From positions 809 to 64,808 of IMG/VR virus record IMGVR_UViG_3300033066_001910: a stretch of DNA of 64,000 bases. The stretch is one strand, 5' to 3'. The DNA comes from a virus (taxonomy: Duplodnaviria > Caudoviricetes). Shown piece by piece: positions 1 through 64,000 of this stretch. The notes beneath the pieces are model-generated. The model did no database searches and was not told the origin of the DNA. It saw only the letters and a list, made by a program, of their open reading frames with translations. The position numbers and the translations under genes were made by a program. Position 1 is the stretch's first letter. Each line of letters starts with the position of its first letter.

Positions 1-141
1 CAAGGCCCGGCCCGGCTGGGGCGACCGCAAGCGGCAGCATGAGGCACAGCTTTTGCGAGACATTGCGGCACATGATTTTGTCGCGTGCGCGCGCGTCAAC
101 ATCGTTTGCACCCACTTTGAACACTGAAAGGGAGGCAGACC

Positions 142-330
142 ATGGCACATTATCACGTGAAATGGGAAATCGACATCGAAGCCGATACAGCGCAAGAGGC
201 GGCGCAACAGGCACTAGACATCCAACGCGATGCCGAAAGCACCGCGACAGTTTTTCACGTTGACCGTTGGCTGGATAACAACGGGCTTATTGTGAAATCA
301 GAGCTTGTTGACTTAGGGTCAGCAGACTAA
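142..330 (+). CDS. small phage early protein (62 aa)
   Basis: GGAGG SD before the ATG; first gene of the + arm; W-E-I-D-I..A..EAA..A motif resembles small phage proteins. Confidence 0.7.
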   Translation: MAHYHVKWEIDIEADTAQEAAQQALDIQRDAESTATVFHVDRWLDNNGLIVKSELVDLGSAD

Positions 331-384
331 CACCGCTGGCGACATTGGGCCAAAACGGGACAAATCAGGCAGGCAGGAGGCACT

Positions 385-585
385 ATGGCAGGCAGACGAG
401 AATTTCAAGTTCGCATTACTGACGACTACGGCGAAGAAGAGTGTAATGGCTTCGCCACCTATGTGGAAGCATTGACAGTCTATAACGACCGGATAACCAG
501 GGGTGCCGAGATTGCGTGCGAAATCGAACTTATTGAAGTCCTAGCACAGCATACCATTGTTGAAACGAATCGGCAGGGCGGTTAG
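385..585 (+). CDS. hypothetical protein (66 aa)
   Basis: AGGAGG SD; co-oriented in the early cluster. Confidence 0.65.
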   Translation: MAGRREFQVRITDDYGEEECNGFATYVEALTVYNDRITRGAEIACEIELIEVLAQHTIVETNRQGG

Positions 586-613
586 GCACAGGCAGACCAC
601 AGGGGGACAGGTT

Positions 614-898
614 ATGAAACAGGTAGGCAAGGCACCACGGCGGAACGTCCGCAACGAATGCGCCAAAACACGGCCAGTCAGCGATCCGTATGAGATTTGG
701 CAGACGGCAGACGGTAGCTGGACGTGGCGCGTTCTGAAGAAATGGCAAGTTGACGACAACAAACCGTTTGCCCGGTGGTTCTGCCACGTCACGTCGCCAT
801 TCTGCCCTGAAGGCGAGCTGGGCGACACCTACGTGAAGGACGTGAAGGCGTACGCGCGGCGCGTGGCAATCGACCCGGCGCTTGTGCAAGGCGTTTAG
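614..898 (+). CDS. conserved phage early protein (94 aa)
   Basis: Start moved to ATG 614 (GGGGG SD); PYEIW..WTWRVLKKWQ..PFARWFC..SP..GDTY pattern recalled from phage early proteins. Confidence 0.75.
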   Translation: MKQVGKAPRRNVRNECAKTRPVSDPYEIWQTADGSWTWRVLKKWQVDDNKPFARWFCHVTSPFCPEGELGDTYVKDVKAYARRVAIDPALVQGV

Positions 899-907
899 GC
901 CCTGTGT

Positions 908-948
908 TCAGCCTAGCGGCCCGGTTGAGGCCCGGGCCGACTGGCTGA
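908..948 (+). other. intergenic imperfect hairpin (~17 bp stem)
   Basis: TCAGCC..CGGCCCGG / CCGGGCCG..GGCTGA inverted repeat, followed by a (GCAG)5 tract. Confidence 0.55.
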
Positions 949-950
949 GT

Positions 951-973
951 GCAGGCAGGCAGGCAGGCAGGCA
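951..973 (+). repeat. (GCAG)5 tetranucleotide tract
   Basis: Read directly in the sequence, upstream of ORF 1007. Confidence 0.9.
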
Positions 974-1006
974 ACGGCAGAGGCAGACAACCAAGGGGGT
1001 AAGGCA

Positions 1007-1222
1007 ATGGACACACAAGAGCCGATTTTTCGCGCGTACACTAGCACAAAAGACGGACATGCGATTGAATTTTTCTTCAATCGAGAGACGAATCTGCTTG
1101 TTGTGGACATTACGCATAAAAACGCGCGCGGGGGAAATGAAGTCCTACGGCAGACGTTAGACCCGGCGGCGTTGCTGGCGCATTGCGAACCGAAACGACG
1201 GACGAAAAGGGGGCAAGCATGA
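1007..1222 (+). CDS. hypothetical protein (71 aa)
   Basis: AAGGGGGT SD; overlaps the next start (ATGA). Confidence 0.65.
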   Translation: MDTQEPIFRAYTSTKDGHAIEFFFNRETNLLVVDITHKNARGGNEVLRQTLDPAALLAHCEPKRRTKRGQA

Positions 1223-1503
1223 GTAAGCATACGCCGGGACCGTGGGAAGCGAATATCAGCGAAATGGAAGCCTATTCAGCACGAGTGCAAGTCAGAACAG
1301 CGAATGGGGGCTATCTGATATGCTCCGACGCAGGGTATCAAAATGCGCCAGTAATCGCCGCCGCCCCAGCGATGTATACCGATGGAAAGCTACTCTGCGA
1401 GCTTGTGCGTGACTTCATGAATGAGAATCGGCTTTACGATGGGCAAGTGATTCAAGCAATTAAAAACCTTGAAACCGCACTCGCACAAGCGGAAGGACGG
1501 TGA
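1219..1503 (+). CDS. phage protein, MSKHTPGPW family (94 aa)
   Basis: N-terminal HTPGPW plus NA..IAAAP motif, common in phage early proteins. Confidence 0.75.
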   Translation: MSKHTPGPWEANISEMEAYSARVQVRTANGGYLICSDAGYQNAPVIAAAPAMYTDGKLLCELVRDFMNENRLYDGQVIQAIKNLETALAQAEGR

Positions 1504-1508
1504 ACGCC

Positions 1509-1607
1509 ATGGACTGGACAAGCTTGCTTGAATTGCTCGAAATCGCCACGCTGGCGCTGTGCCTGCTGTGCGTGCTGGGCCTGTGGCAAACCGCGAAGGG
1601 AGAGTAG
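1509..1607 (+). CDS. small membrane peptide (32 aa)
   Basis: Manually translated MDWTSLLELLEIATLALCLLCVLGLWQTAKGE; one hydrophobic helix. Confidence 0.5.
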   Translation: MDWTSLLELLEIATLALCLLCVLGLWQTAKGE

Positions 1608-1609
1608 CC

Positions 1610-1732
1610 ATGCGTTGGGAAGTGATCTACCGGGGGCGATGGATCGGCATTGTCGAAAGCAACCTGACGTGGGCGACGGCGTTTTGGCTCAGCCGGCCGG
1701 GCTTTAGCCTGCGGCAAGTCGGGCACGCGTAG
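1610..1732 (+). CDS. hypothetical peptide (40 aa)
   Basis: Manual translation MRWEVIYRG...; GGAG SD. Confidence 0.45.
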   Translation: MRWEVIYRGRWIGIVESNLTWATAFWLSRPGFSLRQVGHA

Positions 1733-1798
1733 CCCGGCAGACACAGCAGGCAAGCAGACAGACAGACAGACAAACAGCACAACAAGGGAGACACGACC

Positions 1799-2239
1799 AT
1801 GGGAACACGGAGCTTGACAGCGTTGCAGGACAATGACGGACAGGAAATTGCGGTACTGTATCGGCAGATGGACGGCTACCCGGATGGGCACGGCAACGAG
1901 CTAGCACGATTCCTCAAGCCGTTTCGCGTGGTGAATGGCTTTGGTCTAGGCGACAAAAAGGGCAAGGCGGCCAATGGTATGTCATGTCTGGCAGCACAGC
2001 TGATCGCGAAATTCAAGCGCGACATTGGCGGATTCTATCTGTACCCGGCAGGGACACGCGGCTGTGGCGAAGAGTATCTATACACGGTCAGTCTGCGGGA
2101 TAGGCAAGTCTGGATGCAATGCCATGGGGGGTATGGCGACGACATGAAGCTGCTGTACGACGGTCCGGCGAAGGGCTGGAAAGCATCGCTGGCGCAAGCG
2201 GCAGAATCGATGCATGAGGTAGCACAGGGCGCACGGTAA
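1799..2239 (+). CDS. conserved phage protein (MGTRS..YRQMDGYP family, 146 aa)
   Basis: MGTRS start, YxxxDGYPxGHG and EEYLYTV motifs; GGGAG SD. Confidence 0.8.
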   Translation: MGTRSLTALQDNDGQEIAVLYRQMDGYPDGHGNELARFLKPFRVVNGFGLGDKKGKAANGMSCLAAQLIAKFKRDIGGFYLYPAGTRGCGEEYLYTVSLRDRQVWMQCHGGYGDDMKLLYDGPAKGWKASLAQAAESMHEVAQGAR

Positions 2240-2248
2240 CCAATCCAT

Positions 2249-2291
2249 CTAGACCAGGGGCGCAACGTGGGGGCTTGCGCCCTTGTGCTAG
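2249..2291 (+). other. intergenic imperfect hairpin (terminator or processing site)
   Basis: CTAG..AGGGGCGCAA / TTGCGCCCTT..CTAG inverted repeat between ORFs. Confidence 0.5.
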
Positions 2292-2329
2292 CGGGATTGA
2301 ACGGCAGGGAGTCAACAAGGGGGTTGCGT

Positions 2330-2965
2330 ATGAAAACGTATACGTTCGACGTAGCAGAGCACGCAGAGTTCGGCACCATGGGGTTTAAACCGTCGTGGTA
2401 CAAGGCAGGTGATCCGCTGGGCGGCATGGCCGTTGCTCACGACATACTAGAACACTTTCCCGGGGATGATGGGCGCGCAGAAGGCGAGTATATGGCACTC
2501 GGAGCGGCGCTGTGGATACGGGGCGAAGGTGGGTACTGGTCTAGCAGCATGTACAGGCCAGAGGAGCAAATTGCGTCAGACTTTGACATGATTTGGGGTA
2601 TACAGCCGCATGTTCGATCGTGCGGCGCGGCGCATGATGCGGATCTAATGGCACGATGCCGGACGGCGGCGCGACTGGGCCGGAAGAACATGCGAGACAA
2701 CGGGCGCGAAATGTCGGAGGTACCGACGGCAGCCGACTGTGAACAGATTGCGCGCTGGCTGGCAAAGGGGTATCAGCGGGCGCGACGGCGCTATGGGCGG
2801 CGCGGCGCGTGTCAAGTCGCGTGGGATTTGTTCAGGCCGATTGAAGAGGCGGCAGAAAAGGCGTTGAAGTATGCCGAACAGGGGATGAGGCTGACTGTGC
2901 GCGTGGATTACGCGCGATGCAAGGTAATGATCGATTGTGATTACCCAAGTGAGGAGGAGTATTGA
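2330..2965 (+). CDS. hypothetical phage protein (211 aa)
   Basis: ATG 2330 with AAGGGGG SD; contains HDxxEH. Confidence 0.7.
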   Translation: MKTYTFDVAEHAEFGTMGFKPSWYKAGDPLGGMAVAHDILEHFPGDDGRAEGEYMALGAALWIRGEGGYWSSSMYRPEEQIASDFDMIWGIQPHVRSCGAAHDADLMARCRTAARLGRKNMRDNGREMSEVPTAADCEQIARWLAKGYQRARRRYGRRGACQVAWDLFRPIEEAAEKALKYAEQGMRLTVRVDYARCKVMIDCDYPSEEEY

Positions 2966-2967
2966 GT

Positions 2968-3114
2968 ATGACACCCGAAGAGGCATTGCTACGCATACAG
3001 GAATTGCTAGACGGCGTGGAATGGACACCAGACACCCTGGAGGCGATTGCAGCCGTGATGCAAGCGGCAGGGTATCGCGTCCGGGATCTAAACGACAGAG
3101 AGGTGCCTGAATGA
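2968..3114 (+). CDS. small phage protein (48 aa)
   Basis: Manual translation MTPEEALLRIQELLDGVEWTPDTLEAIA...; GAGGAG SD. Confidence 0.6.
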   Translation: MTPEEALLRIQELLDGVEWTPDTLEAIAAVMQAAGYRVRDLNDREVPE

Positions 3115-3857
3115 ACGGCTTTGTTCTGTACAAGGGACCGAGTGTGCTGAATGGCGCGCCGATTGTTTGCATTGCGACGGGGCTGCAGGCGGCACGGCGA
3201 CACGCGCGCCGGGGCGTGAACACCAAAACGGGCGCGATGGTGCAAGTGTACATATTGGCCGGCGGCAGCGATCCACGCAAGGCCCATCGGTCCGGGCGTG
3301 ATGCGGCGATCTGTGGAGACTGCATCCACCGGCAGGGGAGCTGTTACGTCCGGCTGGATCAAGGACCGCTGCAGGTGTGGCGCGCGTATCAGCGTGGGCG
3401 CTACCGGCAGGTGTCGGCACAGGTGGCGCGCGCGGCGCTGGCAGGCTTGCCGGTGCGTTTGGGCGCGTATGGCGACCCGGCAGCCGTGCCGACGGCAGTC
3501 TGGGAAACAGCACTCGGACAGGCAGCCATGCATACGGGGTATACGCACCAGTGGGCAACGTGTGACCAGACGCTGGCGCGCTGGTGCATGGCCAGCTGCG
3601 ATACGGCGGCAGAGACGGCGCGCGCGGCAGGCTGGCGCACGTTCACTGTGGTAGCGGCAGGCGCCCAGACTGGGCCAGACAAGGCGATGCTGTGTCCAGC
3701 CAGTGACCAGGCTGGCAAGTTGCTACATTGCGCCGAGTGCAAGGCGTGTGATGGGACGGCCAGCGGGCGCACGGCGCATGTGTGGATTCCGGTGCATGGG
3801 GTCCGGCATAAGCAGGTGGCGTTTGAACGGCTGATTACGATCGGGGGCGCGCGGTGA
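3111..3857 (+). CDS. Cys-rich conserved phage protein, possible Fe-S enzyme (Gp88/DUF7227-like)
   Basis: NTKTG, CGDC..CYV, RLGAYGDP, HTGYTHQW and CPAS..CAECKACDG motifs. Confidence 0.7.
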   Translation: MNGFVLYKGPSVLNGAPIVCIATGLQAARRHARRGVNTKTGAMVQVYILAGGSDPRKAHRSGRDAAICGDCIHRQGSCYVRLDQGPLQVWRAYQRGRYRQVSAQVARAALAGLPVRLGAYGDPAAVPTAVWETALGQAAMHTGYTHQWATCDQTLARWCMASCDTAAETARAAGWRTFTVVAAGAQTGPDKAMLCPASDQAGKLLHCAECKACDGTASGRTAHVWIPVHGVRHKQVAFERLITIGGAR

Positions 3858-4021
3858 CGTGGCTTGAACGCGCGGCGGCCCTGGCGGCCCTGTGGTGGCT
3901 GCTGGCTGGGTGCGCCAGTCGACCGCCGACGGATACCCGAGTGACGGTGCGGTGCGGTGATCAGGTACAACGGCTGACGGTAGAACAATGGCGTGCGCGG
4001 CCAGACTGCGCGATGCTGTGA
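3854..4021 (+). CDS. small lipoprotein (55 aa)
   Basis: Manual translation MTWLERAAALAALWWLLAG|CASR...; LAGC lipobox; GTGA coupling to the previous gene. Confidence 0.6.
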   Translation: MTWLERAAALAALWWLLAGCASRPPTDTRVTVRCGDQVQRLTVEQWRARPDCAML

Positions 4022-4033
4022 GGAGGTAACGCG

Positions 4034-4174
4034 ATGGAACGCTACGAGGTGTTTACACTGCTGAACCAGGTATTGGAGGCGAAGGCGGCACTGGCGATTG
4101 CAGAGCAGAAGTATCAACGCTTGTTTGATCGACTGCAGGAAGAATTAGCAGACAAATACCCACTTGAGAGGTAA
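4034..4174 (+). CDS. small coiled-coil protein (46 aa)
   Basis: AGGAGG SD; manual translation MERYEVF... Confidence 0.55.
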   Translation: MERYEVFTLLNQVLEAKAALAIAEQKYQRLFDRLQEELADKYPLER

Positions 4175-4178
4175 CGTG

Positions 4179-4361
4179 ATGGCGACGGTGACGAAACGAC
4201 AACTAAAGGCTGTGGTGGATAGCCTACAGTGGGCAATGCAGTACGTACAGATGCCGGAGTTTCATCCGAGCAATTCGTACAACAAGTCGCAATGGTCGCA
4301 GGATTATGCGGCGTTGAAGGACACGTGTGAAGAGATGATGGAGGTGTTAACCGATGGCTAG
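4179..4361 (+). CDS. hypothetical protein (60 aa)
   Basis: GAGG SD; ORF track. Confidence 0.55.
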   Translation: MATVTKRQLKAVVDSLQWAMQYVQMPEFHPSNSYNKSQWSQDYAALKDTCEEMMEVLTDG

Positions 4362-4500
4362 GTGTCCAGACTGTGGGCCATTCTTCGAACCGATACAGGG
4401 CACATGTCCGCTGTGCGGGCAGGTGGTGGAGTTCGCCGATGAAGACGAAGTGATGGAGGCGGAACCATTTGACTTGGCAGAAGGAGGTGCCAATGGCTAG
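4354..4500 (+). CDS. small zinc-ribbon protein with acidic tail (48 aa)
   Basis: CPDC..CPLC motif, manual translation; GGAGG SD. Confidence 0.55.
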   Translation: MARCPDCGPFFEPIQGTCPLCGQVVEFADEDEVMEAEPFDLAEGGANG

Positions 4501-4696
4501 TGGACAATACTCAGATGCAGCCTACCGACGCGCGGCACGTGCTGAATACCATCGTGAGGGCGAAGTGGAAATAGACAACAACGCGGTGATCAGCCGTGGG
4601 GACGATCCAGGCGCGTATGTCCAGGCCTGGGTGTGGGTATCACACGAGGAGGTAAAGGCCCACACACCAAAACGAAAGAAGGTGACTGGTGCATAA
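4493..4696 (+). CDS. conserved small phage protein (67 aa)
   Basis: EGEVEID..A..S..D.GAYVQAWVWV motif; AAGGAGG SD. Confidence 0.7.
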   Translation: MASGQYSDAAYRRAARAEYHREGEVEIDNNAVISRGDDPGAYVQAWVWVSHEEVKAHTPKRKKVTGA

Positions 4697-4850
4697 GTAC
4701 ATTGTCCTAGAGGATGATATCGACACGGCGGATGTGGACGACTGCGAAGCGGAGACGGGGCGGGCCATCGCCCTGGCAGAGTGCAACTATTTCACCGGTG
4801 TGGTGCTGGGGTATGGGGTGCTAGCAGAGGAGGTGCATGGTGGGGTGTGA
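4689..4850 (+). CDS. acidic hypothetical peptide (53 aa)
   Basis: Manual translation from GTG; fills the gap between genes. Confidence 0.45.
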   Translation: MHKYIVLEDDIDTADVDDCEAETGRAIALAECNYFTGVVLGYGVLAEEVHGGV

Positions 4851-5382
4851 CATACATTGCTACATGGAGTGTCGATGGGTGCCGCAGACGGTCGATGAGG
4901 CGCACGAAGCCATGAGCTGGCAAAGCTTCGGCGCACGGATCAACCCGGGGCGGCATTACCAGGCGTTCAATCGGCTGGCCGGGGTACGTGGGCCGGATGA
5001 CGGGGCGTTGATTGCGCCGCGCGGCATTGCGCCGGCCCTGGGGTATGAGGCGGCTGGTGATCTGCTGCTGCGCGTGCATGATGGACCGCCAGAAAACGCG
5101 CCGGTCAACTGGGAGGAGAAGAACGTGACGCGGGTGCATGCGGACAGCTGGGTGCGAGGCGGCAGCAGTGTGCGCGTAACAAAGCACAAACAGGAGTATG
5201 TGACGCATCCAGACTACCATACCCACAGCTGGCTGACGCTCGGGGAGTATCTGGGGGTGCTGGTCGACTTGAAGACGCGCGGGTGCGAGGTCGATGTGAG
5301 GTACTGGGCGCTGGCTGGTGCGCTGACGGCGTTCGACCAGCGGGGGTATGAGACGCGGCTGGTGTTTTGGTTCGACAACTGA
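4840..5382 (+). CDS. conserved phage protein, MGCDIH family (180 aa)
   Basis: MGCDIH..E start, R.Y..F..LAGVR, D.HTHSWLTL.E and C-terminal RLVFWFDN; GAGGAGG SD. Confidence 0.85.
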   Translation: MGCDIHCYMECRWVPQTVDEAHEAMSWQSFGARINPGRHYQAFNRLAGVRGPDDGALIAPRGIAPALGYEAAGDLLLRVHDGPPENAPVNWEEKNVTRVHADSWVRGGSSVRVTKHKQEYVTHPDYHTHSWLTLGEYLGVLVDLKTRGCEVDVRYWALAGALTAFDQRGYETRLVFWFDN

Positions 5383-5394
5383 TGAGGTGCAGCG

Positions 5395-5502
5395 ATGTGG
5401 GAATCACGCAAGACACAATGGTTCGGGTGGGTGCTGGTCGCACTGTCGGTGCTGGCGGTGCTGTGGGTCGCGCGGCTGCATCATTGGCTGTGGTGCGAGT
5501 GA
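5395..5502 (+). CDS. small membrane peptide (35 aa)
   Basis: GAGG SD; single hydrophobic helix. Confidence 0.5.
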   Translation: MWESRKTQWFGWVLVALSVLAVLWVARLHHWLWCE

Positions 5503-5554
5503 CGACCGCCGGGTTTTGCATACGTAGTCGGCAGTACGTAGCGCGCACTAGGCA

Positions 5555-5734
5555 ATGGTGCGACTTGTGGAAACCGCTGGCTGTGCTATGGTGCGCCCCG
5601 GCTGGCCGGCGGAGGACGTCCGCGAGCTCAAGGTGCTGTGGCAACTGACGGCGAACGTCGACCTGGTGTGTCAGCGCGTGGTGGAGCTTGCGCCGGGCGG
5701 CGGATGGCAGACGAACGTACTTGTCGATGTATAA
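5555..5734 (+). CDS. small protein, paralog family A copy 1 (59 aa)
   Basis: EDVRELKVLWQLT matches DDWRELWVLWQLT of 6284-6538. Confidence 0.55.
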   Translation: MVRLVETAGCAMVRPGWPAEDVRELKVLWQLTANVDLVCQRVVELAPGGGWQTNVLVDV

Positions 5735-5780
5735 GCAGCAGGCAGGTAGACAACAACAACCAAAGGAGGACAACTGAACA

Positions 5781-6050
5781 ATGCGACGACAATCAGGCAT
5801 TAACATCACAAACATCGCGCGATTAGCGTTCGCCGAGCAACAAGCCATGACGATCGAACGCTTTTTAATCGCGGCAGGAGCTACGGCGGCTGCAGCTCAT
5901 CAACGACAAAGCCTTGTGCTGATCGCACGAGCGCTGGCACGCGCCCGAAAGGCGTTTAAGGACGCCGCCCAGGCGCTGAGGACAAAAAAGCCTCCGCGCG
6001 CGCGACGGCCAGTCAGCCCACAAACTCAAACAAAGAGGATTACACGATGA
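5781..6050 (+). CDS. basic hypothetical protein (89 aa)
   Basis: ORF track; AAGGAGG upstream; start uncertain. Confidence 0.5.
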   Translation: MRRQSGINITNIARLAFAEQQAMTIERFLIAAGATAAAAHQRQSLVLIARALARARKAFKDAAQALRTKKPPRARRPVSPQTQTKRITR

Positions 6051-6283
6051 CGACACTTTGGACTTGGCTACGGGACGGCTGGCGCTGCCAGCAATATGGC
6101 ATCACACGGACGCAGCTGGCGGACCTGCGAGCGCATTACACCCACACCCGCGACACACACAGCACACTGCAACAGCTGACCGCCATGTCGACCAAAGACT
6201 ACCGGCTGTCTCTTCGGTGCGACCGGTGGCTCATCCTGGACTTATACGCCCTGCTGGGGCGCAAGACGATGGAAGGGCAGTAG
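6047..6283 (+). CDS. small protein, paralog family A copy 2 (78 aa)
   Basis: GAGGA SD; W-rich N-terminus and QYGIT..L..TRD align with copy 3. Confidence 0.65.
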   Translation: MTTLWTWLRDGWRCQQYGITRTQLADLRAHYTHTRDTHSTLQQLTAMSTKDYRLSLRCDRWLILDLYALLGRKTMEGQ

Positions 6284-6538
6284 ATGCGCTGGCTTCGGCG
6301 GCTCCGCTGGCGCTGGCACTGCTGGCGCATCGAACGGCAGTTCGGCGTTACGGCGGACGATTGGCGCGAGCTCTGGGTGTTGTGGCAGCTGACACGCGAT
6401 CACCGAGTCGTCAATCGCCAAATCGAAGCTCTTGCGGCACGCCGGTGCCCGGAGAAACCCTGGTGTTATGCGTACCTCATGCTTCAAATGCCTGCAATGG
6501 TGTTCACACGTACAAAGGAGGATCTACACGATGAGTAA
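6284..6538 (+). CDS. small protein, paralog family A copy 3 (84 aa)
   Basis: Directly follows copy 2; QFGVT..WRELWVLWQLTRD. Confidence 0.65.
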   Translation: MRWLRRLRWRWHCWRIERQFGVTADDWRELWVLWQLTRDHRVVNRQIEALAARRCPEKPWCYAYLMLQMPAMVFTRTKEDLHDE

Positions 6539-7580
6539 TGTAATCACAGTCGGGCCGAAGCGGGCGATGGGATTGATCAAGCAGGCGGTGGAGGCGGATG
6601 TGCCGGTGTTGCTGGTGGGACCGCCGGGCGTGGGCAAGAGCGACATTACCCGGCAGGTGGCTGACAGCCTGCAGGCCGACCATGTGGTGAGCCATCCGCC
6701 GGTGGAAGACCCGACGGACCCGAAGGGCCTGCCGTGGCCCGATGCCGCCGGCGGCACGGCACGGTTTCTGCCGTTTGGCCAGCTGGCCCGGGTGTTGCGT
6801 GCCGAGCGGCTCACGCTGTGGAACCTGGAAGACTTGGGCCATGCGAGCCGGGCGGTCCAGGGGGCCTACATGCAGTTTGTCCAGGCGCGGGCCTGCGGTG
6901 AGCATACGCTGCCGTCGACGGTGCGGCTGATTGCCACCACGAACCGACCGAGCGACAAGGGCGCCGGCGTGGACACGGTGCTGGCGCCGTTGATCAGTCG
7001 GTTCTTTCTGGTGCAGATCCAGCCCGAGCTGGGCGACTGGAAGGACTGGGCGATGCGGAGCGGTGTGGTGGAGGAGGTGGTCAGCTACCTGAGCGAACAC
7101 CCCAATAGCCTGTATGTCGACCGCAAGACCAATGAGGTGGAGCGGACGCCGGAGCCGCGCGGGTGGGCGCAGGCCAGTCGGCTGCTGGCTGCCGGGTACA
7201 CGATGGACACGTTGACGCCGCTGCTGGCCGGGTGTGTCGGCGTGGGGTGTGCGACTGAGCTGATGGCGCACATCAAGCACCGGGTGGACATGGTGCCGGC
7301 GCAGGAGATCCTGGACGCGCCGCACAAGGCGGCCATTCCCCGCAATCTGAGCGCGCTGTATGCGACGATCATCGGCCTAAGCTACCGGGCGGATCTGAAG
7401 ACGGCCGACGCCATCATGCTGTATGCGGAGCGGCTGTTCGATGGGGGCAAGGGGGATATGGCGGTGTTGTTGGTGATCGATAGCCTACGGAAGTCGGCGG
7501 CGATTGTCCGCAGTGCCGGGTGGCGCAAGCTGGCGGTGGGCAAGCTGCAGAAGGAGCTGGCGCACCTCGACAAGGAGTAG
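6531..7580 (+). CDS. MoxR/dynein-like AAA+ ATPase (349 aa)
   Basis: AAGGAGG SD; Walker A GPPGVGKS; Walker B region LWNLEDL; ATTNR sensor; SRF arginine finger; TPEPRGW; paired with a VWA gene. Confidence 0.85.
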   Translation: MSNVITVGPKRAMGLIKQAVEADVPVLLVGPPGVGKSDITRQVADSLQADHVVSHPPVEDPTDPKGLPWPDAAGGTARFLPFGQLARVLRAERLTLWNLEDLGHASRAVQGAYMQFVQARACGEHTLPSTVRLIATTNRPSDKGAGVDTVLAPLISRFFLVQIQPELGDWKDWAMRSGVVEEVVSYLSEHPNSLYVDRKTNEVERTPEPRGWAQASRLLAAGYTMDTLTPLLAGCVGVGCATELMAHIKHRVDMVPAQEILDAPHKAAIPRNLSALYATIIGLSYRADLKTADAIMLYAERLFDGGKGDMAVLLVIDSLRKSAAIVRSAGWRKLAVGKLQKELAHLDKE

Positions 7581-7602
7581 GAGGTATGGTGGAGGTGCCG
7601 CG

Positions 7603-7848
7603 ATGAGAGTCGATGAAGCAGGGCGGCGTGTCTGGTGCGAGTCGTACCCGCTGCCGGAGACGCCATACAGCAGACTACGTAAGATGCTGTCACCCAAGGC
7701 CATTGGTTTCTGGAAACAAACGCTGTGGGTGCTGTATGCGAGCCATGGATGCGGCAGGGTAGACCTGGACGTCTGTGACACCTGCTGCGATGCCGCGCTG
7801 GAGGCGGCGCTGGAGCTGGATGGCTGGGAGGTGACCCGTGCAGATTGA
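7603..7848 (+). CDS. small Cys/His protein, paralog family B copy 1 (81 aa)
   Basis: GGAGG SD; SHGC..CDTCCDAAL..ALELDGW. Confidence 0.75.
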   Translation: MRVDEAGRRVWCESYPLPETPYSRLRKMLSPKAIGFWKQTLWVLYASHGCGRVDLDVCDTCCDAALEAALELDGWEVTRAD

Positions 7849-8077
7849 CGAACGGCAACGACGGATGGTGTTTGAGCGTTACCCGATCGACATGTCTACA
7901 TATGTCACGCTGCGCGACGGCTTGTCGGTGGATACGCGTCGATACTGGGTGCGCTTGATTCAGCTGTTACGCAACAGCCACGGGTGCAGCAGCAACGCCG
8001 AATGTGACCAGTGCTGCGATGCCGGCTTGGTCACCGCCCTGGAGTTGGACGGGTGGCAGGTGGAGGTGCCGCCATGA
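7838..8077 (+). CDS. small Cys/His protein, paralog family B copy 2 (79 aa)
   Basis: GGAGG SD; SHGC..CDQCCDAGL..ALELDGW. Confidence 0.75.
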   Translation: MQIDERQRRMVFERYPIDMSTYVTLRDGLSVDTRRYWVRLIQLLRNSHGCSSNAECDQCCDAGLVTALELDGWQVEVPP

Positions 8078-8304
8078 CGCCGGATCGCGGGCCGCTGACG
8101 CTGCAAGTGCCGATTCCGTTGATGGACTTCATGGACCTGCGGCGGAAGCTGTCGCCGGTGGGTGCAGCGGTATACAAGCAGACGGTGCGGATCGTCGGTC
8201 TGACGCATGGGCGCTTAGCCGGCAACGATGAGGCGGATCAGGCATTGCTGACGGCCCTTGAGGCGGACGGCTGGGAGATCGTGGTAACGAGACAAAGGAG
8301 GTGA
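8074..8304 (+). CDS. paralog family B copy 3, Cys residues lost (76 aa)
   Basis: GGAGG SD; LRRKLSP..KQT..THG..DQALLTALEADGW. Confidence 0.7.
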   Translation: MTPDRGPLTLQVPIPLMDFMDLRRKLSPVGAAVYKQTVRIVGLTHGRLAGNDEADQALLTALEADGWEIVVTRQRR

Positions 8305-8307
8305 TGG

Positions 8308-9453
8308 GTGGCGACTGAACAGGAGGTATTGCAACGGGTGGCGCGGGCACGGACGAAGCTGCTGTTTGGGCAGCCGTTCTATGCGCTGTTGGCGATGCAG
8401 TTAGACGTGGTGGTGCGGGCGGAGCTGCCGGCGATGGCAGGCACCGACGGGGAGCGGCTGTATGTGCAGCCGGCGGTAGTGGACGCCTGGACGCTGACCG
8501 AGCTGGCAGGGGTGCTGGCGCACGAGATCGAACACGTCATCCGCGGGCACGTGTGGCGCCGGCAGCATCGCGACCCGGTGCTGTGGAACATTGCAGGCGA
8601 CTTGGTGATCAACCATGATCTGCAAGCAGCGGGGTTGACGTTGCCTAAGGGTGTCCTCCTGGACGCCCAGTACGCCGGGATGACGGCCGAGGCCGTCTAC
8701 GACAAGATCCGCAACCAGGCGAAGTACCAGCAGATGGCGCAGGCCGTCAGCCAGCAGTGGAACGTCGGCGGCATGCTGGAGCCGGAAGGCAGCCAGGGGG
8801 AGCAGCAGGCTCAGCAGCAGGAATGGGAAGGCCGAGTGAAGGCGGCCGCGGCCGGCATGCAGCCAGGTAAGACGCCAGGGCACATCGAGCAGCTGTTGGA
8901 CAAGCTGCGGAAGCCGCCGATTGACCTGCCGGCTCTGCTGGAGCGGTTCTTGCTGGTGGATCGGTGCTTCGACGACTACGACTGGACGTACCCGAATCGC
9001 AATTACTTGGCGCAGGGGCTGTATCTGCCGAGCCTGCGCGGTGAGGTGATGCCGGCAGTCGGGGTGTTCGTCGACACGAGCGGCAGCGTCAGCCCGGAGG
9101 AGCTGGCCTACTTCGGTGGGTGCTTGAACGACGTACTGCTGCGGGCGAAGCCGAAGCGGACGTACGTGGTGTACTGCGATGCCGACATCCCGAAGGATGG
9201 CATCCAGGAGTACACGCCAGGGCAGGAGATTGACTTTCGGCCGGTGGGGCGCGGGGGCACGGACTTCCGGCCGCCGTTTGCCCGGGCAGCGAAGGAAGGC
9301 TGGCCGTTGGCGGCAGCGATCTACCTGACGGACCTCGAAGGGCCGTTTCCTGACCGCGAGCCGGAGTATCCGACGCTGTGGGTCAGTATGGGCGGTGGAA
9401 CGGCCCCCTGGGGCGAGACGCACCGGCTGGTGGTGCCTGGGGGCAGGCAATAG
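8308..9453 (+). CDS. DUF2201-like protein: putative metallopeptidase (HExxH) plus VWA domain (381 aa)
   Basis: AGTDG, LAHEIEH, WNIAGDLVIN; MIDAS DTSGS, GGTDF, LTD. Confidence 0.85.
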   Translation: MATEQEVLQRVARARTKLLFGQPFYALLAMQLDVVVRAELPAMAGTDGERLYVQPAVVDAWTLTELAGVLAHEIEHVIRGHVWRRQHRDPVLWNIAGDLVINHDLQAAGLTLPKGVLLDAQYAGMTAEAVYDKIRNQAKYQQMAQAVSQQWNVGGMLEPEGSQGEQQAQQQEWEGRVKAAAAGMQPGKTPGHIEQLLDKLRKPPIDLPALLERFLLVDRCFDDYDWTYPNRNYLAQGLYLPSLRGEVMPAVGVFVDTSGSVSPEELAYFGGCLNDVLLRAKPKRTYVVYCDADIPKDGIQEYTPGQEIDFRPVGRGGTDFRPPFARAAKEGWPLAAAIYLTDLEGPFPDREPEYPTLWVSMGGGTAPWGETHRLVVPGGRQ

Positions 9454-9521
9454 GGCGATCGCGTCGCCACGGGGCAGGCAGGCGTGGGCGCGGGGGTACA
9501 AACAGACACAAGGAGGGTGTG

Positions 9522-9830
9522 ATGGCGCAATGTCGACGGTGCGGGGGCTTGGTGGTCTTGGAAGGGCGGTTGGCGGATGTGCCGGTGCGGGTGCCAACGG
9601 ATGTAGACGCGGTGTGGGCACTGGCGCCTGAGGGCGATAGTTGGCGCTGTGTGAACTGTGGCGATCGGACGGACGCCGTGGTGGAGGCGAACCGGCGAGC
9701 GCTGGTGCCGCCGGCGACGTGGCAGGCGTGGCGGGCGGGCGGGGGGAGCCGGGTGGAGGGCCCGGCGGTGGCCGAGGTGCGGTTTGGTGGCCTGGCGGCC
9801 AGCGCGCTGTCGGAGGCAGCAGAGCTGTGA
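9522..9830 (+). CDS. zinc-ribbon protein (CRRCGG..WRCVNCG..D.VV..NR, 102 aa)
   Basis: AAGGAGG SD; two CxxC pairs; pattern recalled from small Nitrospira-type proteins. Confidence 0.75.
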   Translation: MAQCRRCGGLVVLEGRLADVPVRVPTDVDAVWALAPEGDSWRCVNCGDRTDAVVEANRRALVPPATWQAWRAGGGSRVEGPAVAEVRFGGLAASALSEAAEL

Positions 9831-10405
9831 GTACCCCACGGAAGCGGACGGCGGCGGAGGCAGAACGGGTCCGGCAGGTCAACCTGCTGGCCCGGCTGCA
9901 CCGCAGTGCCGAGATTGCCTATGCGTTGCAGCGCGGCAAGTCGGTGACGGATGTGACGCCGTTTGCCCAGTGGCTGCAGGAGTACACGAAGCCATACTTG
10001 CCGGACTGGCTGGCGCGCCGCAACGCCAAGAACACGATCAACCTGACGGCATTGACATCGGCGGTGAAGTACCTGGGGGCGAATCCCAAGTCGGGGGAGT
10101 GGCCGACGCGGATGGCCGAGGCCGTGGTGGAGACGCGGCGCGTGGTGGAAACGCGCCGAGACAGCAAAAAGGAGTCGAATCCGTTTGCAGTCGCCGGGAA
10201 AACAGACGCTGACATGGAACGACGTTACCAAGAGGTGGCGGCCCGGCGGATCGTCCGGGCGTACGCCGAGATTGCCGGCTGGACCAAGATGGCCTATGCC
10301 TACCAGGAGTGTTGCTGGCGGCACCGGGTGAAGTTTGACGAAACCTTGGACGTGATACGGCGCGAAGCGACCCAAAGGTTGGACACCGAGCCAAAGTTCA
10401 GCTGA
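9827..10405 (+). CDS. hypothetical protein (192 aa), candidate origin-binding protein
   Basis: GTGA-coupled start; stop codon lies inside the first repeat of the origin-like region. Confidence 0.65.
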   Translation: MSTPRKRTAAEAERVRQVNLLARLHRSAEIAYALQRGKSVTDVTPFAQWLQEYTKPYLPDWLARRNAKNTINLTALTSAVKYLGANPKSGEWPTRMAEAVVETRRVVETRRDSKKESNPFAVAGKTDADMERRYQEVAARRIVRAYAEIAGWTKMAYAYQECCWRHRVKFDETLDVIRREATQRLDTEPKFS

Positions 10406-10750
10406 AGTTCAGCGATTTGGCTGAATCAAAACAGCAGATGGCTAGTGAAGTTAGGCGAAAATTCAGGATTCAGCGGGGGGTGCCAGGGGTGAGCCGATTC
10501 GAGGGTGTCAAAGCAAAAGTGTATCGAAGTGGATACACCCGGGGGTGCCTCCTAGAGGGCCTAAGATATAAAGAATATATAATTTGGTTCTTTGCAATCG
10601 TGCGCGCGCGCGAGGGCTCGGTGGCACAGGCGGTCGAAGGGGGTCAGAGAGTGACTCCCCTGGGGTGACCCCCTGAATTCTGAATTTTGGACCTAAGTCG
10701 TTTAGCTGTCTACGATTTCGATTCAGATTTTTTGCTGAAGTTCAGCTGAA
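10394..10750. repeat. origin-like region: clustered TTCAG/CTGAA repeats flanking an AT-rich tract
   Basis: AAGTTCAGCTGAA at 10394 and 10738; about 12 TTCAG/CTGAA pentamers; GTGTATC-N6-GATACAC at 10519-10538; AT-rich 10562-10597. Confidence 0.6.
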
Positions 10751-10783
10751 TGTTGACAAGGGAGGTCGGGTATTGTGGTGAAA

Positions 10784-11317
10784 ATGAGACGATTTGGGTG
10801 GATGGAGCGTCCAAGTGTCATTGTGTTGACGGTACTTGTCATTGGATTGACGATGCAGAGTGTCAGTACATTGACGGCGCTGGTGGCTGCCGAATCGCAG
10901 TGGGCGACGACGGTGTCGATGTGGGCGTTTGGGTTTCAGTATTGGATGCTGGTGGATACGTGGCGGAGCGTGTGGGAGACGACTGCGAAGGAGCGGGTGC
11001 TGTGGCGGGCAGGGCGGGCGGTTGGGGAGGTGGTGGAGATGCAGGGCGTGACGACTGGAATCGATCACTATGATCGCAAGGTCCACCTGCGAGGGTTTGG
11101 GAATGATGTGTGGACGGGGGTGGTGTTGCAGGCAGAGGGGATGGTGGAGCTGTGTATGGTGATGACGTGCGAGTCGAGGCACCAGATCAGGGTCGAGGAT
11201 ATCAATTTGGTGATTGAGACGTGGCAGGTGGATCCAGAGGCGGCGCTGGTGACGGCGCAATTGGTGTTGCAGCCGGCGAGGGTGTTGTGGCTGGAGTCGG
11301 CGGAGGTGGTGTGGTGA
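10784..11317 (+). CDS. putative membrane protein (177 aa)
   Basis: Hydrophobic N-terminal segments; start uncertain. Confidence 0.55.
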   Translation: MRRFGWMERPSVIVLTVLVIGLTMQSVSTLTALVAAESQWATTVSMWAFGFQYWMLVDTWRSVWETTAKERVLWRAGRAVGEVVEMQGVTTGIDHYDRKVHLRGFGNDVWTGVVLQAEGMVELCMVMTCESRHQIRVEDINLVIETWQVDPEAALVTAQLVLQPARVLWLESAEVVW

Positions 11318-11541
11318 TTCTGAATAAGTGTGTGCATTCAGATGGTGTGGTGTCGTACCAAGTTGATTTTGACGACGACACGTGTTGGTTCCGGTTTGAG
11401 ACGTCATTGAGTGACGAAGAGGAACAATTGCTGGCCGTTACGGCACAGGTTGGCACGCTCGCGACGGTGCGGGTGCTGGAGTTGCCGTTTTGGGACGTAC
11501 CAAGCACAGGAGGGCAAGCATCATGGTATTACTACACGTAA
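11314..11541 (+). CDS. acidic hypothetical protein (75 aa)
   Basis: GTGA coupling; GGAGG upstream. Confidence 0.55.
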   Translation: MILNKCVHSDGVVSYQVDFDDDTCWFRFETSLSDEEEQLLAVTAQVGTLATVRVLELPFWDVPSTGGQASWYYYT

Positions 11542-11680
11542 GCTGGCGTTGGGGGTTGTGTTTGGCCGTGTTCATGCTAGTCTGGCAGTGGGGCGACGGG
11601 TGTGTGACGTGGGTGCTGCCGGATGGGCGGGTGTGCTGGCAGTGCTGCAGCGGGGGGTTTTGCACAGTGGAGTGTTATTG

Positions 11681-11788
11681 ATGGCGACGCAGCGACAACG
11701 TAAGAAGGCAGGGCCGCCGAGCCGCCTGGACGCCGAGTCGTTGCTGTGGTGGCTGATCGGCGGCCTGTGCTGGTGGGTGATCTGGTGA
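11681..11788 (+). CDS. small membrane peptide (35 aa)
   Basis: GGAG SD; basic N-terminus and hydrophobic W-rich C-terminus. Confidence 0.5.
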   Translation: MATQRQRKKAGPPSRLDAESLLWWLIGGLCWWVIW

Positions 11789-12003
11789 TGGTCGTTGATC
11801 GGCGCCGGGAGCCGACGGGACTGACGCAGTATAGCGTCGAGGTCGCGCCGGGGTGCACGAAGTTCTTCTATGTGATAAGGCCGTTGGCGGTGGATGAGAG
11901 ACTAGAAGTCACTATGGCGTACCGGCTGGGCGGCTGGCAGGCGATTCAGGACTGGCTCGTAGGATTCAGGGAGAGGCTTAATGTCGATCGAACAGACAGG
12001 TAA
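11788..12003 (+). CDS. hypothetical protein (71 aa)
   Basis: TGATG coupling to the previous stop. Confidence 0.55.
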   Translation: MVVDRRREPTGLTQYSVEVAPGCTKFFYVIRPLAVDERLEVTMAYRLGGWQAIQDWLVGFRERLNVDRTDR

Positions 12004-12226
12004 CGTGGCGGCCGATACCGTCGATGGCATCGTAATGGCGATTCGGCTCGGGGTGGATCCCATCGAGGCGTGTCGGGCTGCCGAGGTGACGCCGATGGTG
12101 CTGTGGCATACGTTGTTGATGCAGGAGACGTATGTGAAGCAGAGTCTGATGCTGCAGCTGACGCTGGCACAGCGGCGGCAGTTGTTGCTGGCGATTTTGC
12201 GTGAGCCGGCGGGAGGTGGCGAATGA
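11981..12226 (+). CDS. HTH-like protein, paralog 1 (81 aa)
   Basis: IVMAIRLGVDPIEACRAAEVT helix-turn-helix pattern. Confidence 0.6.
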   Translation: MSIEQTGNVAADTVDGIVMAIRLGVDPIEACRAAEVTPMVLWHTLLMQETYVKQSLMLQLTLAQRRQLLLAILREPAGGGE

Positions 12227-12525
12227 GCGAGCTGCGGACGGAGATCACGCCGGAGGAGGTGACGGCGGTGCTGATGGCGGTGCGGTTGGGCGTGGATATG
12301 GCGGAGACGTGTGTGGCACTGGGGGTGAGCCCGCGGGCGTTTTACCGCGCATACGACGGACCAATTGATTATCGTTATTGGGCAGCGGTGGGATTGTGTG
12401 CCACAGACACGATGAGGTATTGGGATGATCAATACGAGCAACGCATTGATCTACGAGAGGTGATTGGTACGTCGTTGACACAATGGCAACGAACACAGAA
12501 GGAGGCAGCATGCAGCACGGAGTGA
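12223..12525 (+). CDS. HTH-like protein, paralog 2 (100 aa)
   Basis: VLMAVRLGVDMAETCVALGVSPRAFY. Confidence 0.6.
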   Translation: MSELRTEITPEEVTAVLMAVRLGVDMAETCVALGVSPRAFYRAYDGPIDYRYWAAVGLCATDTMRYWDDQYEQRIDLREVIGTSLTQWQRTQKEAACSTE

Positions 12526-13517
12526 TTCAGCCAGACGGGCGGTTGTACGTGGACAATAGTATTTTGGCGACGGAGGCGGTGTGCCAGACGCATGCCAGCC
12601 TGCGGTATGGGCTCGGGTGGGATTTGCCGGGCGTCCGGGTGAAGATGAACGTCGGGACGGCGATCCATGCGGGTATGGATGTGTTCTTTGCGGGCGGGGC
12701 GCCGGCCGACGTCCTTGCGGCGTTCGAGGCGGCCTATACGGGCATGGGCATTGGCCAGGCCATCGCCGAGATGGACGAGAAGCAGCAGAAGGGGTTCCAG
12801 GCGTATACGTTGGTGAACCTGAAGCGGATCGTCGCGGAGTACTGTGTCAGGAATGCCTTGCTGCCGTTTGAGGTCGAGCCGTCGACCATCGAGCAGGGGT
12901 TCGTGGTATTGCTGGACTCGGAGTTCAATATTTGGTACAGCGGGACGCCGGACGTCGGGCAGGCGTACATGCGGGGCAGCCGGAGTCTGTACGTCGTCGA
13001 CACGAAGTCGACCGGGTCGTACCTGACGGCGGAGTACAAACGGGGGTATCGGACGGCCAGCCAGGTGACGGGGTATCTGTGGGGGCTGCGCGAGGCGACG
13101 GGGTTGCCGTATGTCGGGGCGTTTATCAATGCGATTAATATCAAGAAGATACCCGACAGTAACCGGCGGTGCAGCGACCATGGGGTGCAGTATGCCGAGT
13201 GCGGGCTGATGCATGCCGAGATGGAGTTGTTTCCGGTGAGCCGGACGCCGCAGCAGATTGAGGCCTGGTGGGTGAATGCGGTGCAGCTGGCCCGGCGGTA
13301 TCGCAGCCGGCTTGAGCGGGTGCGGACGGCGGCTGACTTGCCGATGGTGCCGATGGAAGGGCAGTTTGCGCAGGGCGGTGGGGTGTGTCGGCAGTGCATG
13401 GCCAGTGACTTCTGTGCGTTGGGACGGCCGGCGGCTCATGTCGGCAGTATGTTCGAGCAGGCGGGGGTGTGGGATCCGCAGGCGGTGCGGCAGCCGAAGT
13501 CGGTCATTGGGGTGTAA
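12510..13517 (+). CDS. PD-(D/E)XK exonuclease, Cas4/AddB-like with a probable Fe-S staple (335 aa)
   Basis: AAGGAGG SD; GTAIH, GTPD, VVDTKS, SQVTGY; an N-terminal Cys plus C-terminal CRQCMASDFC. Confidence 0.85.
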   Translation: MQHGVIQPDGRLYVDNSILATEAVCQTHASLRYGLGWDLPGVRVKMNVGTAIHAGMDVFFAGGAPADVLAAFEAAYTGMGIGQAIAEMDEKQQKGFQAYTLVNLKRIVAEYCVRNALLPFEVEPSTIEQGFVVLLDSEFNIWYSGTPDVGQAYMRGSRSLYVVDTKSTGSYLTAEYKRGYRTASQVTGYLWGLREATGLPYVGAFINAINIKKIPDSNRRCSDHGVQYAECGLMHAEMELFPVSRTPQQIEAWWVNAVQLARRYRSRLERVRTAADLPMVPMEGQFAQGGGVCRQCMASDFCALGRPAAHVGSMFEQAGVWDPQAVRQPKSVIGV

Positions 13518-13518
13518 G

Positions 13519-13803
13519 GTGGCGAATCGCAAAACAGCAACGCTGAAGGTGTGGCGGAAGATGCTGCACGATGGGCCAGCGACGGCGGCGATGGCGCAGG
13601 TGCAGTTCCGTCGCGGGCGCTATGTGATCGTGATGCATGCCTTTAGTGAATCCTGGTGTGTGCGGACCTGCGAGCTGGTGCGACGCACAACAACGCAGCC
13701 AGATTGGCGAGTCAAGGAGTCGTTTCTCTACAAGACGCAACTGGAGGCGGCGATGCAGTACACATTGCTCTGTGAGCAACTGATGGGGCGCGTATGCCGG
13801 TGA
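13519..13803 (+). CDS. hypothetical protein (94 aa)
   Basis: GTG start just after the nuclease stop. Confidence 0.55.
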   Translation: MANRKTATLKVWRKMLHDGPATAAMAQVQFRRGRYVIVMHAFSESWCVRTCELVRRTTTQPDWRVKESFLYKTQLEAAMQYTLLCEQLMGRVCR

Positions 13804-14114
13804 GGCGCGCGCGGGAGATCCAGGTGGCGTTGCCGCCGTGGCCCAGCCATTACTTTCTGTACCCCATGCCGGAGACGCTGCAGCAGTGCGTACGTGGGAC
13901 GCGGGCGGTGCGGTTGCAACGGCTCCCGCATGTCCTTGAGGCGGTCGAAAAATGGTCGGTGCAGTGGTGGCGGTTTGATATGACGGACCAGTGGCAAGAA
14001 ACGCCGCAGTGGCACCTGACGCACGAGGACGTGAAGCCCGATCTCCTGCGCGCGGCGGTGCGGTACACACGGGCGGAGGCGGCCTTGACACGGGGAAAAA
14101 GTGTGAGAGGATAG
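13794..14114 (+). CDS. hypothetical protein (106 aa)
   Basis: ORF track; GGGG SD. Confidence 0.55.
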   Translation: MPVRRAREIQVALPPWPSHYFLYPMPETLQQCVRGTRAVRLQRLPHVLEAVEKWSVQWWRFDMTDQWQETPQWHLTHEDVKPDLLRAAVRYTRAEAALTRGKSVRG

Positions 14115-14117
14115 CGC

Positions 14118-14318
14118 ATGGCGAAGACAGCAAGCAAGACGTTGCGGATGGTACAGATTGCGATTGCCCCGTGGGAAGGGGCGAGTGGCAGTACGTATAG
14201 CACACTAGGGTTGGATGCAGATGGCCGGGTGTGGCGGTATGATCCGCGGCGCGGCGGCTGGGTGGCGTACAGCATGCGGCCCGTGGATCCAGCGGTATGT
14301 GAGGGGCATCGGCGATGA
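14118..14318 (+). CDS. hypothetical protein (66 aa)
   Basis: GAGGA SD; YSTLGLDADGRVW motif recalled from small phage proteins. Confidence 0.65.
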   Translation: MAKTASKTLRMVQIAIAPWEGASGSTYSTLGLDADGRVWRYDPRRGGWVAYSMRPVDPAVCEGHRR

Positions 14319-14557
14319 GCAATGGACCAAAGTTTGGGGCGCCCAAGCGGCCGTGGAAGCCGCCGATTCGGCTCGATGCGAAGCCGACGCGGCCGCACCG
14401 GGTGCGGAAGGGTGAGTTGTTGGACGCGCTGCGCCGGCGTGAAGCGCTCGAGTCGCCGATGTACTGTCAGCATGCGAATGAATGCCCGGCGGTGTGCCCG
14501 TGCCGGGGTGAGTGTTGGTGTAATCAGCCCGGGAGGATGTGTCATGGACAAAGTTGA
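14315..14557 (+). CDS. small Cys-rich protein (80 aa)
   Basis: ATGA coupling; C-terminal CQHANECP..CPC..CWC. Confidence 0.6.
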   Translation: MSNGPKFGAPKRPWKPPIRLDAKPTRPHRVRKGELLDALRRREALESPMYCQHANECPAVCPCRGECWCNQPGRMCHGQS

Positions 14558-14933
14558 CCTGCTGAAACGCGCCGACGACCTGCTGAAGTTCATCATTGAC
14601 GGCCTGGAGCAGGGTAAGGAGCTGGCCGAGCGCGAAGCGCCACTGCTGGTGCGCGAAGTGGTGACGTGGGAGATCGTCGAGCATGTGTTGTATGCCGTGT
14701 TTGCGTTGATGGCGTTGGCCGTGGCGGTATGGGTGTTTCGTTGGTGCCGTCGTGAAATCGTCAAGCGCGATTCGTCTTATTATGACGATGGGTATGATGT
14801 CGGTGTGGTTTTGGCCGCGATCGCGATGATACCAACGGCGTTAATGGTGGTGGTCAATGTCGTCATTGCGACGAAGGCGGCGGTCGCGCCGCGATTGTAC
14901 CTGTTGGGCGAGCTGAAGCAGTTGTTGAAGTAG
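14544..14933 (+). CDS. two-TM membrane protein (129 aa)
   Basis: GGAGG SD; EAPLLVRE..W and APRLYL pattern; two hydrophobic helices. Confidence 0.75.
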   Translation: MDKVDLLKRADDLLKFIIDGLEQGKELAEREAPLLVREVVTWEIVEHVLYAVFALMALAVAVWVFRWCRREIVKRDSSYYDDGYDVGVVLAAIAMIPTALMVVVNVVIATKAAVAPRLYLLGELKQLLK

Positions 14934-14947
14934 CAAGGAGGCATGTG

Positions 14948-15085
14948 ATGGTACTGCTGAAGGCAATGGAATGGGCCGTCGGGGCGTTCATCCTGGCGTT
15001 CGTCGTGTGGCAGATTGCCTGGCCGCTGCTCTGTGGCCGGCGGCCATTCACGACCGTCAAACCGAAGGGGGGCAAACGTGCATAG
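14948..15085 (+). CDS. small membrane peptide (45 aa)
   Basis: AGGAGG SD; manual translation MVLLKAMEWAVGAFILAFVVWQIAWP... Confidence 0.55.
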   Translation: MVLLKAMEWAVGAFILAFVVWQIAWPLLCGRRPFTTVKPKGGKRA

Positions 15086-15231
15086 TGAGGTGAAGTGGAA
15101 GGTATTGGGCATCGGGGTGGTCCTGGGGGGTGAAGGGGGCAGGCAGCGGCGCGATGGAGTTGATCGAGTTGCTGAAGGTGAAGACGGCGAAGGACTTGGC
15201 GCTCGACCTGGGCGCGTTGCGGAAGCAGTAG
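15078..15231 (+). pseudogene. small gene apparently frameshifted in a G6 run
   Basis: MHSEVKWKVLGIGVVLG continues plausibly as VKGAGSGAMELIELLK..KQ only if one G at 15125-15130 is removed. Confidence 0.35.
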
Positions 15232-15267
15232 GTGGTACGTAGTTCACACTAGGCGAAGGGAGACGGC

Positions 15268-16104
15268 ATGACAGATCCAGGGCAGCAGGCGGCGCAAGCG
15301 GCGCAGACGACGCAGGGTGGGTATGAGACGGGGCATACGTTGATCTATGGCGACAGCGGGGCGGGGAAGTCGACAGCGGCGGCTACGTACCCCACGCCGC
15401 AGCTCGTGTGGATGTGGGATCCGTACGGCAAGGAGGCGCCGTATAAGAAGCCATGGTTGGCGCAGGGGTGCGAGATTCATCGGCAGACCGATGGCTTGGG
15501 CACACCGGTGGAGTACGTCGTGGACAAGAGCAGTGGCAAGGACGTCCTCCGGGTGCAGATCGAACACTTTATCGACACGGACCCGCGGAAGCCGGCGGCC
15601 TACGAGCGGTTCTTGCAGCGGATGGATCAGTTTACGCGGGAAGTGCCGGATTGGCAGCACGGCACGTTGATCCTGGATAGCATTACGTTCTGTGAGATCG
15701 CGGCGCGCAAGTGGTCGCAGTACAAGCTGAATGCGAGCACGAAGGAGCCGCGGCAGTGGTTTGCCGCCAGCACCGACATGCTGGAGGAGATGTTGATGAT
15801 TCGGTTCGGCAGCTTGCCCATGCGCGTCGTCGTCATCGCACATGTGGACGAGGACAAAGACGAGGTGAACGGGGAGATTGTGCGCAATCCCAGCGCCCCC
15901 GGGCGCCTGCGGAAGCGCAACCCTGCCGGGTATAGCGAGCTGTACCGCCAGGTGGTGGTGCGGGACCAGAAGGGCGATCGGCAATACCTGTGGCAGACGC
16001 GGGCGGGCGGCGGGTGGAACTGCAGCACTCAGCTGGATGGACTGCCGGATCCGTGTCCGGCGCATTATAGCGAGGTTGAACGGGCGATTAAGGCGATGGG
16101 GTAG
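15268..16104 (+). CDS. AAA_24/Sak4-like P-loop ATPase (recombination, 278 aa)
   Basis: Walker A GDSGAGKS; Walker B LILDSIT; VVVIAH; sits between exonuclease and SSB. Confidence 0.8.
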   Translation: MTDPGQQAAQAAQTTQGGYETGHTLIYGDSGAGKSTAAATYPTPQLVWMWDPYGKEAPYKKPWLAQGCEIHRQTDGLGTPVEYVVDKSSGKDVLRVQIEHFIDTDPRKPAAYERFLQRMDQFTREVPDWQHGTLILDSITFCEIAARKWSQYKLNASTKEPRQWFAASTDMLEEMLMIRFGSLPMRVVVIAHVDEDKDEVNGEIVRNPSAPGRLRKRNPAGYSELYRQVVVRDQKGDRQYLWQTRAGGGWNCSTQLDGLPDPCPAHYSEVERAIKAMG

Positions 16105-16117
16105 GGTGGAGGCTGTG

Positions 16118-16417
16118 GTGGCGTACCAGAAGGCCAAGCTGAAGGTGCGGCGGGCGGTGTACCAGGGCCAGCCGGCTTGGGTAATTGCGTGGCGGCACTG
16201 GTGTGCCGTCTGCAGGATGCATAAGCCGACACGTTGGTGTTCGCGGTACGCCACCGCGTTGGTGTCGGACGTCATCGTGGCGTTGGACACGTATCCGATT
16301 TCGATGTCGTGTCGGATGTGCCGGACGTTTCGGTACGTGAGTCCGAAGCAGATACCGGCGGTGTATGAGGAGTCGAAGCTGACGGCGGCCTTGCTGGAGG
16401 TGAAGACGTGCGATTGA
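16118..16417 (+). CDS. zinc-finger protein (99 aa)
   Basis: GGAGG SD; CAVC..CRMC. Confidence 0.55.
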   Translation: MAYQKAKLKVRRAVYQGQPAWVIAWRHWCAVCRMHKPTRWCSRYATALVSDVIVALDTYPISMSCRMCRTFRYVSPKQIPAVYEESKLTAALLEVKTCD

Positions 16418-16752
16418 TGCGGGGGTGGCGGCGTGAGGCAGATCCGTGGGGTGACAAGCCGGTACTGCGACGCGGCTGGTGGCTCGGGTTTCGGCACGCC
16501 TGCTGGCGCGGCGGTACACCAGTGACACTCATGCGTGCCGTGTTCATCAGCGAATCGATGGTGGCGTCGTCGTACAGCTACCGGCGACGGCAAGCTGTCA
16601 AAACCATGGCGTGCCGCCATTGTCAACAGGAATTTCGCATCCAGACGCCGTGCGACCTGCGAAAGGAGCTGCGAGTGGAAGTGGAGACGTTGCGGAAGCT
16701 TGGCCTGCCAGAGATACAATCACTAGGGGAGAGTACGCAGAGCGAACGCTAG
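16417..16752 (+). CDS. hypothetical protein (111 aa)
   Basis: TGATG coupling; CRHC motif. Confidence 0.5.
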   Translation: MRGWRREADPWGDKPVLRRGWWLGFRHACWRGGTPVTLMRAVFISESMVASSYSYRRRQAVKTMACRHCQQEFRIQTPCDLRKELRVEVETLRKLGLPEIQSLGESTQSER

Positions 16753-16864
16753 CCGTCGTGGCTGGCCGGGTGGCGGTTGTTCGGGTAGAGTAGACGGTTC
16801 GGGGTTCCACAACAGCCGGGAGCGATGGTGCCGACGGCATTTATTCATCACACAGGGAGGACGT

Positions 16865-17395
16865 ATGAGCAAGCAAGTGCCATGGGATGTGATTCCAGAT
16901 AACACCGGGGTCGTGCTGCCGGAGCAGCTGTACAAGCTGGAGATCGACAGCATGGAAGAGACGCAGTCGTCGACCGGTAAGTACATGATCAAGGGCACGT
17001 TCAAGGTGTTGGAGCCGGATGCCCAGAAGGGGTTGCTGTACTTTGAGCAATTCGTGATCGGGCAGGATGGCGATTTGCAGGCCGAAGACCCGAAGACGTG
17101 GGCCAATGCCGTCGGGGCGAAGATCTGGAAGCAGGTCATCGACAAGGCGGGGGTGCCGAAGTCGGGCGATGTCGAGCAGGTGTGCATGGCCGCCAAGGGG
17201 CAGCAGGTGCTCGCGGAGCTGGGCATCGAGGTCGAGCAGAAGGAAGGGAAGTATAAGGGCACGGAGCGGAATCGCGCGCGCCGGTGGTATCGCATTGGTG
17301 AACGGCCGGTCGGCGGCGCCACGGGTGCGGCTGCGGCAGCCAACGGCAATGCGAAGGCGGGCAGTCCGCCGCCGTTCCGGCCTGGACAGGTGTAA
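16865..17395 (+). CDS. DUF669-like single-stranded DNA-binding protein (176 aa)
   Basis: GGGAGG SD; LPE..Y.L.I...EE..SSTGKYMI...F.V and Y.G.ERNR pattern; flexible tail; position next to recombinase. Confidence 0.7.
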   Translation: MSKQVPWDVIPDNTGVVLPEQLYKLEIDSMEETQSSTGKYMIKGTFKVLEPDAQKGLLYFEQFVIGQDGDLQAEDPKTWANAVGAKIWKQVIDKAGVPKSGDVEQVCMAAKGQQVLAELGIEVEQKEGKYKGTERNRARRWYRIGERPVGGATGAAAAANGNAKAGSPPPFRPGQV

Positions 17396-17456
17396 GTAGG
17401 AGGCAGTAGGTAGATTGCCTGAGGCGGCGTGGAAGGACACGCGATAGGCGGGAGAT

Positions 17457-17515
17457 GGGTGGAGTAAGACCCGAAAGGGTAAGCTCGTGGCCTGTTCGAT
17501 TCAGGCACTCGCCCG
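17457..17515 (+). ncRNA. tRNA-like element (acceptor-like stem plus T-arm, no anticodon arm)
   Basis: T-arm GCCTG-TTCGATT-CAGGC; GGGTG(G)AGT pairs with ACTCGCCC; ACCC-GAAA-GGGT hairpin; intergenic. Confidence 0.45.
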
Positions 17516-17623
17516 TAGTACAAGCCGGTATCAAGCCCGGCCCTCAGGCACAACACGTTCACTCTGGTCGGCGGCTGACACCCAGTGGGGCGGCCGCCGG
17601 CTATGATGCAGGGGAGGGCAAGG

Positions 17624-17953
17624 ATGGCAAGCAATGTACAAGATCCGAATGCGCTGTTAGACCATGGGCGGTATAAGGGCACGCCGTTGAAGGATGTGCC
17701 GGATAGTTATGTGAAGTGGATGATCGCGTACAGCGAGGGGGAGTTGCAGTTCTGGCAGGCGGAGCAGATGCGACGGCGGTTTGCCCAGACGGGTAAGGAT
17801 GGGGCGCCGGTGATCGTCGAGATGGCAAAGGTGGTGACGAAGGTCATGGAGGAGAATCCGGCGTTCGGGGCAGATGCCGACGTGCGGAAGTTTGTCGACT
17901 GGGCGCGGCAAGCGGCGGCCACCGTGGCGGCCAAGGACGAGGTGGCCCGATGA
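17624..17953 (+). CDS. small protein with a DUF3820 / ExoX-C-terminal-like motif (109 aa)
   Basis: GRYKGTPLKDVPDSYVKWM; GGAGG SD. Confidence 0.7.
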   Translation: MASNVQDPNALLDHGRYKGTPLKDVPDSYVKWMIAYSEGELQFWQAEQMRRRFAQTGKDGAPVIVEMAKVVTKVMEENPAFGADADVRKFVDWARQAAATVAAKDEVAR

Positions 17954-18297
17954 GCACACTCGACAGCACAGAACGGTTTCCTTGGGCGCGGTATGACGGC
18001 AAACTGGCGCAGATGCGGGCCATCTGTGTGGATCGCGACAGCAAAGGGCGCAATCACGACACGCCGATGCTCGAGCTGTACACGGTGGCCGACTTGGTCA
18101 GCGAGCTGAAGCACCGGCAGGCACGGCTGGCCGGGGCCGACAAGTACATTGCCGAAGCGATTGACCACGAGCATCATCGGGCGGCCATGAAGACGGCCGT
18201 CGAAGACGCGCTGGACATGGCGAACTATGCCGTGTTTCTGGCCGTCAAGCTGGAGTCGTTGTACGACGCCTTTGCGCAGAAAGGGCAGACCACATGA
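17950..18297 (+). CDS. all-alpha NTP-pyrophosphohydrolase-like protein (DUF1599/Nmad1- or MazG-like, 115 aa)
   Basis: EDALDMANYAVF motif; coupled to the polymerase start. Confidence 0.55.
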   Translation: MSTLDSTERFPWARYDGKLAQMRAICVDRDSKGRNHDTPMLELYTVADLVSELKHRQARLAGADKYIAEAIDHEHHRAAMKTAVEDALDMANYAVFLAVKLESLYDAFAQKGQTT

Positions 18298-20879
18298 CGG
18301 GTGCGCGGTTGGCGGCTGGCCCACTGACCGCGCGCATCATCGTCGTCGTCGACAGCGCGCGCAAGTGGGATGTGATCAAAGAGGGCCTGCTGGTCGGACC
18401 GGCGGGCTCTCGTTTTGAGGAGTGGTTGGCGGCCGTGGGCCTACGTCGCGGCGATGTGTATGTCACGACGCTGGTGACGGATCGGGTGACGAAGGACAAC
18501 CTGCGGACGCAACCGAAGGCGGCGGTGGAGTACGCGGTCGAGCAGCTGCATCAGCGGCTGGCAAAGTTGACCGACCCGTGGGTGATCGTGCCGATGGACG
18601 AGGTGGCGCTGACGGCGCTGACGGGCAAGCGGAAGCTGTCGAAGTGGCGGGGGAGTATTCTGCAGTATGTCGACGGGCGCGGCCGGGCCATCAAGGTGAT
18701 TCCGACGTTGCATCCACAGGAGACGTTTCGAACGCCGACGCTCGAGCGGTGGTGCCGGTATGATTGGGCGCGCATCGCCGGCGACAGCCAGTTCCGCGAG
18801 CTGCGGCTGCCGGAGCGGGCGTTGCATATCCGGCCGACGATGCGGGACGTCGAACAGTTCGTTCGGGACTTGCCGGCGTTCCAAGCGGTGAGTATCGATA
18901 TCGAGACGCCGAGGCAGATCGTCCTGCGGGAGAAGGTGTTGAAGTCGGGGAAGACGAAGATTACCAAGTCGTATGGACCGAGCCGGATTACCTGCATTGC
19001 GTTTGCGCCGGCGGCAAATTGGGCGATCTGTGTGCCGACGACAGCCGACTACTGGGGGAATAAGGCGGACGTGCAGTATGTGTGGCAGTTGGTCAAGGCG
19101 GTCTGTGAGCACCCGGTGGCGAAGATCCTGCAGAACGGGCTGTTCGATCGGTTTCACCTGAAGCGTGAGCGCGATATCGACGTCGTGAACCACAAGTGGG
19201 ACACCTTGTGCCTGAGCCACGCGGACGACAGCGCGAGCAAACACAGCCTGGCGAAGTTGGCCAGCGTGTGGACCCGTGAGCCGTATTGGAAGGACGATGC
19301 GAAGGACTTGGACGATGATGACGGGGAGTGCGACTTTGAGGACGTGAAGTCGATCGATGACTTTTGGCGGTATTGTGCGAAGGACAGTGCCGTGACGTAT
19401 GAGATCAAGGACCGCATCGTGCCGGTGTTGGAGGCGGATGGTAAGCTGGGGCGCTATCTGCAGCATTACCCGCCGTTGTTTGACCCGTTGTTGAAGATGA
19501 TGCTTGATGGGGTACGGCAGGATCCGCATACGAAGGCGGCGCACCTGCAGCAGTTGGATGTGGCGTTGGCGGCGCATCGCGTCGACCTGGACCTCGAGAC
19601 GACGCAGGCGGTGAAGTATCGCGACGGGACGCCGTACGGCAAGTCGATTATCGCGACGAAGGCGATCAGCAACAAGCTGCTGCAGGAGGTACTGTACGAG
19701 GTGCTGCGGTTGCCGAAGCGGGAACGGCTGCGGAAGGACACCGGGGAGAAGTCGACCACGGCGGACTCGGTGGCGCTGCGGAGCCTGGCACTGCGGCACA
19801 AGGCGGCCTGCGGGCGGCTCGTCGAGCTGATCCTGGCGTATCGGCGGACGGGCAAGATCAAGGACTTTATCAAGGAGGGCGTCGCCGATGCGGATCATCG
19901 TGTACGGTGCCAGTACAAATTTACAACAGAGACTCATCGACTGGCTAGCAGCAAGAATCCAGGGCGGACCGGTCAAAATTTGCAGAATGTCGATCATTCC
20001 GTACGACGACACTATCTATCTGATCCTGGGACGGTATTCATCGAGCTTGACGCCAGCCAGGCCGAAGACCGCATCGTCAAAGTCCTCGCGTACCTCCTCA
20101 CGGGCAACAAAGACCTCCTCTGGCGGGCGCAGGCGCAGCCCTGGGAAAACGACGAGCACAAGCGCGCCGCGGCGGCGATCTTCAATGTCGACCTCGCGGC
20201 CGTCACCAAACCGCAGCGCACCCTTGGCAAGACGAGCCGCCACGCCGGCAACTACGGCATGGGCGGAAAAACGCACTCCGAAAACCTCCTCAAGAAGGGC
20301 GTCGTCATCACGCCCGACGAAGCGCAGACGATGATCGATGCGATTATGGCGGCCGACCCGGAGATTGCTGAGTGGCAGCGGGCGACCCGGATCGCCGTCA
20401 TGCGCGATCGCAGCGTTACCAATGTGTGGGGCTGGGCGTTGTCGTTTCGGTACGACCGGCTGGACGACGCGGTGTACCGGCGGGCCTATGCCTACCGGCC
20501 GCAGAGTGACTGCGGCATCATGACGAACCTCAATGGGATTATTCCGTTGTGGACGTGGCTACATGAGCAACGGCGGCGGACGCGATCGGTCGCCTGGGCG
20601 ATGACACGGCTGGCGTTGCAAGTCCACGATGCGATCATTGTCTGCTGTCCGCCGGAGACGGCCTACGACGTCGCCTGGTTCCTGAAGCAGCACCTGGAGA
20701 CGCCGTTGCCGTACGACGGTGGCCGGTGTCCGCTCGTGATTCCGGCGACGCTGAAGATCGGCACCAGCTGGGAAATGTCGAAGGAGTATCTGCGGTTTCC
20801 GACGCGTGAGGAGCTGGAGGGCGAGTGCCGGCAGCTGCTGGCCAGTCAGCGGGAATTGGCCACGGCGGCCGTCGGTTGA
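18294..20879 (+). CDS. polA: family A DNA polymerase with N-terminal UDG-like and 3'-5' exonuclease domains (861 aa)
   Basis: UDG-like LVGPAG..GL.R..VY, PTLHP; ExoI DIET, ExoII NGLFD, ExoIII YCAKD; motif A DASQAE, motif B RTLGKTSRHAGNYG, motif C QVHDAI. Confidence 0.95.
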   Translation: MTGARLAAGPLTARIIVVVDSARKWDVIKEGLLVGPAGSRFEEWLAAVGLRRGDVYVTTLVTDRVTKDNLRTQPKAAVEYAVEQLHQRLAKLTDPWVIVPMDEVALTALTGKRKLSKWRGSILQYVDGRGRAIKVIPTLHPQETFRTPTLERWCRYDWARIAGDSQFRELRLPERALHIRPTMRDVEQFVRDLPAFQAVSIDIETPRQIVLREKVLKSGKTKITKSYGPSRITCIAFAPAANWAICVPTTADYWGNKADVQYVWQLVKAVCEHPVAKILQNGLFDRFHLKRERDIDVVNHKWDTLCLSHADDSASKHSLAKLASVWTREPYWKDDAKDLDDDDGECDFEDVKSIDDFWRYCAKDSAVTYEIKDRIVPVLEADGKLGRYLQHYPPLFDPLLKMMLDGVRQDPHTKAAHLQQLDVALAAHRVDLDLETTQAVKYRDGTPYGKSIIATKAISNKLLQEVLYEVLRLPKRERLRKDTGEKSTTADSVALRSLALRHKAACGRLVELILAYRRTGKIKDFIKEGVADADHRVRCQYKFTTETHRLASSKNPGRTGQNLQNVDHSVRRHYLSDPGTVFIELDASQAEDRIVKVLAYLLTGNKDLLWRAQAQPWENDEHKRAAAAIFNVDLAAVTKPQRTLGKTSRHAGNYGMGGKTHSENLLKKGVVITPDEAQTMIDAIMAADPEIAEWQRATRIAVMRDRSVTNVWGWALSFRYDRLDDAVYRRAYAYRPQSDCGIMTNLNGIIPLWTWLHEQRRRTRSVAWAMTRLALQVHDAIIVCCPPETAYDVAWFLKQHLETPLPYDGGRCPLVIPATLKIGTSWEMSKEYLRFPTREELEGECRQLLASQRELATAAVG

Positions 20880-20903
20880 CACCCGGCGATTCCGTGCTAT
20901 GGT
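20876..20903 (+). promoter_or_regulatory. sigma70-type promoter
   Basis: TTGACA-N16-TATGGT with an extended -10 TG. Confidence 0.6.
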
Positions 20904-20970
20904 AAGGGCTGACGGGCGTGGGCGAAGGGAGGGTGAGTACGTAACATGACACACGAAGGAGGAGGACGGA

Positions 20971-21267
20971 ATGGCAAGCAAACGCGTGCGATCAATGGTG
21001 CCCGCTTTGACGTTTGGCGCGGGGAGCAGCAAAGTGGAACTGAAGCCGGGGCGCCGGGGCAAAATCCAGCTGACTGGCAATGGTCTGTTCTCGCTCGACG
21101 AATTGGATCTGGTAGTGCAACGGATCGGCGAGTGGGTGCGGTCACAGAGGCCGTTGCCAACGTTGCCCCCATTGCCGGAGGGCAGGCGTATGGAGCCCGC
21201 TGGATTGAGCGACTCCCGCGGCGACAGGTTTGCCCTCGATGCACAGTCCCTGGAAGTGTTGGATTGA
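20971..21267 (+). CDS. hypothetical protein (98 aa)
   Basis: GGAGGA SD downstream of the promoter. Confidence 0.6.
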   Translation: MASKRVRSMVPALTFGAGSSKVELKPGRRGKIQLTGNGLFSLDELDLVVQRIGEWVRSQRPLPTLPPLPEGRRMEPAGLSDSRGDRFALDAQSLEVLD

Positions 21268-21341
21268 TGGTGCGAGAGTCGGTCGTGGGGGAGTATCGGC
21301 TGATCTGGAACCGGTGTGTCAATTGCGGCCATAGGTGCTGA
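21231..21341 (+). CDS. zinc-ribbon segment (CPRC..GLMVRE..RCVNCG), start codon unclear
   Basis: Same pattern as 9522-9830; no clear start codon nearby; overlaps the previous ORF. Confidence 0.35.
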   Translation, partial: CPRCTVPGSVGLMVRESVVGEYRLIWNRCVNCGHRC

Positions 21342-21438
21342 GATGCGGGACGTCTGGGTGTTTTTACGTAAAGTCACAGACAAGGTGAACCATCAACACG
21401 GCAGTTAATCAGCTTCGATTCGACCTTCAACGACATCC

Positions 21439-22686
21439 ATGAATTTCCTCGATCGGTATATCCATACCGCTGGGGTGACGTTTACGCCCCCAGCGTTCCA
21501 CCGGTGGGCCTGCTTGTCGCTCGTGGCGGCGGCACTGGCCGACCGGGTCTGGATCGAGAAGTTGAAGAAGCAGGTGTACCCGAATCTGTATGTGCTGCTG
21601 GTGGGGCCGAGTGGCTGTGGCAAGGGCGAGGCCATCGACACGGCACTGGCGCACGCGAAAGGCGTGCCGTCGGTGTTGAGCCGGATTCTGCGCGGTGGCC
21701 TGACGAAGCAGCGCTTGCTGGACATCTTGGGCGGGCGCACGACCAAACGCGAACGCGGCGAGGCGGTTGTGGCCGAGCAGGAGGCGAACAAGGCACCATG
21801 GATCGTCTACCCGGAGTTGTACAACAGTCTGGGCGCGGGCGGGCCGATCGCCGAGTCGTTCATTGCCAACCTGACCGATCTGTACAGCGGCAGCCCGGTG
21901 CCGATGACCGAGGGTACGCGGACTTGGGGTGACGTCGTCATCGAGAAGTACATTCTCAATTGGCTCGCCGGGACGACGGAATCGTGGCTGAAGAAGTCGC
22001 TGTCGCCGGAGGCTATTCTCAGCGGGTTCTTTGGGCGCACGGTGACGATCGTCGGCACCTATCAGGACCGCTGGGTGGAGGCCGTTTTTCCGCCGAACTA
22101 CAACGATCTGTTGCGGCTGTGCCAGGGGCAGCTCGAGCAGATTGCCCAGATGGCTGGGCCGGTCGCGATGACCCACGAAGCCCAGGTGGTGCGGGTGCAG
22201 TGGATGCAGTCACGCGAGGTGCCGACCGATATGTTCTTGCGGCCAATGTACCAGCGCGATGACGATCTGTTCTTGAAGTTGTGTATGGTGCTGGCGGCCT
22301 GCGACCTGTCGTACACGGTGACACGCGAGCATGCGATACGGGCACGCGACTTGGTGCGCGAGCGCTGGAGCCCGGGGGCGGCGTTGGTCCGGGTGGCGCA
22401 AAGCCGACCCGAGTCAGATCAGCTGGAGACGATTAGTGCCTATATCCGCCAGGCCGGACGTATCGACCATTCGACCTTAGTCCATAAGTGCAGTGGGCGG
22501 GGGATTATGGCCAAGACGGTCAACGGTGTCGTGGACACACTGATGCAGGGCGGCCGGGTGGCGGTCGACTTTACCGGCCGGAAGAAGTGGTATCAGTGGC
22601 AGGCGGCCGGGCGGATCCCGGATTCGGCGGCTGAACCGGCAGAGGCGGCGCCCCAGGAGGCGGTCCTTCCGGTCCAAACCAGCTAG
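21439..22686 (+). CDS. DUF3987-like P-loop ATPase (phage replicative helicase-type, 415 aa)
   Basis: FHRW..LS.VAAAL..RVW, YPNLYVLLVGPSGCGKG, ELYNSL, GFFGR; C-terminal winged-helix-like segment. Confidence 0.75.
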   Translation: MNFLDRYIHTAGVTFTPPAFHRWACLSLVAAALADRVWIEKLKKQVYPNLYVLLVGPSGCGKGEAIDTALAHAKGVPSVLSRILRGGLTKQRLLDILGGRTTKRERGEAVVAEQEANKAPWIVYPELYNSLGAGGPIAESFIANLTDLYSGSPVPMTEGTRTWGDVVIEKYILNWLAGTTESWLKKSLSPEAILSGFFGRTVTIVGTYQDRWVEAVFPPNYNDLLRLCQGQLEQIAQMAGPVAMTHEAQVVRVQWMQSREVPTDMFLRPMYQRDDDLFLKLCMVLAACDLSYTVTREHAIRARDLVRERWSPGAALVRVAQSRPESDQLETISAYIRQAGRIDHSTLVHKCSGRGIMAKTVNGVVDTLMQGGRVAVDFTGRKKWYQWQAAGRIPDSAAEPAEAAPQEAVLPVQTS

Positions 22687-25021
22687 CGGGTACTTCGTAG
22701 ACGGGCATTTTGTCGGCGGCCGCCAGAGCTTTGATACGTGCCGCGACGCGAACAGCTTCCTTTGCAGTCGGTGGAATCGTGTAGCCGATCGACAGCCAAT
22801 GGGCCACTTGTGGACGCATCAGCATCCATGAGAGCGCGCCCGGGATAATCATCACTGCGGCAGCCCGTCCGGGTTGCATATTGCTGTACATCATCGACAT
22901 GGCGACGCTACCTTGGCCGACACGGATCAGGTTTTGATGTGTGTTGCTCAGGCTGCCTTGGGAACGTTCCATGGCAGTGGCGATGGCGCGCAAGTCGTTC
23001 GCGTGCTGGCGGCCCATTACTGAGTTGAGGGTGTCGCCGTACTTGAAGAGCACATTGGTGAGCGACTTGCCAGACGGGTCCGCACCGGCTTCGTTCACGA
23101 GGTGTTCAGTGAAGAGGCGACGGAATTCAGTCGTGTCCTCGGGGCGGCCGAGCAGTTGGCGCATGGCATCCATGCGGACAGGGCGGTTCTTGCCGAAAAG
23201 GCCGCCGGCCAGGGCGTCCGATGGACCGTTCATCAAGCGGGCGATGTTTGGGTCTTCGAACTGCTGGATGCCGATGAGGCCGCGTTGCGGGTCGCCGCGG
23301 TACATACGGTTGACGAGGCGATAGGCGGCCAGGGCTTGCGGGTTCAAGGCGTTACCGGCGAGGTCGATTTGGCGGTCTAGGGCCTGCGAGAGGCTTTCGC
23401 CCATGGCGGGCACCTGGCCCTGGACGACGGCTTCCGGGTCGCGCAGCTTCATCAAGTCGCTACGTAGTTGTGCGGCGTCGCGAAAAGAGACGGTATTGGG
23501 GCGGCGAAGGAGGTCGTTGACGAGTTTCGTCGTCGCACCGTCGACGATACCGCCACTGTGTTGGATCCACCGTTGGGCCGCGGCGAGCTTGATCGGCTCG
23601 ATGTCGACCCAGATGGGGTTTTGGGCGTTGAGGCGATCGACCGTGGCGTAGCCAGCGTCCATGCGTTGTTTGAAGGCCTCCAGCTCCTGCTGGTAGCGTT
23701 GTTGCAGGTGGCCGCCACGTTCGGCCTGTGTGCTACCTTGGCTGGTGAATTGGTTTGGGTAATCGCGAAAGGCTCGGGTGGCCAGTTGTTCTGCTTGTTC
23801 GCGACCTTTGTTGATGGTGCCGCCGCCGATCGTTGCCCCGAGAGATTTTTCGACGATGTTGAAGCCCGGGCTGTCGACGAGGACGCTCGGCGGGATCGCT
23901 CGCGTCTCGTGCGGCTGCCGTTGGGCATCAAGGATCTGCTTGGTGCGCGTGGCGTCGGGCGTCAGACGGCTGCGGTAGGGGGCGGCGAGCCATTCGAGGC
24001 CGCGGACGGCAGCGCGACCGGCGCCTTCGCCGAGCGCGCCACCTTCGGCCGCCTGTTCGGCACGTTTGACGGCGTCCTGTGGCGACTTGGACGGATCGAA
24101 GGTTTCGCTGGCCAGACTGCCCACGGCACCGCCGACGGCTGCACCGCCTGCTTTGCTGGCAATTTGGGCGATCCGGGCCACGAGTGTCGGGAAGCGTGCG
24201 GCTGCGATCGGGACGGCGACTTCTGGAGCCAACATGGCGCCGCCTGTCATCGCCGCCAGTTCGACTGCGATACGACCGGCTTCGCGCGGGTGCTCTTTGG
24301 CCCATTGGGCGCCATGTTTGACCATGTCGTATGCGCCGGTAATCGCTCGTTCTGGGTGTGACAACGTGTCGAAGAAGCCGCCGCCTGGCGGAGGTGTTGC
24401 GGTGGTACGCCAGGCGTCAATCGACGTCGGCTTGGGCGTGCCAGCTTTGTCAGTCAGCGTCGGCACGGGCACCGGTGCCGGAGGTGTATCAGCATAGACC
24501 TGATCATTGGCCTGTTGGATCGCCGTGTCAGGCAGCGTGAATTCACTTCGGGCCTTCTGCACCTTCGGAACGTAGGCTTGTGTTTCGGCAGGCAGCGGGC
24601 CGCCTTTGGCCACTCGACCAGGCCCGGCATTGTAGGCCGCCAAAGCTTTATCGCGGTCGCCGCCGAATTGCTTCAACAGTCGGCTATAGTACTTTGTCCC
24701 ACCTTCGATGGATTGTTTCGGGTCGCGTCGGTCGACGATGCCCATTTCGGCAGCCGTCGGACCCATCATCTGCATCAGGCCTTCGGCGCCCGCGGGCGAG
24801 ACGGCGTTCGGGTTAAAGTTCGACTCAGTTTTCATGATGCCGTAGATGTCGGCCGGGTCGACGCCATACTTTTTTGACGTATCGGAAACGAGGCTAGCGT
24901 ACGGCTGGAATTGTGGCGCAAAGCCGGTCGGCGGAGCCACAGGCGCCGGAGGCGCGCCGGGCGGCGGCACTTTGGTGGCGCCTTGGGTGCTGCCTTGGCT
25001 GAGCCAATCGTCAATGTTCAC
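22683..25021 (-). CDS. internal virion/ejection protein with a lytic transglycosylase (SLT) domain (816 aa)
   Basis: IMKTESNFNPNAVSPAGAEGLMQ..ALAAYNAGPG; last gene of the virion operon. Confidence 0.85.
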
Positions 25022-27060
25022 TGCGCAACCTCACCGTAGGGATTGTAGCCGGCCCGGAGGACCAGTTCGCGGAAGATGGCGTTGTTACGCGACATCATTT
25101 CGGTGGACGTCGGCGGGGCGAGCGTGTCGGCCCGCTGCTTCGCAGACTGCAGAACGGCCGTCGGCACAGGGGTAGGGTTCAGATAGCTGCGGTCCAGGCC
25201 GTCGGGCTGGTAGGTGGTGACGTCATCTGGATTCAGCATGTTGCGCTCAGCGACGCCAGACATTTCCTTCATGTTCGCCGTGTGTGATTGCAGGCGCGAC
25301 ATGTAGACGCGGCGAGCCTGGTCGACCATGTCGTACACCTGGGTGTCGGTAAGGATACGACCTTGGCCCAGGCCGCTCCAGTTTTCGAGGATCCAACGTT
25401 TCATGGCGTCTGGGATGGCGGTTGTTTCGCGAATGGTATCGTATTCACCCTTCATCACGGCGCTGTCTGGTTCGAGGACGTGCATCAGGGACATGACGAT
25501 GACGCGTTCAGTCTGTGGGGTAATGGGCGCCTTGATGACAGATTCAATTTGGCGATAGTTGTTACGGGCTGTGCTGTAGTCGCGCGACATCTGCAGCGAC
25601 TGGCTACGCATGGTGTTGGCGTCCGAGACGGACGGTTGGGGCTTCTTTAGCACGTCGCGCTGGAAGGCGGCCGCGGCGTTTTTGTACTCGGCAGAGTCTT
25701 CGCCGTATTGCGACTTGATGGCATCGAGGGATTGCGAGCCTTGGACGGCGTCGGCAACGGGCTTCGGCCCAAGGGCCGCGTTGTCGGCTTCGCGGCGCAT
25801 CGACTGCAACTGTGGGTCGTCGGTGTTCATGCTGCGGCCTTCGCGTAGCAGACGTTCGTCCTCGTAGGCTTTACCCTGGGCGGATTCCATTGGCATGCGG
25901 CTTGAGCCGGTGGCGGCAGCCGTCAACGTGTTCTGGGCATACGGGTCGCCGAGGCGATCGGCGGCCATCTTGTCGAAGGTGGCTTTACCAGCCGGTGACT
26001 GCGGATCAAACGACTGTTTCTGTACGAGCATGTCGCGCGCCGTCATCAATTCGTTGAGGCGGCGGCCCAGCACCGGGTGCGGATTGGTTTGCAACTGCTG
26101 TTGCAAGGCGGTGATCTGCTGGTCGAGTAGGTCGACGGCACGGTTAGCCTGGATGCTCGGCGGTTCTTCACGAGGCTTGTCAAGGCCTGCGGCAATACGT
26201 TCATCGGGTGTCTGCAAGCCGCTACGGGCGGCAGCTAGCCGTTGTTCAAACTCTGTAGGTTTCGGCTGCGCGTGCGGCTTGATGCCCATGGTGACGTCAC
26301 CTTTGCTGTCCATGGACATATCGGGCAGATAGCTGAAGCCAGAGGCAGCGGGCGTGCCGGAAGCGGGCGCACCAGGTGCGGCACCGACCGGAGGCGGCAA
26401 AGACGGGCTTGATTGGGCGCCATCTGGCGGTGGGCTGCCTACTGGAGCCGGAGGAGGTCCATTGAAGCCAGGGATTTGCGATTCGACGTAGCCTTGGAGC
26501 TTCGCTTGGCGTTGAGCCGTCGGGAGCATGGCTTCGGTGTATGGGGCAGCCCAGGGGTATTGCTGGCCGAGCCGTTGCAACGCCTGCGGCGACAGCTTAC
26601 CGGACATAATCAGGTCGTGGATCATCTTCTGCTGTTGTTGCTGCTGGAGCTGCTCCGGCTTGGGCATCAGCTGGGCACGGTGCGCCAGCGACAGGCCCTG
26701 CAGGACCGTCTGTGGGTTGCCGTGCGTAGCATAGCCGGAGGCGGCACCGGCTAGACCGGCGGCGAGCGGCAGGGCCCAGTCGCTGAAGCCGCCGCCTTGT
26801 GTGCTTTGGCCCGCGTTGGGGCCTGCGTCGAGCGCCGGACCAGCGGTGAGCGTCGGTAAGCCGGGCATGCCGGGCAGCGGGGGCATCATTGCCATGGTCT
26901 GCAGGCCGCCGGGGGCCTCAGGTGGTGCCGTGTATGGCGTCGGACCCAGGCCAAAGGCTGTGAATTGCGCCATGGCGTTCGGGATCGTCGTCCACGGCGG
27001 ATGCAGAGCCTCGTCGTTAGGATCCATGGGTACGTCGCCGAATAGATATTGTCCTTGCAC
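25018..27060 (-). CDS. internal virion/ejection protein (680 aa)
   Basis: Large helical Q/A/P-rich protein next to the SLT protein. Confidence 0.65.
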   Translation of the reverse strand: MQGQYLFGDVPMDPNDEALHPPWTTIPNAMAQFTAFGLGPTPYTAPPEAPGGLQTMAMMPPLPGMPGLPTLTAGPALDAGPNAGQSTQGGGFSDWALPLAAGLAGAASGYATHGNPQTVLQGLSLAHRAQLMPKPEQLQQQQQQKMIHDLIMSGKLSPQALQRLGQQYPWAAPYTEAMLPTAQRQAKLQGYVESQIPGFNGPPPAPVGSPPPDGAQSSPSLPPPVGAAPGAPASGTPAASGFSYLPDMSMDSKGDVTMGIKPHAQPKPTEFEQRLAAARSGLQTPDERIAAGLDKPREEPPSIQANRAVDLLDQQITALQQQLQTNPHPVLGRRLNELMTARDMLVQKQSFDPQSPAGKATFDKMAADRLGDPYAQNTLTAAATGSSRMPMESAQGKAYEDERLLREGRSMNTDDPQLQSMRREADNAALGPKPVADAVQGSQSLDAIKSQYGEDSAEYKNAAAAFQRDVLKKPQPSVSDANTMRSQSLQMSRDYSTARNNYRQIESVIKAPITPQTERVIVMSLMHVLEPDSAVMKGEYDTIRETTAIPDAMKRWILENWSGLGQGRILTDTQVYDMVDQARRVYMSRLQSHTANMKEMSGVAERNMLNPDDVTTYQPDGLDRSYLNPTPVPTAVLQSAKQRADTLAPPTSTEMMSRNNAIFRELVLRAGYNPYGEVAQ

Positions 27061-27623
27061 TAGCCGCGACCTCCAAAGCCGCTCTTGCCGGACTTGCGAT
27101 TGGTGGCCAAGCCGAGGGCGGCCTGGCTGGCCGTCGGGGTGCTGGCCGGCGCAGGGTTGACGGGGCCCATGGGGCTGATGGGCGGCGGTGGCGCCGGGCG
27201 TTTGAACATGGTGCCGACGGAGCCGCCGAGTGTCGCGGCGAGGTACGCGGCCATCATCTTGTCCTGTGGTGTCCAGGGGGTGCCGTTGGCAGGCAGGCCG
27301 CTGGCGCTGCCGGGGGCGATACTGCCGGGGCCCAGTTGGGCACCATTGGCCATGACGCCGGCGCCGTTCATGTCCATGGGTATGCCCATGCCGCCGGGGT
27401 TGGCAGCCAGGACGTTGCTGGTGTCGGAGAGTGACGGCCCGGGCGGCACGCCAGGCCCCATGCCTTCGGCGTCACCGGGCGTCGGCATCGGGGGCATCCG
27501 CATCGGCGGCGGAGGCGGCTCATTGAGCGGTGCCGCTTGCCGCATAATGTCTTCGGGCGGTTGCTGCGTCGTCGGCAGCTTCGGCGGATCCCCGGGTTTG
27601 CGTGTGGGCTTTGGGCTATACAT
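27060..27623 (-). CDS. Pro/Met/Gly-rich low-complexity protein (187 aa)
   Basis: Composition; position in the ejection cluster. Confidence 0.6.
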   Translation of the reverse strand: MYSPKPTRKPGDPPKLPTTQQPPEDIMRQAAPLNEPPPPPMRMPPMPTPGDAEGMGPGVPPGPSLSDTSNVLAANPGGMGIPMDMNGAGVMANGAQLGPGSIAPGSASGLPANGTPWTPQDKMMAAYLAATLGGSVGTMFKRPAPPPPISPMGPVNPAPASTPTASQAALGLATNRKSGKSGFGGRG

Positions 27624-27626
27624 CGA

Positions 27627-27905
27627 TTACATGCCTCCGCCGAATTGCGGCTTCGGTCGCTGCATCATCTGTTGCTGGAGTTGCTGTGCGGTGGCACCGG
27701 CCGTTGGCGGCTTCGCGGCCATCATACCGGTCGGCGGCGGGGCAACGGGTGGCGGCGGAGGCCCGCCCATCAGGCCGCCAGCGGCACCGCCCATCATACC
27801 ACCGGCACCCATCATTGCCGGAATCATCGAAGCGCCACCGGTGAAGGGCGCGAGTGCTGCCCCGCCGGCCATTCCGACGAGCGGCATGAGCTTGCTGAAG
27901 TCCAT
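27627..27905 (-). CDS. Gly/Met-rich small virion (pilot-like) protein (92 aa)
   Basis: AALAPFTGGAS glycine-zipper-like N-terminus; AGGAGG SD. Confidence 0.6.
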   Translation of the reverse strand: MDFSKLMPLVGMAGGAALAPFTGGASMIPAMMGAGGMMGGAAGGLMGGPPPPPVAPPPTGMMAAKPPTAGATAQQLQQQMMQRPKPQFGGGM

Positions 27906-27913
27906 AAGGCCTC

Positions 27914-28516
27914 CTACTTAGATGATTGTGAGGTCGTGGTGGTGACGGGGCTGAAACCGCCGAGCATGCCGGTGCCGCTGGCTTCGCCCAAGCCTTGCAG
28001 GCGCAGAAATTCATTCCGGCTGGCATCGGATACATTCTGTGTTGTGTCCTGCTGGAGTTGGCCGGCAGCAGCCAGATTGCCGATGCCTTGCTGCTGGCCG
28101 GCGTATTGCAGCTGGGTCGCCGGGGCGTTGATGCTGGCTGCCGTGCCGAGCAACGTCTGGCCGGCATTGTTCATCGCCTGCATCTGGCGATTGTAGTCCT
28201 GGTTGTAGATGTTGGCGGCCAGGTTGGCCGCCGACTGATCCAGGCCGGTCTGGCCTTGGTTGAGCTGCACGGCCTGCAGTTGGTTCGACATAGCCGACTG
28301 AATGAGGGGTGTCAGGGCTTGGCTCAGGCCCATCGAGGCGGATTGCGCCACGGCAGGCGATTGCCCAAGCCCTGCGAGTTGCATTTGGTTTTGGATGACG
28401 GGCATCTGCGCCATGTTGAAGGCGTCGACGCCGGCCTGGAGCGCGGGCGACTGGCCCGGGCTGCCTTGCATATATTGCTGCAGTGTCCAATCTGGAATCG
28501 CTTGTGGAATCGCCAT
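27914..28516 (-). CDS. Gln/Ala-rich DNA pilot/ejection-like protein (200 aa)
   Basis: Composition; C-terminal TTTTSQSSK; position. Confidence 0.6.
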   Translation of the reverse strand: MAIPQAIPDWTLQQYMQGSPGQSPALQAGVDAFNMAQMPVIQNQMQLAGLGQSPAVAQSASMGLSQALTPLIQSAMSNQLQAVQLNQGQTGLDQSAANLAANIYNQDYNRQMQAMNNAGQTLLGTAASINAPATQLQYAGQQQGIGNLAAAGQLQQDTTQNVSDASRNEFLRLQGLGEASGTGMLGGFSPVTTTTSQSSK

Positions 28517-28519
28517 GCG

Positions 28520-29080
28520 TTACCCTTGCTGCAGACTGGCCTGCAAGCGTGCCATTTGATCTTGAAGGGGCGAGGACCAGGCGTTGTTGTCGCGAACGAA
28601 GGGCGAGGCGCTGGTATACAGTCCTGGAGCAGCTTGACCGACAAGACTGGGGCTGACCGGCGGCATGTTGAACAGCTGGGCCTGCGGGGCACCCGGGATC
28701 TGGTCGGCTAGGTCAGCGCCGGTGTTCATGGGCGATTGGCCGGCGCCGCCATCAAAACCGAGCTTACCCATGATCTGCGACATCATCGGATTGGCGCGCG
28801 CCATGTCGAATTGGTTCGCCGCGATCATGGCCAGCGGGTTCTGCATGCGCATGAGGCTGTCGAGGCCGGAGGGTGCCTGCATGCCGGCAACGGCGGCCTG
28901 CATAGCCGACTGTTGCAGCGGGGCGATGCCGGCGACGGCGGCCGGATTCCAATTGGTAAAGAGTCCCATCGGGAGCTGGTTTTGAACGGTGCGCACAGCG
29001 TCGTTCGCACCGCTAAAGGCTCCTTGGGTGACAGGATTCGGTCCTGCGGTACTGCTGGTTTGTCCACCACCTCCGGCCAT
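28520..29080 (-). CDS. ejection/pilot-like protein (186 aa)
   Basis: Start at MAGGGGQTSST with GAGG SD; pattern typical of podophage pilot proteins. Confidence 0.6.
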   Translation of the reverse strand: MAGGGGQTSSTAGPNPVTQGAFSGANDAVRTVQNQLPMGLFTNWNPAAVAGIAPLQQSAMQAAVAGMQAPSGLDSLMRMQNPLAMIAANQFDMARANPMMSQIMGKLGFDGGAGQSPMNTGADLADQIPGAPQAQLFNMPPVSPSLVGQAAPGLYTSASPFVRDNNAWSSPLQDQMARLQASLQQG

Positions 29081-29085
29081 AGTTG

Positions 29086-29565
29086 TTACCTCACAGGGCG
29101 TCGATAGATGGTTCGGTGCAAGTCGAAGCCGGCTCGACGTGTCCAGACTTCGGTGTCGCGGGTCGTCATGAAGAGCGTTTCGGTGACATGATTCGCCGGG
29201 GGCAGTATGGCATTCGCCTCGGCGATCCACGCTTCCATCTGCGTAAGGAACGTGTCGACAAAGATCTGTGGCGTGCGCGTATCCATTTCACACTGTTGAA
29301 CCCACGCCACAGTGGCGCCATTAAACGGCTCGATCGTTGTGACGATGTGACCAATGGGACGTGTGGTGATGTCGTACGGACTGACGTCGGGCATGGCGGC
29401 CCAGATACCCAGCAAGGGTGACTTCGCCGCAAACAGTGTCCACAGATTGTGGATGAAGGCGTCCGGCTTGGCGCCATAGCGGCGGCTGAAGGCGGCGATG
29501 CGATCGACGACAGCTGGCCATAGGGCTGCGTGTGAATCCCTAGTGATACGTACGAGTGTGCTCAC
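29086..29565 (-). CDS. GNAT-fold-like virion assembly protein (159 aa)
   Basis: Size and position between tail and ejection genes; W.RRAGF C-terminal pattern. Confidence 0.5.
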   Translation of the reverse strand: MSTLVRITRDSHAALWPAVVDRIAAFSRRYGAKPDAFIHNLWTLFAAKSPLLGIWAAMPDVSPYDITTRPIGHIVTTIEPFNGATVAWVQQCEMDTRTPQIFVDTFLTQMEAWIAEANAILPPANHVTETLFMTTRDTEVWTRRAGFDLHRTIYRRPVR

Positions 29566-29583
29566 GGCTCAGTATAGCGAACT

Positions 29584-30222
29584 TTACACGACAAACCAAG
29601 CGGTCCCGTTGCTGGCAATATGGGCGACGTCCCATTGGCTGGCCAGCACGAGGGTGCCGGCCCCGTCGATCGTGTTGGCCCCGGTGGCATCGAGGGTGAC
29701 GGCGTTCGCACTGGCGTCGATTTTCTTGACGATCCATTGGCGGTCGGTGTAGTCGGCTGCGGCTGGCACTGCCACGGTGCAGGCAGCGGACGTGGCATCG
29801 ACCAGCAGGACAGAGTCCAGGCGGGTGAGGGTGTAGGTGCTGGCCGACGTGGTCACAATACGGCCGGATAGACTGCTGACTGGCGACCAGACATCGTTGT
29901 GCGCGACGTAGGTGATGCCGACGTCGGTACTGGTATAGAAACTGCCGTTCAGCAGGTCGTGGTCGACGCGGTTGGCCCGGACGTCCGTGATCGACACGGC
30001 GTTGAGCGTATAAATGATGGTTTCGAAGGCACGTTGCAGGCGGCGGATCAAGTCGTCGGCCCAGCGGCCGAAAGCGCTCGTCGTGTCGGCCGGCCGTGGT
30101 AGATCGACGTGGCTGGCCAGCTTGGGCGTCGCCTGGACGTTGATCGTCTCCGGGGCCACGCTGGCCTTAACCCAATAGCGGCGGCCGAAGTACCGCGGAG
30201 CGAAGTAGCGGCGTGCGAACAT
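29584..30222 (-). CDS. tail-associated protein (212 aa)
   Basis: MFARRYFAPRYF N-terminus; C-terminal beta module LLVDAT..VKKID..N.VT..TIDG. Confidence 0.7.
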   Translation of the reverse strand: MFARRYFAPRYFGRRYWVKASVAPETINVQATPKLASHVDLPRPADTTSAFGRWADDLIRRLQRAFETIIYTLNAVSITDVRANRVDHDLLNGSFYTSTDVGITYVAHNDVWSPVSSLSGRIVTTSASTYTLTRLDSVLLVDATSAACTVAVPAAADYTDRQWIVKKIDASANAVTLDATGANTIDGAGTLVLASQWDVAHIASNGTAWFVV

Positions 30223-30231
30223 CGGCCGTCC

Positions 30232-30975
30232 TTACGTCAGGTCGTAGGTGATGGCGCTGCGATTGCCGTCGGCATCGACCGTCGCCGTGATGCGGTCCTT
30301 GCTATCGGCAACGGCGTTGCGGATGACCACCGTGGCGGTGGCTGCGCCAGACAGCTTAGCTGCGTCGGCGGCGGCAATCAGGCGCAGGGCTTGGCGCAAC
30401 GTCAGACCCGTTTCGATGGCGTTCGCGCGATCCAGCAGGGCGTCGGCAATTTCGTTGGCCGCATCGGTCGCCAGTTCGCTAGCTCCGATGGCGTCGGCAG
30501 CAATGGCCGCGGCATCGATGGCGCCGGCCGCGTGCGCCGCGGCGGTGATCACACCGGCGGCCATGGCGCCCACGCTGGCATCGAACCGTCCGCCGACCAG
30601 GTTGGGTGCCGTAGTGCCGTTGACCTGGGTGACACTGACGTCCAGGACATCGGTGCTGAAGAGGCTGTCGTAGACGTTCGCCGTGACGACCATGAAGTCT
30701 TCCCAGATGGGCAGAGCGCCGGATTCGAACACGGCCAGCCGGAGCAGCCCGAGGGTGCCGGTGTCGGTGGCGTCCAGCGTGACCTCATAAAAGCCGTTCT
30801 CCTCGTGGGACAACGTCTGTGCAGCGTTCTTCTGCGCCCAGTTGGCGCCGTTTTTCTTCAGGCGGATGTCCGGCTGGGTAATGGTCAGGGCCGTCTCGGC
30901 GGTGCGACCGTCCGTCTCATCGAGGAATGGGCCTATCGGAACATCAACCGACGTACTCTGCTTCAAATACCTCAT
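30232..30975 (-). CDS. virion structural protein (247 aa)
   Basis: MRYLKQST..IGPFLD..G.Y...L..TDT.TLG..; C-terminal RITATVDADGNR. Confidence 0.7.
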   Translation of the reverse strand: MRYLKQSTSVDVPIGPFLDETDGRTAETALTITQPDIRLKKNGANWAQKNAAQTLSHEENGFYEVTLDATDTGTLGLLRLAVFESGALPIWEDFMVVTANVYDSLFSTDVLDVSVTQVNGTTAPNLVGGRFDASVGAMAAGVITAAAHAAGAIDAAAIAADAIGASELATDAANEIADALLDRANAIETGLTLRQALRLIAAADAAKLSGAATATVVIRNAVADSKDRITATVDADGNRSAITYDLT

Positions 30976-31643
30976 GCGGCTCTCCTTCGGCGATAGTAGG
31001 CTTGATGGGGCACGATGCTGGTCGCGGGTGCGCCGACCGTCGGCTTGATCGGCACGGCGACGATGGCCCACGTCTGGCTGCTGCTGTTGGACCACGACAT
31101 GGTCGTACTGGCGGCGCCGACCTCCGTACTGCCGGCATACTTGATAAAGCCGGAGGAGGCGATGGCGTTCCAGCGCTGTGTTTGGCCGGCGCCAACCGAC
31201 AACGTCCCACCGTGGACGATAACGAGGCCGTCGTCGACGAGTTCGTCGGTGGCGCTGCTGACGTCGACTGTTGGTGTCGTGCCGGTGCCTGTGGCGGTCA
31301 CGGCGGTGCCCAACGGCACGGTTTGGTGGACATCGTTGTACGAGATGGCACCGGCACCGAGATCGAAGACGTTACCCGACACCGTGACGACAATGTTGTA
31401 GGTACCGACGTCGGGCGCGATCAGATAGTACGCAGTGATCCAGTATTGACCATTCGTGGTCGCGCCGCCGGGCACGGCCGTCAGGGCCACGCCATTGTAG
31501 GTAATGTCGGTCACCGGATCGCTGCTGTCGTAGTGCGAAACGGTGACGCGAAGGAGGCGGTCGGCACCGCTGCAGGTGTGCGCCCAGGTGAACGGGCCGA
31601 CGCCGTTGCCGGCGAAACTGCTGACGCTAGCGACGGTGGGCAT
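30972..31643 (-). CDS. beta-rich virion/tail protein (223 aa)
   Basis: T/S/G-rich beta pattern; AGGAG SD. Confidence 0.65.
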   Translation of the reverse strand: MPTVASVSSFAGNGVGPFTWAHTCSGADRLLRVTVSHYDSSDPVTDITYNGVALTAVPGGATTNGQYWITAYYLIAPDVGTYNIVVTVSGNVFDLGAGAISYNDVHQTVPLGTAVTATGTGTTPTVDVSSATDELVDDGLVIVHGGTLSVGAGQTQRWNAIASSGFIKYAGSTEVGAASTTMSWSNSSSQTWAIVAVPIKPTVGAPATSIVPHQAYYRRRRAA

Positions 31644-31659
31644 CGTTGCTCCTACGTAC

Positions 31660-33210
31660 TTATACCATGCCGATGGGCCAGCCCATCAAAGCGGCGCCAC
31701 GGTGGCGCATCGTGCTCCGAGCGGCCTGCCCGCTGTGCTTAACTTTCCAGAACTGCCCGCGGGTGTTCGGGAACGTCAGCAGGTGTTCGCTGTCCTCGTT
31801 CAGGTAGAACGTCTTGCTCTGCGGCGTTTCAACGTCGCCGAGGCTGTCGCTGACTGACAGGTCGACGGTGACTTGCAGGGCCTCGGTCATCTTGCGCCAG
31901 TAGCTGACGAGGCCGTCGCAGTACATGCGGGTGCCGATCTGCGCAGGCGCCTGCCAGCCGTGTTCGAAGTGCCAGGTGATGTCGGTGCCGTCGTCGTTCT
32001 GGGCCTGGCCGAAGGCGTAGACGTTGCCACTGCTGTCGCCGAATAGCACACTGCGGACACCAATGCCTTCGCCGGACATCGCATCGATACTAGCGTAGAC
32101 GCTGGACAGACCGTCGATCGTCGCGCTGTAGTTCGTCAGGGAGTCGATGGTGCTGGTCGACTGGGTGAGCCATTCGGCTGCCGCGGTGATTTCGTCGCTG
32201 AAGGTATGCGGAAACAAGGCACCGGTCTTGAGGTTCTGGTTGATGGCTCGGACGGTGTCGCTGGTGCCGGCCTTCAGGTAGCCAAACCAGATCTCGGGCT
32301 CTTGTGTGCTGACGCTGAAGGCGAAGGACCGGCGACGTTCACTGATCGAGAACTGCTGCTTGAGAGTGTCGGCCAGCGGCTCGCCATAGGGCTGGATCCG
32401 ATTGCCGTCAAACTGGTACAGGTTGCCGTCCTCGCCCAGCCAGTAATGGATGCCGTTTTGCTCGATGAGGGCGCTGGCGCTGGCGGGTCCGCTGGTACGG
32501 CCCACGAACTGGAATTGGAAGGGCTGCAGGGCGGCCTGCAGTGACGCCACGTAGACGCAGTCCTCCTTGTACACGGCGAAGCTGTTCGGGCCGAGCGGGC
32601 GGCCTGCTGTGACCACGCCGGGCGTGTCGCGCAATTCTGCAAAGTCGTTCACGCCCCAGCTGGCGCGATTGTTGAAGCCGGACCATTGGACGCGATAGTC
32701 GTTGCCGCCGGGGCGGAACAGGATGACACGGCCGCCGGCGACGCAGATGTCGCGGGCGCTGGCCGGTGGCGTGCCGCCCGTCTGGACAAAGTCGGTGCCG
32801 ACGCCGTCCCATTCGTGCAGGCTGTTGGCGTCGTTCACCCGCAGAATGTACGTCGTGCCGGATTGCACATAGCTGGCAAAGCGAACCGGCTGGGTCGCGC
32901 TGCTGACCGCCCAGGTGCCGGTGATGGCCGTGAGCGACGTCCCGTTGTACGAGTACGCATTGTCTGTCGTATGGACGACGACGTTGGTGCCGTCCAGCGG
33001 GCTGCCGCGATAGCCGATGCCGATGATGCGGCTTTCGTCCGCCGTGGTGGCCAGCAGCGTGTAGCCCGGCCGTGGTCGGCCTTCGCCGTCCCGGATCAGC
33101 CAGTTGTTGCTGGACAGCCACCGGTCGGCCGGAATAGCGGCGAAGTTCAAGTCTTCGCGGACACCGCCGGGGTACTGCAGCAGTTGGTGTTTGATCTTGC
33201 CACGAGGCAC
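31660..33210 (-). CDS. tail tubular/nozzle (P22 gp10 / T7 gp12-like) protein (516 aa)
   Basis: Beta-propeller-like repeats (VQWSG.N....W, YWLG.DG); position. Confidence 0.7.
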   Translation of the reverse strand: MPRGKIKHQLLQYPGGVREDLNFAAIPADRWLSSNNWLIRDGEGRPRPGYTLLATTADESRIIGIGYRGSPLDGTNVVVHTTDNAYSYNGTSLTAITGTWAVSSATQPVRFASYVQSGTTYILRVNDANSLHEWDGVGTDFVQTGGTPPASARDICVAGGRVILFRPGGNDYRVQWSGFNNRASWGVNDFAELRDTPGVVTAGRPLGPNSFAVYKEDCVYVASLQAALQPFQFQFVGRTSGPASASALIEQNGIHYWLGEDGNLYQFDGNRIQPYGEPLADTLKQQFSISERRRSFAFSVSTQEPEIWFGYLKAGTSDTVRAINQNLKTGALFPHTFSDEITAAAEWLTQSTSTIDSLTNYSATIDGLSSVYASIDAMSGEGIGVRSVLFGDSSGNVYAFGQAQNDDGTDITWHFEHGWQAPAQIGTRMYCDGLVSYWRKMTEALQVTVDLSVSDSLGDVETPQSKTFYLNEDSEHLLTFPNTRGQFWKVKHSGQAARSTMRHRGAALMGWPIGMV

Positions 33211-33211
33211 G

Positions 33212-35659
33212 TTACAACACCTCCACCACCATACCGCGGCAGCTGATGTCGCCAGCGTTGGCTGTGCCGTTCTGCCCGGTGACCTTGATGATGATGTTCG
33301 CTGTATCGGTGATCGAGATGGCCGTGCTAATCGTGTCCTGCGGCGTCGTACTCATCAGCATGAAGGAGCTGTAGGTCTGCTGGCCGCTGCTGATGCGGAC
33401 GACGTAGGCCTCAGTCACCCAGTCGAGGCCGTTTGGCGCCGCCGTGGTGTTGTTTACCTGCAGGGTGGTGCCGCCGAACTTCAGGCGGATCGTCTTGGTG
33501 TTACCGTTGGCGGCGGTATCACCCCAGGCGCGAATGCGAAGCGCGCGGCCATTGGTGCCGAGGACGTTCGCTGGTAGGGTGTAGGACTGCAGGTCCGTCT
33601 CGGTGGTGTTGGCACCGGTCGACGTGCTGGTATACAGCGTGGTGGCGACGGCCGGCATGCGAGCGGTCGACACCGAACTGCCCATGATCGTCCGCTTGTC
33701 GTTCGCTTCAACGACGGTCGTACCGGTGATATACAGCGGGCCGACGTCCACATCGGAGAAGGTGCTGATCAGGCCGGATTCGCCGCTGGCCGACCGGCCA
33801 TTGCTATTGCCGTCGAAATAGCCGCTAAAGAAGGCTTTGCGCTTGGTCCCGCCGCTGTCGGCGTCGATCGCCCGATAGGTGCCGGCCGACTCGATGCTCC
33901 AGTTGACGACGTGCAGGTCCGGGCCGCTGACATAGTCGATGGAGGAGGAGGCCCCGGCGCTGAACAAGAACGCCCGGGCTTGCAGGTCTTTCATGACGTT
34001 GTGACCGAAGGCGATTTTCTTGATCTTGCTGGCGCCGGTCGTCTCGACGGCGACAAATGTGACGGCGCTGTTGCTGCTGCCTCCGTCGCCGATCGTATCG
34101 CAGTAGTTATACTCAAATTGCATCAGGGCATGGTCGAAGCTGTCGGACTGCATGGTGCAGGCGGCATTACTGTTGCGAATGTCGTTGTGGACGGCCGACC
34201 ACAGCTGCGTGGCATCGTTGCCGGCACCGCCGGTAAAGTGCGTCAGCTTGATGGCCTCGCTAATCGAATTGGCGATGCGATTCGACCGGATGAACAAGCC
34301 GCTCGTCTGCAGGCAATAGATACAATGGTCGCCTTGTGTATTGCTGTCCAGGATATTGCCTTCAACGATGGCGAGCAGACAATTGCTGGTCGTGATGCAA
34401 TTGCTGACGGGTCCGCCGGAACCAATCGTCGTGCAGCGGATGTTGCACTGTTTGATGGTGGCCAGGTAGACAGCTTGATCGACGCCACCGTCGACATAAA
34501 TCCCGAAGTTGAAACCGTCGGAGTTGACGTTGTGGACGTCGAGAACGAAGCCGGCCGTGCTGGTCCAGTGGCTGGCGTTGTTGGCGTCGACGGTGATGGC
34601 CTTTTGTCCGTTGTCGGCAGTCAACGCGACCGCCATGTTGATCGACAGATCGGTGACGCGGAGGAACTTGCTGGTGCCGGTGACGCGAATGCCGTGGATC
34701 AAGCTGGAGGACGTCGCCTGTTTGATGATCGTGGCGTACGTACCGGCGCCCTTGAACCACAGATGGCGGCCAGCCGTCAGGATCTGATCGTCGATGTCGT
34801 AGATGCCGCCGGCGAAATCGACGGTGCCGGAGCCGCCGGCCGGAAACAGCGCAATGGCATTGTTGATGTTATCGAGGTTGGTGGCAGCGGCGACGCCCAC
34901 ACCAGCACCCGTCCACTCCGGGTAGACCCAGGTCTGGCTGGCAGTGTTGCCGAGGATGGCGACACCCGTGCCGGTATAGGTGAAGATCTGCCGGCGCGGC
35001 GCCTTGATGGGCCCGCTGATCGTCAAAGTCACGCCATTGGCAATCGCCAAGCTGCCCTGGCCTTGGAAGTCGAGGGTGACGTTGGCCGGCACGGTGACGT
35101 TTGTAGTCACTGCGCAGGACTTGCCGATCACCAGGGTCGCCTGTGTGCTGCTGATGGCCGACAGGGCGGCGTTCAGCGTCGAGTAGGCCCCGGCGATCCA
35201 GTTGTACCCAAAGAGGTGCGCGACGGCGCTGCCGAAGTCGCCCACGAGGCCTTGTGGGCCGTCGTCCAGCCAGACTACTTTGCCTTCGCTACCGGCGGCG
35301 GGCAGACTGGCCTCGAGCGTCGGGGTGATGATCGGAGCGGTGAGCGTCTTGTTGGTCAGCGTCTGCGCCTGATCGCTCGTCGTCAGCGTCTGCACCGCCG
35401 AGCCATCGTAGTACTTCAACGCCGTGCTGTTGCGCTGGACTTCGCCGGCGGCCGACGGGTTGGTTCCGCTGTTCTGGAAGATGACTTTTTGCAGACCGGC
35501 GGCGGTCACCGACAGGGCGGCGGCGCTGACGTTCGTGTTGTTGGCAATACCGAGGATGTCCAGGACGGCCGTCTTGAAGTCCTGGATGATGGTGTCGAGG
35601 GTGCCGGGGTCGGCGCTGCCAGCCGGGTCGGCGCTATTAATCTTATTGGGAAGCGACAT
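33212..35659 (-). CDS. tailspike/tail fibre with a parallel beta-helix (815 aa)
   Basis: N-terminal head-binding region; LDFQGQGSLAI module; FPAGG..G.Y; N/D/I-rich pectate-lyase-like repeats. Confidence 0.8.
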   Translation of the reverse strand: MSLPNKINSADPAGSADPGTLDTIIQDFKTAVLDILGIANNTNVSAAALSVTAAGLQKVIFQNSGTNPSAAGEVQRNSTALKYYDGSAVQTLTTSDQAQTLTNKTLTAPIITPTLEASLPAAGSEGKVVWLDDGPQGLVGDFGSAVAHLFGYNWIAGAYSTLNAALSAISSTQATLVIGKSCAVTTNVTVPANVTLDFQGQGSLAIANGVTLTISGPIKAPRRQIFTYTGTGVAILGNTASQTWVYPEWTGAGVGVAAATNLDNINNAIALFPAGGSGTVDFAGGIYDIDDQILTAGRHLWFKGAGTYATIIKQATSSSLIHGIRVTGTSKFLRVTDLSINMAVALTADNGQKAITVDANNASHWTSTAGFVLDVHNVNSDGFNFGIYVDGGVDQAVYLATIKQCNIRCTTIGSGGPVSNCITTSNCLLAIVEGNILDSNTQGDHCIYCLQTSGLFIRSNRIANSISEAIKLTHFTGGAGNDATQLWSAVHNDIRNSNAACTMQSDSFDHALMQFEYNYCDTIGDGGSSNSAVTFVAVETTGASKIKKIAFGHNVMKDLQARAFLFSAGASSSIDYVSGPDLHVVNWSIESAGTYRAIDADSGGTKRKAFFSGYFDGNSNGRSASGESGLISTFSDVDVGPLYITGTTVVEANDKRTIMGSSVSTARMPAVATTLYTSTSTGANTTETDLQSYTLPANVLGTNGRALRIRAWGDTAANGNTKTIRLKFGGTTLQVNNTTAAPNGLDWVTEAYVVRISSGQQTYSSFMLMSTTPQDTISTAISITDTANIIIKVTGQNGTANAGDISCRGMVVEVL

Positions 35660-35664
35660 ACGTA

Positions 35665-35862
35665 CTACTCCTTACGGTCGGCTGCGGTGGCGTCGAGGGC
35701 GCCCCAGCCGTACGCATGGGCCAAAGCCACTTGACGACATGCGCGCTGGAGGCGATCCAGATATTCAGGCGTATAGACGGCATCGATTTCGGCCCGGGTC
35801 CAGCGTTTGACACCGGTGTAGTCCTCTGGGTGGTAGTCTTCGACTCGGTGCTTATTCGCCAT
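35665..35862 (-). CDS. hypothetical protein (65 aa)
   Basis: GGAG SD; between adaptor and tailspike. Confidence 0.55.
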   Translation of the reverse strand: MANKHRVEDYHPEDYTGVKRWTRAEIDAVYTPEYLDRLQRACRQVALAHAYGWGALDATAADRKE

Positions 35863-36784
35863 CGAGTTGGTGGCTGACACCGTAGTCGGTTGTGCCCAAG
35901 CCGGAGGTGCGTGGCGCTCGGGCGATGGTCCGCGGCAGCGACAGCCGCGTCAGCTCGGTCGGCATCACGTCGGCACCGACCTCGGCCGACTTGCGTTCAT
36001 AGAACAGCTGCAAGGTAGCCCAGGACTGGTCGCCGGTCTTGGCATGTAGCATGCCGCAGCAGTCGGCGGTGACGGCGAACGCCAGATACGGCACGCTGAT
36101 GTCAATGGTGGACAAACTGGCGAGCGTGGGTGCCTTGCGGATGTATTGGCCGCGCAGGAGGCGGGCTGCTGTCGGCACCGGCCACAGTTCGATTTCCTTG
36201 ACGCTCAGGCTGGATTCGCCGGCGTACATCCAGTAGCGCGGGTCGGCGTTCGTCTCATGACGATAGGGATCGCTGTGGTCGAGCGTGTCGCGGCCGCCAT
36301 CCAGCTCGTCAATCTGGAAGCGTCCAGCGAGGCTATAGATGGCGTCGGCGCCGTCGGGTAGCAGGTAGATGGTCTGGAAGATCCGCCAGCTGACGTCGTT
36401 GGCCGTGGCGCCCGTCCAGGTGACGGTATTGCCTTCGCCGTCGCCGAGCGTCAGCTGGCCTGACAGCGGGACGTCGTTGACGAAGTAGTACTGCAGTTCA
36501 CTGCCGAGCTGGATCTGACGGCCGACCATGGCCGCGCTGAAGGGCGTGCCGGACGAGGTGACGGTCGAACTGCCGTTGGTGACGGTGACGGTGTCGGTTG
36601 TGCCGGAGGACACCTGAGCGACCGTCTGGATGACGAAGTCCCGCAGCTTGCGGCTCCACAGAAACGTCTCGTAGATATGCTCGTAGCGCGTCTGGGCCAT
36701 TGATTCGACTTCGGTGCTGGATAGCGATGGATCGCTGCCGAGCAGGCTCTGCACGCGGATGACAACGTCATTCAGGGTGGCCAT
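35852..36784 (-). CDS. head-tail adaptor / tail tubular protein A-like (310 aa)
   Basis: MATLNDVVIRV N-terminus; P..W..ELWPVP..Y pattern. Confidence 0.7.
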   Translation of the reverse strand: MATLNDVVIRVQSLLGSDPSLSSTEVESMAQTRYEHIYETFLWSRKLRDFVIQTVAQVSSGTTDTVTVTNGSSTVTSSGTPFSAAMVGRQIQLGSELQYYFVNDVPLSGQLTLGDGEGNTVTWTGATANDVSWRIFQTIYLLPDGADAIYSLAGRFQIDELDGGRDTLDHSDPYRHETNADPRYWMYAGESSLSVKEIELWPVPTAARLLRGQYIRKAPTLASLSTIDISVPYLAFAVTADCCGMLHAKTGDQSWATLQLFYERKSAEVGADVMPTELTRLSLPRTIARAPRTSGLGTTDYGVSHQLDGE

Positions 36785-37029
36785 TACGGTGTCCTTGCGC
36801 TGCGCAGGTGGACGATTTCGATCGTGTCATCGATGCGGCGAAGATAGCACTCACCGGAGATCAGGATGTCGGCGATGTCGGCACCAGGGGCCCAGGCGCG
36901 GACAAATTCGAGATCCGACGGCCGGACGATCGCCTTTTCGCACTCAGGATCCACGGCGACGTACGTCGTCGAGCAGGCTGTCAAGCTCAGTACGCAACTC
37001 GCGAAGACGAACCACATCGTGCGTGTCAT
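36784..37029 (-). CDS. lipoprotein, o-spanin candidate (81 aa)
   Basis: LSLTA|C lipobox; lies in the lysis gene group. Confidence 0.55.
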   Translation of the reverse strand: MTRTMWFVFASCVLSLTACSTTYVAVDPECEKAIVRPSDLEFVRAWAPGADIADILISGECYLRRIDDTIEIVHLRSARTP

Positions 37030-37156
37030 AGAGGCATGTCCTGATGGCGGCGCGCAAGTCGGCAATGCGGCGATCACGACGCGCGTCGCGGTTAAAGGTG
37101 GCGGTGAGCCAGTCGTACAGGCGATTGAAGGTGCCGAAACCGTCCGTCCAGGGCAT
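36944..37156 (-). CDS. hypothetical protein (70 aa), overlaps the lipoprotein gene
   Basis: AGGT SD; helical; 86-nt overlap in another frame. Confidence 0.5.
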   Translation of the reverse strand: MPWTDGFGTFNRLYDWLTATFNRDARRDRRIADLRAAIRTCLYDTHDVVRLRELRTELDSLLDDVRRRGS

Positions 37157-37162
37157 ATATAC

Positions 37163-37402
37163 CTACGGTTTGATCACTTTCGGTTCAGTGGCGGCCAACG
37201 CTGGCGTGTGGGTGACGTTCGCGTCCTTCGCCGACAGGAGGCCGAAGGCCGTCGCGAGCAGGCACAGGCCATGCAGGGCATAGCGGATACGTTCTGGCAA
37301 AAACGGACTGATTTCGTCCGTCAGGCCTGTCGACCCACAGACAACGAGCACATAGCCAGACAACGTGGTTTTCCATGATGGCCCAAGCAAGCGTTCGATC
37401 AT
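37163..37402 (-). CDS. holin-like protein (79 aa)
   Basis: SWKTT..G and GLL.AKDANVT pattern; two hydrophobic segments. Confidence 0.6.
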   Translation of the reverse strand: MIERLLGPSWKTTLSGYVLVVCGSTGLTDEISPFLPERIRYALHGLCLLATAFGLLSAKDANVTHTPALAATEPKVIKP

Positions 37403-37743
37403 GGGGTGCCTTTCGGGGTGCTGTTGGTAATGGAGGCGGCGCGACTTTCGACGATTTCACGAACGCGGTCTTGGATGTACGGGGGTAGGTCTTTTTTGCG
37501 GTTGTCGGGCAGCATCGTACTCAGGAAGACGTTTTCGTTGGCTCTGGTAAGCTGCCCAAGGTTAAGCATGATCGCATAGTGCTCTTGATGGATCATGAGG
37601 GTCTGCTGGTTGATGGTCCAGACGCCATAGAAAGACGTGCCGACGATCGCGATGGCGAGCAGGACGTTGACGACGGTATGACCGGCGGCGCGAAAGGCAG
37701 CAGATCCAGCGGAGGCTTCAAAACTGTCTGTCGGCTCTGGCAT
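37399..37743 (-). CDS. single-TM protein (holin/i-spanin candidate, 114 aa)
   Basis: GGAG SD; TM segment VVNVLLAIAIVGTSFYGVW followed by a helical region. Confidence 0.55.
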   Translation of the reverse strand: MPEPTDSFEASAGSAAFRAAGHTVVNVLLAIAIVGTSFYGVWTINQQTLMIHQEHYAIMLNLGQLTRANENVFLSTMLPDNRKKDLPPYIQDRVREIVESRAASITNSTPKGTP

Positions 37744-37808
37744 ACGTACGACTCCCTGGGTAGAAATACGACCCTCAGTGTGACAGAAAATGCCTGCGCT
37801 GCCAAGCC

Positions 37809-39071
37809 CTAGCGGGTGACCCAAACCCCCTTGGTCGCCTCCACTTCGGTCCCGTTCAGGAGGACGATGTTAACGCGGATCATGTAGGTGCCGGCGGTCG
37901 GGATGGCCACGGTGGTGCTGGTGGCTGATGTCGTGGCGATGAAGGTCCAGGTCGAGGTACCTTCGATGCGCCGGTAGACTTTGTAGTTCGCGGTGCCGGC
38001 GACGGCGTCCCATTCGATGGAGGCCGTGCTGGAGTCGGCGGCCGTGGCGATGAGGCGAACGGAGGGCGGCGCTGGAGCCCCGCTGCCGCTGTTGACGCTG
38101 AATGTCCGGCTGGAAGCTTCGCTGACCGTGCCGGCGCTATCGACCCAATGGACCCACCAGCTGTAGTTGTGGCCGGCAGTGACGGCGTGCGGACCGCTGG
38201 TCGTACCGGTCAGGTCGTTGAGACAGATCTTTACCCCGGGGCAGAGGACGCTGGTGTTGGCGGTGCCCTCGGTTTCGTCGAGCAGCCGGAAGCGGTAGCT
38301 TGCGGCACCGGCCATGGCTTGCCAGGTGAAGGTAACAGTTGTCGTGGTGCTGTCGAAGACGGCGCTGGCTGACGGTGACAGCAGGACAGGTGGTGACAAT
38401 GGCTGGGTGCCTCCGCCGGGGTTCGACGTGGTGACGGTGACCACGCTGGCGGTGCCGACGCCATTGACCGTGCCGGTCACTGTGCTGACACCGGCAGCCA
38501 AACCTGTGACGGTGACGGTGCAACTACGCGAGCCGGTCAGGACGACGCAATTGCTAGCGCCGATCGTCAGGGCGGCTGGATTGCCGTTCGAGATGGGAAT
38601 GGCGAAGTTCGACGTGGCGGCCGTGTTCAAGGTAAAGACGATGTTGGCCGAGTTGTTGACCAGAATGGTGGTCGCCGAGGGGCTGACCGAGGCGATGCTG
38701 TAGCCGTCCGACGGTGGAGGGGGCGGCGGCGGAGGCGCAGGTGGTGGCGGTGGCGGCGTTGGAGGTGGCGGCGTCGAAATGGTCACCTGGGCACAAGCGC
38801 TCGGCGCGCTGATGTTGTTCGTCGTGTCGAAGGCTCGGAGGCGGTAGGCCGACGTAGGCGACAGCGGGCTGGCGTCGGTCATCGTCGTCGCGGTGACGGT
38901 GCCGATCGTCGACCAACTGGTGCTGTTGCACGAGGCGGCACGTTCGACGCGATAGCCAGCGAGGTCGGCCTCCGTGTTGGCAGTCCACGTCAGGACGACG
39001 GTGTCGGCCGCCCAGGCCGACAGGGCGGTCCAGCACCAAAACACCAGAACGCAGAGTAGGCGCATGCGCAT
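37809..39071 (-). CDS. exported FN3/Ig-repeat protein with signal peptide (420 aa)
   Basis: MRMRLLCVLVFWCWTALSAWA|; LTWTANTEADLAGY; poly-Pro linker; further FN3-like WQAMAGAASY and WDAVAGTANY. Confidence 0.85.
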   Translation of the reverse strand: MRMRLLCVLVFWCWTALSAWAADTVVLTWTANTEADLAGYRVERAASCNSTSWSTIGTVTATTMTDASPLSPTSAYRLRAFDTTNNISAPSACAQVTISTPPPPTPPPPPPAPPPPPPPPSDGYSIASVSPSATTILVNNSANIVFTLNTAATSNFAIPISNGNPAALTIGASNCVVLTGSRSCTVTVTGLAAGVSTVTGTVNGVGTASVVTVTTSNPGGGTQPLSPPVLLSPSASAVFDSTTTTVTFTWQAMAGAASYRFRLLDETEGTANTSVLCPGVKICLNDLTGTTSGPHAVTAGHNYSWWVHWVDSAGTVSEASSRTFSVNSGSGAPAPPSVRLIATAADSSTASIEWDAVAGTANYKVYRRIEGTSTWTFIATTSATSTTVAIPTAGTYMIRVNIVLLNGTEVEATKGVWVTR

Positions 39072-40003
39072 TACTGTGTGACCTTTTGGGCATTCAGACC
39101 GGTCGGTACGGCCGGAGGCCCGGCAGGGCTGTCAGGGTTTGGCGTCGTTCCGCCGGCACCTGCGCTGACATACCAGTCGTCGGTGTCGTAATAGTCGTCG
39201 TATGGACGGCAGTCGTTTGGAGCGGTCGTGGGCCCGACGCTCGGGTTGCGCGTCGCGCACTGCCCGTCCCAGGTGTGATTGGTCTGCACACTGATGAAAT
39301 TGTACGCCGGGAAGTTGACGTTGGTGTAGTTCGTGCGGACGATGCCGTCGACGACGACCCGGATGGTGCCATCGCGTGACGTCTCGGTCGAACTCCGCTT
39401 CATCGTGATCTGAACTTTGTGAATGTCACCTTCGGTGATGCCGGAGCTGTTGACGTTCGGCAGAAAGACGACGCTGCTGCCGCCACAGTCGCCGACGTAG
39501 TTCGACAGATGGCAGTTGTTGACGGCGGTCGCCTGCAAAAAGATGCCTATCTGACGACCGCCGGCGCTCGCCCCGTAGTAGTGGACGCCCCAAAGGGCCC
39601 CACCACCGACTTGGCGATCCGTCATCATAAAGCCGTACTTGTTTGCGCCGTTGTTGTACCCGCCGAAAGGATTGCTCGTCCGAAAGGTAAAGCCCCAAAA
39701 GATATTGCGCTGGGCCGAAAAAAAGCATTCCAGCTGCGTGCCGCCGACGGACGAACCGGCTGGCTTTTGCTCCCGCAGATGCGAAGGCGAGCTGTTCCAG
39801 CTGCCGTTCGCCTCTGAGCGAATGAAGGCGTACAGGCCGGAACTGTCTGGGTAGTAGTCGAAGCAGGCCCCGCCGTTGGTCTTGTCGTTGAAGCGGTGGC
39901 GGAGCAATTGGTTGTAGCCGGTCGGTTCGTCGGCATAATCAGTACTGGCAAGTACGTAGTCAGCAGACAGCAGGCTGGCAAGCAGGAGAGCGATGTACAG
40001 CAT
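39071..40003 (-). CDS. exported ConA-like / polysaccharide-lyase-like beta-sandwich protein (310 aa)
   Basis: Signal peptide MLYIALLLASLLSADYVLA|; GANK, HKVQI.MK, DGTIRVVVDG, TWDG, YYDTDD pattern. Confidence 0.65.
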   Translation of the reverse strand: MLYIALLLASLLSADYVLASTDYADEPTGYNQLLRHRFNDKTNGGACFDYYPDSSGLYAFIRSEANGSWNSSPSHLREQKPAGSSVGGTQLECFFSAQRNIFWGFTFRTSNPFGGYNNGANKYGFMMTDRQVGGGALWGVHYYGASAGGRQIGIFLQATAVNNCHLSNYVGDCGGSSVVFLPNVNSSGITEGDIHKVQITMKRSSTETSRDGTIRVVVDGIVRTNYTNVNFPAYNFISVQTNHTWDGQCATRNPSVGPTTAPNDCRPYDDYYDTDDWYVSAGAGGTTPNPDSPAGPPAVPTGLNAQKVTQ

Positions 40004-40011
40004 GGGACTCC

Positions 40012-40746
40012 TTACTTCAGGCACGTCATGGTGAGCGTGCGGACTTTATTGCCGGTGGTCGACCGGCTGATGCCGCGCGGACAATCGATGGCGTTATAGA
40101 TCATCGTTACGACGTTACCTTGCTCGGTCACGGCAAAGACATCCGGTGTGGGCACAGGCGGGGACGGGAGCAGCTCAGGCTCGACTGGATCGGTCGGACT
40201 GGGCTCCCAGACGACGCTGCTGAAGTTGTTACAGCCTTGTTCAGTCCAAGTGCCGGTGGCCGCGTCTTCAACCTGGTAGCACACCCATGTTTGCGTGCGG
40301 TTCCACGGGCGGAGGTGTACGTACAAGCCCTGGACGGGCAGGATGCCGGTGACTTCGGTGTAGCCACGGGTGTCGTCGCTGGCGTAGCGCAAGCGGGTGG
40401 CCGTGCCGGTCCAACGCACGGTGGCCCCAGCGGCTGATGGCGTGACGGTGGTCACGACGGCCTGCGGAAAGCTGACCTGCTGACACGACGTGAAGGCGCT
40501 TTTGTGGCCGGTTGTGTCGAAGGCAGCAACTCGGTAGGCTCCATCGTTGTGCTCTAGGTCGGTGAACGTCGACTGCAGGCCGGTTGTGGCTAACTCAGCC
40601 CAAGGGCCGGCACACGTGCTTGCATACTGCACGGCATAGCCATTCAAGTCGGCTTCGGTATTCGCCTGCCAGGTGAGGGTGACGGCTGCCTGGGCGCCCG
40701 CGGCGTACAACAGGCCGGCGAGCGCCCAGATCGGTGGTCGCATCAT
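40012..40746 (-). CDS. exported FN3-like protein (244 aa)
   Basis: Signal peptide ending AGAQA|; VTLTWQANTEADLNGY..YRVAAFD. Confidence 0.8.
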   Translation of the reverse strand: MMRPPIWALAGLLYAAGAQAAVTLTWQANTEADLNGYAVQYASTCAGPWAELATTGLQSTFTDLEHNDGAYRVAAFDTTGHKSAFTSCQQVSFPQAVVTTVTPSAAGATVRWTGTATRLRYASDDTRGYTEVTGILPVQGLYVHLRPWNRTQTWVCYQVEDAATGTWTEQGCNNFSSVVWEPSPTDPVEPELLPSPPVPTPDVFAVTEQGNVVTMIYNAIDCPRGISRSTTGNKVRTLTMTCLK

Positions 40747-40756
40747 GCTCCTTTGC

Positions 40757-41149
40757 TTACTTCCCGATGTATTTCGTGGAGAAGGTTTCGTTGATCGTCA
40801 GGCCGCCGACCGATTGCGTCATGCGTGAACCGGAGTGCGCCAAGCCAAGCCCGAGGCCCAACGCCATCGGCATGCTGCCGACTGCCGACTTCGCCGCCGC
40901 CTGCCCAGAGGCCTCCTGCGCGGTCACGGTAATGGTCTCCACGCGGGTGTCCTCTTTGGGACAAAACCCATTCGCATCCAACTTCCAACAGAATACCGCC
41001 CGGTCATAATTCGGCCACCAGAAATTGCGTGAGTAGCTGTGCTGGGCGTACTCGTTCCCGATCTTATTCACATCGGTCATCGGAGCGCAGCCCGTCATCA
41101 CCACCAGCAGGCACAGACTCAGAAGAGAAATCAGTTGGTTGCCTCGCAT
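40757..41149 (-). CDS. lipoprotein (130 aa)
   Basis: AGGAGG SD; MRGNQLISLLSLCLLVVMTG|C. Confidence 0.7.
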   Translation of the reverse strand: MRGNQLISLLSLCLLVVMTGCAPMTDVNKIGNEYAQHSYSRNFWWPNYDRAVFCWKLDANGFCPKEDTRVETITVTAQEASGQAAAKSAVGSMPMALGLGLGLAHSGSRMTQSVGGLTINETFSTKYIGK

Positions 41150-41234
41150 AGATCCTCCTATTGCGTTCGTCGTTTGTCCGTCAGTCTCGCTTTGATCGTC
41201 ACCCACCAGGGCGCAGCGCTCGCGTCCGCCCATG

Positions 41235-42887
41235 TCATCGTGGTGTCCTTTCGACCGCCGCCCCCGACGAAAACTCATAGAGGCCGCGTGAAGGATGTGA
41301 GGGAGAAAACCGACGCCCGATAAAATCCCGCGCAAACATCACATGCTGGCCTGACCATTTACCGACCGACGACGGCTGCAAACGGAAATTCTGGGTAGCC
41401 GGATCGACAAACAACGGATCAAATCCACCCGCCGCTGCGTTCGCGCTCTGCGTGCTGATCGTCGTGGCGGCAGACGGGGGGTAGTCGCTCGCCGCTGTCG
41501 TGGTCCAGTTCGCGGTCTGCGTGTAGCCCAACGCAGCCCCAGCCGCCCCAAAACGCGGCCACCAAATGTTATGGTCCTCGGTCAGCACCGCCGTAGCCGA
41601 GCCCTTAGAAATGGCCCCGGCTTCGTTGTAGGCAGCAATGCTGTTGCGAATCGTAAGGCTTCCCGCCCCCGTGACTCCGCTTGTAATGAGCGCGAACAGA
41701 TGCGATCCGTAATCCACGGAGTTGTAGATCCGCAACGCCCCGTCTGCATTGAGCGCGGCGTGCCTGTGGCCTGAAAAATAACTCAGGTTTGAGACCGCCT
41801 CGGTCGTCCCCGTATTACTGTGGTCAATGGCGTGCAGTGACTGATAGCGGAAGATGCAGCGCTTGATGTACCAAGTGCTGGCAGAGCGATTAGAGATCCC
41901 GACTCCGTAGCTAGTCGAGGACCCGCTATTCCGGTTTCCTAGTTCGAAAATACCGTCCTCAAACGAGTGCCATGCCCATGTGGTCGAGACACCAGCGGGT
42001 ACTTGCCCCACCCGCACCGTATGCACTTCAGGGTTGACAGCGGAGCGCACATACACAGTGGAGTACCCCAGCGAATCGTTGTCTCCCCACCCCATCGGCG
42101 ACACAGCACCAGAAGGCGCCGCGCTCCCCGTCAGTGCCCCAACCGTGCCCATGTCTGGGTCGAGATCCGCAGAATCATTAATAAAGATCCCTGCGATCAC
42201 CCCACAAAACGGCTGTACCAAAGATGGGTTGCTGCCATCACTGCGCCGTACGTACCACTCGGCAGGGTTGGCCGCAGATTGCGTCCAGGTGTACCCGTTG
42301 GCTGCCGTCAAGGTGAGTCCGCTATCAATCGTCGAGCCATTGAGTTGCCAGCGCCGATAGCGCGTGGCACCCGCACTCCCGCCAGGATCAAGGGCCGCTA
42401 GGTTTGCGCCACGGTTGACCGCCGTGATATTGATACTCTCCCCTGCACTCTCGTCAGCCATGGTGTTGGTTGAGGCCACGGTCATAGTCGTCGTTCCAAC
42501 CGTGCCCACGGTGAATTGTCGATCATTGCTGGCCGACCCCAAGACGCGGATGATGTCGCCGGTCTGGAACCCAAGTGAGGTAAAGTTGGACGAGGCGGAC
42601 GTGATCGTCCGTGTTGAGGCCGTGAATGAGATGTCGGTCTTAATGCGAGTCGTCACGGTCGAGAACATCTCTCGATAGGTGCCGGCGCCCTCGAAAATCA
42701 CGCGATCAATCGTGCTCCCTCCTGAGCCAGCTCTGAACCGCTCCAGCGCGTTGACGCCACGATAGGCGTTCGCAGAACTGGTGCCGTCATTGCTGCCGGT
42801 GGTTAAGTCCTTGTTGATGTAGCGGACCGCTTCAGCCTGCGCCGAGACTGGAGCGACCAGGAGACATGCGAGTAGCAACCATCTCAT
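41235..42887 (-). CDS. exported parallel beta-helix protein (550 aa)
   Basis: Signal peptide MRWLLLACLLVAPVSAQA|; SNDGTS..NAY; C-terminal DPLFVDP..FRLQPSS..GLYEF (choice-of-anchor-Q-like). Confidence 0.8.
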   Translation of the reverse strand: MRWLLLACLLVAPVSAQAEAVRYINKDLTTGSNDGTSSANAYRGVNALERFRAGSGGSTIDRVIFEGAGTYREMFSTVTTRIKTDISFTASTRTITSASSNFTSLGFQTGDIIRVLGSASNDRQFTVGTVGTTTMTVASTNTMADESAGESINITAVNRGANLAALDPGGSAGATRYRRWQLNGSTIDSGLTLTAANGYTWTQSAANPAEWYVRRSDGSNPSLVQPFCGVIAGIFINDSADLDPDMGTVGALTGSAAPSGAVSPMGWGDNDSLGYSTVYVRSAVNPEVHTVRVGQVPAGVSTTWAWHSFEDGIFELGNRNSGSSTSYGVGISNRSASTWYIKRCIFRYQSLHAIDHSNTGTTEAVSNLSYFSGHRHAALNADGALRIYNSVDYGSHLFALITSGVTGAGSLTIRNSIAAYNEAGAISKGSATAVLTEDHNIWWPRFGAAGAALGYTQTANWTTTAASDYPPSAATTISTQSANAAAGGFDPLFVDPATQNFRLQPSSVGKWSGQHVMFARDFIGRRFSPSHPSRGLYEFSSGAAVERTPR

Positions 42888-44548
42888 TGCGCGCTCCCTT
42901 CCTCGATATTCCCGCCGCACCGGTCCCCGCTGCAGGCCGCATCGAACGCGGCAACGGGTAATTTCCCCGCAGCGCGATACTGCACCCAGGAGGGGCGGGC
43001 GTGGTGGTAGATCACGTTATTCACAATCGTCTGCGTGCCGACCCCGGCAGGGATGACCAGCGCCACATCTTCACTGCCCGCGATATACGGCCCGCCGCAA
43101 TCAAGCAAACGGTTGCCGATCAAGGCGTGCCCCGCAAGCGTGGGTTGTTCCCCGCGTATCGAGAGGCATGGCGCATGGGCGTTGCTGAGGGTGTTGTAGG
43201 CCAGCAGGTTCCCGTAGGAGGTGCCGGTATAGGCCTGCATTTCGACCGACTCAGTGCGGTTGCCGTACACAATATCAGGACGCTGATTGCGGAACACGTT
43301 GCTGATGAGCGTGTTGCCGTTGCCGTTCAATTGCGAGCGTATCCGGAACCCGTCGAAGATGTTCCCGCTGAGCACAATCCCTGTCGCACGGTCAGGCCCG
43401 TTTCCGTCGATCGTAAAACCACGGCAATAGGACACATGCGCAGCGCACGTCAGCACATTGTTGTGCACGGCCACATCACGCACCGCGCCGGTCCCCGACG
43501 TTGCGCGGATGGACAGATTCGCGTGTGGCCAGTCTCGAATAACGTTCGAGAGCAACCGGACCCGTTGCGCGCCGAACGCCACATCAATCCCGTCACCCTG
43601 CCCAGAGTTCCATTCCCAGGCGTAGCCCGCATAGGAGAGAGGCGCATCAGGGGCAATGGTGCAGCGCGTCACCGTCACATCGTCAGACGGCTCGCCGGTC
43701 CCGTTCCCGTTCGTATCCGCGATAAACAGCCCGCGCACGCCATGCCGCCCAATCCGGCATGTCTCAACACTGCTGCCCTCAATCGTGATGTGATCGGCTC
43801 CAAGCGAATACAGTGCGGCGTAGTGCCCGCCCTCTAGGCGTGGGTTCACCACCCGCACCCAATCGGTTTCGTTCGTCGGAATGCGAATCGGCGCGTAATG
43901 GCCCACTTCTCGCGCTGCCAAGGATTCCACGCTGACCGCCCCCACCGCAGGGTTTGAGGCGGACTGCACCGTGAGGCGGTTCGCAGCCTGGTCAAACCAC
44001 CAGGTCGCAACCGGAGCCGTCGGGCTATTGATCCGTGTTCCAACATTCGCGAGGGAGTTGGACATGATCTGTTCAATGCCATTGATCCAGAGCCGACGCG
44101 GAAGCGGGTAGGCATACCCTGAGAGCACGAGACTCCACCGATCCCCGCCGTCGTGCGTCCATGCTTCAGGGGCTAGGGCTTCCGGGTGCGCGGTCACATG
44201 CCGGATCAGCCCACTATCGCCAGGGCAATCAAAATTGAGCGTAATCGGTGAACCGTCACTGCCGGTCGCCCCCGCCACGATGAGACTCTTTCCTGTCGTA
44301 TGCGTCCCGCACACGTACAGCGTATCGCCGTCGTCAATACCCGTGGTCGGTGCCCAACCGATCGACGGGAAATCCACGAACGCCCCAGGCTGCCCGGGGG
44401 AACTGGCGCAGTCATACGCGAGGCCATCACCGCTATGCGGGCATGCGCCAGACGGACGGACGTACCAGGATTCAGGGCCAGACGTGCCAACAGCCGCGTA
44501 GGCCTGCGGCAGATCCAGCCCCAACAAGAGCAACAGTACCAGCCACAT
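42884..44548 (-). CDS. exported parallel beta-helix protein (554 aa)
   Basis: Signal-like MWLVLLLLLGLDLPQAYA|; WYVRPSG..GDG..GDTLYVCG; N-rich beta-helix repeats. Confidence 0.8.
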   Translation of the reverse strand: MWLVLLLLLGLDLPQAYAAVGTSGPESWYVRPSGACPHSGDGLAYDCASSPGQPGAFVDFPSIGWAPTTGIDDGDTLYVCGTHTTGKSLIVAGATGSDGSPITLNFDCPGDSGLIRHVTAHPEALAPEAWTHDGGDRWSLVLSGYAYPLPRRLWINGIEQIMSNSLANVGTRINSPTAPVATWWFDQAANRLTVQSASNPAVGAVSVESLAAREVGHYAPIRIPTNETDWVRVVNPRLEGGHYAALYSLGADHITIEGSSVETCRIGRHGVRGLFIADTNGNGTGEPSDDVTVTRCTIAPDAPLSYAGYAWEWNSGQGDGIDVAFGAQRVRLLSNVIRDWPHANLSIRATSGTGAVRDVAVHNNVLTCAAHVSYCRGFTIDGNGPDRATGIVLSGNIFDGFRIRSQLNGNGNTLISNVFRNQRPDIVYGNRTESVEMQAYTGTSYGNLLAYNTLSNAHAPCLSIRGEQPTLAGHALIGNRLLDCGGPYIAGSEDVALVIPAGVGTQTIVNNVIYHHARPSWVQYRAAGKLPVAAFDAACSGDRCGGNIEEGSAQ

Positions 44549-45018
44549 CAGCTAAACCTCCCGATCCCAATACAGGTCATATTGGTGGATGTGGTTATCT
44601 TCCAGCCTCCGTCTGCGCTCACGAGATCAAGAATTACAGTTTGACTTCCGGCCCCGCCCTTAATTTCGAAAATGTTCATGGCGGACCCGGCGCCATCCTT
44701 AATGGAGGTCGCCGCTGCCGGTGCCGCCGTCCAGACGCAATGCACGGCATGCAATAAATCCCCAGCCGCCCCCGTGGTCCCCATCACCTGATCGGTCTGC
44801 GAGGCTGCGACGGTTTCGTAGTCGAATGTAGACTCCACCCTCAAGACATCGTTGGTGACATCCTCCCCCGCCAAGGTCGTGGCGAGGGTCATGCCAACAT
44901 TACTATTTGCGTCTAGGACGCCGGTCGTCGGGCCGCCGCCAGGTGCCAGCGTGCCGGCGAACGCGAATGGAGCACTGAGTAGGACTGCGAAAGTAAACGC
45001 TAATATACGGAGTTGCAT
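44548..45018 (-). CDS. virion-type beta protein with an N-terminal signal peptide (156 aa)
   Basis: MQLRILAFTFAVLLSAPFAFA|; YETVAASQTDQV.G.TGA.GD..SIKDG..GGWKITT pattern recalled from phage structural proteins. Confidence 0.7.
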   Translation of the reverse strand: MQLRILAFTFAVLLSAPFAFAGTLAPGGGPTTGVLDANSNVGMTLATTLAGEDVTNDVLRVESTFDYETVAASQTDQVMGTTGAAGDLLHAVHCVWTAAPAAATSIKDGAGSAMNIFEIKGGAGSQTVILDLVSADGGWKITTSTNMTCIGIGRFS

Positions 45019-45350
45019 TAGTAGAAGACCTCCACGCGCACGGTCGCGCCGGTGCCGGTGACGTTGGCTGTCGTAACGTAGTAATACGGATAGACGGCCG
45101 TACTGGTGGTAGCCACGTCTTGGTCACGCGTTGTGTCAGACAGCGTAATAGTCGCCACGAGGACACCATTGGCGTTTTCGATCGTGCGACAGCCGTAGAT
45201 GGTAACGGTTGCTGTGACGGCGCCAGTGCCAACGACCTCGGCCCAAAAGGTTTTGTACCCGGCGCGACCGCGAACCGTCTGGGTGGTTGTATTTGTCGTA
45301 ATACCGGCCGCCAGTGTGACGATATCGGTTGGGCGAGAGATCTCAAGCAT
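45018..45350 (-). CDS. small beta-sandwich virion protein (110 aa)
   Basis: AGGAGG SD; Thr/Val-rich; follows the capsid genes. Confidence 0.65.
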   Translation of the reverse strand: MLEISRPTDIVTLAAGITTNTTTQTVRGRAGYKTFWAEVVGTGAVTATVTIYGCRTIENANGVLVATITLSDTTRDQDVATTSTAVYPYYYVTTANVTGTGATVRVEVFY

Positions 45351-45370
45351 GCGGCCTCCTGTGAGAAACG

Positions 45371-45404
45371 ACGGCTGCTATCAGTGTGACCCGATAGCAG
45401 CCGT
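45371..45404 (-). terminator. intrinsic terminator after the capsid/decoration genes
   Basis: Perfect 12-bp stem ACGGCTGCTATC/GATAGCAGCCGT, then CGTTTCT on the - strand. Confidence 0.6.
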
Positions 45405-45426
45405 ACGCTCTGTGTGCTGTCGGGCG

Positions 45427-45852
45427 TTAGACGCCGATGGCAAAGACGCGGACACCGGTAATCGTAGACAGATCGTTGGTGTCAGGTACTTGCTTCAGGG
45501 CGCCGAAGTTGTGCGTGGCCGAGCCGCCGCTGTTGGTCAGACTGACGCTGATCGTACTGGCGCCGGGGCCAGCAGCAACCGGAAAGTCGTCCATGGTGGC
45601 GGCGCCGGCGGCACCGACGCTGACGCCCTGGCTGTAGGCCAGGACTTTGCTATTGGTGTAGTCGTACTCGAAGACGAGGCCCGACTTGCCGTGGATTTGG
45701 ATCAGGTCGATGGTCTTCATGCCAAGGTCGGCGGCCGTCAAGGACTCGCCGCCCGTCGGGTACGAGCTGTCAAAGGCGATGGTAGCGCGGGCATAGCGTA
45801 GATTCCCGAAGTACCCAGTCCAATCGCCCGTCCGTGTGACTGTTAAACCCAT
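45427..45852 (-). CDS. capsid decoration/minor head protein (141 aa)
   Basis: FDSSYPTGGESLT..G...YDY..K..Y pattern; AAGGAG SD. Confidence 0.7.
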   Translation of the reverse strand: MGLTVTRTGDWTGYFGNLRYARATIAFDSSYPTGGESLTAADLGMKTIDLIQIHGKSGLVFEYDYTNSKVLAYSQGVSVGAAGAATMDDFPVAAGPGASTISVSLTNSGGSATHNFGALKQVPDTNDLSTITGVRVFAIGV

Positions 45853-45900
45853 GGTCGTCTCCTTGTAGGCCGTAAAGGGTGAATCGCGCGGACGTGCCGA

Positions 45901-46689
45901 CTACGGCGATCCGCCGGGTCCTGCGCTGGCCAACAGTTTGAGACGTACGGGGATGCGCGGTACGACCTCGTCGGTGCTGCCCGACGCCATCGCGATACCG
46001 ACCCACAGTTCTTGCCCGTCGGAGCCAAAGGCGTCCACGATGGCCGCGCCGGCGACCACTGGGTCGCCTTCGGTGATGGCATTAGTTCCGCCGTTCGCCA
46101 TGGTGACGCCTTCGAACTGGATCCAGCCGTACTTGCCGGCGTCGATCCCGTTTTTGCCCACCACGACGCCATGCACAGTCCAGGCTTCGTCGCCGTCGGC
46201 CGCGGCTTCGGCCTGGTAGGTGCCGATGAGCTCGAGGTCGTCGTTGGCGGCGAGGGCGACCGACAGGGGGTATTGCTTGGCCAAGTCGATGCGCGTGGCC
46301 GTGTTGCGATCGACGATGGACGCTTCGCCCTCCGGCGCGATACCAGTGCCTTGGGCGCTGTCCAAAACGAAGCAGATCATGCCGTCGTGACGGCCGGCGG
46401 TCAGGCCGGACGTAATGGCATGCGTGGTGCTGCCGGAGGTGATGTTCGACACCGTGGTGGTGACGACGTTGGCGCCGTCGGAGACGATGGCCTGCAGGCT
46501 CCCGAGGGCCAGAGCGGCGGAGGCATGGACGTTCTTGCAATACTTGACCAGACGGTAGCCGAAGGCATCGCGAATCCAGCTGATGGTGCCGGGCTCGGCC
46601 TGCGGCACGGTGTCATTGCCGGACAGGTCATTGCTGCCCATTCCGGCGAGATTACCGACGCGGAAGAAGAAATCGCTTGAGCTAGACAT
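45901..46689 (-). CDS. capsid cement/decoration protein (262 aa)
   Basis: GYRLVKY..; GVVV...AGKYGWIQ..G pattern; AAGGA SD. Confidence 0.7.
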   Translation of the reverse strand: MSSSSDFFFRVGNLAGMGSNDLSGNDTVPQAEPGTISWIRDAFGYRLVKYCKNVHASAALALGSLQAIVSDGANVVTTTVSNITSGSTTHAITSGLTAGRHDGMICFVLDSAQGTGIAPEGEASIVDRNTATRIDLAKQYPLSVALAANDDLELIGTYQAEAAADGDEAWTVHGVVVGKNGIDAGKYGWIQFEGVTMANGGTNAITEGDPVVAGAAIVDAFGSDGQELWVGIAMASGSTDEVVPRIPVRLKLLASAGPGGSP

Positions 46690-47110
46690 GGGTATCCTTT
46701 CTGCCGCCAGGATCGCTGGAAACAGCAGCAGTGACGGGAATGATGAGGCCGCGACGTTCGACGTAATTGCCGAGGGCGCGGTGCTTCAGGGTCGCCAGGT
46801 GAGTGTGCCTGGTCTTGGGGGCGGGCAGACGCCCGCCGGTTTGCCGTTTGGCATAGGCGATCAACGTCGCCACGTCGAACTCATGGCGGTGGTTGGCGCC
46901 GCGGCAGATGGTGATACGACCGGCCTGCTGCTCAAGGGCGGCACGGCTGACGTACATGGCGACCGCCAGGCATCCGCCTTGGTCGCAGGTGCCCCAATCA
47001 GGTGGGATCCCGTCGACAAAGAAAGTCCGGTCGTCCCGGAGGCCTTGTACTTGGGCCTCCGAGATCGCCAGTTCACGGATGAGGTTGCGGTAGCGTTCGT
47101 GCGCCATCAA
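46682..47110 (-). CDS. hypothetical protein in frame with the capsid stop codon (142 aa)
   Basis: Begins immediately after the capsid TAA in the same frame. Confidence 0.6.
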   Translation of the reverse strand: MMAHERYRNLIRELAISEAQVQGLRDDRTFFVDGIPPDWGTCDQGGCLAVAMYVSRAALEQQAGRITICRGANHRHEFDVATLIAYAKRQTGGRLPAPKTRHTHLATLKHRALGNYVERRGLIIPVTAAVSSDPGGRKDTHV

Positions 47111-48073
47111 TTACCCCGTGATGCCGGTCATGACGAACTGGAAGCGCGGCGCGCGGCACACCAGGTTACACCAGGTGATGAGCTGGCCGATCTGCTTCTG
47201 TTGGTTCGTCGGTTCCATGAAACCCCGGAAGCGGAAGTCCCACTTCGGGTGGACATAGAACTCGAAGTAGTCCGTGTTCAGGCCGTAGATGTAGCCCGTC
47301 GGGACGTGGCTGTCGACGGTGACGATCGCGCTGTTGAAGCGGACCGTCTCGTAGCCGATCTCGCGCAGGTCACCGGAGGTGTTGCGCTCGGACGGCTGCG
47401 ACCGTTCCCAGATGGTGTTCCAGATCGCCTGCGTGGTGACGAGCAGGTCGGGCTTGATCCGGCCCTGGACGGCTGCACCGAAGTTGGTGTTCAGCTGGGC
47501 GAAGGAGAGCACACCGCCCGTGGTGTCCTCGGCGGCAGCGAGGATGCTGTAGCCGGGGTCGGTCTGCGTGGTTGAGCGGGTGAGCCCGCCGTAGGACACG
47601 CTGGTGGATCGGCTGATGGCATTGGCCAGACCGTCGAGGTCACGGCCGCTGTTGCCGGAGCCGTCGCCGAAGATCTGAGTGCCCATTTCGTCCACGAGGG
47701 ACAACTCACCATTTTCCATCGCGCTGTCGACCAGGTCGAAGACGGCCTCTGGGCTGTCGTTCAAGTCGATGTCGATGACGTCCAGATTGACCGGCGCATA
47801 CAAGTACTTCCAGTCGAACGTCAACGTGGTGGCGAATTCGCGGCTGGTCGTGTCGAATTCGGTCCCACGGCCGTAGGACTGGGCCGGGAAGCCGGCATAG
47901 ATGTGGCTGACGCGGATCTCCGTTCCGCCTTTGACCTTAACGGAGTTCTTCTTGTACAGCCGCGCGATCAGCGGAGCCGACTTGAAAAACCCGTCGATCA
48001 GATCTTTGCGGCGAGATTCCGCCGTCGCCGAATAGAAGGTGTTTTGCACTTGCGTCCGTGTGGGCAATGCCAT
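47111..48073 (-). CDS. major capsid protein (HK97-fold, 320 aa)
   Basis: AAGGAG SD; downstream of scaffold; GDGSGNSGRDLDGL, KPDLLVTT, Y.LNTDY..NLVC..PR pattern. Confidence 0.85.
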   Translation of the reverse strand: MALPTRTQVQNTFYSATAESRRKDLIDGFFKSAPLIARLYKKNSVKVKGGTEIRVSHIYAGFPAQSYGRGTEFDTTSREFATTLTFDWKYLYAPVNLDVIDIDLNDSPEAVFDLVDSAMENGELSLVDEMGTQIFGDGSGNSGRDLDGLANAISRSTSVSYGGLTRSTTQTDPGYSILAAAEDTTGGVLSFAQLNTNFGAAVQGRIKPDLLVTTQAIWNTIWERSQPSERNTSGDLREIGYETVRFNSAIVTVDSHVPTGYIYGLNTDYFEFYVHPKWDFRFRGFMEPTNQQKQIGQLITWCNLVCRAPRFQFVMTGITG

Positions 48074-48116
48074 GTGAATGCTCCTTGGTTACTGTGATGC
48101 CCGCACGGACGTCACG

Positions 48117-49034
48117 TTACCGACCGTTGAACAGCGACTGCACCCCTTCAGTCCCGTGTTCGGACTTAATGGTCTGCAGGACGCTGCCCATGCGGTCTTC
48201 GCGTGACGGAGGCGGGGCATCGGCTTTGGTGGACGTCGACAACGTGAACGGCCGAGTGCCGGTCAACATGGCGGCGTCCTGTTTCTCGCGCTCGGCGATT
48301 TTCGTCTCGTATTCCTTGGTACGGGCTTCGTAGTCGGCCAACTTCTTCCGCATCTCGAGTTGCTGATTGGCGACTTCCATGGGATCGATGTTGCGCGGAT
48401 CGGCGTACTTCAACGCTTCGGTGTGCCAGTCGCGCATTTCGGCGATTTTGTCGGCCGGAAGGGCCCGTTCGAGCGTCTTCCAGAGGACGTCGCTGAAGGA
48501 CTTCTGGTGATTGAGCAAGGCGTCTTCGACCTGCTTGGCCCGGCCCAGCAAGGCGGTTTCGACCTGCTTGCCGAACTGTTGCTGCCAGGGGGCGATGGCC
48601 GTTTCCTGGACTTGGCGGCTGACCTGTTCGGCGAGCGCACGTTGTTCTTCGGGCGTGAGCAGATTCATGAGGGCAGCCTGCGCACCGGCGGCCTGGCCGT
48701 TGGCCGGTTGTCCCTGTGCGTGGCTGTAGGCGGCGCCTGGGTAGGTGCCGGGCTGGCCGTTATAGCCGTAGGCTTGCGCTTGCGGCTGAGCTTGACGTTG
48801 CGCGGGTTGGCTCATCATCTGCTGGATGCCCTGGTAGTTCTGCTGATACCACTGCAGGATCGGCGTGGCTTGCTGCAAGTACGTCTGCTGTGCTTCGGCT
48901 TGCTTGCGCAGTTCGCCCAATTGCTTGCTTTGGTCGCCGAACTTCTTGTGCAGCTCGGCGATACCCTTTTCGGCCTCCTCCATCGTCTCGTACTTCCCGA
49001 AGAGGAGATCTTTTTTGTCAACTTTGTCGGCCAT
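48117..49034 (-). CDS. scaffolding protein (305 aa)
   Basis: GKYETMEEAEKG..EL.KK.G N-terminus; Q/A-rich coiled coil; directly upstream of the capsid gene. Confidence 0.75.
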   Translation of the reverse strand: MADKVDKKDLLFGKYETMEEAEKGIAELHKKFGDQSKQLGELRKQAEAQQTYLQQATPILQWYQQNYQGIQQMMSQPAQRQAQPQAQAYGYNGQPGTYPGAAYSHAQGQPANGQAAGAQAALMNLLTPEEQRALAEQVSRQVQETAIAPWQQQFGKQVETALLGRAKQVEDALLNHQKSFSDVLWKTLERALPADKIAEMRDWHTEALKYADPRNIDPMEVANQQLEMRKKLADYEARTKEYETKIAEREKQDAAMLTGTRPFTLSTSTKADAPPPSREDRMGSVLQTIKSEHGTEGVQSLFNGR

Positions 49035-49078
49035 GGTGTCCTTTGGCTGCCGGTATCATCGGGGCACGCCGATGGCGG

Positions 49079-49351
49079 TCAGTCTGCGAGCGGAAGACCG
49101 AGAATCATGGCGCGGGCTGCGGAGAGACGGGACCGCAACGTATCGCTTGATTCCCGGCGAATGGCGTCCTCCAAAGCAGTGACGGCGCGTGCCGTGTCGC
49201 CCATACTGCCTCCGGGACGTTGGGCCAGCAGTTCGGTCAATCGACTGGGCAAGCCGGCGGTTGTGGCGGCCGTATCGGTCAGGCCGTCAACCACCGGAAG
49301 CGACGAGTCGTCTGCCTCGTCATCGTCGTGTTCGTAACTGCCGTCCGACAT
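49079..49351 (-). CDS. acidic hypothetical protein (90 aa)
   Basis: AAGGAG upstream. Confidence 0.55.
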   Translation of the reverse strand: MSDGSYEHDDDEADDSSLPVVDGLTDTAATTAGLPSRLTELLAQRPGGSMGDTARAVTALEDAIRRESSDTLRSRLSAARAMILGLPLAD

Positions 49352-49354
49352 GAA

Positions 49355-49492
49355 CTACTCCTTGGGGCGATTGGTCCGTTTGGTGGACACGCTGTCCATG
49401 CTGGACCGCAGGGGAGAGCCTTTGAACAAGCCTTCCTTGCTGGTCGGCATGCCGCGCTTTTCGGTCGTGACGTTCGATGACGGTTTCGCCAT
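49355..49492 (-). CDS. small basic peptide (45 aa)
   Basis: Manual translation MAKPSSNVTTEKRG...; GGAGGA SD. Confidence 0.5.
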   Translation of the reverse strand: MAKPSSNVTTEKRGMPTSKEGLFKGSPLRSSMDSVSTKRTNRPKE

Positions 49493-49663
49493 GGGATCCT
49501 CCGGGTGGTTAGCGGCTCAGGTAACGGGCAGACGACCGCGTCAAGAGCCGCATTGGACGCTGTCGTGCGGACAGGCGGCCCGTCAGCTGACGCTGGCGGA
49601 TCGACTGGCGCAAGGTGGAATCTTTGAGCATGGTGGAACGTGGATTGGCCAGTATGCCGCGCA

Positions 49664-50275
49664 TTAGACCATGCCTCCGGCTTGGCCCATCATTTGTTTG
49701 AGCAGCATCGGGACGACGCCGCCTCCGGCGATCGGAGGGCCGCCCGGAGGCGGGCCCATAGGGGCCGGACCCATTGGAGGCTGGGCTGCCGCAAGCGCAG
49801 ACATCGGCGCTGGGGAGTTCAACGGCGATGGGCCGGGCGGAGGTCCGGGAGGCGGCGGACCAGGAGCGGCGCCAGGCATACCAGCAGGTCCGGCTGCGGA
49901 GCCCTGTTGGGCTTGCAGCTTCGAGAGCATGATGAGTTTGTCGATGTCACCGAGTTGGCCGTTGAGCATGTCGGCGGCGCCTGGGACCATGCCGGCCATT
50001 GGAGCCATGCCGGTTTGTTGGGACTTTTGGCCTTTGCGTGACAGGCCGAGCACCTGCGAGAGCTCGCGGAGGCCGAGGCCGGCAAGCATGCCGGTGGCGA
50101 AGGTCGTGTCGGAGTCACTGCCACCCGCGGGCGGAGCCGGCATCGGCGGGGCAGCCATGCCGGGCGGCATGCCGGCCATCGGGCCCATCGGGCCAGGGCC
50201 AGCCATCGGGCCGGGAGCACCGGGCGGTGGACCGGCGGGAGCACCAGGAGGCATGCCGGGCGGTGGTGTGAGCAT
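49664..50275 (-). CDS. Pro/Gly/Met-rich disordered head-region protein (203 aa)
   Basis: AGGAG SD; PPPG repeats. Confidence 0.7.
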   Translation of the reverse strand: MLTPPPGMPPGAPAGPPPGAPGPMAGPGPMGPMAGMPPGMAAPPMPAPPAGGSDSDTTFATGMLAGLGLRELSQVLGLSRKGQKSQQTGMAPMAGMVPGAADMLNGQLGDIDKLIMLSKLQAQQGSAAGPAGMPGAAPGPPPPGPPPGPSPLNSPAPMSALAAAQPPMGPAPMGPPPGGPPIAGGGVVPMLLKQMMGQAGGMV

Positions 50276-50426
50276 ACGTATGTCTCCTAACGGAATTGTA
50301 CGGTCGTGTCAAGTACTGCAGGGCAAGTACGTATGGCCGTACGATAGCAGAGCGGGCGGGTAGACGCAAGACGGCCCGCCGGCGATGGGCCGGCAGGCCA
50401 ACGGGGTGAACGCCGTGGGGTGACGG

Positions 50427-50927
50427 CTAGCGGAGCCCGACGGTACGGAGACGGGCGACTTCGGCGGCGGAGACGACGAGGCGGCGCTTGCCGCGGCGGG
50501 TGGCTTGCAGGAAGCCTTGGCGGTAGCGGGTCAGGATGGTGTGATAGGGCACGCCGAATTCAGCGGCGACTTGATGCAGCGTGTAGCTGGGGCCGTCCGT
50601 CGGGATGACGATCGACGCTGACGCGGGCATCGGCTTGACGACGAGCGCTGGCTTGGGCTTGATGCGGACGAGCTTGTACTGGCCGGTCGCGAGGTCGTCC
50701 ATGAATTCGCGGAGGTGGCGGGCTTTCAGGCGCGGGCCGAAGGTGGCACGGAGGCCGTCGAAGGTGGCCCGGCTGATGACGATGTGGGTGCCGCCGGTGT
50801 ACTTTTCACGACACAAGGCACGGGCAGCATCCATGTCGGCTTTGGTGCGGCCGCGCGCGAGGGTGCGCAGGTCGATAACGTCGGCCGTGGGGGTAGGTTG
50901 GCACAGTTGGTCGGCAAGTGATTGCAT
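50427..50927 (-). CDS. DNA-binding protein with a C-terminal MerR/excisionase-type HTH (166 aa)
   Basis: AGGAGG SD; YTLHQVAAEFGVPYHTILTRYRQG..V...EV. Confidence 0.7.
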   Translation of the reverse strand: MQSLADQLCQPTPTADVIDLRTLARGRTKADMDAARALCREKYTGGTHIVISRATFDGLRATFGPRLKARHLREFMDDLATGQYKLVRIKPKPALVVKPMPASASIVIPTDGPSYTLHQVAAEFGVPYHTILTRYRQGFLQATRRGKRRLVVSAAEVARLRTVGLR

Positions 50928-50940
50928 ACAGTCCTCCTGG

Positions 50941-51153
50941 TTAGATTTGGGCACGGAGATGTTGGCGACGGCGTTCAGCCTGTTCGGCGGCCCGCTCGAG
51001 CGCACGTTCGAGCGCCGCAGTGTCGAGTCCGTCCCATGAGGGCCTCCAGGCATCGATATCGACAGTCCCGTTGGGATGAACGCGGTAATAATGCGCGCGC
51101 GGCTCGCAGCCGGCGGCCAGCGCGATGAGCACGGTGAATATGAGTAGTTTCAT
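50941..51153 (-). CDS. small lipoprotein (70 aa)
   Basis: GGAGG SD; MKLLIFTVLIALAAG|C. Confidence 0.7.
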   Translation of the reverse strand: MKLLIFTVLIALAAGCEPRAHYYRVHPNGTVDIDAWRPSWDGLDTAALERALERAAEQAERRRQHLRAQI

Positions 51154-51178
51154 GGAAGGACCTCCCGCAGCCAGGGGG

Positions 51179-51361
51179 TCATTGGGGCACCTGCTTTCGT
51201 GCTTCAATAACGTATTCGAGCCCCACGCTACCAATATCTGTATAAACGTATGGATCGCCTAGTGGCCCACACGGGACATGGTACTGAACGGTGCCAATTA
51301 CTAACTTGCCATTCAGATAAAACCGCACCCAACTACCTATTGGCACATCCTCAAATGTCAT
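51179..51361 (-). CDS. small beta-barrel-like protein (60 aa)
   Basis: GAGGA SD; ORF track. Confidence 0.55.
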   Translation of the reverse strand: MTFEDVPIGSWVRFYLNGKLVIGTVQYHVPCGPLGDPYVYTDIGSVGLEYVIEARKQVPQ

Positions 51362-51403
51362 CCCACCCTCCCATCCCTTGCCGGTGCGTGAGTAAGGCGG
51401 CGA

Positions 51404-51943
51404 TTATGGAAAACCGCGAGAACCAAGCTCCCAGCCGTCAAGCTGGTCCTGCAATGCCTTGTTAGCTTCCTCCAACTCCTGCACCTTGAGACGCAAGGCG
51501 TCTCGTTCCTGCTGTGCCTCAACACACTCAATCCGTAGAGCCTTATTCCTATCAACGAGATTGACCGCGTTTGATTCTAATTGCTTGATGTGTTCTCGCA
51601 AGGCGGCGTCCTTCAGTACGCCTTTCATGCTAGTTACTCCTGCTTCCTCGCACATTCTGATTATGTGATTCGCCGAGTCAATTTTGAAGAAGGCTGATTC
51701 ACTTGCCACGATACGTCTTGCCAGCATGTGACAATTCTCAAGCCCGCGCCGCAGCCGCGCATTCTCGGCGCGAAGGGCCTGCGAGTGCAGGTCTTTCACA
51801 TAATCTAATCGCTGCCATACGGGACCAATAAACCTCTCCGCTTCGTCCTGGCTGGAAAATGTATACGCTAATGGGCAGTCCAGCAACTCAACAAGGTAGC
51901 CGTCATGAACCTTACGGATCACAACCTCGTTCTGCTCACTCAT
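51404..51943 (-). CDS. coiled-coil hypothetical protein (179 aa)
   Basis: GGAGGA SD before MSEQ. Confidence 0.6.
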   Translation of the reverse strand: MSEQNEVVIRKVHDGYLVELLDCPLAYTFSSQDEAERFIGPVWQRLDYVKDLHSQALRAENARLRRGLENCHMLARRIVASESAFFKIDSANHIIRMCEEAGVTSMKGVLKDAALREHIKQLESNAVNLVDRNKALRIECVEAQQERDALRLKVQELEEANKALQDQLDGWELGSRGFP

Positions 51944-51965
51944 GATCGTTCCTCCGTGTGGTGGG

Positions 51966-52178
51966 TCAGATAAATCCTTGTTGAATAGCCGATCCTGCCG
52001 CTTCAATCTTGGCGCGATCAACGGACTGTTCCTGCGAATTTTCCCCACCATTGCCATCCCTGTCCCATGTATGCCATGCCCCATTCGGCCAGACCGTGGC
52101 CGCATATCTTTTCCGCCGCCCAACATACAGTCTCCATTCACCGTCCTCTAACAACCACAGGCATAGAGGCCTAGCCAC
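51966..52178 (-). CDS. W-rich small phage protein (70 aa)
   Basis: GTG start overlapping the previous stop; WHTWDRDG..GEN motif. Confidence 0.55.
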   Translation of the reverse strand: MARPLCLWLLEDGEWRLYVGRRKRYAATVWPNGAWHTWDRDGNGGENSQEQSVDRAKIEAAGSAIQQGFI

Positions 52179-52503
52179 TCGACACCGCCTTCCCCGCGTC
52201 CTTGGCGGCCATATTCTCCTTCGCCAGCACAGCAGCCTGTTCACCCATCTGGAGAATCATGGCATCACGGTCCGCAAGCTGCGCCTGGAGCGTGGCAATC
52301 TGCTTCTCATAGTCGAGACAGCCCTGGTTCAATGCTGTGATTTGTTCATCCGTACACTTCTCATACTCAGCCTGATTTGCCACCAACTCCTTCACCTTCT
52401 CCCGCTCCGCATCGAGGGCGCGTTGGGCGTCGGCGTACGATGTCCACTCACCTGTTGGATGCATCCCCAATTCGCCGCTTGGAAATAATCTAAACCTGTC
52501 CAT
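52171..52503 (-). CDS. coiled-coil phage protein (110 aa)
   Basis: HPTGEW..Y.DA pattern; GGGAGT SD. Confidence 0.6.
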   Translation of the reverse strand: MDRFRLFPSGELGMHPTGEWTSYADAQRALDAEREKVKELVANQAEYEKCTDEQITALNQGCLDYEKQIATLQAQLADRDAMILQMGEQAAVLAKENMAAKDAGKAVSSG

Positions 52504-52521
52504 AGATTCACTCCCCTTATA

Positions 52522-52623
52522 CTACTTTGTCCACACAGCGATAAGCCCGATAACTGCGCCCCCGACAAACCCTGCTGCGCAGCCAAATATCGCCAAGGTA
52601 AATATTTGTGATAATGCTTCCAT
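52522..52623 (-). CDS. small membrane peptide (33 aa)
   Basis: Manual translation MEALSQIFTLAIFGCAAGFVGGAVIGLIAVWTK. Confidence 0.45.
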   Translation of the reverse strand: MEALSQIFTLAIFGCAAGFVGGAVIGLIAVWTK

Positions 52624-52640
52624 CCCCGCCGCCTTTCTGC

Positions 52641-52829
52641 TCACCGCTTGTTTGCTAATTCCTCATCCGTCAACCAGTAACAAGGGTGCTCAAGCGCAAG
52701 CTTTGCTAAATCACCCCGCCGCATCTGCTTAATGTTGGCCGTCTTATAGGCGTCACAGTAGAACTCGCCTTGCCAGCAGGTTGCTTGCTGACAGGCTGCA
52801 CAGACCGTTATGAGATCGTCGTCACTCAT
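52641..52829 (-). CDS. small Cys-rich phage protein (62 aa)
   Basis: ITVCAACQQATCWQGEFYC..HP.YW. Confidence 0.7.
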   Translation of the reverse strand: MSDDDLITVCAACQQATCWQGEFYCDAYKTANIKQMRRGDLAKLALEHPCYWLTDEELANKR

Positions 52830-52857
52830 TTCCTGCCGCCTTTCGTGTCAGGTCACT

Positions 52858-53229
52858 TCATCGGACCATCTTCGTTCTGAACACGGCTTGTCCGTAATCG
52901 TGATCCATCGAGTAAATAGCGGTCCCTGTCCACTGCCCCCATTGATCGACCCATACCTGCGTGTCCCTCGTCATCGTATAATCGCCGCCCTTATACCCTG
53001 AGAATGTCGCCCCAACCGCACCCTTGCACCACTTCAGCACATCACGAACCGTTGCGGTTTGCTCAAATGAGTACTTTAGTGCGAGTTCGGCATAGTCACC
53101 ACGAGAACTGTCAATACCGCTTGGCGACGCCCGGCAAAAATCAAACACTACTTCATCTTCGGGGGGCAAGCGCTCCAGCCAATCAATAATCTCGCCTAGT
53201 GTCACCGTTTCGGTTATGCCTTTCATCAC
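52858..53229 (-). CDS. conserved phage protein (~123 aa)
   Basis: TLGEII..L, SRGDY.ELAL, F.GYKGG.Y.M...T.VW motif. Confidence 0.75.
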   Translation of the reverse strand: MMKGITETVTLGEIIDWLERLPPEDEVVFDFCRASPSGIDSSRGDYAELALKYSFEQTATVRDVLKWCKGAVGATFSGYKGGDYTMTRDTQVWVDQWGQWTGTAIYSMDHDYGQAVFRTKMVR

Positions 53230-53597
53230 TCCCCCTCCTCGATCTGTGCGGCGCGGGCGTCGGCCTCTAATAGAAAGAATTGCGCTGTTTCACAAGGCCA
53301 TGGCACCCCACAGACCACACAGCAACCGTGAATCTTTCCTTGAGCATTATCCGCTTCTACTCCACAACAGGCACGATGAGCTGCACAGGCCGCTCGCATA
53401 GCCGCTTCATCCCAAGCGTACTCCTTTGCCTCCGCCTTAGCGCGTCGCAGGGCGGCGTCGTGGTCTGATCGCAACACAAATGCGGTACTGTTATTCATCG
53501 GCACATCATTTACGCCAACATGCCCACCATCTATTGCCATCTGCCCATTCGTTGGAAAGTAACTGTTTATGTATTGCTGCCCCTTGCTCCCCCTCAT
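53226..53597 (-). CDS. hypothetical phage protein (123 aa)
   Basis: ATGA coupling; CVVCGVPWPC motif. Confidence 0.6.
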   Translation of the reverse strand: MRGSKGQQYINSYFPTNGQMAIDGGHVGVNDVPMNNSTAFVLRSDHDAALRRAKAEAKEYAWDEAAMRAACAAHRACCGVEADNAQGKIHGCCVVCGVPWPCETAQFFLLEADARAAQIEEGE

Positions 53598-53824
53598 GTG
53601 CGGCCTTTCTGCAGCGCGGTTAAAATATCGTCACATGCTGTCATGTATCCGTCTTTCCATGCCTCACACGGCTCGGATGGGACGCCTTTACGTGCCGCCT
53701 TCACAATGCGCACGCTGCGGGTGTGCGCGGCCTTCAACAATGACGTTGCGAAATCCTCTAGATCGCCTGAGTAGGTGTCCCATTCCTTGCGCACCTTCTT
53801 CTCCGCCCACCCCGCGTCAGTCAT
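53594..53824 (-). CDS. hypothetical protein (76 aa)
   Basis: ATGA coupling. Confidence 0.6.
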   Translation of the reverse strand: MTDAGWAEKKVRKEWDTYSGDLEDFATSLLKAAHTRSVRIVKAARKGVPSEPCEAWKDGYMTACDDILTALQKGRT

Positions 53825-54074
53825 TATCCACCCCCGTGTAATTACTTAATTCAGCAATGCGTGTCCGTTCGGCTTTGATGAACTGCCGCAAGGCGCGAAT
53901 CGCGCATCGAACGTCCGAAATCGACAGCTCAAGATCGTGACGGTGATAATGGTGCGCTTTCGGCGTCTCACGCTGCATCGACAGGGTAAAGCGACCACGT
54001 CCGTCGTGCGACGACTCATACTTGAAGAACGTGCCGCGGACCTTGACGGATTTGTGGTCGACGAAATGCTTCAT
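53817..54074 (-). CDS. hypothetical protein (85 aa)
   Basis: ATGA coupling with the upstream peptide gene. Confidence 0.55.
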   Translation of the reverse strand: MKHFVDHKSVKVRGTFFKYESSHDGRGRFTLSMQRETPKAHHYHRHDLELSISDVRCAIRALRQFIKAERTRIAELSNYTGVDND

Positions 54075-54193
54075 GCGACACCAAAACCGACGAAGGCCAA
54101 AAAGGCCGCCACGGCGGCGATCCAGGTCCAGACTGGTGGGCTGACGTACCGCACCCACGACGGGGTGCCGTTTAGGCTCGACGGTGTCCTCAT
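54071..54193 (-). CDS. small membrane peptide (40 aa)
   Basis: AGGAGG SD; hydrophobic C-terminus; first gene after the promoter. Confidence 0.55.
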   Translation of the reverse strand: MRTPSSLNGTPSWVRYVSPPVWTWIAAVAAFLAFVGFGVA

Positions 54194-54300
54194 TCGCGTC
54201 CTCCTGGTTGCGTGAGCCAGATGATGCCCAACAGGGCAAACACAAGGGCTACCAACAATAGATACAGTATTTCGTTGATACCAAGTGATTCCATACCTGC

Positions 54301-54328
54301 AGCCTAGCACGGAAGTCCGCCCTGTCAA
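54301..54328 (-). promoter_or_regulatory. sigma70-type promoter for the accessory block
   Basis: TTGACA-N16-TAGGCT with an extended -10 TG (minus strand). Confidence 0.55.
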
Positions 54329-54350
54329 GCCCCCGTGGCGGCATAAGACG

Positions 54351-54393
54351 CACGAAACCCCCGAAAGGCGGCCGGGCCTGACGGGGGTTCGTG
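54351..54393 (-). terminator. stem-loop after the basic peptide gene
   Basis: CACGAA(A)CCCCCG / CGGGGGTTCGTG inverted repeat; U-tract weak. Confidence 0.45.
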
Positions 54394-54399
54394 GGTGAC

Positions 54400-54561
54400 T
54401 CAGCGACGGTTTTGGTTGCGACGGCCTTTCATGCCGTACTTGCGACCGCGGCCGCCATGCCGGGTCCGTTTCTTGCCGACGATCTTTTTGCGCCATTCGG
54501 TGCGAGAGATCGGGCGTTTGAAACGTCGAGTCCGATGACGAGTCGGAGTAAATGCGTCCAT
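54400..54561 (-). CDS. protamine-like Arg/Lys-rich peptide (53 aa)
   Basis: AAGGAGGTGA SD; manual translation, 22 of 53 residues R/K; absent from the ORF track. Confidence 0.7.
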   Translation of the reverse strand: MDAFTPTRHRTRRFKRPISRTEWRKKIVGKKRTRHGGRGRKYGMKGRRNQNRR

Positions 54562-54637
54562 TGTGCATCACCTCCTTTACTTCGTCATCGGAGCACCTCC
54601 TTTGTGTGTCATAACGACCTCCAGTGGGCCTACTGTA

Positions 54638-54907
54638 TCACGGTTTGTCTGGAATGCAAGCGGTTGGACGCCAGGGTGTCGCCGACTGCCACAACGTGGC
54701 CAAGGTGGTCACCTGACCTTGCAGACAGGCGTCCAGCAGCCGACAGAAGAGCACCTCGTGCCAGCAGTACAGGTGGCCCATGGCGATTTTGAAGGACGGG
54801 GCACCAGGCTCAAGGTCGGCGACGATCGCGTAGGGGTACGCACAGGACAGCACGGCGACGCAACGAGGCTTGCCAGTGTCGATACGGGCGAGGGCGGCGG
54901 TGATCAA
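54638..54907 (-). CDS. hypothetical protein (89 aa)
   Basis: Coupled to the portal stop. Confidence 0.5.
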   Translation of the reverse strand: MITAALARIDTGKPRCVAVLSCAYPYAIVADLEPGAPSFKIAMGHLYCWHEVLFCRLLDACLQGQVTTLATLWQSATPWRPTACIPDKP

Positions 54908-56610
54908 TCGGGCTTCCCTTCCTTCTTGGCCATCGCCTGGAAGATCGGATTCTGCCCGGCGTCTTCCTGGGCGCGTTTGAGCATGTCGTCAGGGTCTTGG
55001 AAGTCGGCGGCTTGCAGGACGTCACGGCGGCTGGCGGCGCCCAGCTTCACCAGCTCGGCCATCATGCGGGCACGGGCCAGACGGCTGCCGGGGGCGCTGC
55101 TGCCCGGGATGACGCTGAAGCGCATGAAGCGGAGGGCGTCCTTTTGGGCGGCCTGCGACATCGGGTTACCTTTGTCGTCGACGAACATTTCGGCACGGGC
55201 CATGGCGTAGGCGACGGCTTCGGCCGTCGGGCCGACCATCGTGAAGACGCGGTCGCTGGTGACGAATTGGAAGACGCGGCTGATGAGCTTTTGGCCGACG
55301 CGGTTCATGAGGTCTTCGAGGCGGCTGGCACGGGCGCGAGTCATCAGGTTGGCGCCTTCTTGCAGGCCCTCGATGGCCAAGCCAGACTGGAGGCTGCCGG
55401 GCGCGTCGCCCAGCGTCACGTCGGTCACGCCAGTAAGTAATTGCGCATAAGTAAAGATGCTGCGGGCGATTTGGATCTTGTCTTGGCCAAATGGGGCCGG
55501 CGGCGTCACTGCCAGCGTGCTATTGCGGTTCTTCTTCTGCAGCAACAGGCTCGACTTGATGTTCTGCAGCTTTTTCCACATCTCGGGCGGCAGCGCGTCG
55601 GCATCGCCGATCACACTGATGATGTTCGTCAGCAGTTGGTTTTCGACGAGGCCGTCGATCAGCTGGTTGAAGGCGAGCTGCATCTTGCGCAGGCGGGCCG
55701 GCTCGCTGTGGCCCCAAATGTGCTCCGGGTCGACCATCCAGTCGAACCAGTCGACGGGGATGCGGCCGTCCCAAAAGGGATTCGGGCCGTCCCAGAGGAT
55801 GACGTCCTCGCTGCAGATGATGCGGCGGTATGAGGGGAAGAGCCGGGTGCCGTCGGCGGCCGTTTGGCGATCCTGGATGAACCATTCGTAGACGCGGGCG
55901 CGCTCGATGGTGTCTTTGCTGACGGTCGTACTACGAAAGCCGTCGAGCATGCTGGCGCGCTTCTTCGGCTCCTTGCCGATGTCGCTGACGTTGACGTCGG
56001 ACTTGACGAGGGCGCCACGCCCGGGGAACTTCATGCGGATCTCAGACAACGGCATGACGCGTTCGATGCGGACGTATTCAGCGCTGTCGATCTGGCCGGA
56101 TTCGACGACGTTCGGATCAATGAGCACTTGGGCAATGCGGAGCAGTTCGACGCACGGGGTGTCGGTGTCGACGTCGTAGCCGGTGTATAGGCCGGCAGAG
56201 CGGTTGACGGCCGCGTTGTTGGCGAGCTTGAACAGGCCACGTTGCACCTTCGACTCGTCCCAGATGCACTGGATGACCTTCTCCACGCTGCGGGCCACCT
56301 TGCTGATGCCGGCTTTGCGGTTTTCGAGGCGGATGATGGGGCGATTGTCGGTCAGTTGGGCGACCATGCGGTCGATGAAGGCACCGACGAAGTTGCAGTC
56401 GAAGTAGCGATCGTCGGCATTGCCCTTCAGCTTGCCGCGGTAGAGGTCGAGATCGCGTGTGAGGTCGACGTCCTTGACCCAGTGGTCTTTGACGCGCGTG
56501 GCCTCGTCGGCGATCGAGTCGAGCCGCTCGAGCAGTTTGCACTCGGTGGTGTCGTCCTTGTCAGGCGGCGGCGTGGCCGATTTGACGGGGGTGCTGCCAG
56601 GCAGGTCCAT
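54904..56610 (-). CDS. portal protein (568 aa)
   Basis: AGGAG SD; size and position after terminase; WG.SE..RL...Q..FN, G.TDVTLG..PG..QSG.AI..LQE, PGSS.P pattern. Confidence 0.85.
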   Translation of the reverse strand: MDLPGSTPVKSATPPPDKDDTTECKLLERLDSIADEATRVKDHWVKDVDLTRDLDLYRGKLKGNADDRYFDCNFVGAFIDRMVAQLTDNRPIIRLENRKAGISKVARSVEKVIQCIWDESKVQRGLFKLANNAAVNRSAGLYTGYDVDTDTPCVELLRIAQVLIDPNVVESGQIDSAEYVRIERVMPLSEIRMKFPGRGALVKSDVNVSDIGKEPKKRASMLDGFRSTTVSKDTIERARVYEWFIQDRQTAADGTRLFPSYRRIICSEDVILWDGPNPFWDGRIPVDWFDWMVDPEHIWGHSEPARLRKMQLAFNQLIDGLVENQLLTNIISVIGDADALPPEMWKKLQNIKSSLLLQKKNRNSTLAVTPPAPFGQDKIQIARSIFTYAQLLTGVTDVTLGDAPGSLQSGLAIEGLQEGANLMTRARASRLEDLMNRVGQKLISRVFQFVTSDRVFTMVGPTAEAVAYAMARAEMFVDDKGNPMSQAAQKDALRFMRFSVIPGSSAPGSRLARARMMAELVKLGAASRRDVLQAADFQDPDDMLKRAQEDAGQNPIFQAMAKKEGKPD

Positions 56611-56619
56611 GCGAACTCC

Positions 56620-57177
56620 TTAGATGCGAGCGGTGGCGTGCTTGGGTGTTGGCGCGTATTGCGTGTCGATTGATTGCACATGGCGACGGTTGACGATGGG
56701 GGCGAGGGCGGCTTGGCGGCTGCAGGATTCGCCGCCGGGCACACTGGGCACCGGGCAATAGATCTGGCCAGGGCGCGTCATCGGGAAGTCGTGTCCGCAC
56801 CATTGGCAGCTGCCGACGCCGTGTTGGGCGCTGGTGGATGCGGCGATGCGTTCGCCGGCGCATTGTGGCAGCAGGAGGCTCGTTTGGCCGTTCTCGTACG
56901 CGAGGGTGATCGCAGACAGCAGGTAGGCGGCCGGCTTTTGCCGATTATCGTTGGCACACTGGCGGATCAGGTCGGCATGCCCCGGGGCGAGCACCCGCAA
57001 GAACGCATCGGCAGCTTGGTCGAGCGTCAGGGCCGTTTGTGTCGGCTCGTTGGCCAGCGCAGGCGCAAACGTCACCTTCTCCACCAGCAGCTCAGACAGC
57101 TTTTTGCCGCCTGCTTCGGCCTCGGCACGCAGGGTCGCAGCAGCTTCATCGTCGAGTTCAAATCGCAAACTTGCCAT
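56620..57177 (-). CDS. ribbon-helix-helix-like protein with a C-terminal Zn motif (185 aa)
   Basis: GGAGAG SD; CQWC..YC..CSR. Confidence 0.6.
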   Translation of the reverse strand: MASLRFELDDEAAATLRAEAEAGGKKLSELLVEKVTFAPALANEPTQTALTLDQAADAFLRVLAPGHADLIRQCANDNRQKPAAYLLSAITLAYENGQTSLLLPQCAGERIAASTSAQHGVGSCQWCGHDFPMTRPGQIYCPVPSVPGGESCSRQAALAPIVNRRHVQSIDTQYAPTPKHATARI

Positions 57178-57201
57178 GGTGACTCCTCCCAGAGTGTGGT
57201 G

Positions 57202-59712
57202 CTACCAGGCGCGTAGCCAGCCTGGCGATTGGCCGACGCCGTGCAGATCGGCATCGATGTCGTGTTGAGCCCAGGGGCGGCCGTCGGGTCGAACGATGGT
57301 CGGCTCGACGGGAATGTCCAGAAGGCCGACGGTCGCGTCGACCGCCGACAGGGCCGCCAGCAACCAGGCGCACACGGCGTCGTCTTTGGTGCCCGGAGCC
57401 GCCATATACTCGTCCAGTACTTGGATGAAGGTGCGCATTTCGTTCAGCAGCGTCAGGCTACGCACGGTGGACTTTTTCTGCCGGATCAGCGTGACGCCAT
57501 TGTTGATCAGGGCCATCTTGTCGCGCTTCGTGAACACAAAGCCGACCCGCTTGCTGACCTTCTCCGTGAGGTCGTCGCGGCGGCGCCACTGCCAGAGGTT
57601 GCTGTAACTGCGGCGCTGTAACTCGCTCAACAGGGCGTGCCCCCAGCCGCCCGTGATATCAGGGATAATACTTGCGGTATTGTACGCGAGTCCGGTCCAG
57701 TATACAAAGTCGTGGAATTCACGGTCGGCCGGATCCCACTTGAAGCGGGCTTCGGCGACCTGTTCGAAGGTGTCGCCGCGCAGGACGGTCAGGACGGTCC
57801 AATCGGCGGCGGTATCGCGGCCTTGGGCGACGTCGACGCCCAGGTGATAAAAGACGCCCTCTTTGGGCACCTGCCAGACCTCGAGCATGCCGCCAAATTG
57901 CTCAACCAGTCCTTGCGCCGTCGGCATGAAGCGCACGCCCGGGGCGATGGTGTCTTCGATCCACGCCAGCTCGAGGTCGCCGAAGACGCGGTGCGTGCCC
58001 ATGGGTAACCGCCAGCTGGATTCCCAGTCGAGCGGGTACTCTTGTTCGAACAGCACGGGGTTGACGTAGGTCGCGCGTTTTTGGCGCCGCCAGGCAATCT
58101 GGCCCAGCGTCAGCTTGTAGCGCCGCATGAGGTCGCGCTCGTCCATCGTCAGCGTGTGGGCAAAGCCATCGGGCACCGGCAGGGTGTAATCCTCGTGCTC
58201 AAACCACGGGACAAAGTGGAATTCGAACCCATTTTCGCCACGCTGAGCCTGCTCGGCAAATTCCTTGAACCAGGCGCCGTTGAAGTGGCTGGTCGACTCC
58301 AGAATGATGGCGCTGTAGTCTTGTTGGCCGCGGGCGTCCGAAAACGCCGGAAACAGGGAAGCCTGCACTTCATCGGGGTTCGGATAGCGCGCGACCTCCG
58401 TGAGGTGGGCGATGTGGGACATCTGGCTCGCGCCGACGTTCATGTTCCGGGCGTGGCCGACGACAATCTTGCTGTTCAGGGCCGGAAACTCCAGCTTGAA
58501 CTTGCTGTCGAAGGACGTCTTGGGCTTGAGGGCCTTCGGCAGCTGCTCGTACATCAGCTTGTCGATCGTGAACAGTTCGTAGCTGCTGGGTTCGTCGTGG
58601 GCGATCAGGATGGCGTTGCGGTTCGGCCGGAAGGCGCAATTCCAGAAGCTGAAGGCCCGGCTGAGGGTCGAATTGTGCGAAACGAAGCCGTTCGCGATGA
58701 AGGTGCCGGTCGACGTCTGGATGTCGATCATGCGCCGATTACCGAGCGGAATGATTTCATCCACAATCGCCCACGACTGCGCGTCGTCATAGCCGCAGCC
58801 GGACAAGGCTTTGCCGTCCCACCAGTCGGCTACGCCGGACCAGCGGGCAGGTCGCGTTTGCGCGAGCAAGCGCATGACTTCGTTCAGGTGAAAGACGTGC
58901 GCACGATTGAGCTTCTTTGTGCCTAACTTGCTGCGGGGTCCAGGCTGCCGGTCGTCGACATGCACGTGCGCGGTGTAGTCACGAGACTGTAGGTATCGCA
59001 GAATGCGGTTCCAGACGTAGCCATCGGTCTGTGTGACGTTCAGCTCCACACCGCTCCGTTTGTAGCGGAAACAGCCTTCGCCATCGAGAATGCCGCCCAT
59101 CCAACCGTCTTCGAAGTCGTGTGTGTCTTCCCAGGGCTGAATGGCGTACCGGATACGTGTTTTGCCCGGTGCAAAGTCACGGACGGCCTGCCAACGCGAG
59201 CCGGAGTGCCGGCACAAGAAGCCCTTGCGTGTCAAGAAACGATGTTCGCCGGTGGCGATGAGTGTGCGGCCGTTTCGAAGACGCAGCAGGAACGACGGTT
59301 CGTACACGTCGTTGACGGCTTCGACGATGGCTGTGCGGAATTTGCGTCCATGGCCACGCGCAATGACCGGCGGCACTTCGTCGACCGCGATGAGGCGATC
59401 TCCGACCACAATCTTGCCAAGCGGCACCCAACGCAAGTCAGCAGTCAAGACGGGGGTGTCGGGGTCTAAACAACTTCCGACCTGCCGGCTTTTGCCCCAG
59501 ATCTGCCGGATCTGCCCCGTGCGTTTGAGCTGATCCTGCATGGCGGCCCACAGGCGGGCTTGCACGCGGTTGAACCGCAACGGCGACAGTCCGATCGTCT
59601 GCTTCGTCTTGATGTTCAGGTACTGATTGGCACAGTGGGGAAAGTCGATGCGGCAGCGATGCAGTTCGGCGGCCCAGGCAAGTTGCTGTGGGGTATAGTC
59701 AGTCTGGCTCAC
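57202..59712 (-). CDS. terL: terminase large subunit containing an intein (836 aa precursor)
   Basis: Walker A GKSRQVGS|ST; HLTEVA; ILEST; nuclease LGVDVAQG and KDDAV; upstream of portal. Confidence 0.92.
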   Translation of the reverse strand: MSQTDYTPQQLAWAAELHRCRIDFPHCANQYLNIKTKQTIGLSPLRFNRVQARLWAAMQDQLKRTGQIRQIWGKSRQVGSCLDPDTPVLTADLRWVPLGKIVVGDRLIAVDEVPPVIARGHGRKFRTAIVEAVNDVYEPSFLLRLRNGRTLIATGEHRFLTRKGFLCRHSGSRWQAVRDFAPGKTRIRYAIQPWEDTHDFEDGWMGGILDGEGCFRYKRSGVELNVTQTDGYVWNRILRYLQSRDYTAHVHVDDRQPGPRSKLGTKKLNRAHVFHLNEVMRLLAQTRPARWSGVADWWDGKALSGCGYDDAQSWAIVDEIIPLGNRRMIDIQTSTGTFIANGFVSHNSTLSRAFSFWNCAFRPNRNAILIAHDEPSSYELFTIDKLMYEQLPKALKPKTSFDSKFKLEFPALNSKIVVGHARNMNVGASQMSHIAHLTEVARYPNPDEVQASLFPAFSDARGQQDYSAIILESTSHFNGAWFKEFAEQAQRGENGFEFHFVPWFEHEDYTLPVPDGFAHTLTMDERDLMRRYKLTLGQIAWRRQKRATYVNPVLFEQEYPLDWESSWRLPMGTHRVFGDLELAWIEDTIAPGVRFMPTAQGLVEQFGGMLEVWQVPKEGVFYHLGVDVAQGRDTAADWTVLTVLRGDTFEQVAEARFKWDPADREFHDFVYWTGLAYNTASIIPDITGGWGHALLSELQRRSYSNLWQWRRRDDLTEKVSKRVGFVFTKRDKMALINNGVTLIRQKKSTVRSLTLLNEMRTFIQVLDEYMAAPGTKDDAVCAWLLAALSAVDATVGLLDIPVEPTIVRPDGRPWAQHDIDADLHGVGQSPGWLRAW
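58672..59472 (-). mobile_element. intein (267 aa) with one clear LAGLIDADG motif
   Basis: Starts CLDPDTPV, block B ATGEHRF, GILDGEG, ends FIANGFVSHN followed by Ser. Confidence 0.92.
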
Positions 59713-59975
59713 TCTCTCCGGGCGACGAGATGGTCGACGGTGCGGTCTTCACCGTGCCACGGGGCCAGTTCGGGCATTTTGTTGCCGTCTGGCTCATCAG
59801 CAGAAGTACTGACGGGCGCGTCCTCGTCTGCCTGCTGTATAGCACAGTCCAGCTGGCGCGACAACCGGTCGAGGCCGCCGATGATCGCGACGACGGCCCA
59901 GGCAGCGCCAAGGGACGCGAGGGTCAGTACGGCGGCAAGCCACCGCAGCAGCAGGACGATTTCATCCAGCGGCAT
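59709..59975 (-). CDS. single-TM protein next to the endolysin (88 aa)
   Basis: Hydrophobic N-terminal helix, then an acidic region. Confidence 0.55.
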   Translation of the reverse strand: MPLDEIVLLLRWLAAVLTLASLGAAWAVVAIIGGLDRLSRQLDCAIQQADEDAPVSTSADEPDGNKMPELAPWHGEDRTVDHLVARRE

Positions 59976-60487
59976 CAGACGGCCTCCCCGGTGACGGCGG
60001 TGGCGGCGGTCGCCAGGTCGAAGACGAGCTGCAGACCGCGCCAGCTGTCGGGGCTGTTGTACGACAGGTAGATCCAGCCGTCCTTCTCGCCAGTGACGAG
60101 CGGCAACAGGCCACGGGTGCGCAGCAGGGCGCGATCGTGGTCGCGGGCATGCACGGCCATCCAGCGGGCCGGCGTGTGGTCGTACGCCCGGGTGTCGATA
60201 TGGAACGAATTGCCGCTGTAGACGCCGAACGAGACGCCGGGTAGCCGGGTCAGCGCCAGGTACACCTGGTCCAACGCCACACCAGGAACGCAGGCGTCAA
60301 TGGCGTCCGGCCGATGACCATGCGACTCACGGATGATCCGCACCGGGCTGTCCAGCAAGTCCCGCAGAACGACAAGCCACTGCGCGGTGCGATAAACAGC
60401 ACTGTCCCACTGCACCGGCTGGCCGTCGAGGCGGCGTTCGCCCTCACGAAAGTACGGACCCAATTTTGACAATTCGACTTTGGTCAT
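59975..60487 (-). CDS. peptidase M15-like endolysin, divergent (170 aa)
   Basis: L..LRD....PVRI, H..AID, GVY...SFHIDTR; His-Asp spacing differs from the canonical H-x6-D. Confidence 0.6.
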   Translation of the reverse strand: MTKVELSKLGPYFREGERRLDGQPVQWDSAVYRTAQWLVVLRDLLDSPVRIIRESHGHRPDAIDACVPGVALDQVYLALTRLPGVSFGVYSGNSFHIDTRAYDHTPARWMAVHARDHDRALLRTRGLLPLVTGEKDGWIYLSYNSPDSWRGLQLVFDLATAATAVTGEAV

Positions 60488-60668
60488 CGAACAGGCCTCC
60501 TTGGTAACGACGTTCTACTTGGTAGAAGATGTGCCAACATTCGCTGCGGGCGGTGCCATTTTTGTCGCTGACGTTGAGCCAGTGGATAAAGTCGTACTGT
60601 GGGTTGTCGTCGCGCAGCAGCAGGCCGAAGGCGACGACTTCGACTTTTTCGCGCTCTGCTGGCGTCAT
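60444..60668 (-). CDS. hypothetical protein (74 aa)
   Basis: ATGA coupling. Confidence 0.5.
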   Translation of the reverse strand: MTPAEREKVEVVAFGLLLRDDNPQYDFIHWLNVSDKNGTARSECWHIFYQVERRYQGGLFDDQSRIVKIGSVLS

Positions 60669-60883
60669 ACCCGCGCCTTTGGTAGCTGCGTTACGACCTC
60701 TTTGTACCGATCCCACCACGGCTCCCGCGAGGCCATCGAAAACAGGTGCTTCTCGTCACGCAAAAACAGCAAGTACGACCAGGCGCTTTCACCGAGATCG
60801 CATTCACCCTGCAGGTAGCAGGCGAGCGCCCGGGCGTCTGCTTCGTCGCACTCCTCCTGCGTCATCGTGGTCACCATCGACAC
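60665..60883 (-). CDS. hypothetical protein (72 aa)
   Basis: GGAGG-TACGTA-GTG start. Confidence 0.6.
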   Translation of the reverse strand: MSMVTTMTQEECDEADARALACYLQGECDLGESAWSYLLFLRDEKHLFSMASREPWWDRYKEVVTQLPKARV

Positions 60884-60896
60884 TACGTACCTCCAC

Positions 60897-61259
60897 CTAA
60901 GTGTTGTCTGCTAGGTTCTTGCTATGCACCTCCGTGCTGGTACAGCTGGGACAATGGAAGTACCAGAACTCCCGGTCATCCTTCCAGCACCGCAGCTCGC
61001 TGCTGCAGAACTCGCACAGCCGCGTCCGGTTGGCGATAATCGCCCGGTTACGGGGCAGCCGCTTCATGCGGTCCCAGGCTTCGGGGTGGATCGTGAAAAA
61101 CAGGTCGCCCAAGTCGGTGTGGCACAGGACGGCCGGTCGTTTGTCGGGCAACACGACGCGGTCCTTGCGGTCCGCCGCCCGCCACTCCCGGCTGAACTCG
61201 TCGGCTCGGCCCTCGATCACCGGCAAGCCGTCGATGGCCCCGGTCAGGCTGTGTCCCAT
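60897..61259 (-). CDS. zinc-ribbon protein (120 aa)
   Basis: AAGGA SD; CEFC..CPSC. Confidence 0.65.
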   Translation of the reverse strand: MGHSLTGAIDGLPVIEGRADEFSREWRAADRKDRVVLPDKRPAVLCHTDLGDLFFTIHPEAWDRMKRLPRNRAIIANRTRLCEFCSSELRCWKDDREFWYFHCPSCTSTEVHSKNLADNT

Positions 61260-61262
61260 CGT

Positions 61263-61682
61263 CTATCCTTCCTGCGCGGGCGATTCCCACGCACTGTCGG
61301 TCGCTTCACCGATCGCCTGTTCGAACTTCGCCCGCACGGCCACCGGCAGATGCTCCCAGCGCGGGACGTCTTCCTGACTGCGAATGCTGACATGCACGTC
61401 CAACTTGTGCCCGACGGTGAAGGTCACGACGTCTTTGGCCAGCGAGCCGGCCGATTTTGTCGCCATGGCGGCGACGGCCAGCGCCTGCGGCGTGTCCTGC
61501 AGGCGGGCCCGCGTCGCATCCTCCCGCAGCTGGTTAATGCAATCGAACATCACGGCGACGGCATCGGTGGCATAGCGCTTGAGGACCGCTGCCGTGCTTG
61601 CGCCACCGAGGTCGGTGGTCGGTAACGCGGGCGCTCGGACGGGCGCAGGCCAAGCCGGTTGGTCCGGTTGGCTCGCCGCCAC
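61263..61682 (-). CDS. terminase small-subunit-like helical protein (start uncertain)
   Basis: Two long helices then GHKLDVHVS; upstream of terL. Confidence 0.4.
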   Translation of the reverse strand: MAASQPDQPAWPAPVRAPALPTTDLGGASTAAVLKRYATDAVAVMFDCINQLREDATRARLQDTPQALAVAAMATKSAGSLAKDVVTFTVGHKLDVHVSIRSQEDVPRWEHLPVAVRAKFEQAIGEATDSAWESPAQEG

Positions 61683-61993
61683 TGCTCCTGTAGTTGCGCC
61701 TTCAGCAAGCGGGCAACCGTCGGCAGTGACACCTCCCACCAGTGGATATTCACCATCTGGCCGCTCAGGCGCCGGTACGGCCGCTTCAGCCAGCGTTTGC
61801 GCAGCCCGGCTTGCAGCCCCTGTTGTTCGATTCTTCGAATGAGCCATCGGTATGCCTCTCGTGTATAAGGGTGGCCAAGCATGCGGGCGGCGTCGTCGAG
61901 TGTCACCCAGCCCGGCGGAACAAACTTCTGGACACTGCGGCCGGCGTGCGGGGTGGCGACCGGCGGCCGCCCTACGCCTCGAGGCCGGCCCAT
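61550..61993 (-). CDS. HTH DNA-binding protein (possible TerS N-terminal part)
   Basis: MGRPRG start; WVTLDDAARMLG..YRW pattern. Confidence 0.5.
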   Translation of the reverse strand: MGRPRGVGRPPVATPHAGRSVQKFVPPGWVTLDDAARMLGHPYTREAYRWLIRRIEQQGLQAGLRKRWLKRPYRRLSGQMVNIHWWEVSLPTVARLLKAQLQEQWRRANRTNRLGLRPSERPRYRPPTSVAQARQRSSSAMPPMPSP

Positions 61994-62271
61994 CGCACAC
62001 TCACAGGCCAAACGGCACCGCAGCCGTCGAACGGCGCGCCCACGTCGTCATCGGCACAGGTCAGACTACGATCGCTCTCGAGTGTCCCGTCTGGGCGCAC
62101 CGTGAACGCCTGCACCGGCACCTGCAGCCGCCGGCCACACTGCGGGCACATCACCCGAATCGTCTTCCAGCGGATACGCGCCCGGACCGCCTGGACGGCT
62201 GTCAGCGGCAGATCCCGCCATTGCTCCACGCTCAAGTCAGTGCCAAACCGTGTCGTCAGGGATTTCTGCAT
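61972..62271 (-). CDS. Zn-binding protein (99 aa)
   Basis: CPQC..SLTC..GCG. Confidence 0.55.
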   Translation of the reverse strand: MQKSLTTRFGTDLSVEQWRDLPLTAVQAVRARIRWKTIRVMCPQCGRRLQVPVQAFTVRPDGTLESDRSLTCADDDVGAPFDGCGAVWPVSVRWAGLEA

Positions 62272-62428
62272 GCCGGGGCGCCCTTTCAGCAAAAGTGTAG
62301 ACTTCGTCGCAGTCGTCGCAGCAGTAGGACCGCAGGGGGATGATGCCGACGAGAGCCTGCGCCAGCGCGCTGCGTTCACGCCCTGGCGGACTCACCATGC
62401 ACCGCCGATAACACGTCGGACAGATCAT
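62237..62428 (-). CDS. zinc-ribbon protein (63 aa)
   Basis: CPTC..CDDC. Confidence 0.6.
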   Translation of the reverse strand: MICPTCYRRCMVSPPGRERSALAQALVGIIPLRSYCCDDCDEVYTFAERAPRHAEIPDDTVWH

Positions 62429-62733
62429 GGTGCGTAGTTTAGCATAGTCTTGACGGGACGCAAGGTCTGGAGCAGCGAACGGCCGAAGTGGGTGAAACGG
62501 CCCTCGGCCATAATCGTCATGTACTGCTCGTGCGTCTCAGACCAGCACCAGGCGGATCGGGCGTAAAACGTCGACATATTGTCGCGTGTCAGCGTCGGTC
62601 CGGTGCTCGGCGGCTCATCCCAATACTGGTCGTGGGTATTGGCCTGCCGTTCCTCATGCATCATGACCCAGCCGTCGCCGGTGTACACGAAGGCGTGCAA
62701 ATTCCCAGGTGCCGTCATAATCGTCGTGATCAT
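62425..62733 (-). CDS. hypothetical protein (102 aa)
   Basis: ATGA coupling. Confidence 0.6.
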   Translation of the reverse strand: MITTIMTAPGNLHAFVYTGDGWVMMHEERQANTHDQYWDEPPSTGPTLTRDNMSTFYARSAWCWSETHEQYMTIMAEGRFTHFGRSLLQTLRPVKTMLNYAP

Positions 62734-62978
62734 CGCCCCGACGCGGCAGCGATCATATCGTGTCGATACCAGTGCGATTGGTCTACCTCCAAGTAGCCGA
62801 TTTCTTCCCAGTACTCATCGTCAATCCCACCGGCATACTCCTGAATCGTCAGACGATGATTCACCATCGCCCACCAGGCGAGCGGCAACTCACGTTGCCA
62901 CAACCATGCGTCGTTCTGTATCTGCGCATACAACCGACGAAGCCTGCTTTCTGGTTCGATCACGACTGCGCCTGCCAT
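62730..62978 (-). CDS. acidic W-rich protein (82 aa)
   Basis: GGAGGA upstream. Confidence 0.55.
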   Translation of the reverse strand: MAGAVVIEPESRLRRLYAQIQNDAWLWQRELPLAWWAMVNHRLTIQEYAGGIDDEYWEEIGYLEVDQSHWYRHDMIAAASGR

Positions 62979-63172
62979 GCGTGCCAATCCTCCAGCATCA
63001 TCCAGCCCAGAGGCCACGTTTCCGCATGCCATCGCTCCGGCCAATCACGGTCCGCCAAATCAGGGCTCCAGTCGTCGGGCGCCCCGTGCCGCTGCTCGCC
63101 GATACGCGACAGCCAGGCATCGAACGCCTCCATATCGATTGTTACCAGGTCAACCGCGTCGACTATGCCCAC
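62960..63172 (-). CDS. acidic W-rich protein, family C (70 aa)
   Basis: AFDAWL..DDWSPDLADRDWP. Confidence 0.55.
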   Translation of the reverse strand: MGIVDAVDLVTIDMEAFDAWLSRIGEQRHGAPDDWSPDLADRDWPERWHAETWPLGWMMLEDWHAWQAQS

Positions 63173-63408
63173 GGCGGCTCCTGGATCGAATACCATAGCT
63201 GCCGATCGGCCTCCTGCTGCGCAGCATAATACCGCGCCTGTTCGCGTTCCTGGTACTCGGCATAGGCTTGCTCGTATGCCGGGCGTTCCTCCTCGTCGAG
63301 CTGCACCGCCACCCAGGCGTCGGCCCAGGCTGCCAGGTCTGGCGACCACCCGTCATCAGGATCCACGGCTGCCCACTTCATGACCATATAGCGACGCTCT
63401 GGCGTCAT
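63163..63408 (-). CDS. acidic W-rich protein, family C (81 aa)
   Basis: ATGA coupling; DDGWSPDLAAW. Confidence 0.6.
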   Translation of the reverse strand: MTPERRYMVMKWAAVDPDDGWSPDLAAWADAWVAVQLDEEERPAYEQAYAEYQEREQARYYAAQQEADRQLWYSIQEPPWA

Positions 63409-63674
63409 CGCCACACCCGAAACAGCGGATGCGGCCGCTCCCGGTGCCGCCGCGCCACCGCTTCCTCGAGCATCGCCTGCGCCCGCCGTTCATACACCTG
63501 TTGCGGCCAGTCGCCCAAGTCCTCGCTCCAATGATCCGGCTCCGGGTCGGCCAACTGGTAATCGCGATACGACAACGCGAGATACCGTTGCCATTCGCCT
63601 GGCTCATCGGCACGCAGCCACGCCTCATAGGTGTCCTGAGACAAAAACACTTCTGGTCGTGACGATCGGCTCAC
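63405..63674 (-). CDS. W-rich protein, family C (89 aa)
   Basis: GTGA coupling; TYEAWL..DHWSEDLGDWP. Confidence 0.6.
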   Translation of the reverse strand: MSRSSRPEVFLSQDTYEAWLRADEPGEWQRYLALSYRDYQLADPEPDHWSEDLGDWPQQVYERRAQAMLEEAVARRHRERPHPLFRVWR

Positions 63675-63856
63675 GAGGCACTCACTTTCACCAACGCCTC
63701 CAGCACCCGCGCCTCCTCCCACCGGCCTTCGCGCACGCATTCCCGTAAGTACTCTTCCTCGGGTGGCCGCAACGGCCGGCTGAACGTATACCGCAGCAGC
63801 TCGCCATTCGCCTTCGCCACCGTATACACGAACAACTGCGATGTCCATTCACCCAT
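63671..63856 (-). CDS. hypothetical protein (61 aa), probably leaderless
   Basis: ATG is 6 nt downstream of the -10 box; no SD. Confidence 0.6.
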   Translation of the reverse strand: MGEWTSQLFVYTVAKANGELLRYTFSRPLRPPEEEYLRECVREGRWEEARVLEALVKVSAS

Positions 63857-63862
63857 GCTGCC

Positions 63863-63890
63863 AGTCTACCAGCGAACCGCCGCGACGCAA
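63863..63890 (-). promoter_or_regulatory. sigma70-type promoter for the right-end cluster
   Basis: TTGCGT-N16-TAGACT with an extended -10 TG. Confidence 0.55.
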
Positions 63891-64000
63891 GTCGGGTGGA
63901 CTACGTAGGCCGCCGCGGGACCGACGCCGACCGTCCTAACACGACCAATCGTCAGATCTACGTAGTTCGCAGTAGGTATACCACCCCCCCCCCCCCCCCC

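Follow-up and report, generated by a model that had tools for sequence, protein, structure and literature searches.

Seven consecutive phage late genes with predicted export signals form a mosaic of at least two mobile cassettes

Gene layout and export signals

The window analysed here is a 64,000-nucleotide stretch of DNA from an uncultured tailed phage of wastewater (Duplodnaviria; Caudoviricetes), positions 809 to 64,808 of IMG/VR record IMGVR_UViG_3300033066_001910. On its minus strand, the interval 37809–45018 is filled by seven consecutive open reading frames, designated g7 to g1 in the order of transcription (Table 1). A sequence-only reading of the window had singled these out as adjacent, mostly coupled genes, each with an export-type N-terminus, and this description held up: six of the proteins resemble signal peptidase I (SPase I) substrates, the seventh has a lipobox, and a short overlap of a few bases joins g7 to g6, g6 to g5, g3 to g2 and g2 to g1. 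Spacing between g4 and g3 is 10 nt, leaving the 85 nt between g5 and g4 as the only real gap in the block. The choice of start codon for each gene is backed by a Shine–Dalgarno motif. For g7 (45018), g6 (44548), g3 (40746) and g1 (39071) the original call was kept, and three starts were moved: that of g5 to 42887 in place of a GTG at 42920, that of g4 to an ATG at 41149 (with AGGAGG 7 nt upstream) in place of a TTG at 41335, and that of g2 to 40003 (with AAGGAG upstream) in place of a GTG at 40024.

Table 1. Features of the exported-type block and of the genes adjoining it
Feature	Coordinates	Strand	Description
g7	44548..45018	-	156 aa; predicted Sec-type signal, variable linker, ~95-aa C-terminal domain
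g6	42884..44548	-	554 aa; predicted Sec-type signal, then predicted right-handed beta-helix
g5	41235..42887	-	550 aa; predicted Sec-type signal, predicted right-handed beta-helix, small beta domain inserted
Spacer	41150..41234	.	85 nt between the two cassettes; recombination junction
g4	40757..41149	-	130 aa; predicted lipoprotein, lipobox VMTG↓C
g3	40012..40746	-	244 aa; predicted Sec-type signal, FN3-like N-terminal domain, Cys-containing C-terminal part
g2	39071..40003	-	310 aa; predicted Sec-type signal, probable polysaccharide-lyase-type beta-jelly-roll, conserved Pro-rich C-terminal linker
g1	37809..39071	-	420 aa; predicted Sec-type signal, FN3, poly-Pro linker, Ig-like region, two FN3-like domains
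Adjoining membrane and lipoprotein genes	36784..37824	-	holin/spanin-like; travel with g4–g1
Neighbour membrane gene	37399..37824	-	one N-terminal transmembrane segment (by hydrophobicity)
Neighbour gene	37163..37402	-	in the membrane/lipoprotein gene group
Neighbour lipoprotein gene	36784..37035	-	lipobox LTAC

Searches of Pfam, PHROGs and NCBIfam with g1–g7 gave weak or sub-threshold matches only, and for g4 no family match in any of the three. The cultured phages represented by the INPHARED GenBank records contain no match to the block DNA or to the g1, g2, g5, g6 and g7 proteins, and we found no paper describing cassettes of this type. The labels of capsid decoration and lysis given in the earlier reading to the flanking genes are plausible, with none of these genes named by PHROGs or Pfam. 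Two wastewater libraries labelled as metatranscriptomes yield contigs that map to g5–g7; as DNA carry-over could account for them, we do not count them as expression, and bins left uncovered in the same runs carry no meaning.

Signals were judged by inspection and with a strict home-made rule, the cleavage sites given here being predictions. Six of the proteins have a hydrophobic stretch followed by an AxA-type site (AWA↓AD, VLA↓ST, AQA↓AV, AQA↓EA, AYA↓AV and AFA↓GT), and the Sec/SPase I pattern of a short, usually basic n-region, a hydrophobic h-region of some 7–15 residues and small residues at −3 and −1 is seen, apart from the n-region charge in two cases given below, in g1, g2, g3, g5, g6 and g7. 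The home-made rule flags six of the seven block genes and 4 of the 35 other late genes, these four being the neighbouring lipoprotein, a holin-like protein, another membrane protein and one probable false match. The g3 core is less hydrophobic than those of the other block signals but its signal is nonetheless conserved. At the chosen starts, g2 and g6 have no basic residue ahead of the hydrophobic core; a basic n-region residue is present in seven of eight g6 homologues. A twin-arginine motif (S/T-R-R-x-F-L, ahead of a mildly hydrophobic core) is absent from all seven block proteins.

Compared with the lipobox consensus [LVI][ASTVI][GAS]C, that of g4 has an unusual Met at −3, and its Cys is kept in two sister phages (LAAC in L020, MTGC in L021). 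The same two phages also keep the signals of g1, g3 and g4, with the hydrophobic core diverging and the cleavage site and mature N-terminus conserved. Because they are kept across families while their cores drift, we take the signals as real, and we infer that g1–g7 are exported, six via Sec and signal peptidase I and one as a lipoprotein.

Mobile cassettes and exchange of signals

Sequence comparison shows the block to be a mosaic in which at least two cassettes move independently. Cassette A (g7-g6-g5), with one small beta protein and a pair of right-handed beta-helix proteins, is found at 80–97% identity in unrelated phage backbones; cassette B (g4-g3-g2-g1), with a predicted lipoprotein, two FN3-type proteins and a lyase-like protein, travels with the adjoining membrane/lipoprotein (lysis-like) genes. 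Similarity to L011 stops at 41275 and similarity to L020 begins at 41090. Loose contig ends, which we used in preference to depths as hints of a junction, fall at 41144–41214 in three wastewater runs, and the L021 contig ends directly upstream of its own g4. Contig depths in X2 and X3 do differ from cassette to backbone, but in opposite senses. All parts of the block recur in other viral contigs, disposing of the concern that it is a decayed host fragment; a scan of prokaryote genome contigs with the g5 profile gave nothing beyond partial and remote matches, in MAGs from several phyla. The late exported module of the sequence-only reading therefore survives as an operon-embedded set of exported type but not as a single system, there being at least two cassettes.

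Phage exclusion or conversion functions classically take the form of signal-bearing lipoproteins and outer-membrane proteins whose genes lie amid those of the virion, as exemplified by T5 Llp, T1/phi80 Cor and lambda Lom. The position of the block's signal-bearing genes among virion genes resembles these types, its cassettes move between backbones, and GC3 in g5–g7 (0.65–0.72) lies below that of the core virion genes (0.78–0.87), all of which would be in keeping with exclusion or conversion morons whose exported products alter or mask the cell surface against superinfection. However, a moron carries its own promoter and terminator flanking the insert, and none was found for the block: a scan with sigma-70 patterns found one promoter-like site against 3.3 expected by chance, one with intrinsic-terminator patterns found seven sites against 8.2 expected, and in neither case does a site bracket the block. 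Nor is there a match to the tyrosine integrase family PF00589 anywhere in the record. The block is translationally coupled to late genes and its 7.2 kb of large, enzyme-like proteins far exceeds what known exclusion genes need. We consider morons decidedly improbable, and a surface coat against superinfection, one of three roles offered in the sequence-only reading, is weakened by the missing integrase match and promoter. Were the activity receptor-destroying, this rival would for practical purposes coincide with the explanation that we prefer below.

The g5 family comprises 47 members. Ten of the N-termini carry Sec signals, 11 carry Tat signals with canonical twin-arginine motifs (RRDFL, RRQFL, RREFF and RRELF) and 22 (of 44 relatives) have no signal, yet all three forms share the same mature N-terminus. 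Signal-less copies were checked on the DNA in L026 (95% identical) and L010 (85% identical), and the similarity between the window and L026 starts at 42837, the predicted signal/mature junction of g5. The domain family of g7, whose own predicted cleavage site follows AFA, is virus-only, with 911 representative clusters; the nearest Atlas clusters are hypothetical proteins of Uroviricota, and neither g7 nor ten members of its family match Pfam or PHROGs. Most of the best 150 g7 relatives have no signal. A Cys pair is found in 15 of 24 signal-bearing relatives but in only 4 of 126 signal-less ones (Fisher 2e-11, uncorrected for kinship). The two genes also agree in their signal state, g5 and g7 both bearing signals in this window, L003, L009 and L012 and both lacking them in L010, L026 and L027, with no discordant case among these loci, which are those that could be checked. 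A modelled complex of mature g5 with mature g7 scored 0.00 and gives no verdict.

According to the sequence-only reading, homologues that start downstream of the hydrophobic segments would speak against export. This is not so for the block generally but is half true of g5 and g7, where we regard the signal-less relatives as informative, not simply refuting, because other relatives bear a Tat signal instead. The same switching between Sec, Tat and no signal leads us to think that the proteins probably work in the host envelope and are not built into the particle; a part obliged to dock in the cytoplasm would hardly be expected to switch so freely. Soluble envelope enzymes such as endolysins switch export signals freely (PMC6116005).

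It could be argued that there is no real export at all, the starts being wrong or the hydrophobic N-termini being membrane anchors or assembly pro-peptides, and the absence of a charged n-region in g2 and g6, together with the signal-less half of the g5 family, would suit such a view. Set against this, Shine–Dalgarno motifs precede the signal-including starts, the signals are conserved across families with diverging cores, the same mature end is preceded in some relatives by a canonical Tat motif in place of a Sec signal, and Cys patterns track signals in the g6 and g7 families. We therefore think it very improbable indeed that export is illusory.

Predicted folds and neighbouring genes

Two ~550-aa parallel beta-helix proteins had been proposed from motifs, and the AF2 models of g5 (pLDDT 84.9) and g6 (pLDDT 81.5) bear this out, predicting right-handed beta-helices with three-strand coils stacked along most of the chain. 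BLASTP detects no similarity between the two proteins. With VIA-align, the best structural match of the g6 model is the periplasmic NosD (Z 29.5, rmsd 2.8, 296 aligned), followed by AlgE4 epimerase (Z 29.4) and the Det7 tailspike (Z 28.6), virion tailspike and depolymerase structures as a group giving Z 27.7–28.6. That of g5 is a PL6 alginate lyase (Z 22.2, rmsd 3.1, 267 aligned), with the periplasmic depolymerase VexL (Z 18.0) and RbmB (Z 17.2) also matched. Such matches are common to beta-helix proteins as a class and tie across many CAZy families, the closest including virion tailspikes. Foldseek returned low-TM generic beta-helix matches only, a PDB sequence-profile search with the g6 family gave nothing useful, and against Pfam PF13229 g6 scored 18.9 bits (cut-off 25.9). 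The predicted folds of g5 and g6 point to glycan-active proteins.

All nine members of the g6 family have a signal, as do two loci besides, with a variable hydrophobic core and a fixed A-x-A↓xG(T/S) site. The family has 12 invariant Cys, as expected of disulfide-bonded extracytoplasmic proteins.

The second cassette also has a probable glycan-directed member. A signal is present in 20 of 20 aligned g2 relatives (lipoprotein-like in two), and two of the 20, 45–53% identical to g2, match PF14099 (Polysacc_lyase; best E 2.9e-6). Precomputed PF14099 matches stand in the database on P0226–P0228, and the Atlas neighbours of g2 include PL14/Polysacc_lyase clusters (0.92–0.94). No direct Pfam or PDB match was obtained with g2, nor a PDB match with its family profile; g2 is probably a polysaccharide-lyase-type beta-jelly-roll, an assignment made through its relatives. 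In the case of g1, the match to Pfam fn3 (PF00041) reaches 24.4 bits, just below the cut-off of 25, and the last domain matches phrog_4971 (E 3.8e-8); copies that are 96% and 82% identical, with signals, occur in L020 and L021. Weak PHROG matches (E about 1e-3) link g3 to Hoc-like/FN3 parts of virion proteins, and g3 is 44–47% identical to the first domain of g1.

The adjoining genes appear holin/spanin-like and are collinear with g4–g1 in L020 and L021; membrane and lipoprotein genes adjoin the block in this window, L020, L021 and L012. No endolysin is found among them. In L004 and L019 the block adjoins genes that we take, by eye, to resemble M15-type cell-wall peptidases, and in L019 the homologue of the membrane gene at 37399–37824 follows what is presumably such a gene. 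In the window, tblastn finds no M15 homologue, and the record has no match to PF00959, PF01510 or PF13539; the one muralytic domain that it does contain is an SLT domain, in an 816-aa protein encoded apart from the block at 22571–25021. With these searches finding no peptidoglycan-hydrolase-like protein in the block, an endolysin there was rejected.

The first of the three roles offered in the sequence-only reading was that of virion appendages. Such proteins would mature outside the cytoplasm, folding and forming disulfides in the periplasm and attaching to the particle at envelope breakdown, with g7 as docking adaptor. A fit to a virion role comes from the position of signal-less g5 relatives, fixed between capsid and head–tail connector genes in several types of phage (L008, L029–L031), and from the virus-only, mostly signal-less g7 family, signal-less members of which precede beta-helix genes in L022 and L023. 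Furthermore, L018 and L019 bear signals on homologues of the window's phrog_553 ‘minor tail protein’ and of part of its 815-aa spike, and the invariant Cys of g6 would be in keeping with periplasmic oxidation. However, signal-bearing and signal-less copies of g5 can be 95% identical, and near-identical proteins would then need to dock in the cytoplasm in one case and after lysis in the other. The models of mature g5 and g6 open directly with the helix cap and show no distinct docking domain at the N-terminus; virion tailspikes are marked by the lack of a signal and by an N-terminal particle-binding domain. Signal-less tail proteins are, moreover, already encoded at 29584–35659, and we know of no tailed phage shown to assemble parts from the periplasm. 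We judge appendages to be unlikely.

A proposed role on the envelope side and its relation to known systems

On balance, and with modest confidence, we favour the explanation that g1–g7 are exported glycan-targeting proteins whose site of action, late in infection, is the envelope or the matrix. Capsule- or EPS-degrading enzymes, the second suggestion of the sequence-only reading, appear to be the best fit of its three. The activity, substrate and benefit that we infer are as follows. Made from the late transcript alongside the virion proteins, the block proteins would build up in the periplasm or on the surface of the host, envisaged as a floc-dwelling Gram-negative bacterium, where they would bind and cut envelope or extracellular polysaccharide (capsule, EPS or O-antigen). 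Cutting could free progeny from the matrix and prevent their adhesion to debris or to cells that are infected already. This would be comparable to what spanins and mycobacteriophage LysB do to outer layers at lysis.

The usual view of tailed phages is that particles are built in the cytoplasm and that the envelope is reached only via holins, endolysins and spanins. An enzyme-like late block of exported type common to unrelated wastewater phages suggests an unstudied activity directed at the envelope or matrix. If its products are depolymerases working from within, this bears on phage escape from flocs and biofilms and offers a source of secretion-competent glycan enzymes. A more far-reaching proposal, which we hold to be unlikely, is that in widespread uncultured phages host-recognition hardware (beta-helix spikes with a small partner, tail-fibre-type domains) has repeatedly been put on Sec or Tat by swaps of the N-terminus, joining the particle at lysis, or that the exported set constitutes a fourth, matrix-clearing stage of lysis. 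Periplasmic folding and oxidation followed by joining at lysis would, if true, amount to an extracytoplasmic step in tailed-phage assembly and, if these are particle parts, the textbook account of assembly would need an addition. Since nature supplies exported and non-exported versions of one protein as matched pairs, the window lends itself well to testing.

Amongst known systems, WceF of Pantoea stewartii is an EPS hydrolase with a Tat signal and a tailspike fold (PMC7949094). It and Erwinia AmsF share with g5 a tailspike-type right-handed beta-helix behind an N-terminal signal, and 11 of the g5 relatives have Tat motifs; WceF acts on the cell's own exopolysaccharide after crossing the inner membrane. 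WceF differs in being a chromosomally encoded trimer from an EPS synthesis cluster, with a solved structure and measured activity, whereas g5 lies in a phage late operon, has a predicted Sec signal and shows no detectable sequence similarity to WceF.

Exported endolysins, such as Lys44 of fOg44 with its Sec signal and the SAR endolysins, belong to families that mix signal-bearing and signal-less members (PMC6116005). Like spanins and mycobacteriophage LysB, they are made late and arrive at the envelope either ahead of lysis or as it takes place, and the block is like these lysis factors in adjoining holin/spanin-like genes. They, however, attack peptidoglycan, outer membrane or mycolate, and no protein of the block resembles a peptidoglycan hydrolase.

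Phages of Porphyromonas gingivalis encode signal-bearing surface proteins of unknown role (PMC10367356). These, like Llp and Cor, have host-adapted Sec or lipoprotein signals and some lie among virion genes, but each is a lone small gene, in most cases from a temperate phage, in contrast to seven genes in a row spanning 7.2 kb, with enzyme-type folds and no PF00589 match.

Finally, P22 gp9, Det7 gp208, K5A lyase and Klebsiella phage depolymerases resemble g5 and g6 in fold class, in being late genes and in modular exchange. Virion tailspikes and depolymerases of this type lack a signal peptide, bind the particle through an N-terminal domain and assemble in the cytoplasm; in g5 and g6, by contrast, the helix cap lies directly behind a predicted cleavable signal.

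The seven genes and their surroundings

The window covers nearly all of a 64.8-kb IMG/VR viral record that CheckV rates as complete. The major capsid gene is followed by four small unnamed genes, the block g7–g1, three membrane/lipoprotein genes and tail-type genes (29584-36784). The capsid protein shares only ~25% identity with those of Myxococcus phages Mx8/Mx9 and Brucella phage Tb. The presence of lipoprotein and spanin-like genes points to a Gram-negative host. A 70-aa minus-strand ORF without a TM segment (36944-37156) shares part of its DNA, in a different frame, with the lipoprotein gene 36784-37035, a layout resembling Rz/Rz1; viral contig L019 shows the same layout (18094-18300 and 18176-18484). 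Three common endolysin families (PF00959, PF01510, PF13539) found no match in the record, and the 816-aa SLT-domain protein probably serves as an ejection or internal protein. Metagenomes of wastewater, activated sludge and aquatic sites from several studies contain roughly half or more of the words sampled from the block.

Principal features of the window and of two related contigs
Feature	Positions	Strand	Match
Late genes of window		minus	
Large terminase	57202-59712	minus	
Portal	54904-56610	minus	
Major capsid protein	47111-48073	minus	phrog_9953, E 6e-43
816-aa late protein	22571-25021	minus	SLT lytic-transglycosylase domain, PF01464, 102.6 bits
L018, run of signal-bearing proteins	6553-14312		
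L019, run of signal-bearing proteins	6625-16089		

The sequence-only reading of seven adjacent, mostly coupled genes with signal-type N-termini was borne out: the ORFs are real and adjacent, mostly with overlaps of a few bases between neighbours. Starts for g2 (40003), g4 (41149) and g5 (42887) were chosen by Shine-Dalgarno motifs and lie downstream of the longest-ORF start. With the chosen starts, every product opens with a hydrophobic segment closed by a small-x-small site, and g4 has the lipobox that had been claimed for one of the seven, its cysteine being retained in sister phages L020 and L021. Signals were scored by a strict home-made rule, the evidence for them being otherwise comparative. 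This rule flagged six of the seven block genes and 4/35 other late genes, three of the four being lysis-like neighbours or a further membrane protein.

Predicted export and its switching

Export of the set is, on comparative sequence evidence, likely. Predicted signals are present in all nine g6 family members, where the core drifts and the cleavage region is fixed (the copies in L010 and L011 agree with this pattern), and in 20/20 aligned relatives of g2. Those of g1, g3 and g4 are retained in L020 and L021 with different hydrophobic cores. The g6 family also has 12 invariant cysteines.

The g5 family is more varied, with 10 Sec N-termini, 11 canonical twin-arginine ones and 22 whose first residues are already the conserved mature N-terminus. 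Homologues starting downstream of the signal, a prospect raised earlier for the whole block, are found for g5 and g7 and not for g6 or g2. On DNA, the start codon of the L010 g5 lies in a TAATG overlap and no hydrophobic extension precedes it; a 95%-identical copy in L026 is arranged likewise, and nucleotide similarity between the window and L026 sets in at 42837, where the signal/mature junction is predicted. Sec-to-Tat replacement on the same mature end is difficult to account for unless selection acts on export.

The signal state of g5 is concordant with that of g7 at every locus where both are readable: both carry export signals in the window, L003, L009 and L012, and both lack them in L010, L026 and L027, although g6 of L010 retains its own. 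The C-terminal ~95 residues of g7 fall into a large family (911 representative clusters at E <= 0.001) that no Pfam or PHROG model matches and whose nearest Atlas clusters are Uroviricota hypothetical proteins. Most members are signal-less. A cysteine pair occurs in 15/24 signal-bearing relatives vs 4/126 signal-less ones (Fisher 2e-11, the sequences being related and the counts therefore not independent). A beta-helix gene follows the g7-type gene in four of five contexts inspected, including signal-less L022/L023, but not in L024. That this family is virus-only, and that signal-less g5 relatives hold a fixed head-module position in L008 and L029-L031, sustains the main rival explanation, in which the products are particle parts maturing outside the cytoplasm; we consider this unlikely.

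In contigs L018 and L019, six or seven signal-bearing proteins are encoded in a row, including a g2 relative and homologues (~40% identical) of the phrog_553 'minor tail protein' (30972-31643) and of residues 158-252 of the window's 815-aa spike. The window counterparts look like tail parts. The L019 run is followed by one signal-less gene, a gene that by eye is M15-type-peptidase-like, a homologue of the membrane protein gene adjoining g1 (37399-37824), a holin-like gene and, overlapping each other, two Rz/Rz1-like genes. A g6 relative and a signal-bearing protein of 1454 aa stand in L004 before an M15-type-peptidase-like gene (by eye), which small membrane proteins follow. The g6 relatives of phage-like contigs L005 and L006 have no g7-type gene before them; in that place is a signal-less protein of ~305 aa that matches Pfam SO2946-like_C (L005 1834-2754; L006 4114-5025), and further signal-bearing proteins flank the g6 relatives.

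A mosaic of two mobile parts

The block is not the single module first proposed but a mosaic in which g7-g6-g5 and g4-g3-g2-g1 recur separately. The first part (g7 by its C-domain) is collinear with L011 at 90%, where it precedes a T7-type portal and a gene taken, from its position only, as a probable terminase. Copies are found in L010 (80-88%, g5/g6 order swapped) behind a P22-type portal and in L003 (72-82%) behind unrelated genes, whilst L009 has g7 and g5 alone after a Mu-type head. For the second part, collinearity with L020 and L021 takes in the membrane/lipoprotein genes as well as the backbone gene after them, g2 being partly or wholly replaced there. GC3 is 0.65-0.72 for g5, g6, g7 and the next upstream gene (45018-45350; span 41235-45350), whereas the capsid, portal and tail genes have 0.78-0.87.

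The joint lies in an 85-nt spacer (41150-41234), where contig ends from three wastewater runs are also found. Contig breaks in wastewater runs fall at two window sites, 41144-41214 and 44858-44896, and runs X2 and X3 show opposite relative depths of cassette and backbone; breaks and depths fit a g7-g6-g5 cassette in several backbones within one community. The operon layout and the lack of any tyrosine integrase (PF00589) match in the record count against exclusion or conversion as the role of the set, which seems improbable.

The last ~22 residues of g2 (39071-39140) are Pro-rich, end in ...PTGLNAQKVTQ and recur nearly letter-for-letter in g2 relatives P0229-P0233, which are only 33-38% identical elsewhere. 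The stretch resembles a recombination linker joining g2 to g1, and could also be read as the opening strand of an FN3 domain whose remainder lies in mature g1 (start of g1, 39009-39071).

Folds, function and known systems

Predicted structures of g5 and g6 are right-handed beta-helices, in agreement with the two such proteins first proposed. Matches of g6 include periplasmic NosD (Z 29.5), AlgE4 epimerase (29.4), Det7 tailspike (28.6) and K5A lyase (27.7), and those of g5 include a PL6 alginate lyase (22.2), the periplasmic capsule depolymerase VexL (18.0) and the Vibrio matrix lyase RbmB (17.2); such ties establish fold class, not activity. Relatives of g2 at 45-53% identity match Pfam Polysacc_lyase (language-model neighbours concur), whilst g2 itself reached no profile; g1 and g3 have FN3-like domains at sub-threshold scores, two FN3 proteins having been suggested at first. 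Cultured phage genomes yielded no relative of g1, g2, g5, g6 or g7.

We lean, by a little, towards glycan work directed at the envelope or matrix as the purpose of the set, because the signal type switches freely, the folds are enzyme-type, a docking domain is absent, the g6 disulfide pattern is obligate and the genes are linked to lysis-type genes. Our literature search found neither a tailed-phage late operon described as holding a multi-gene block of exported glycan enzymes nor an account of Sec/Tat/none switching in a family of this kind. Already known are exported endolysins, spanins, exclusion lipoproteins and free depolymerases released at lysis (PMC6116005), as well as signal-bearing proteins of unknown role in Porphyromonas phages (PMC10367356) and, in bacteria, the tailspike-fold EPS hydrolase WceF, which carries a Tat signal (PMC7949094).
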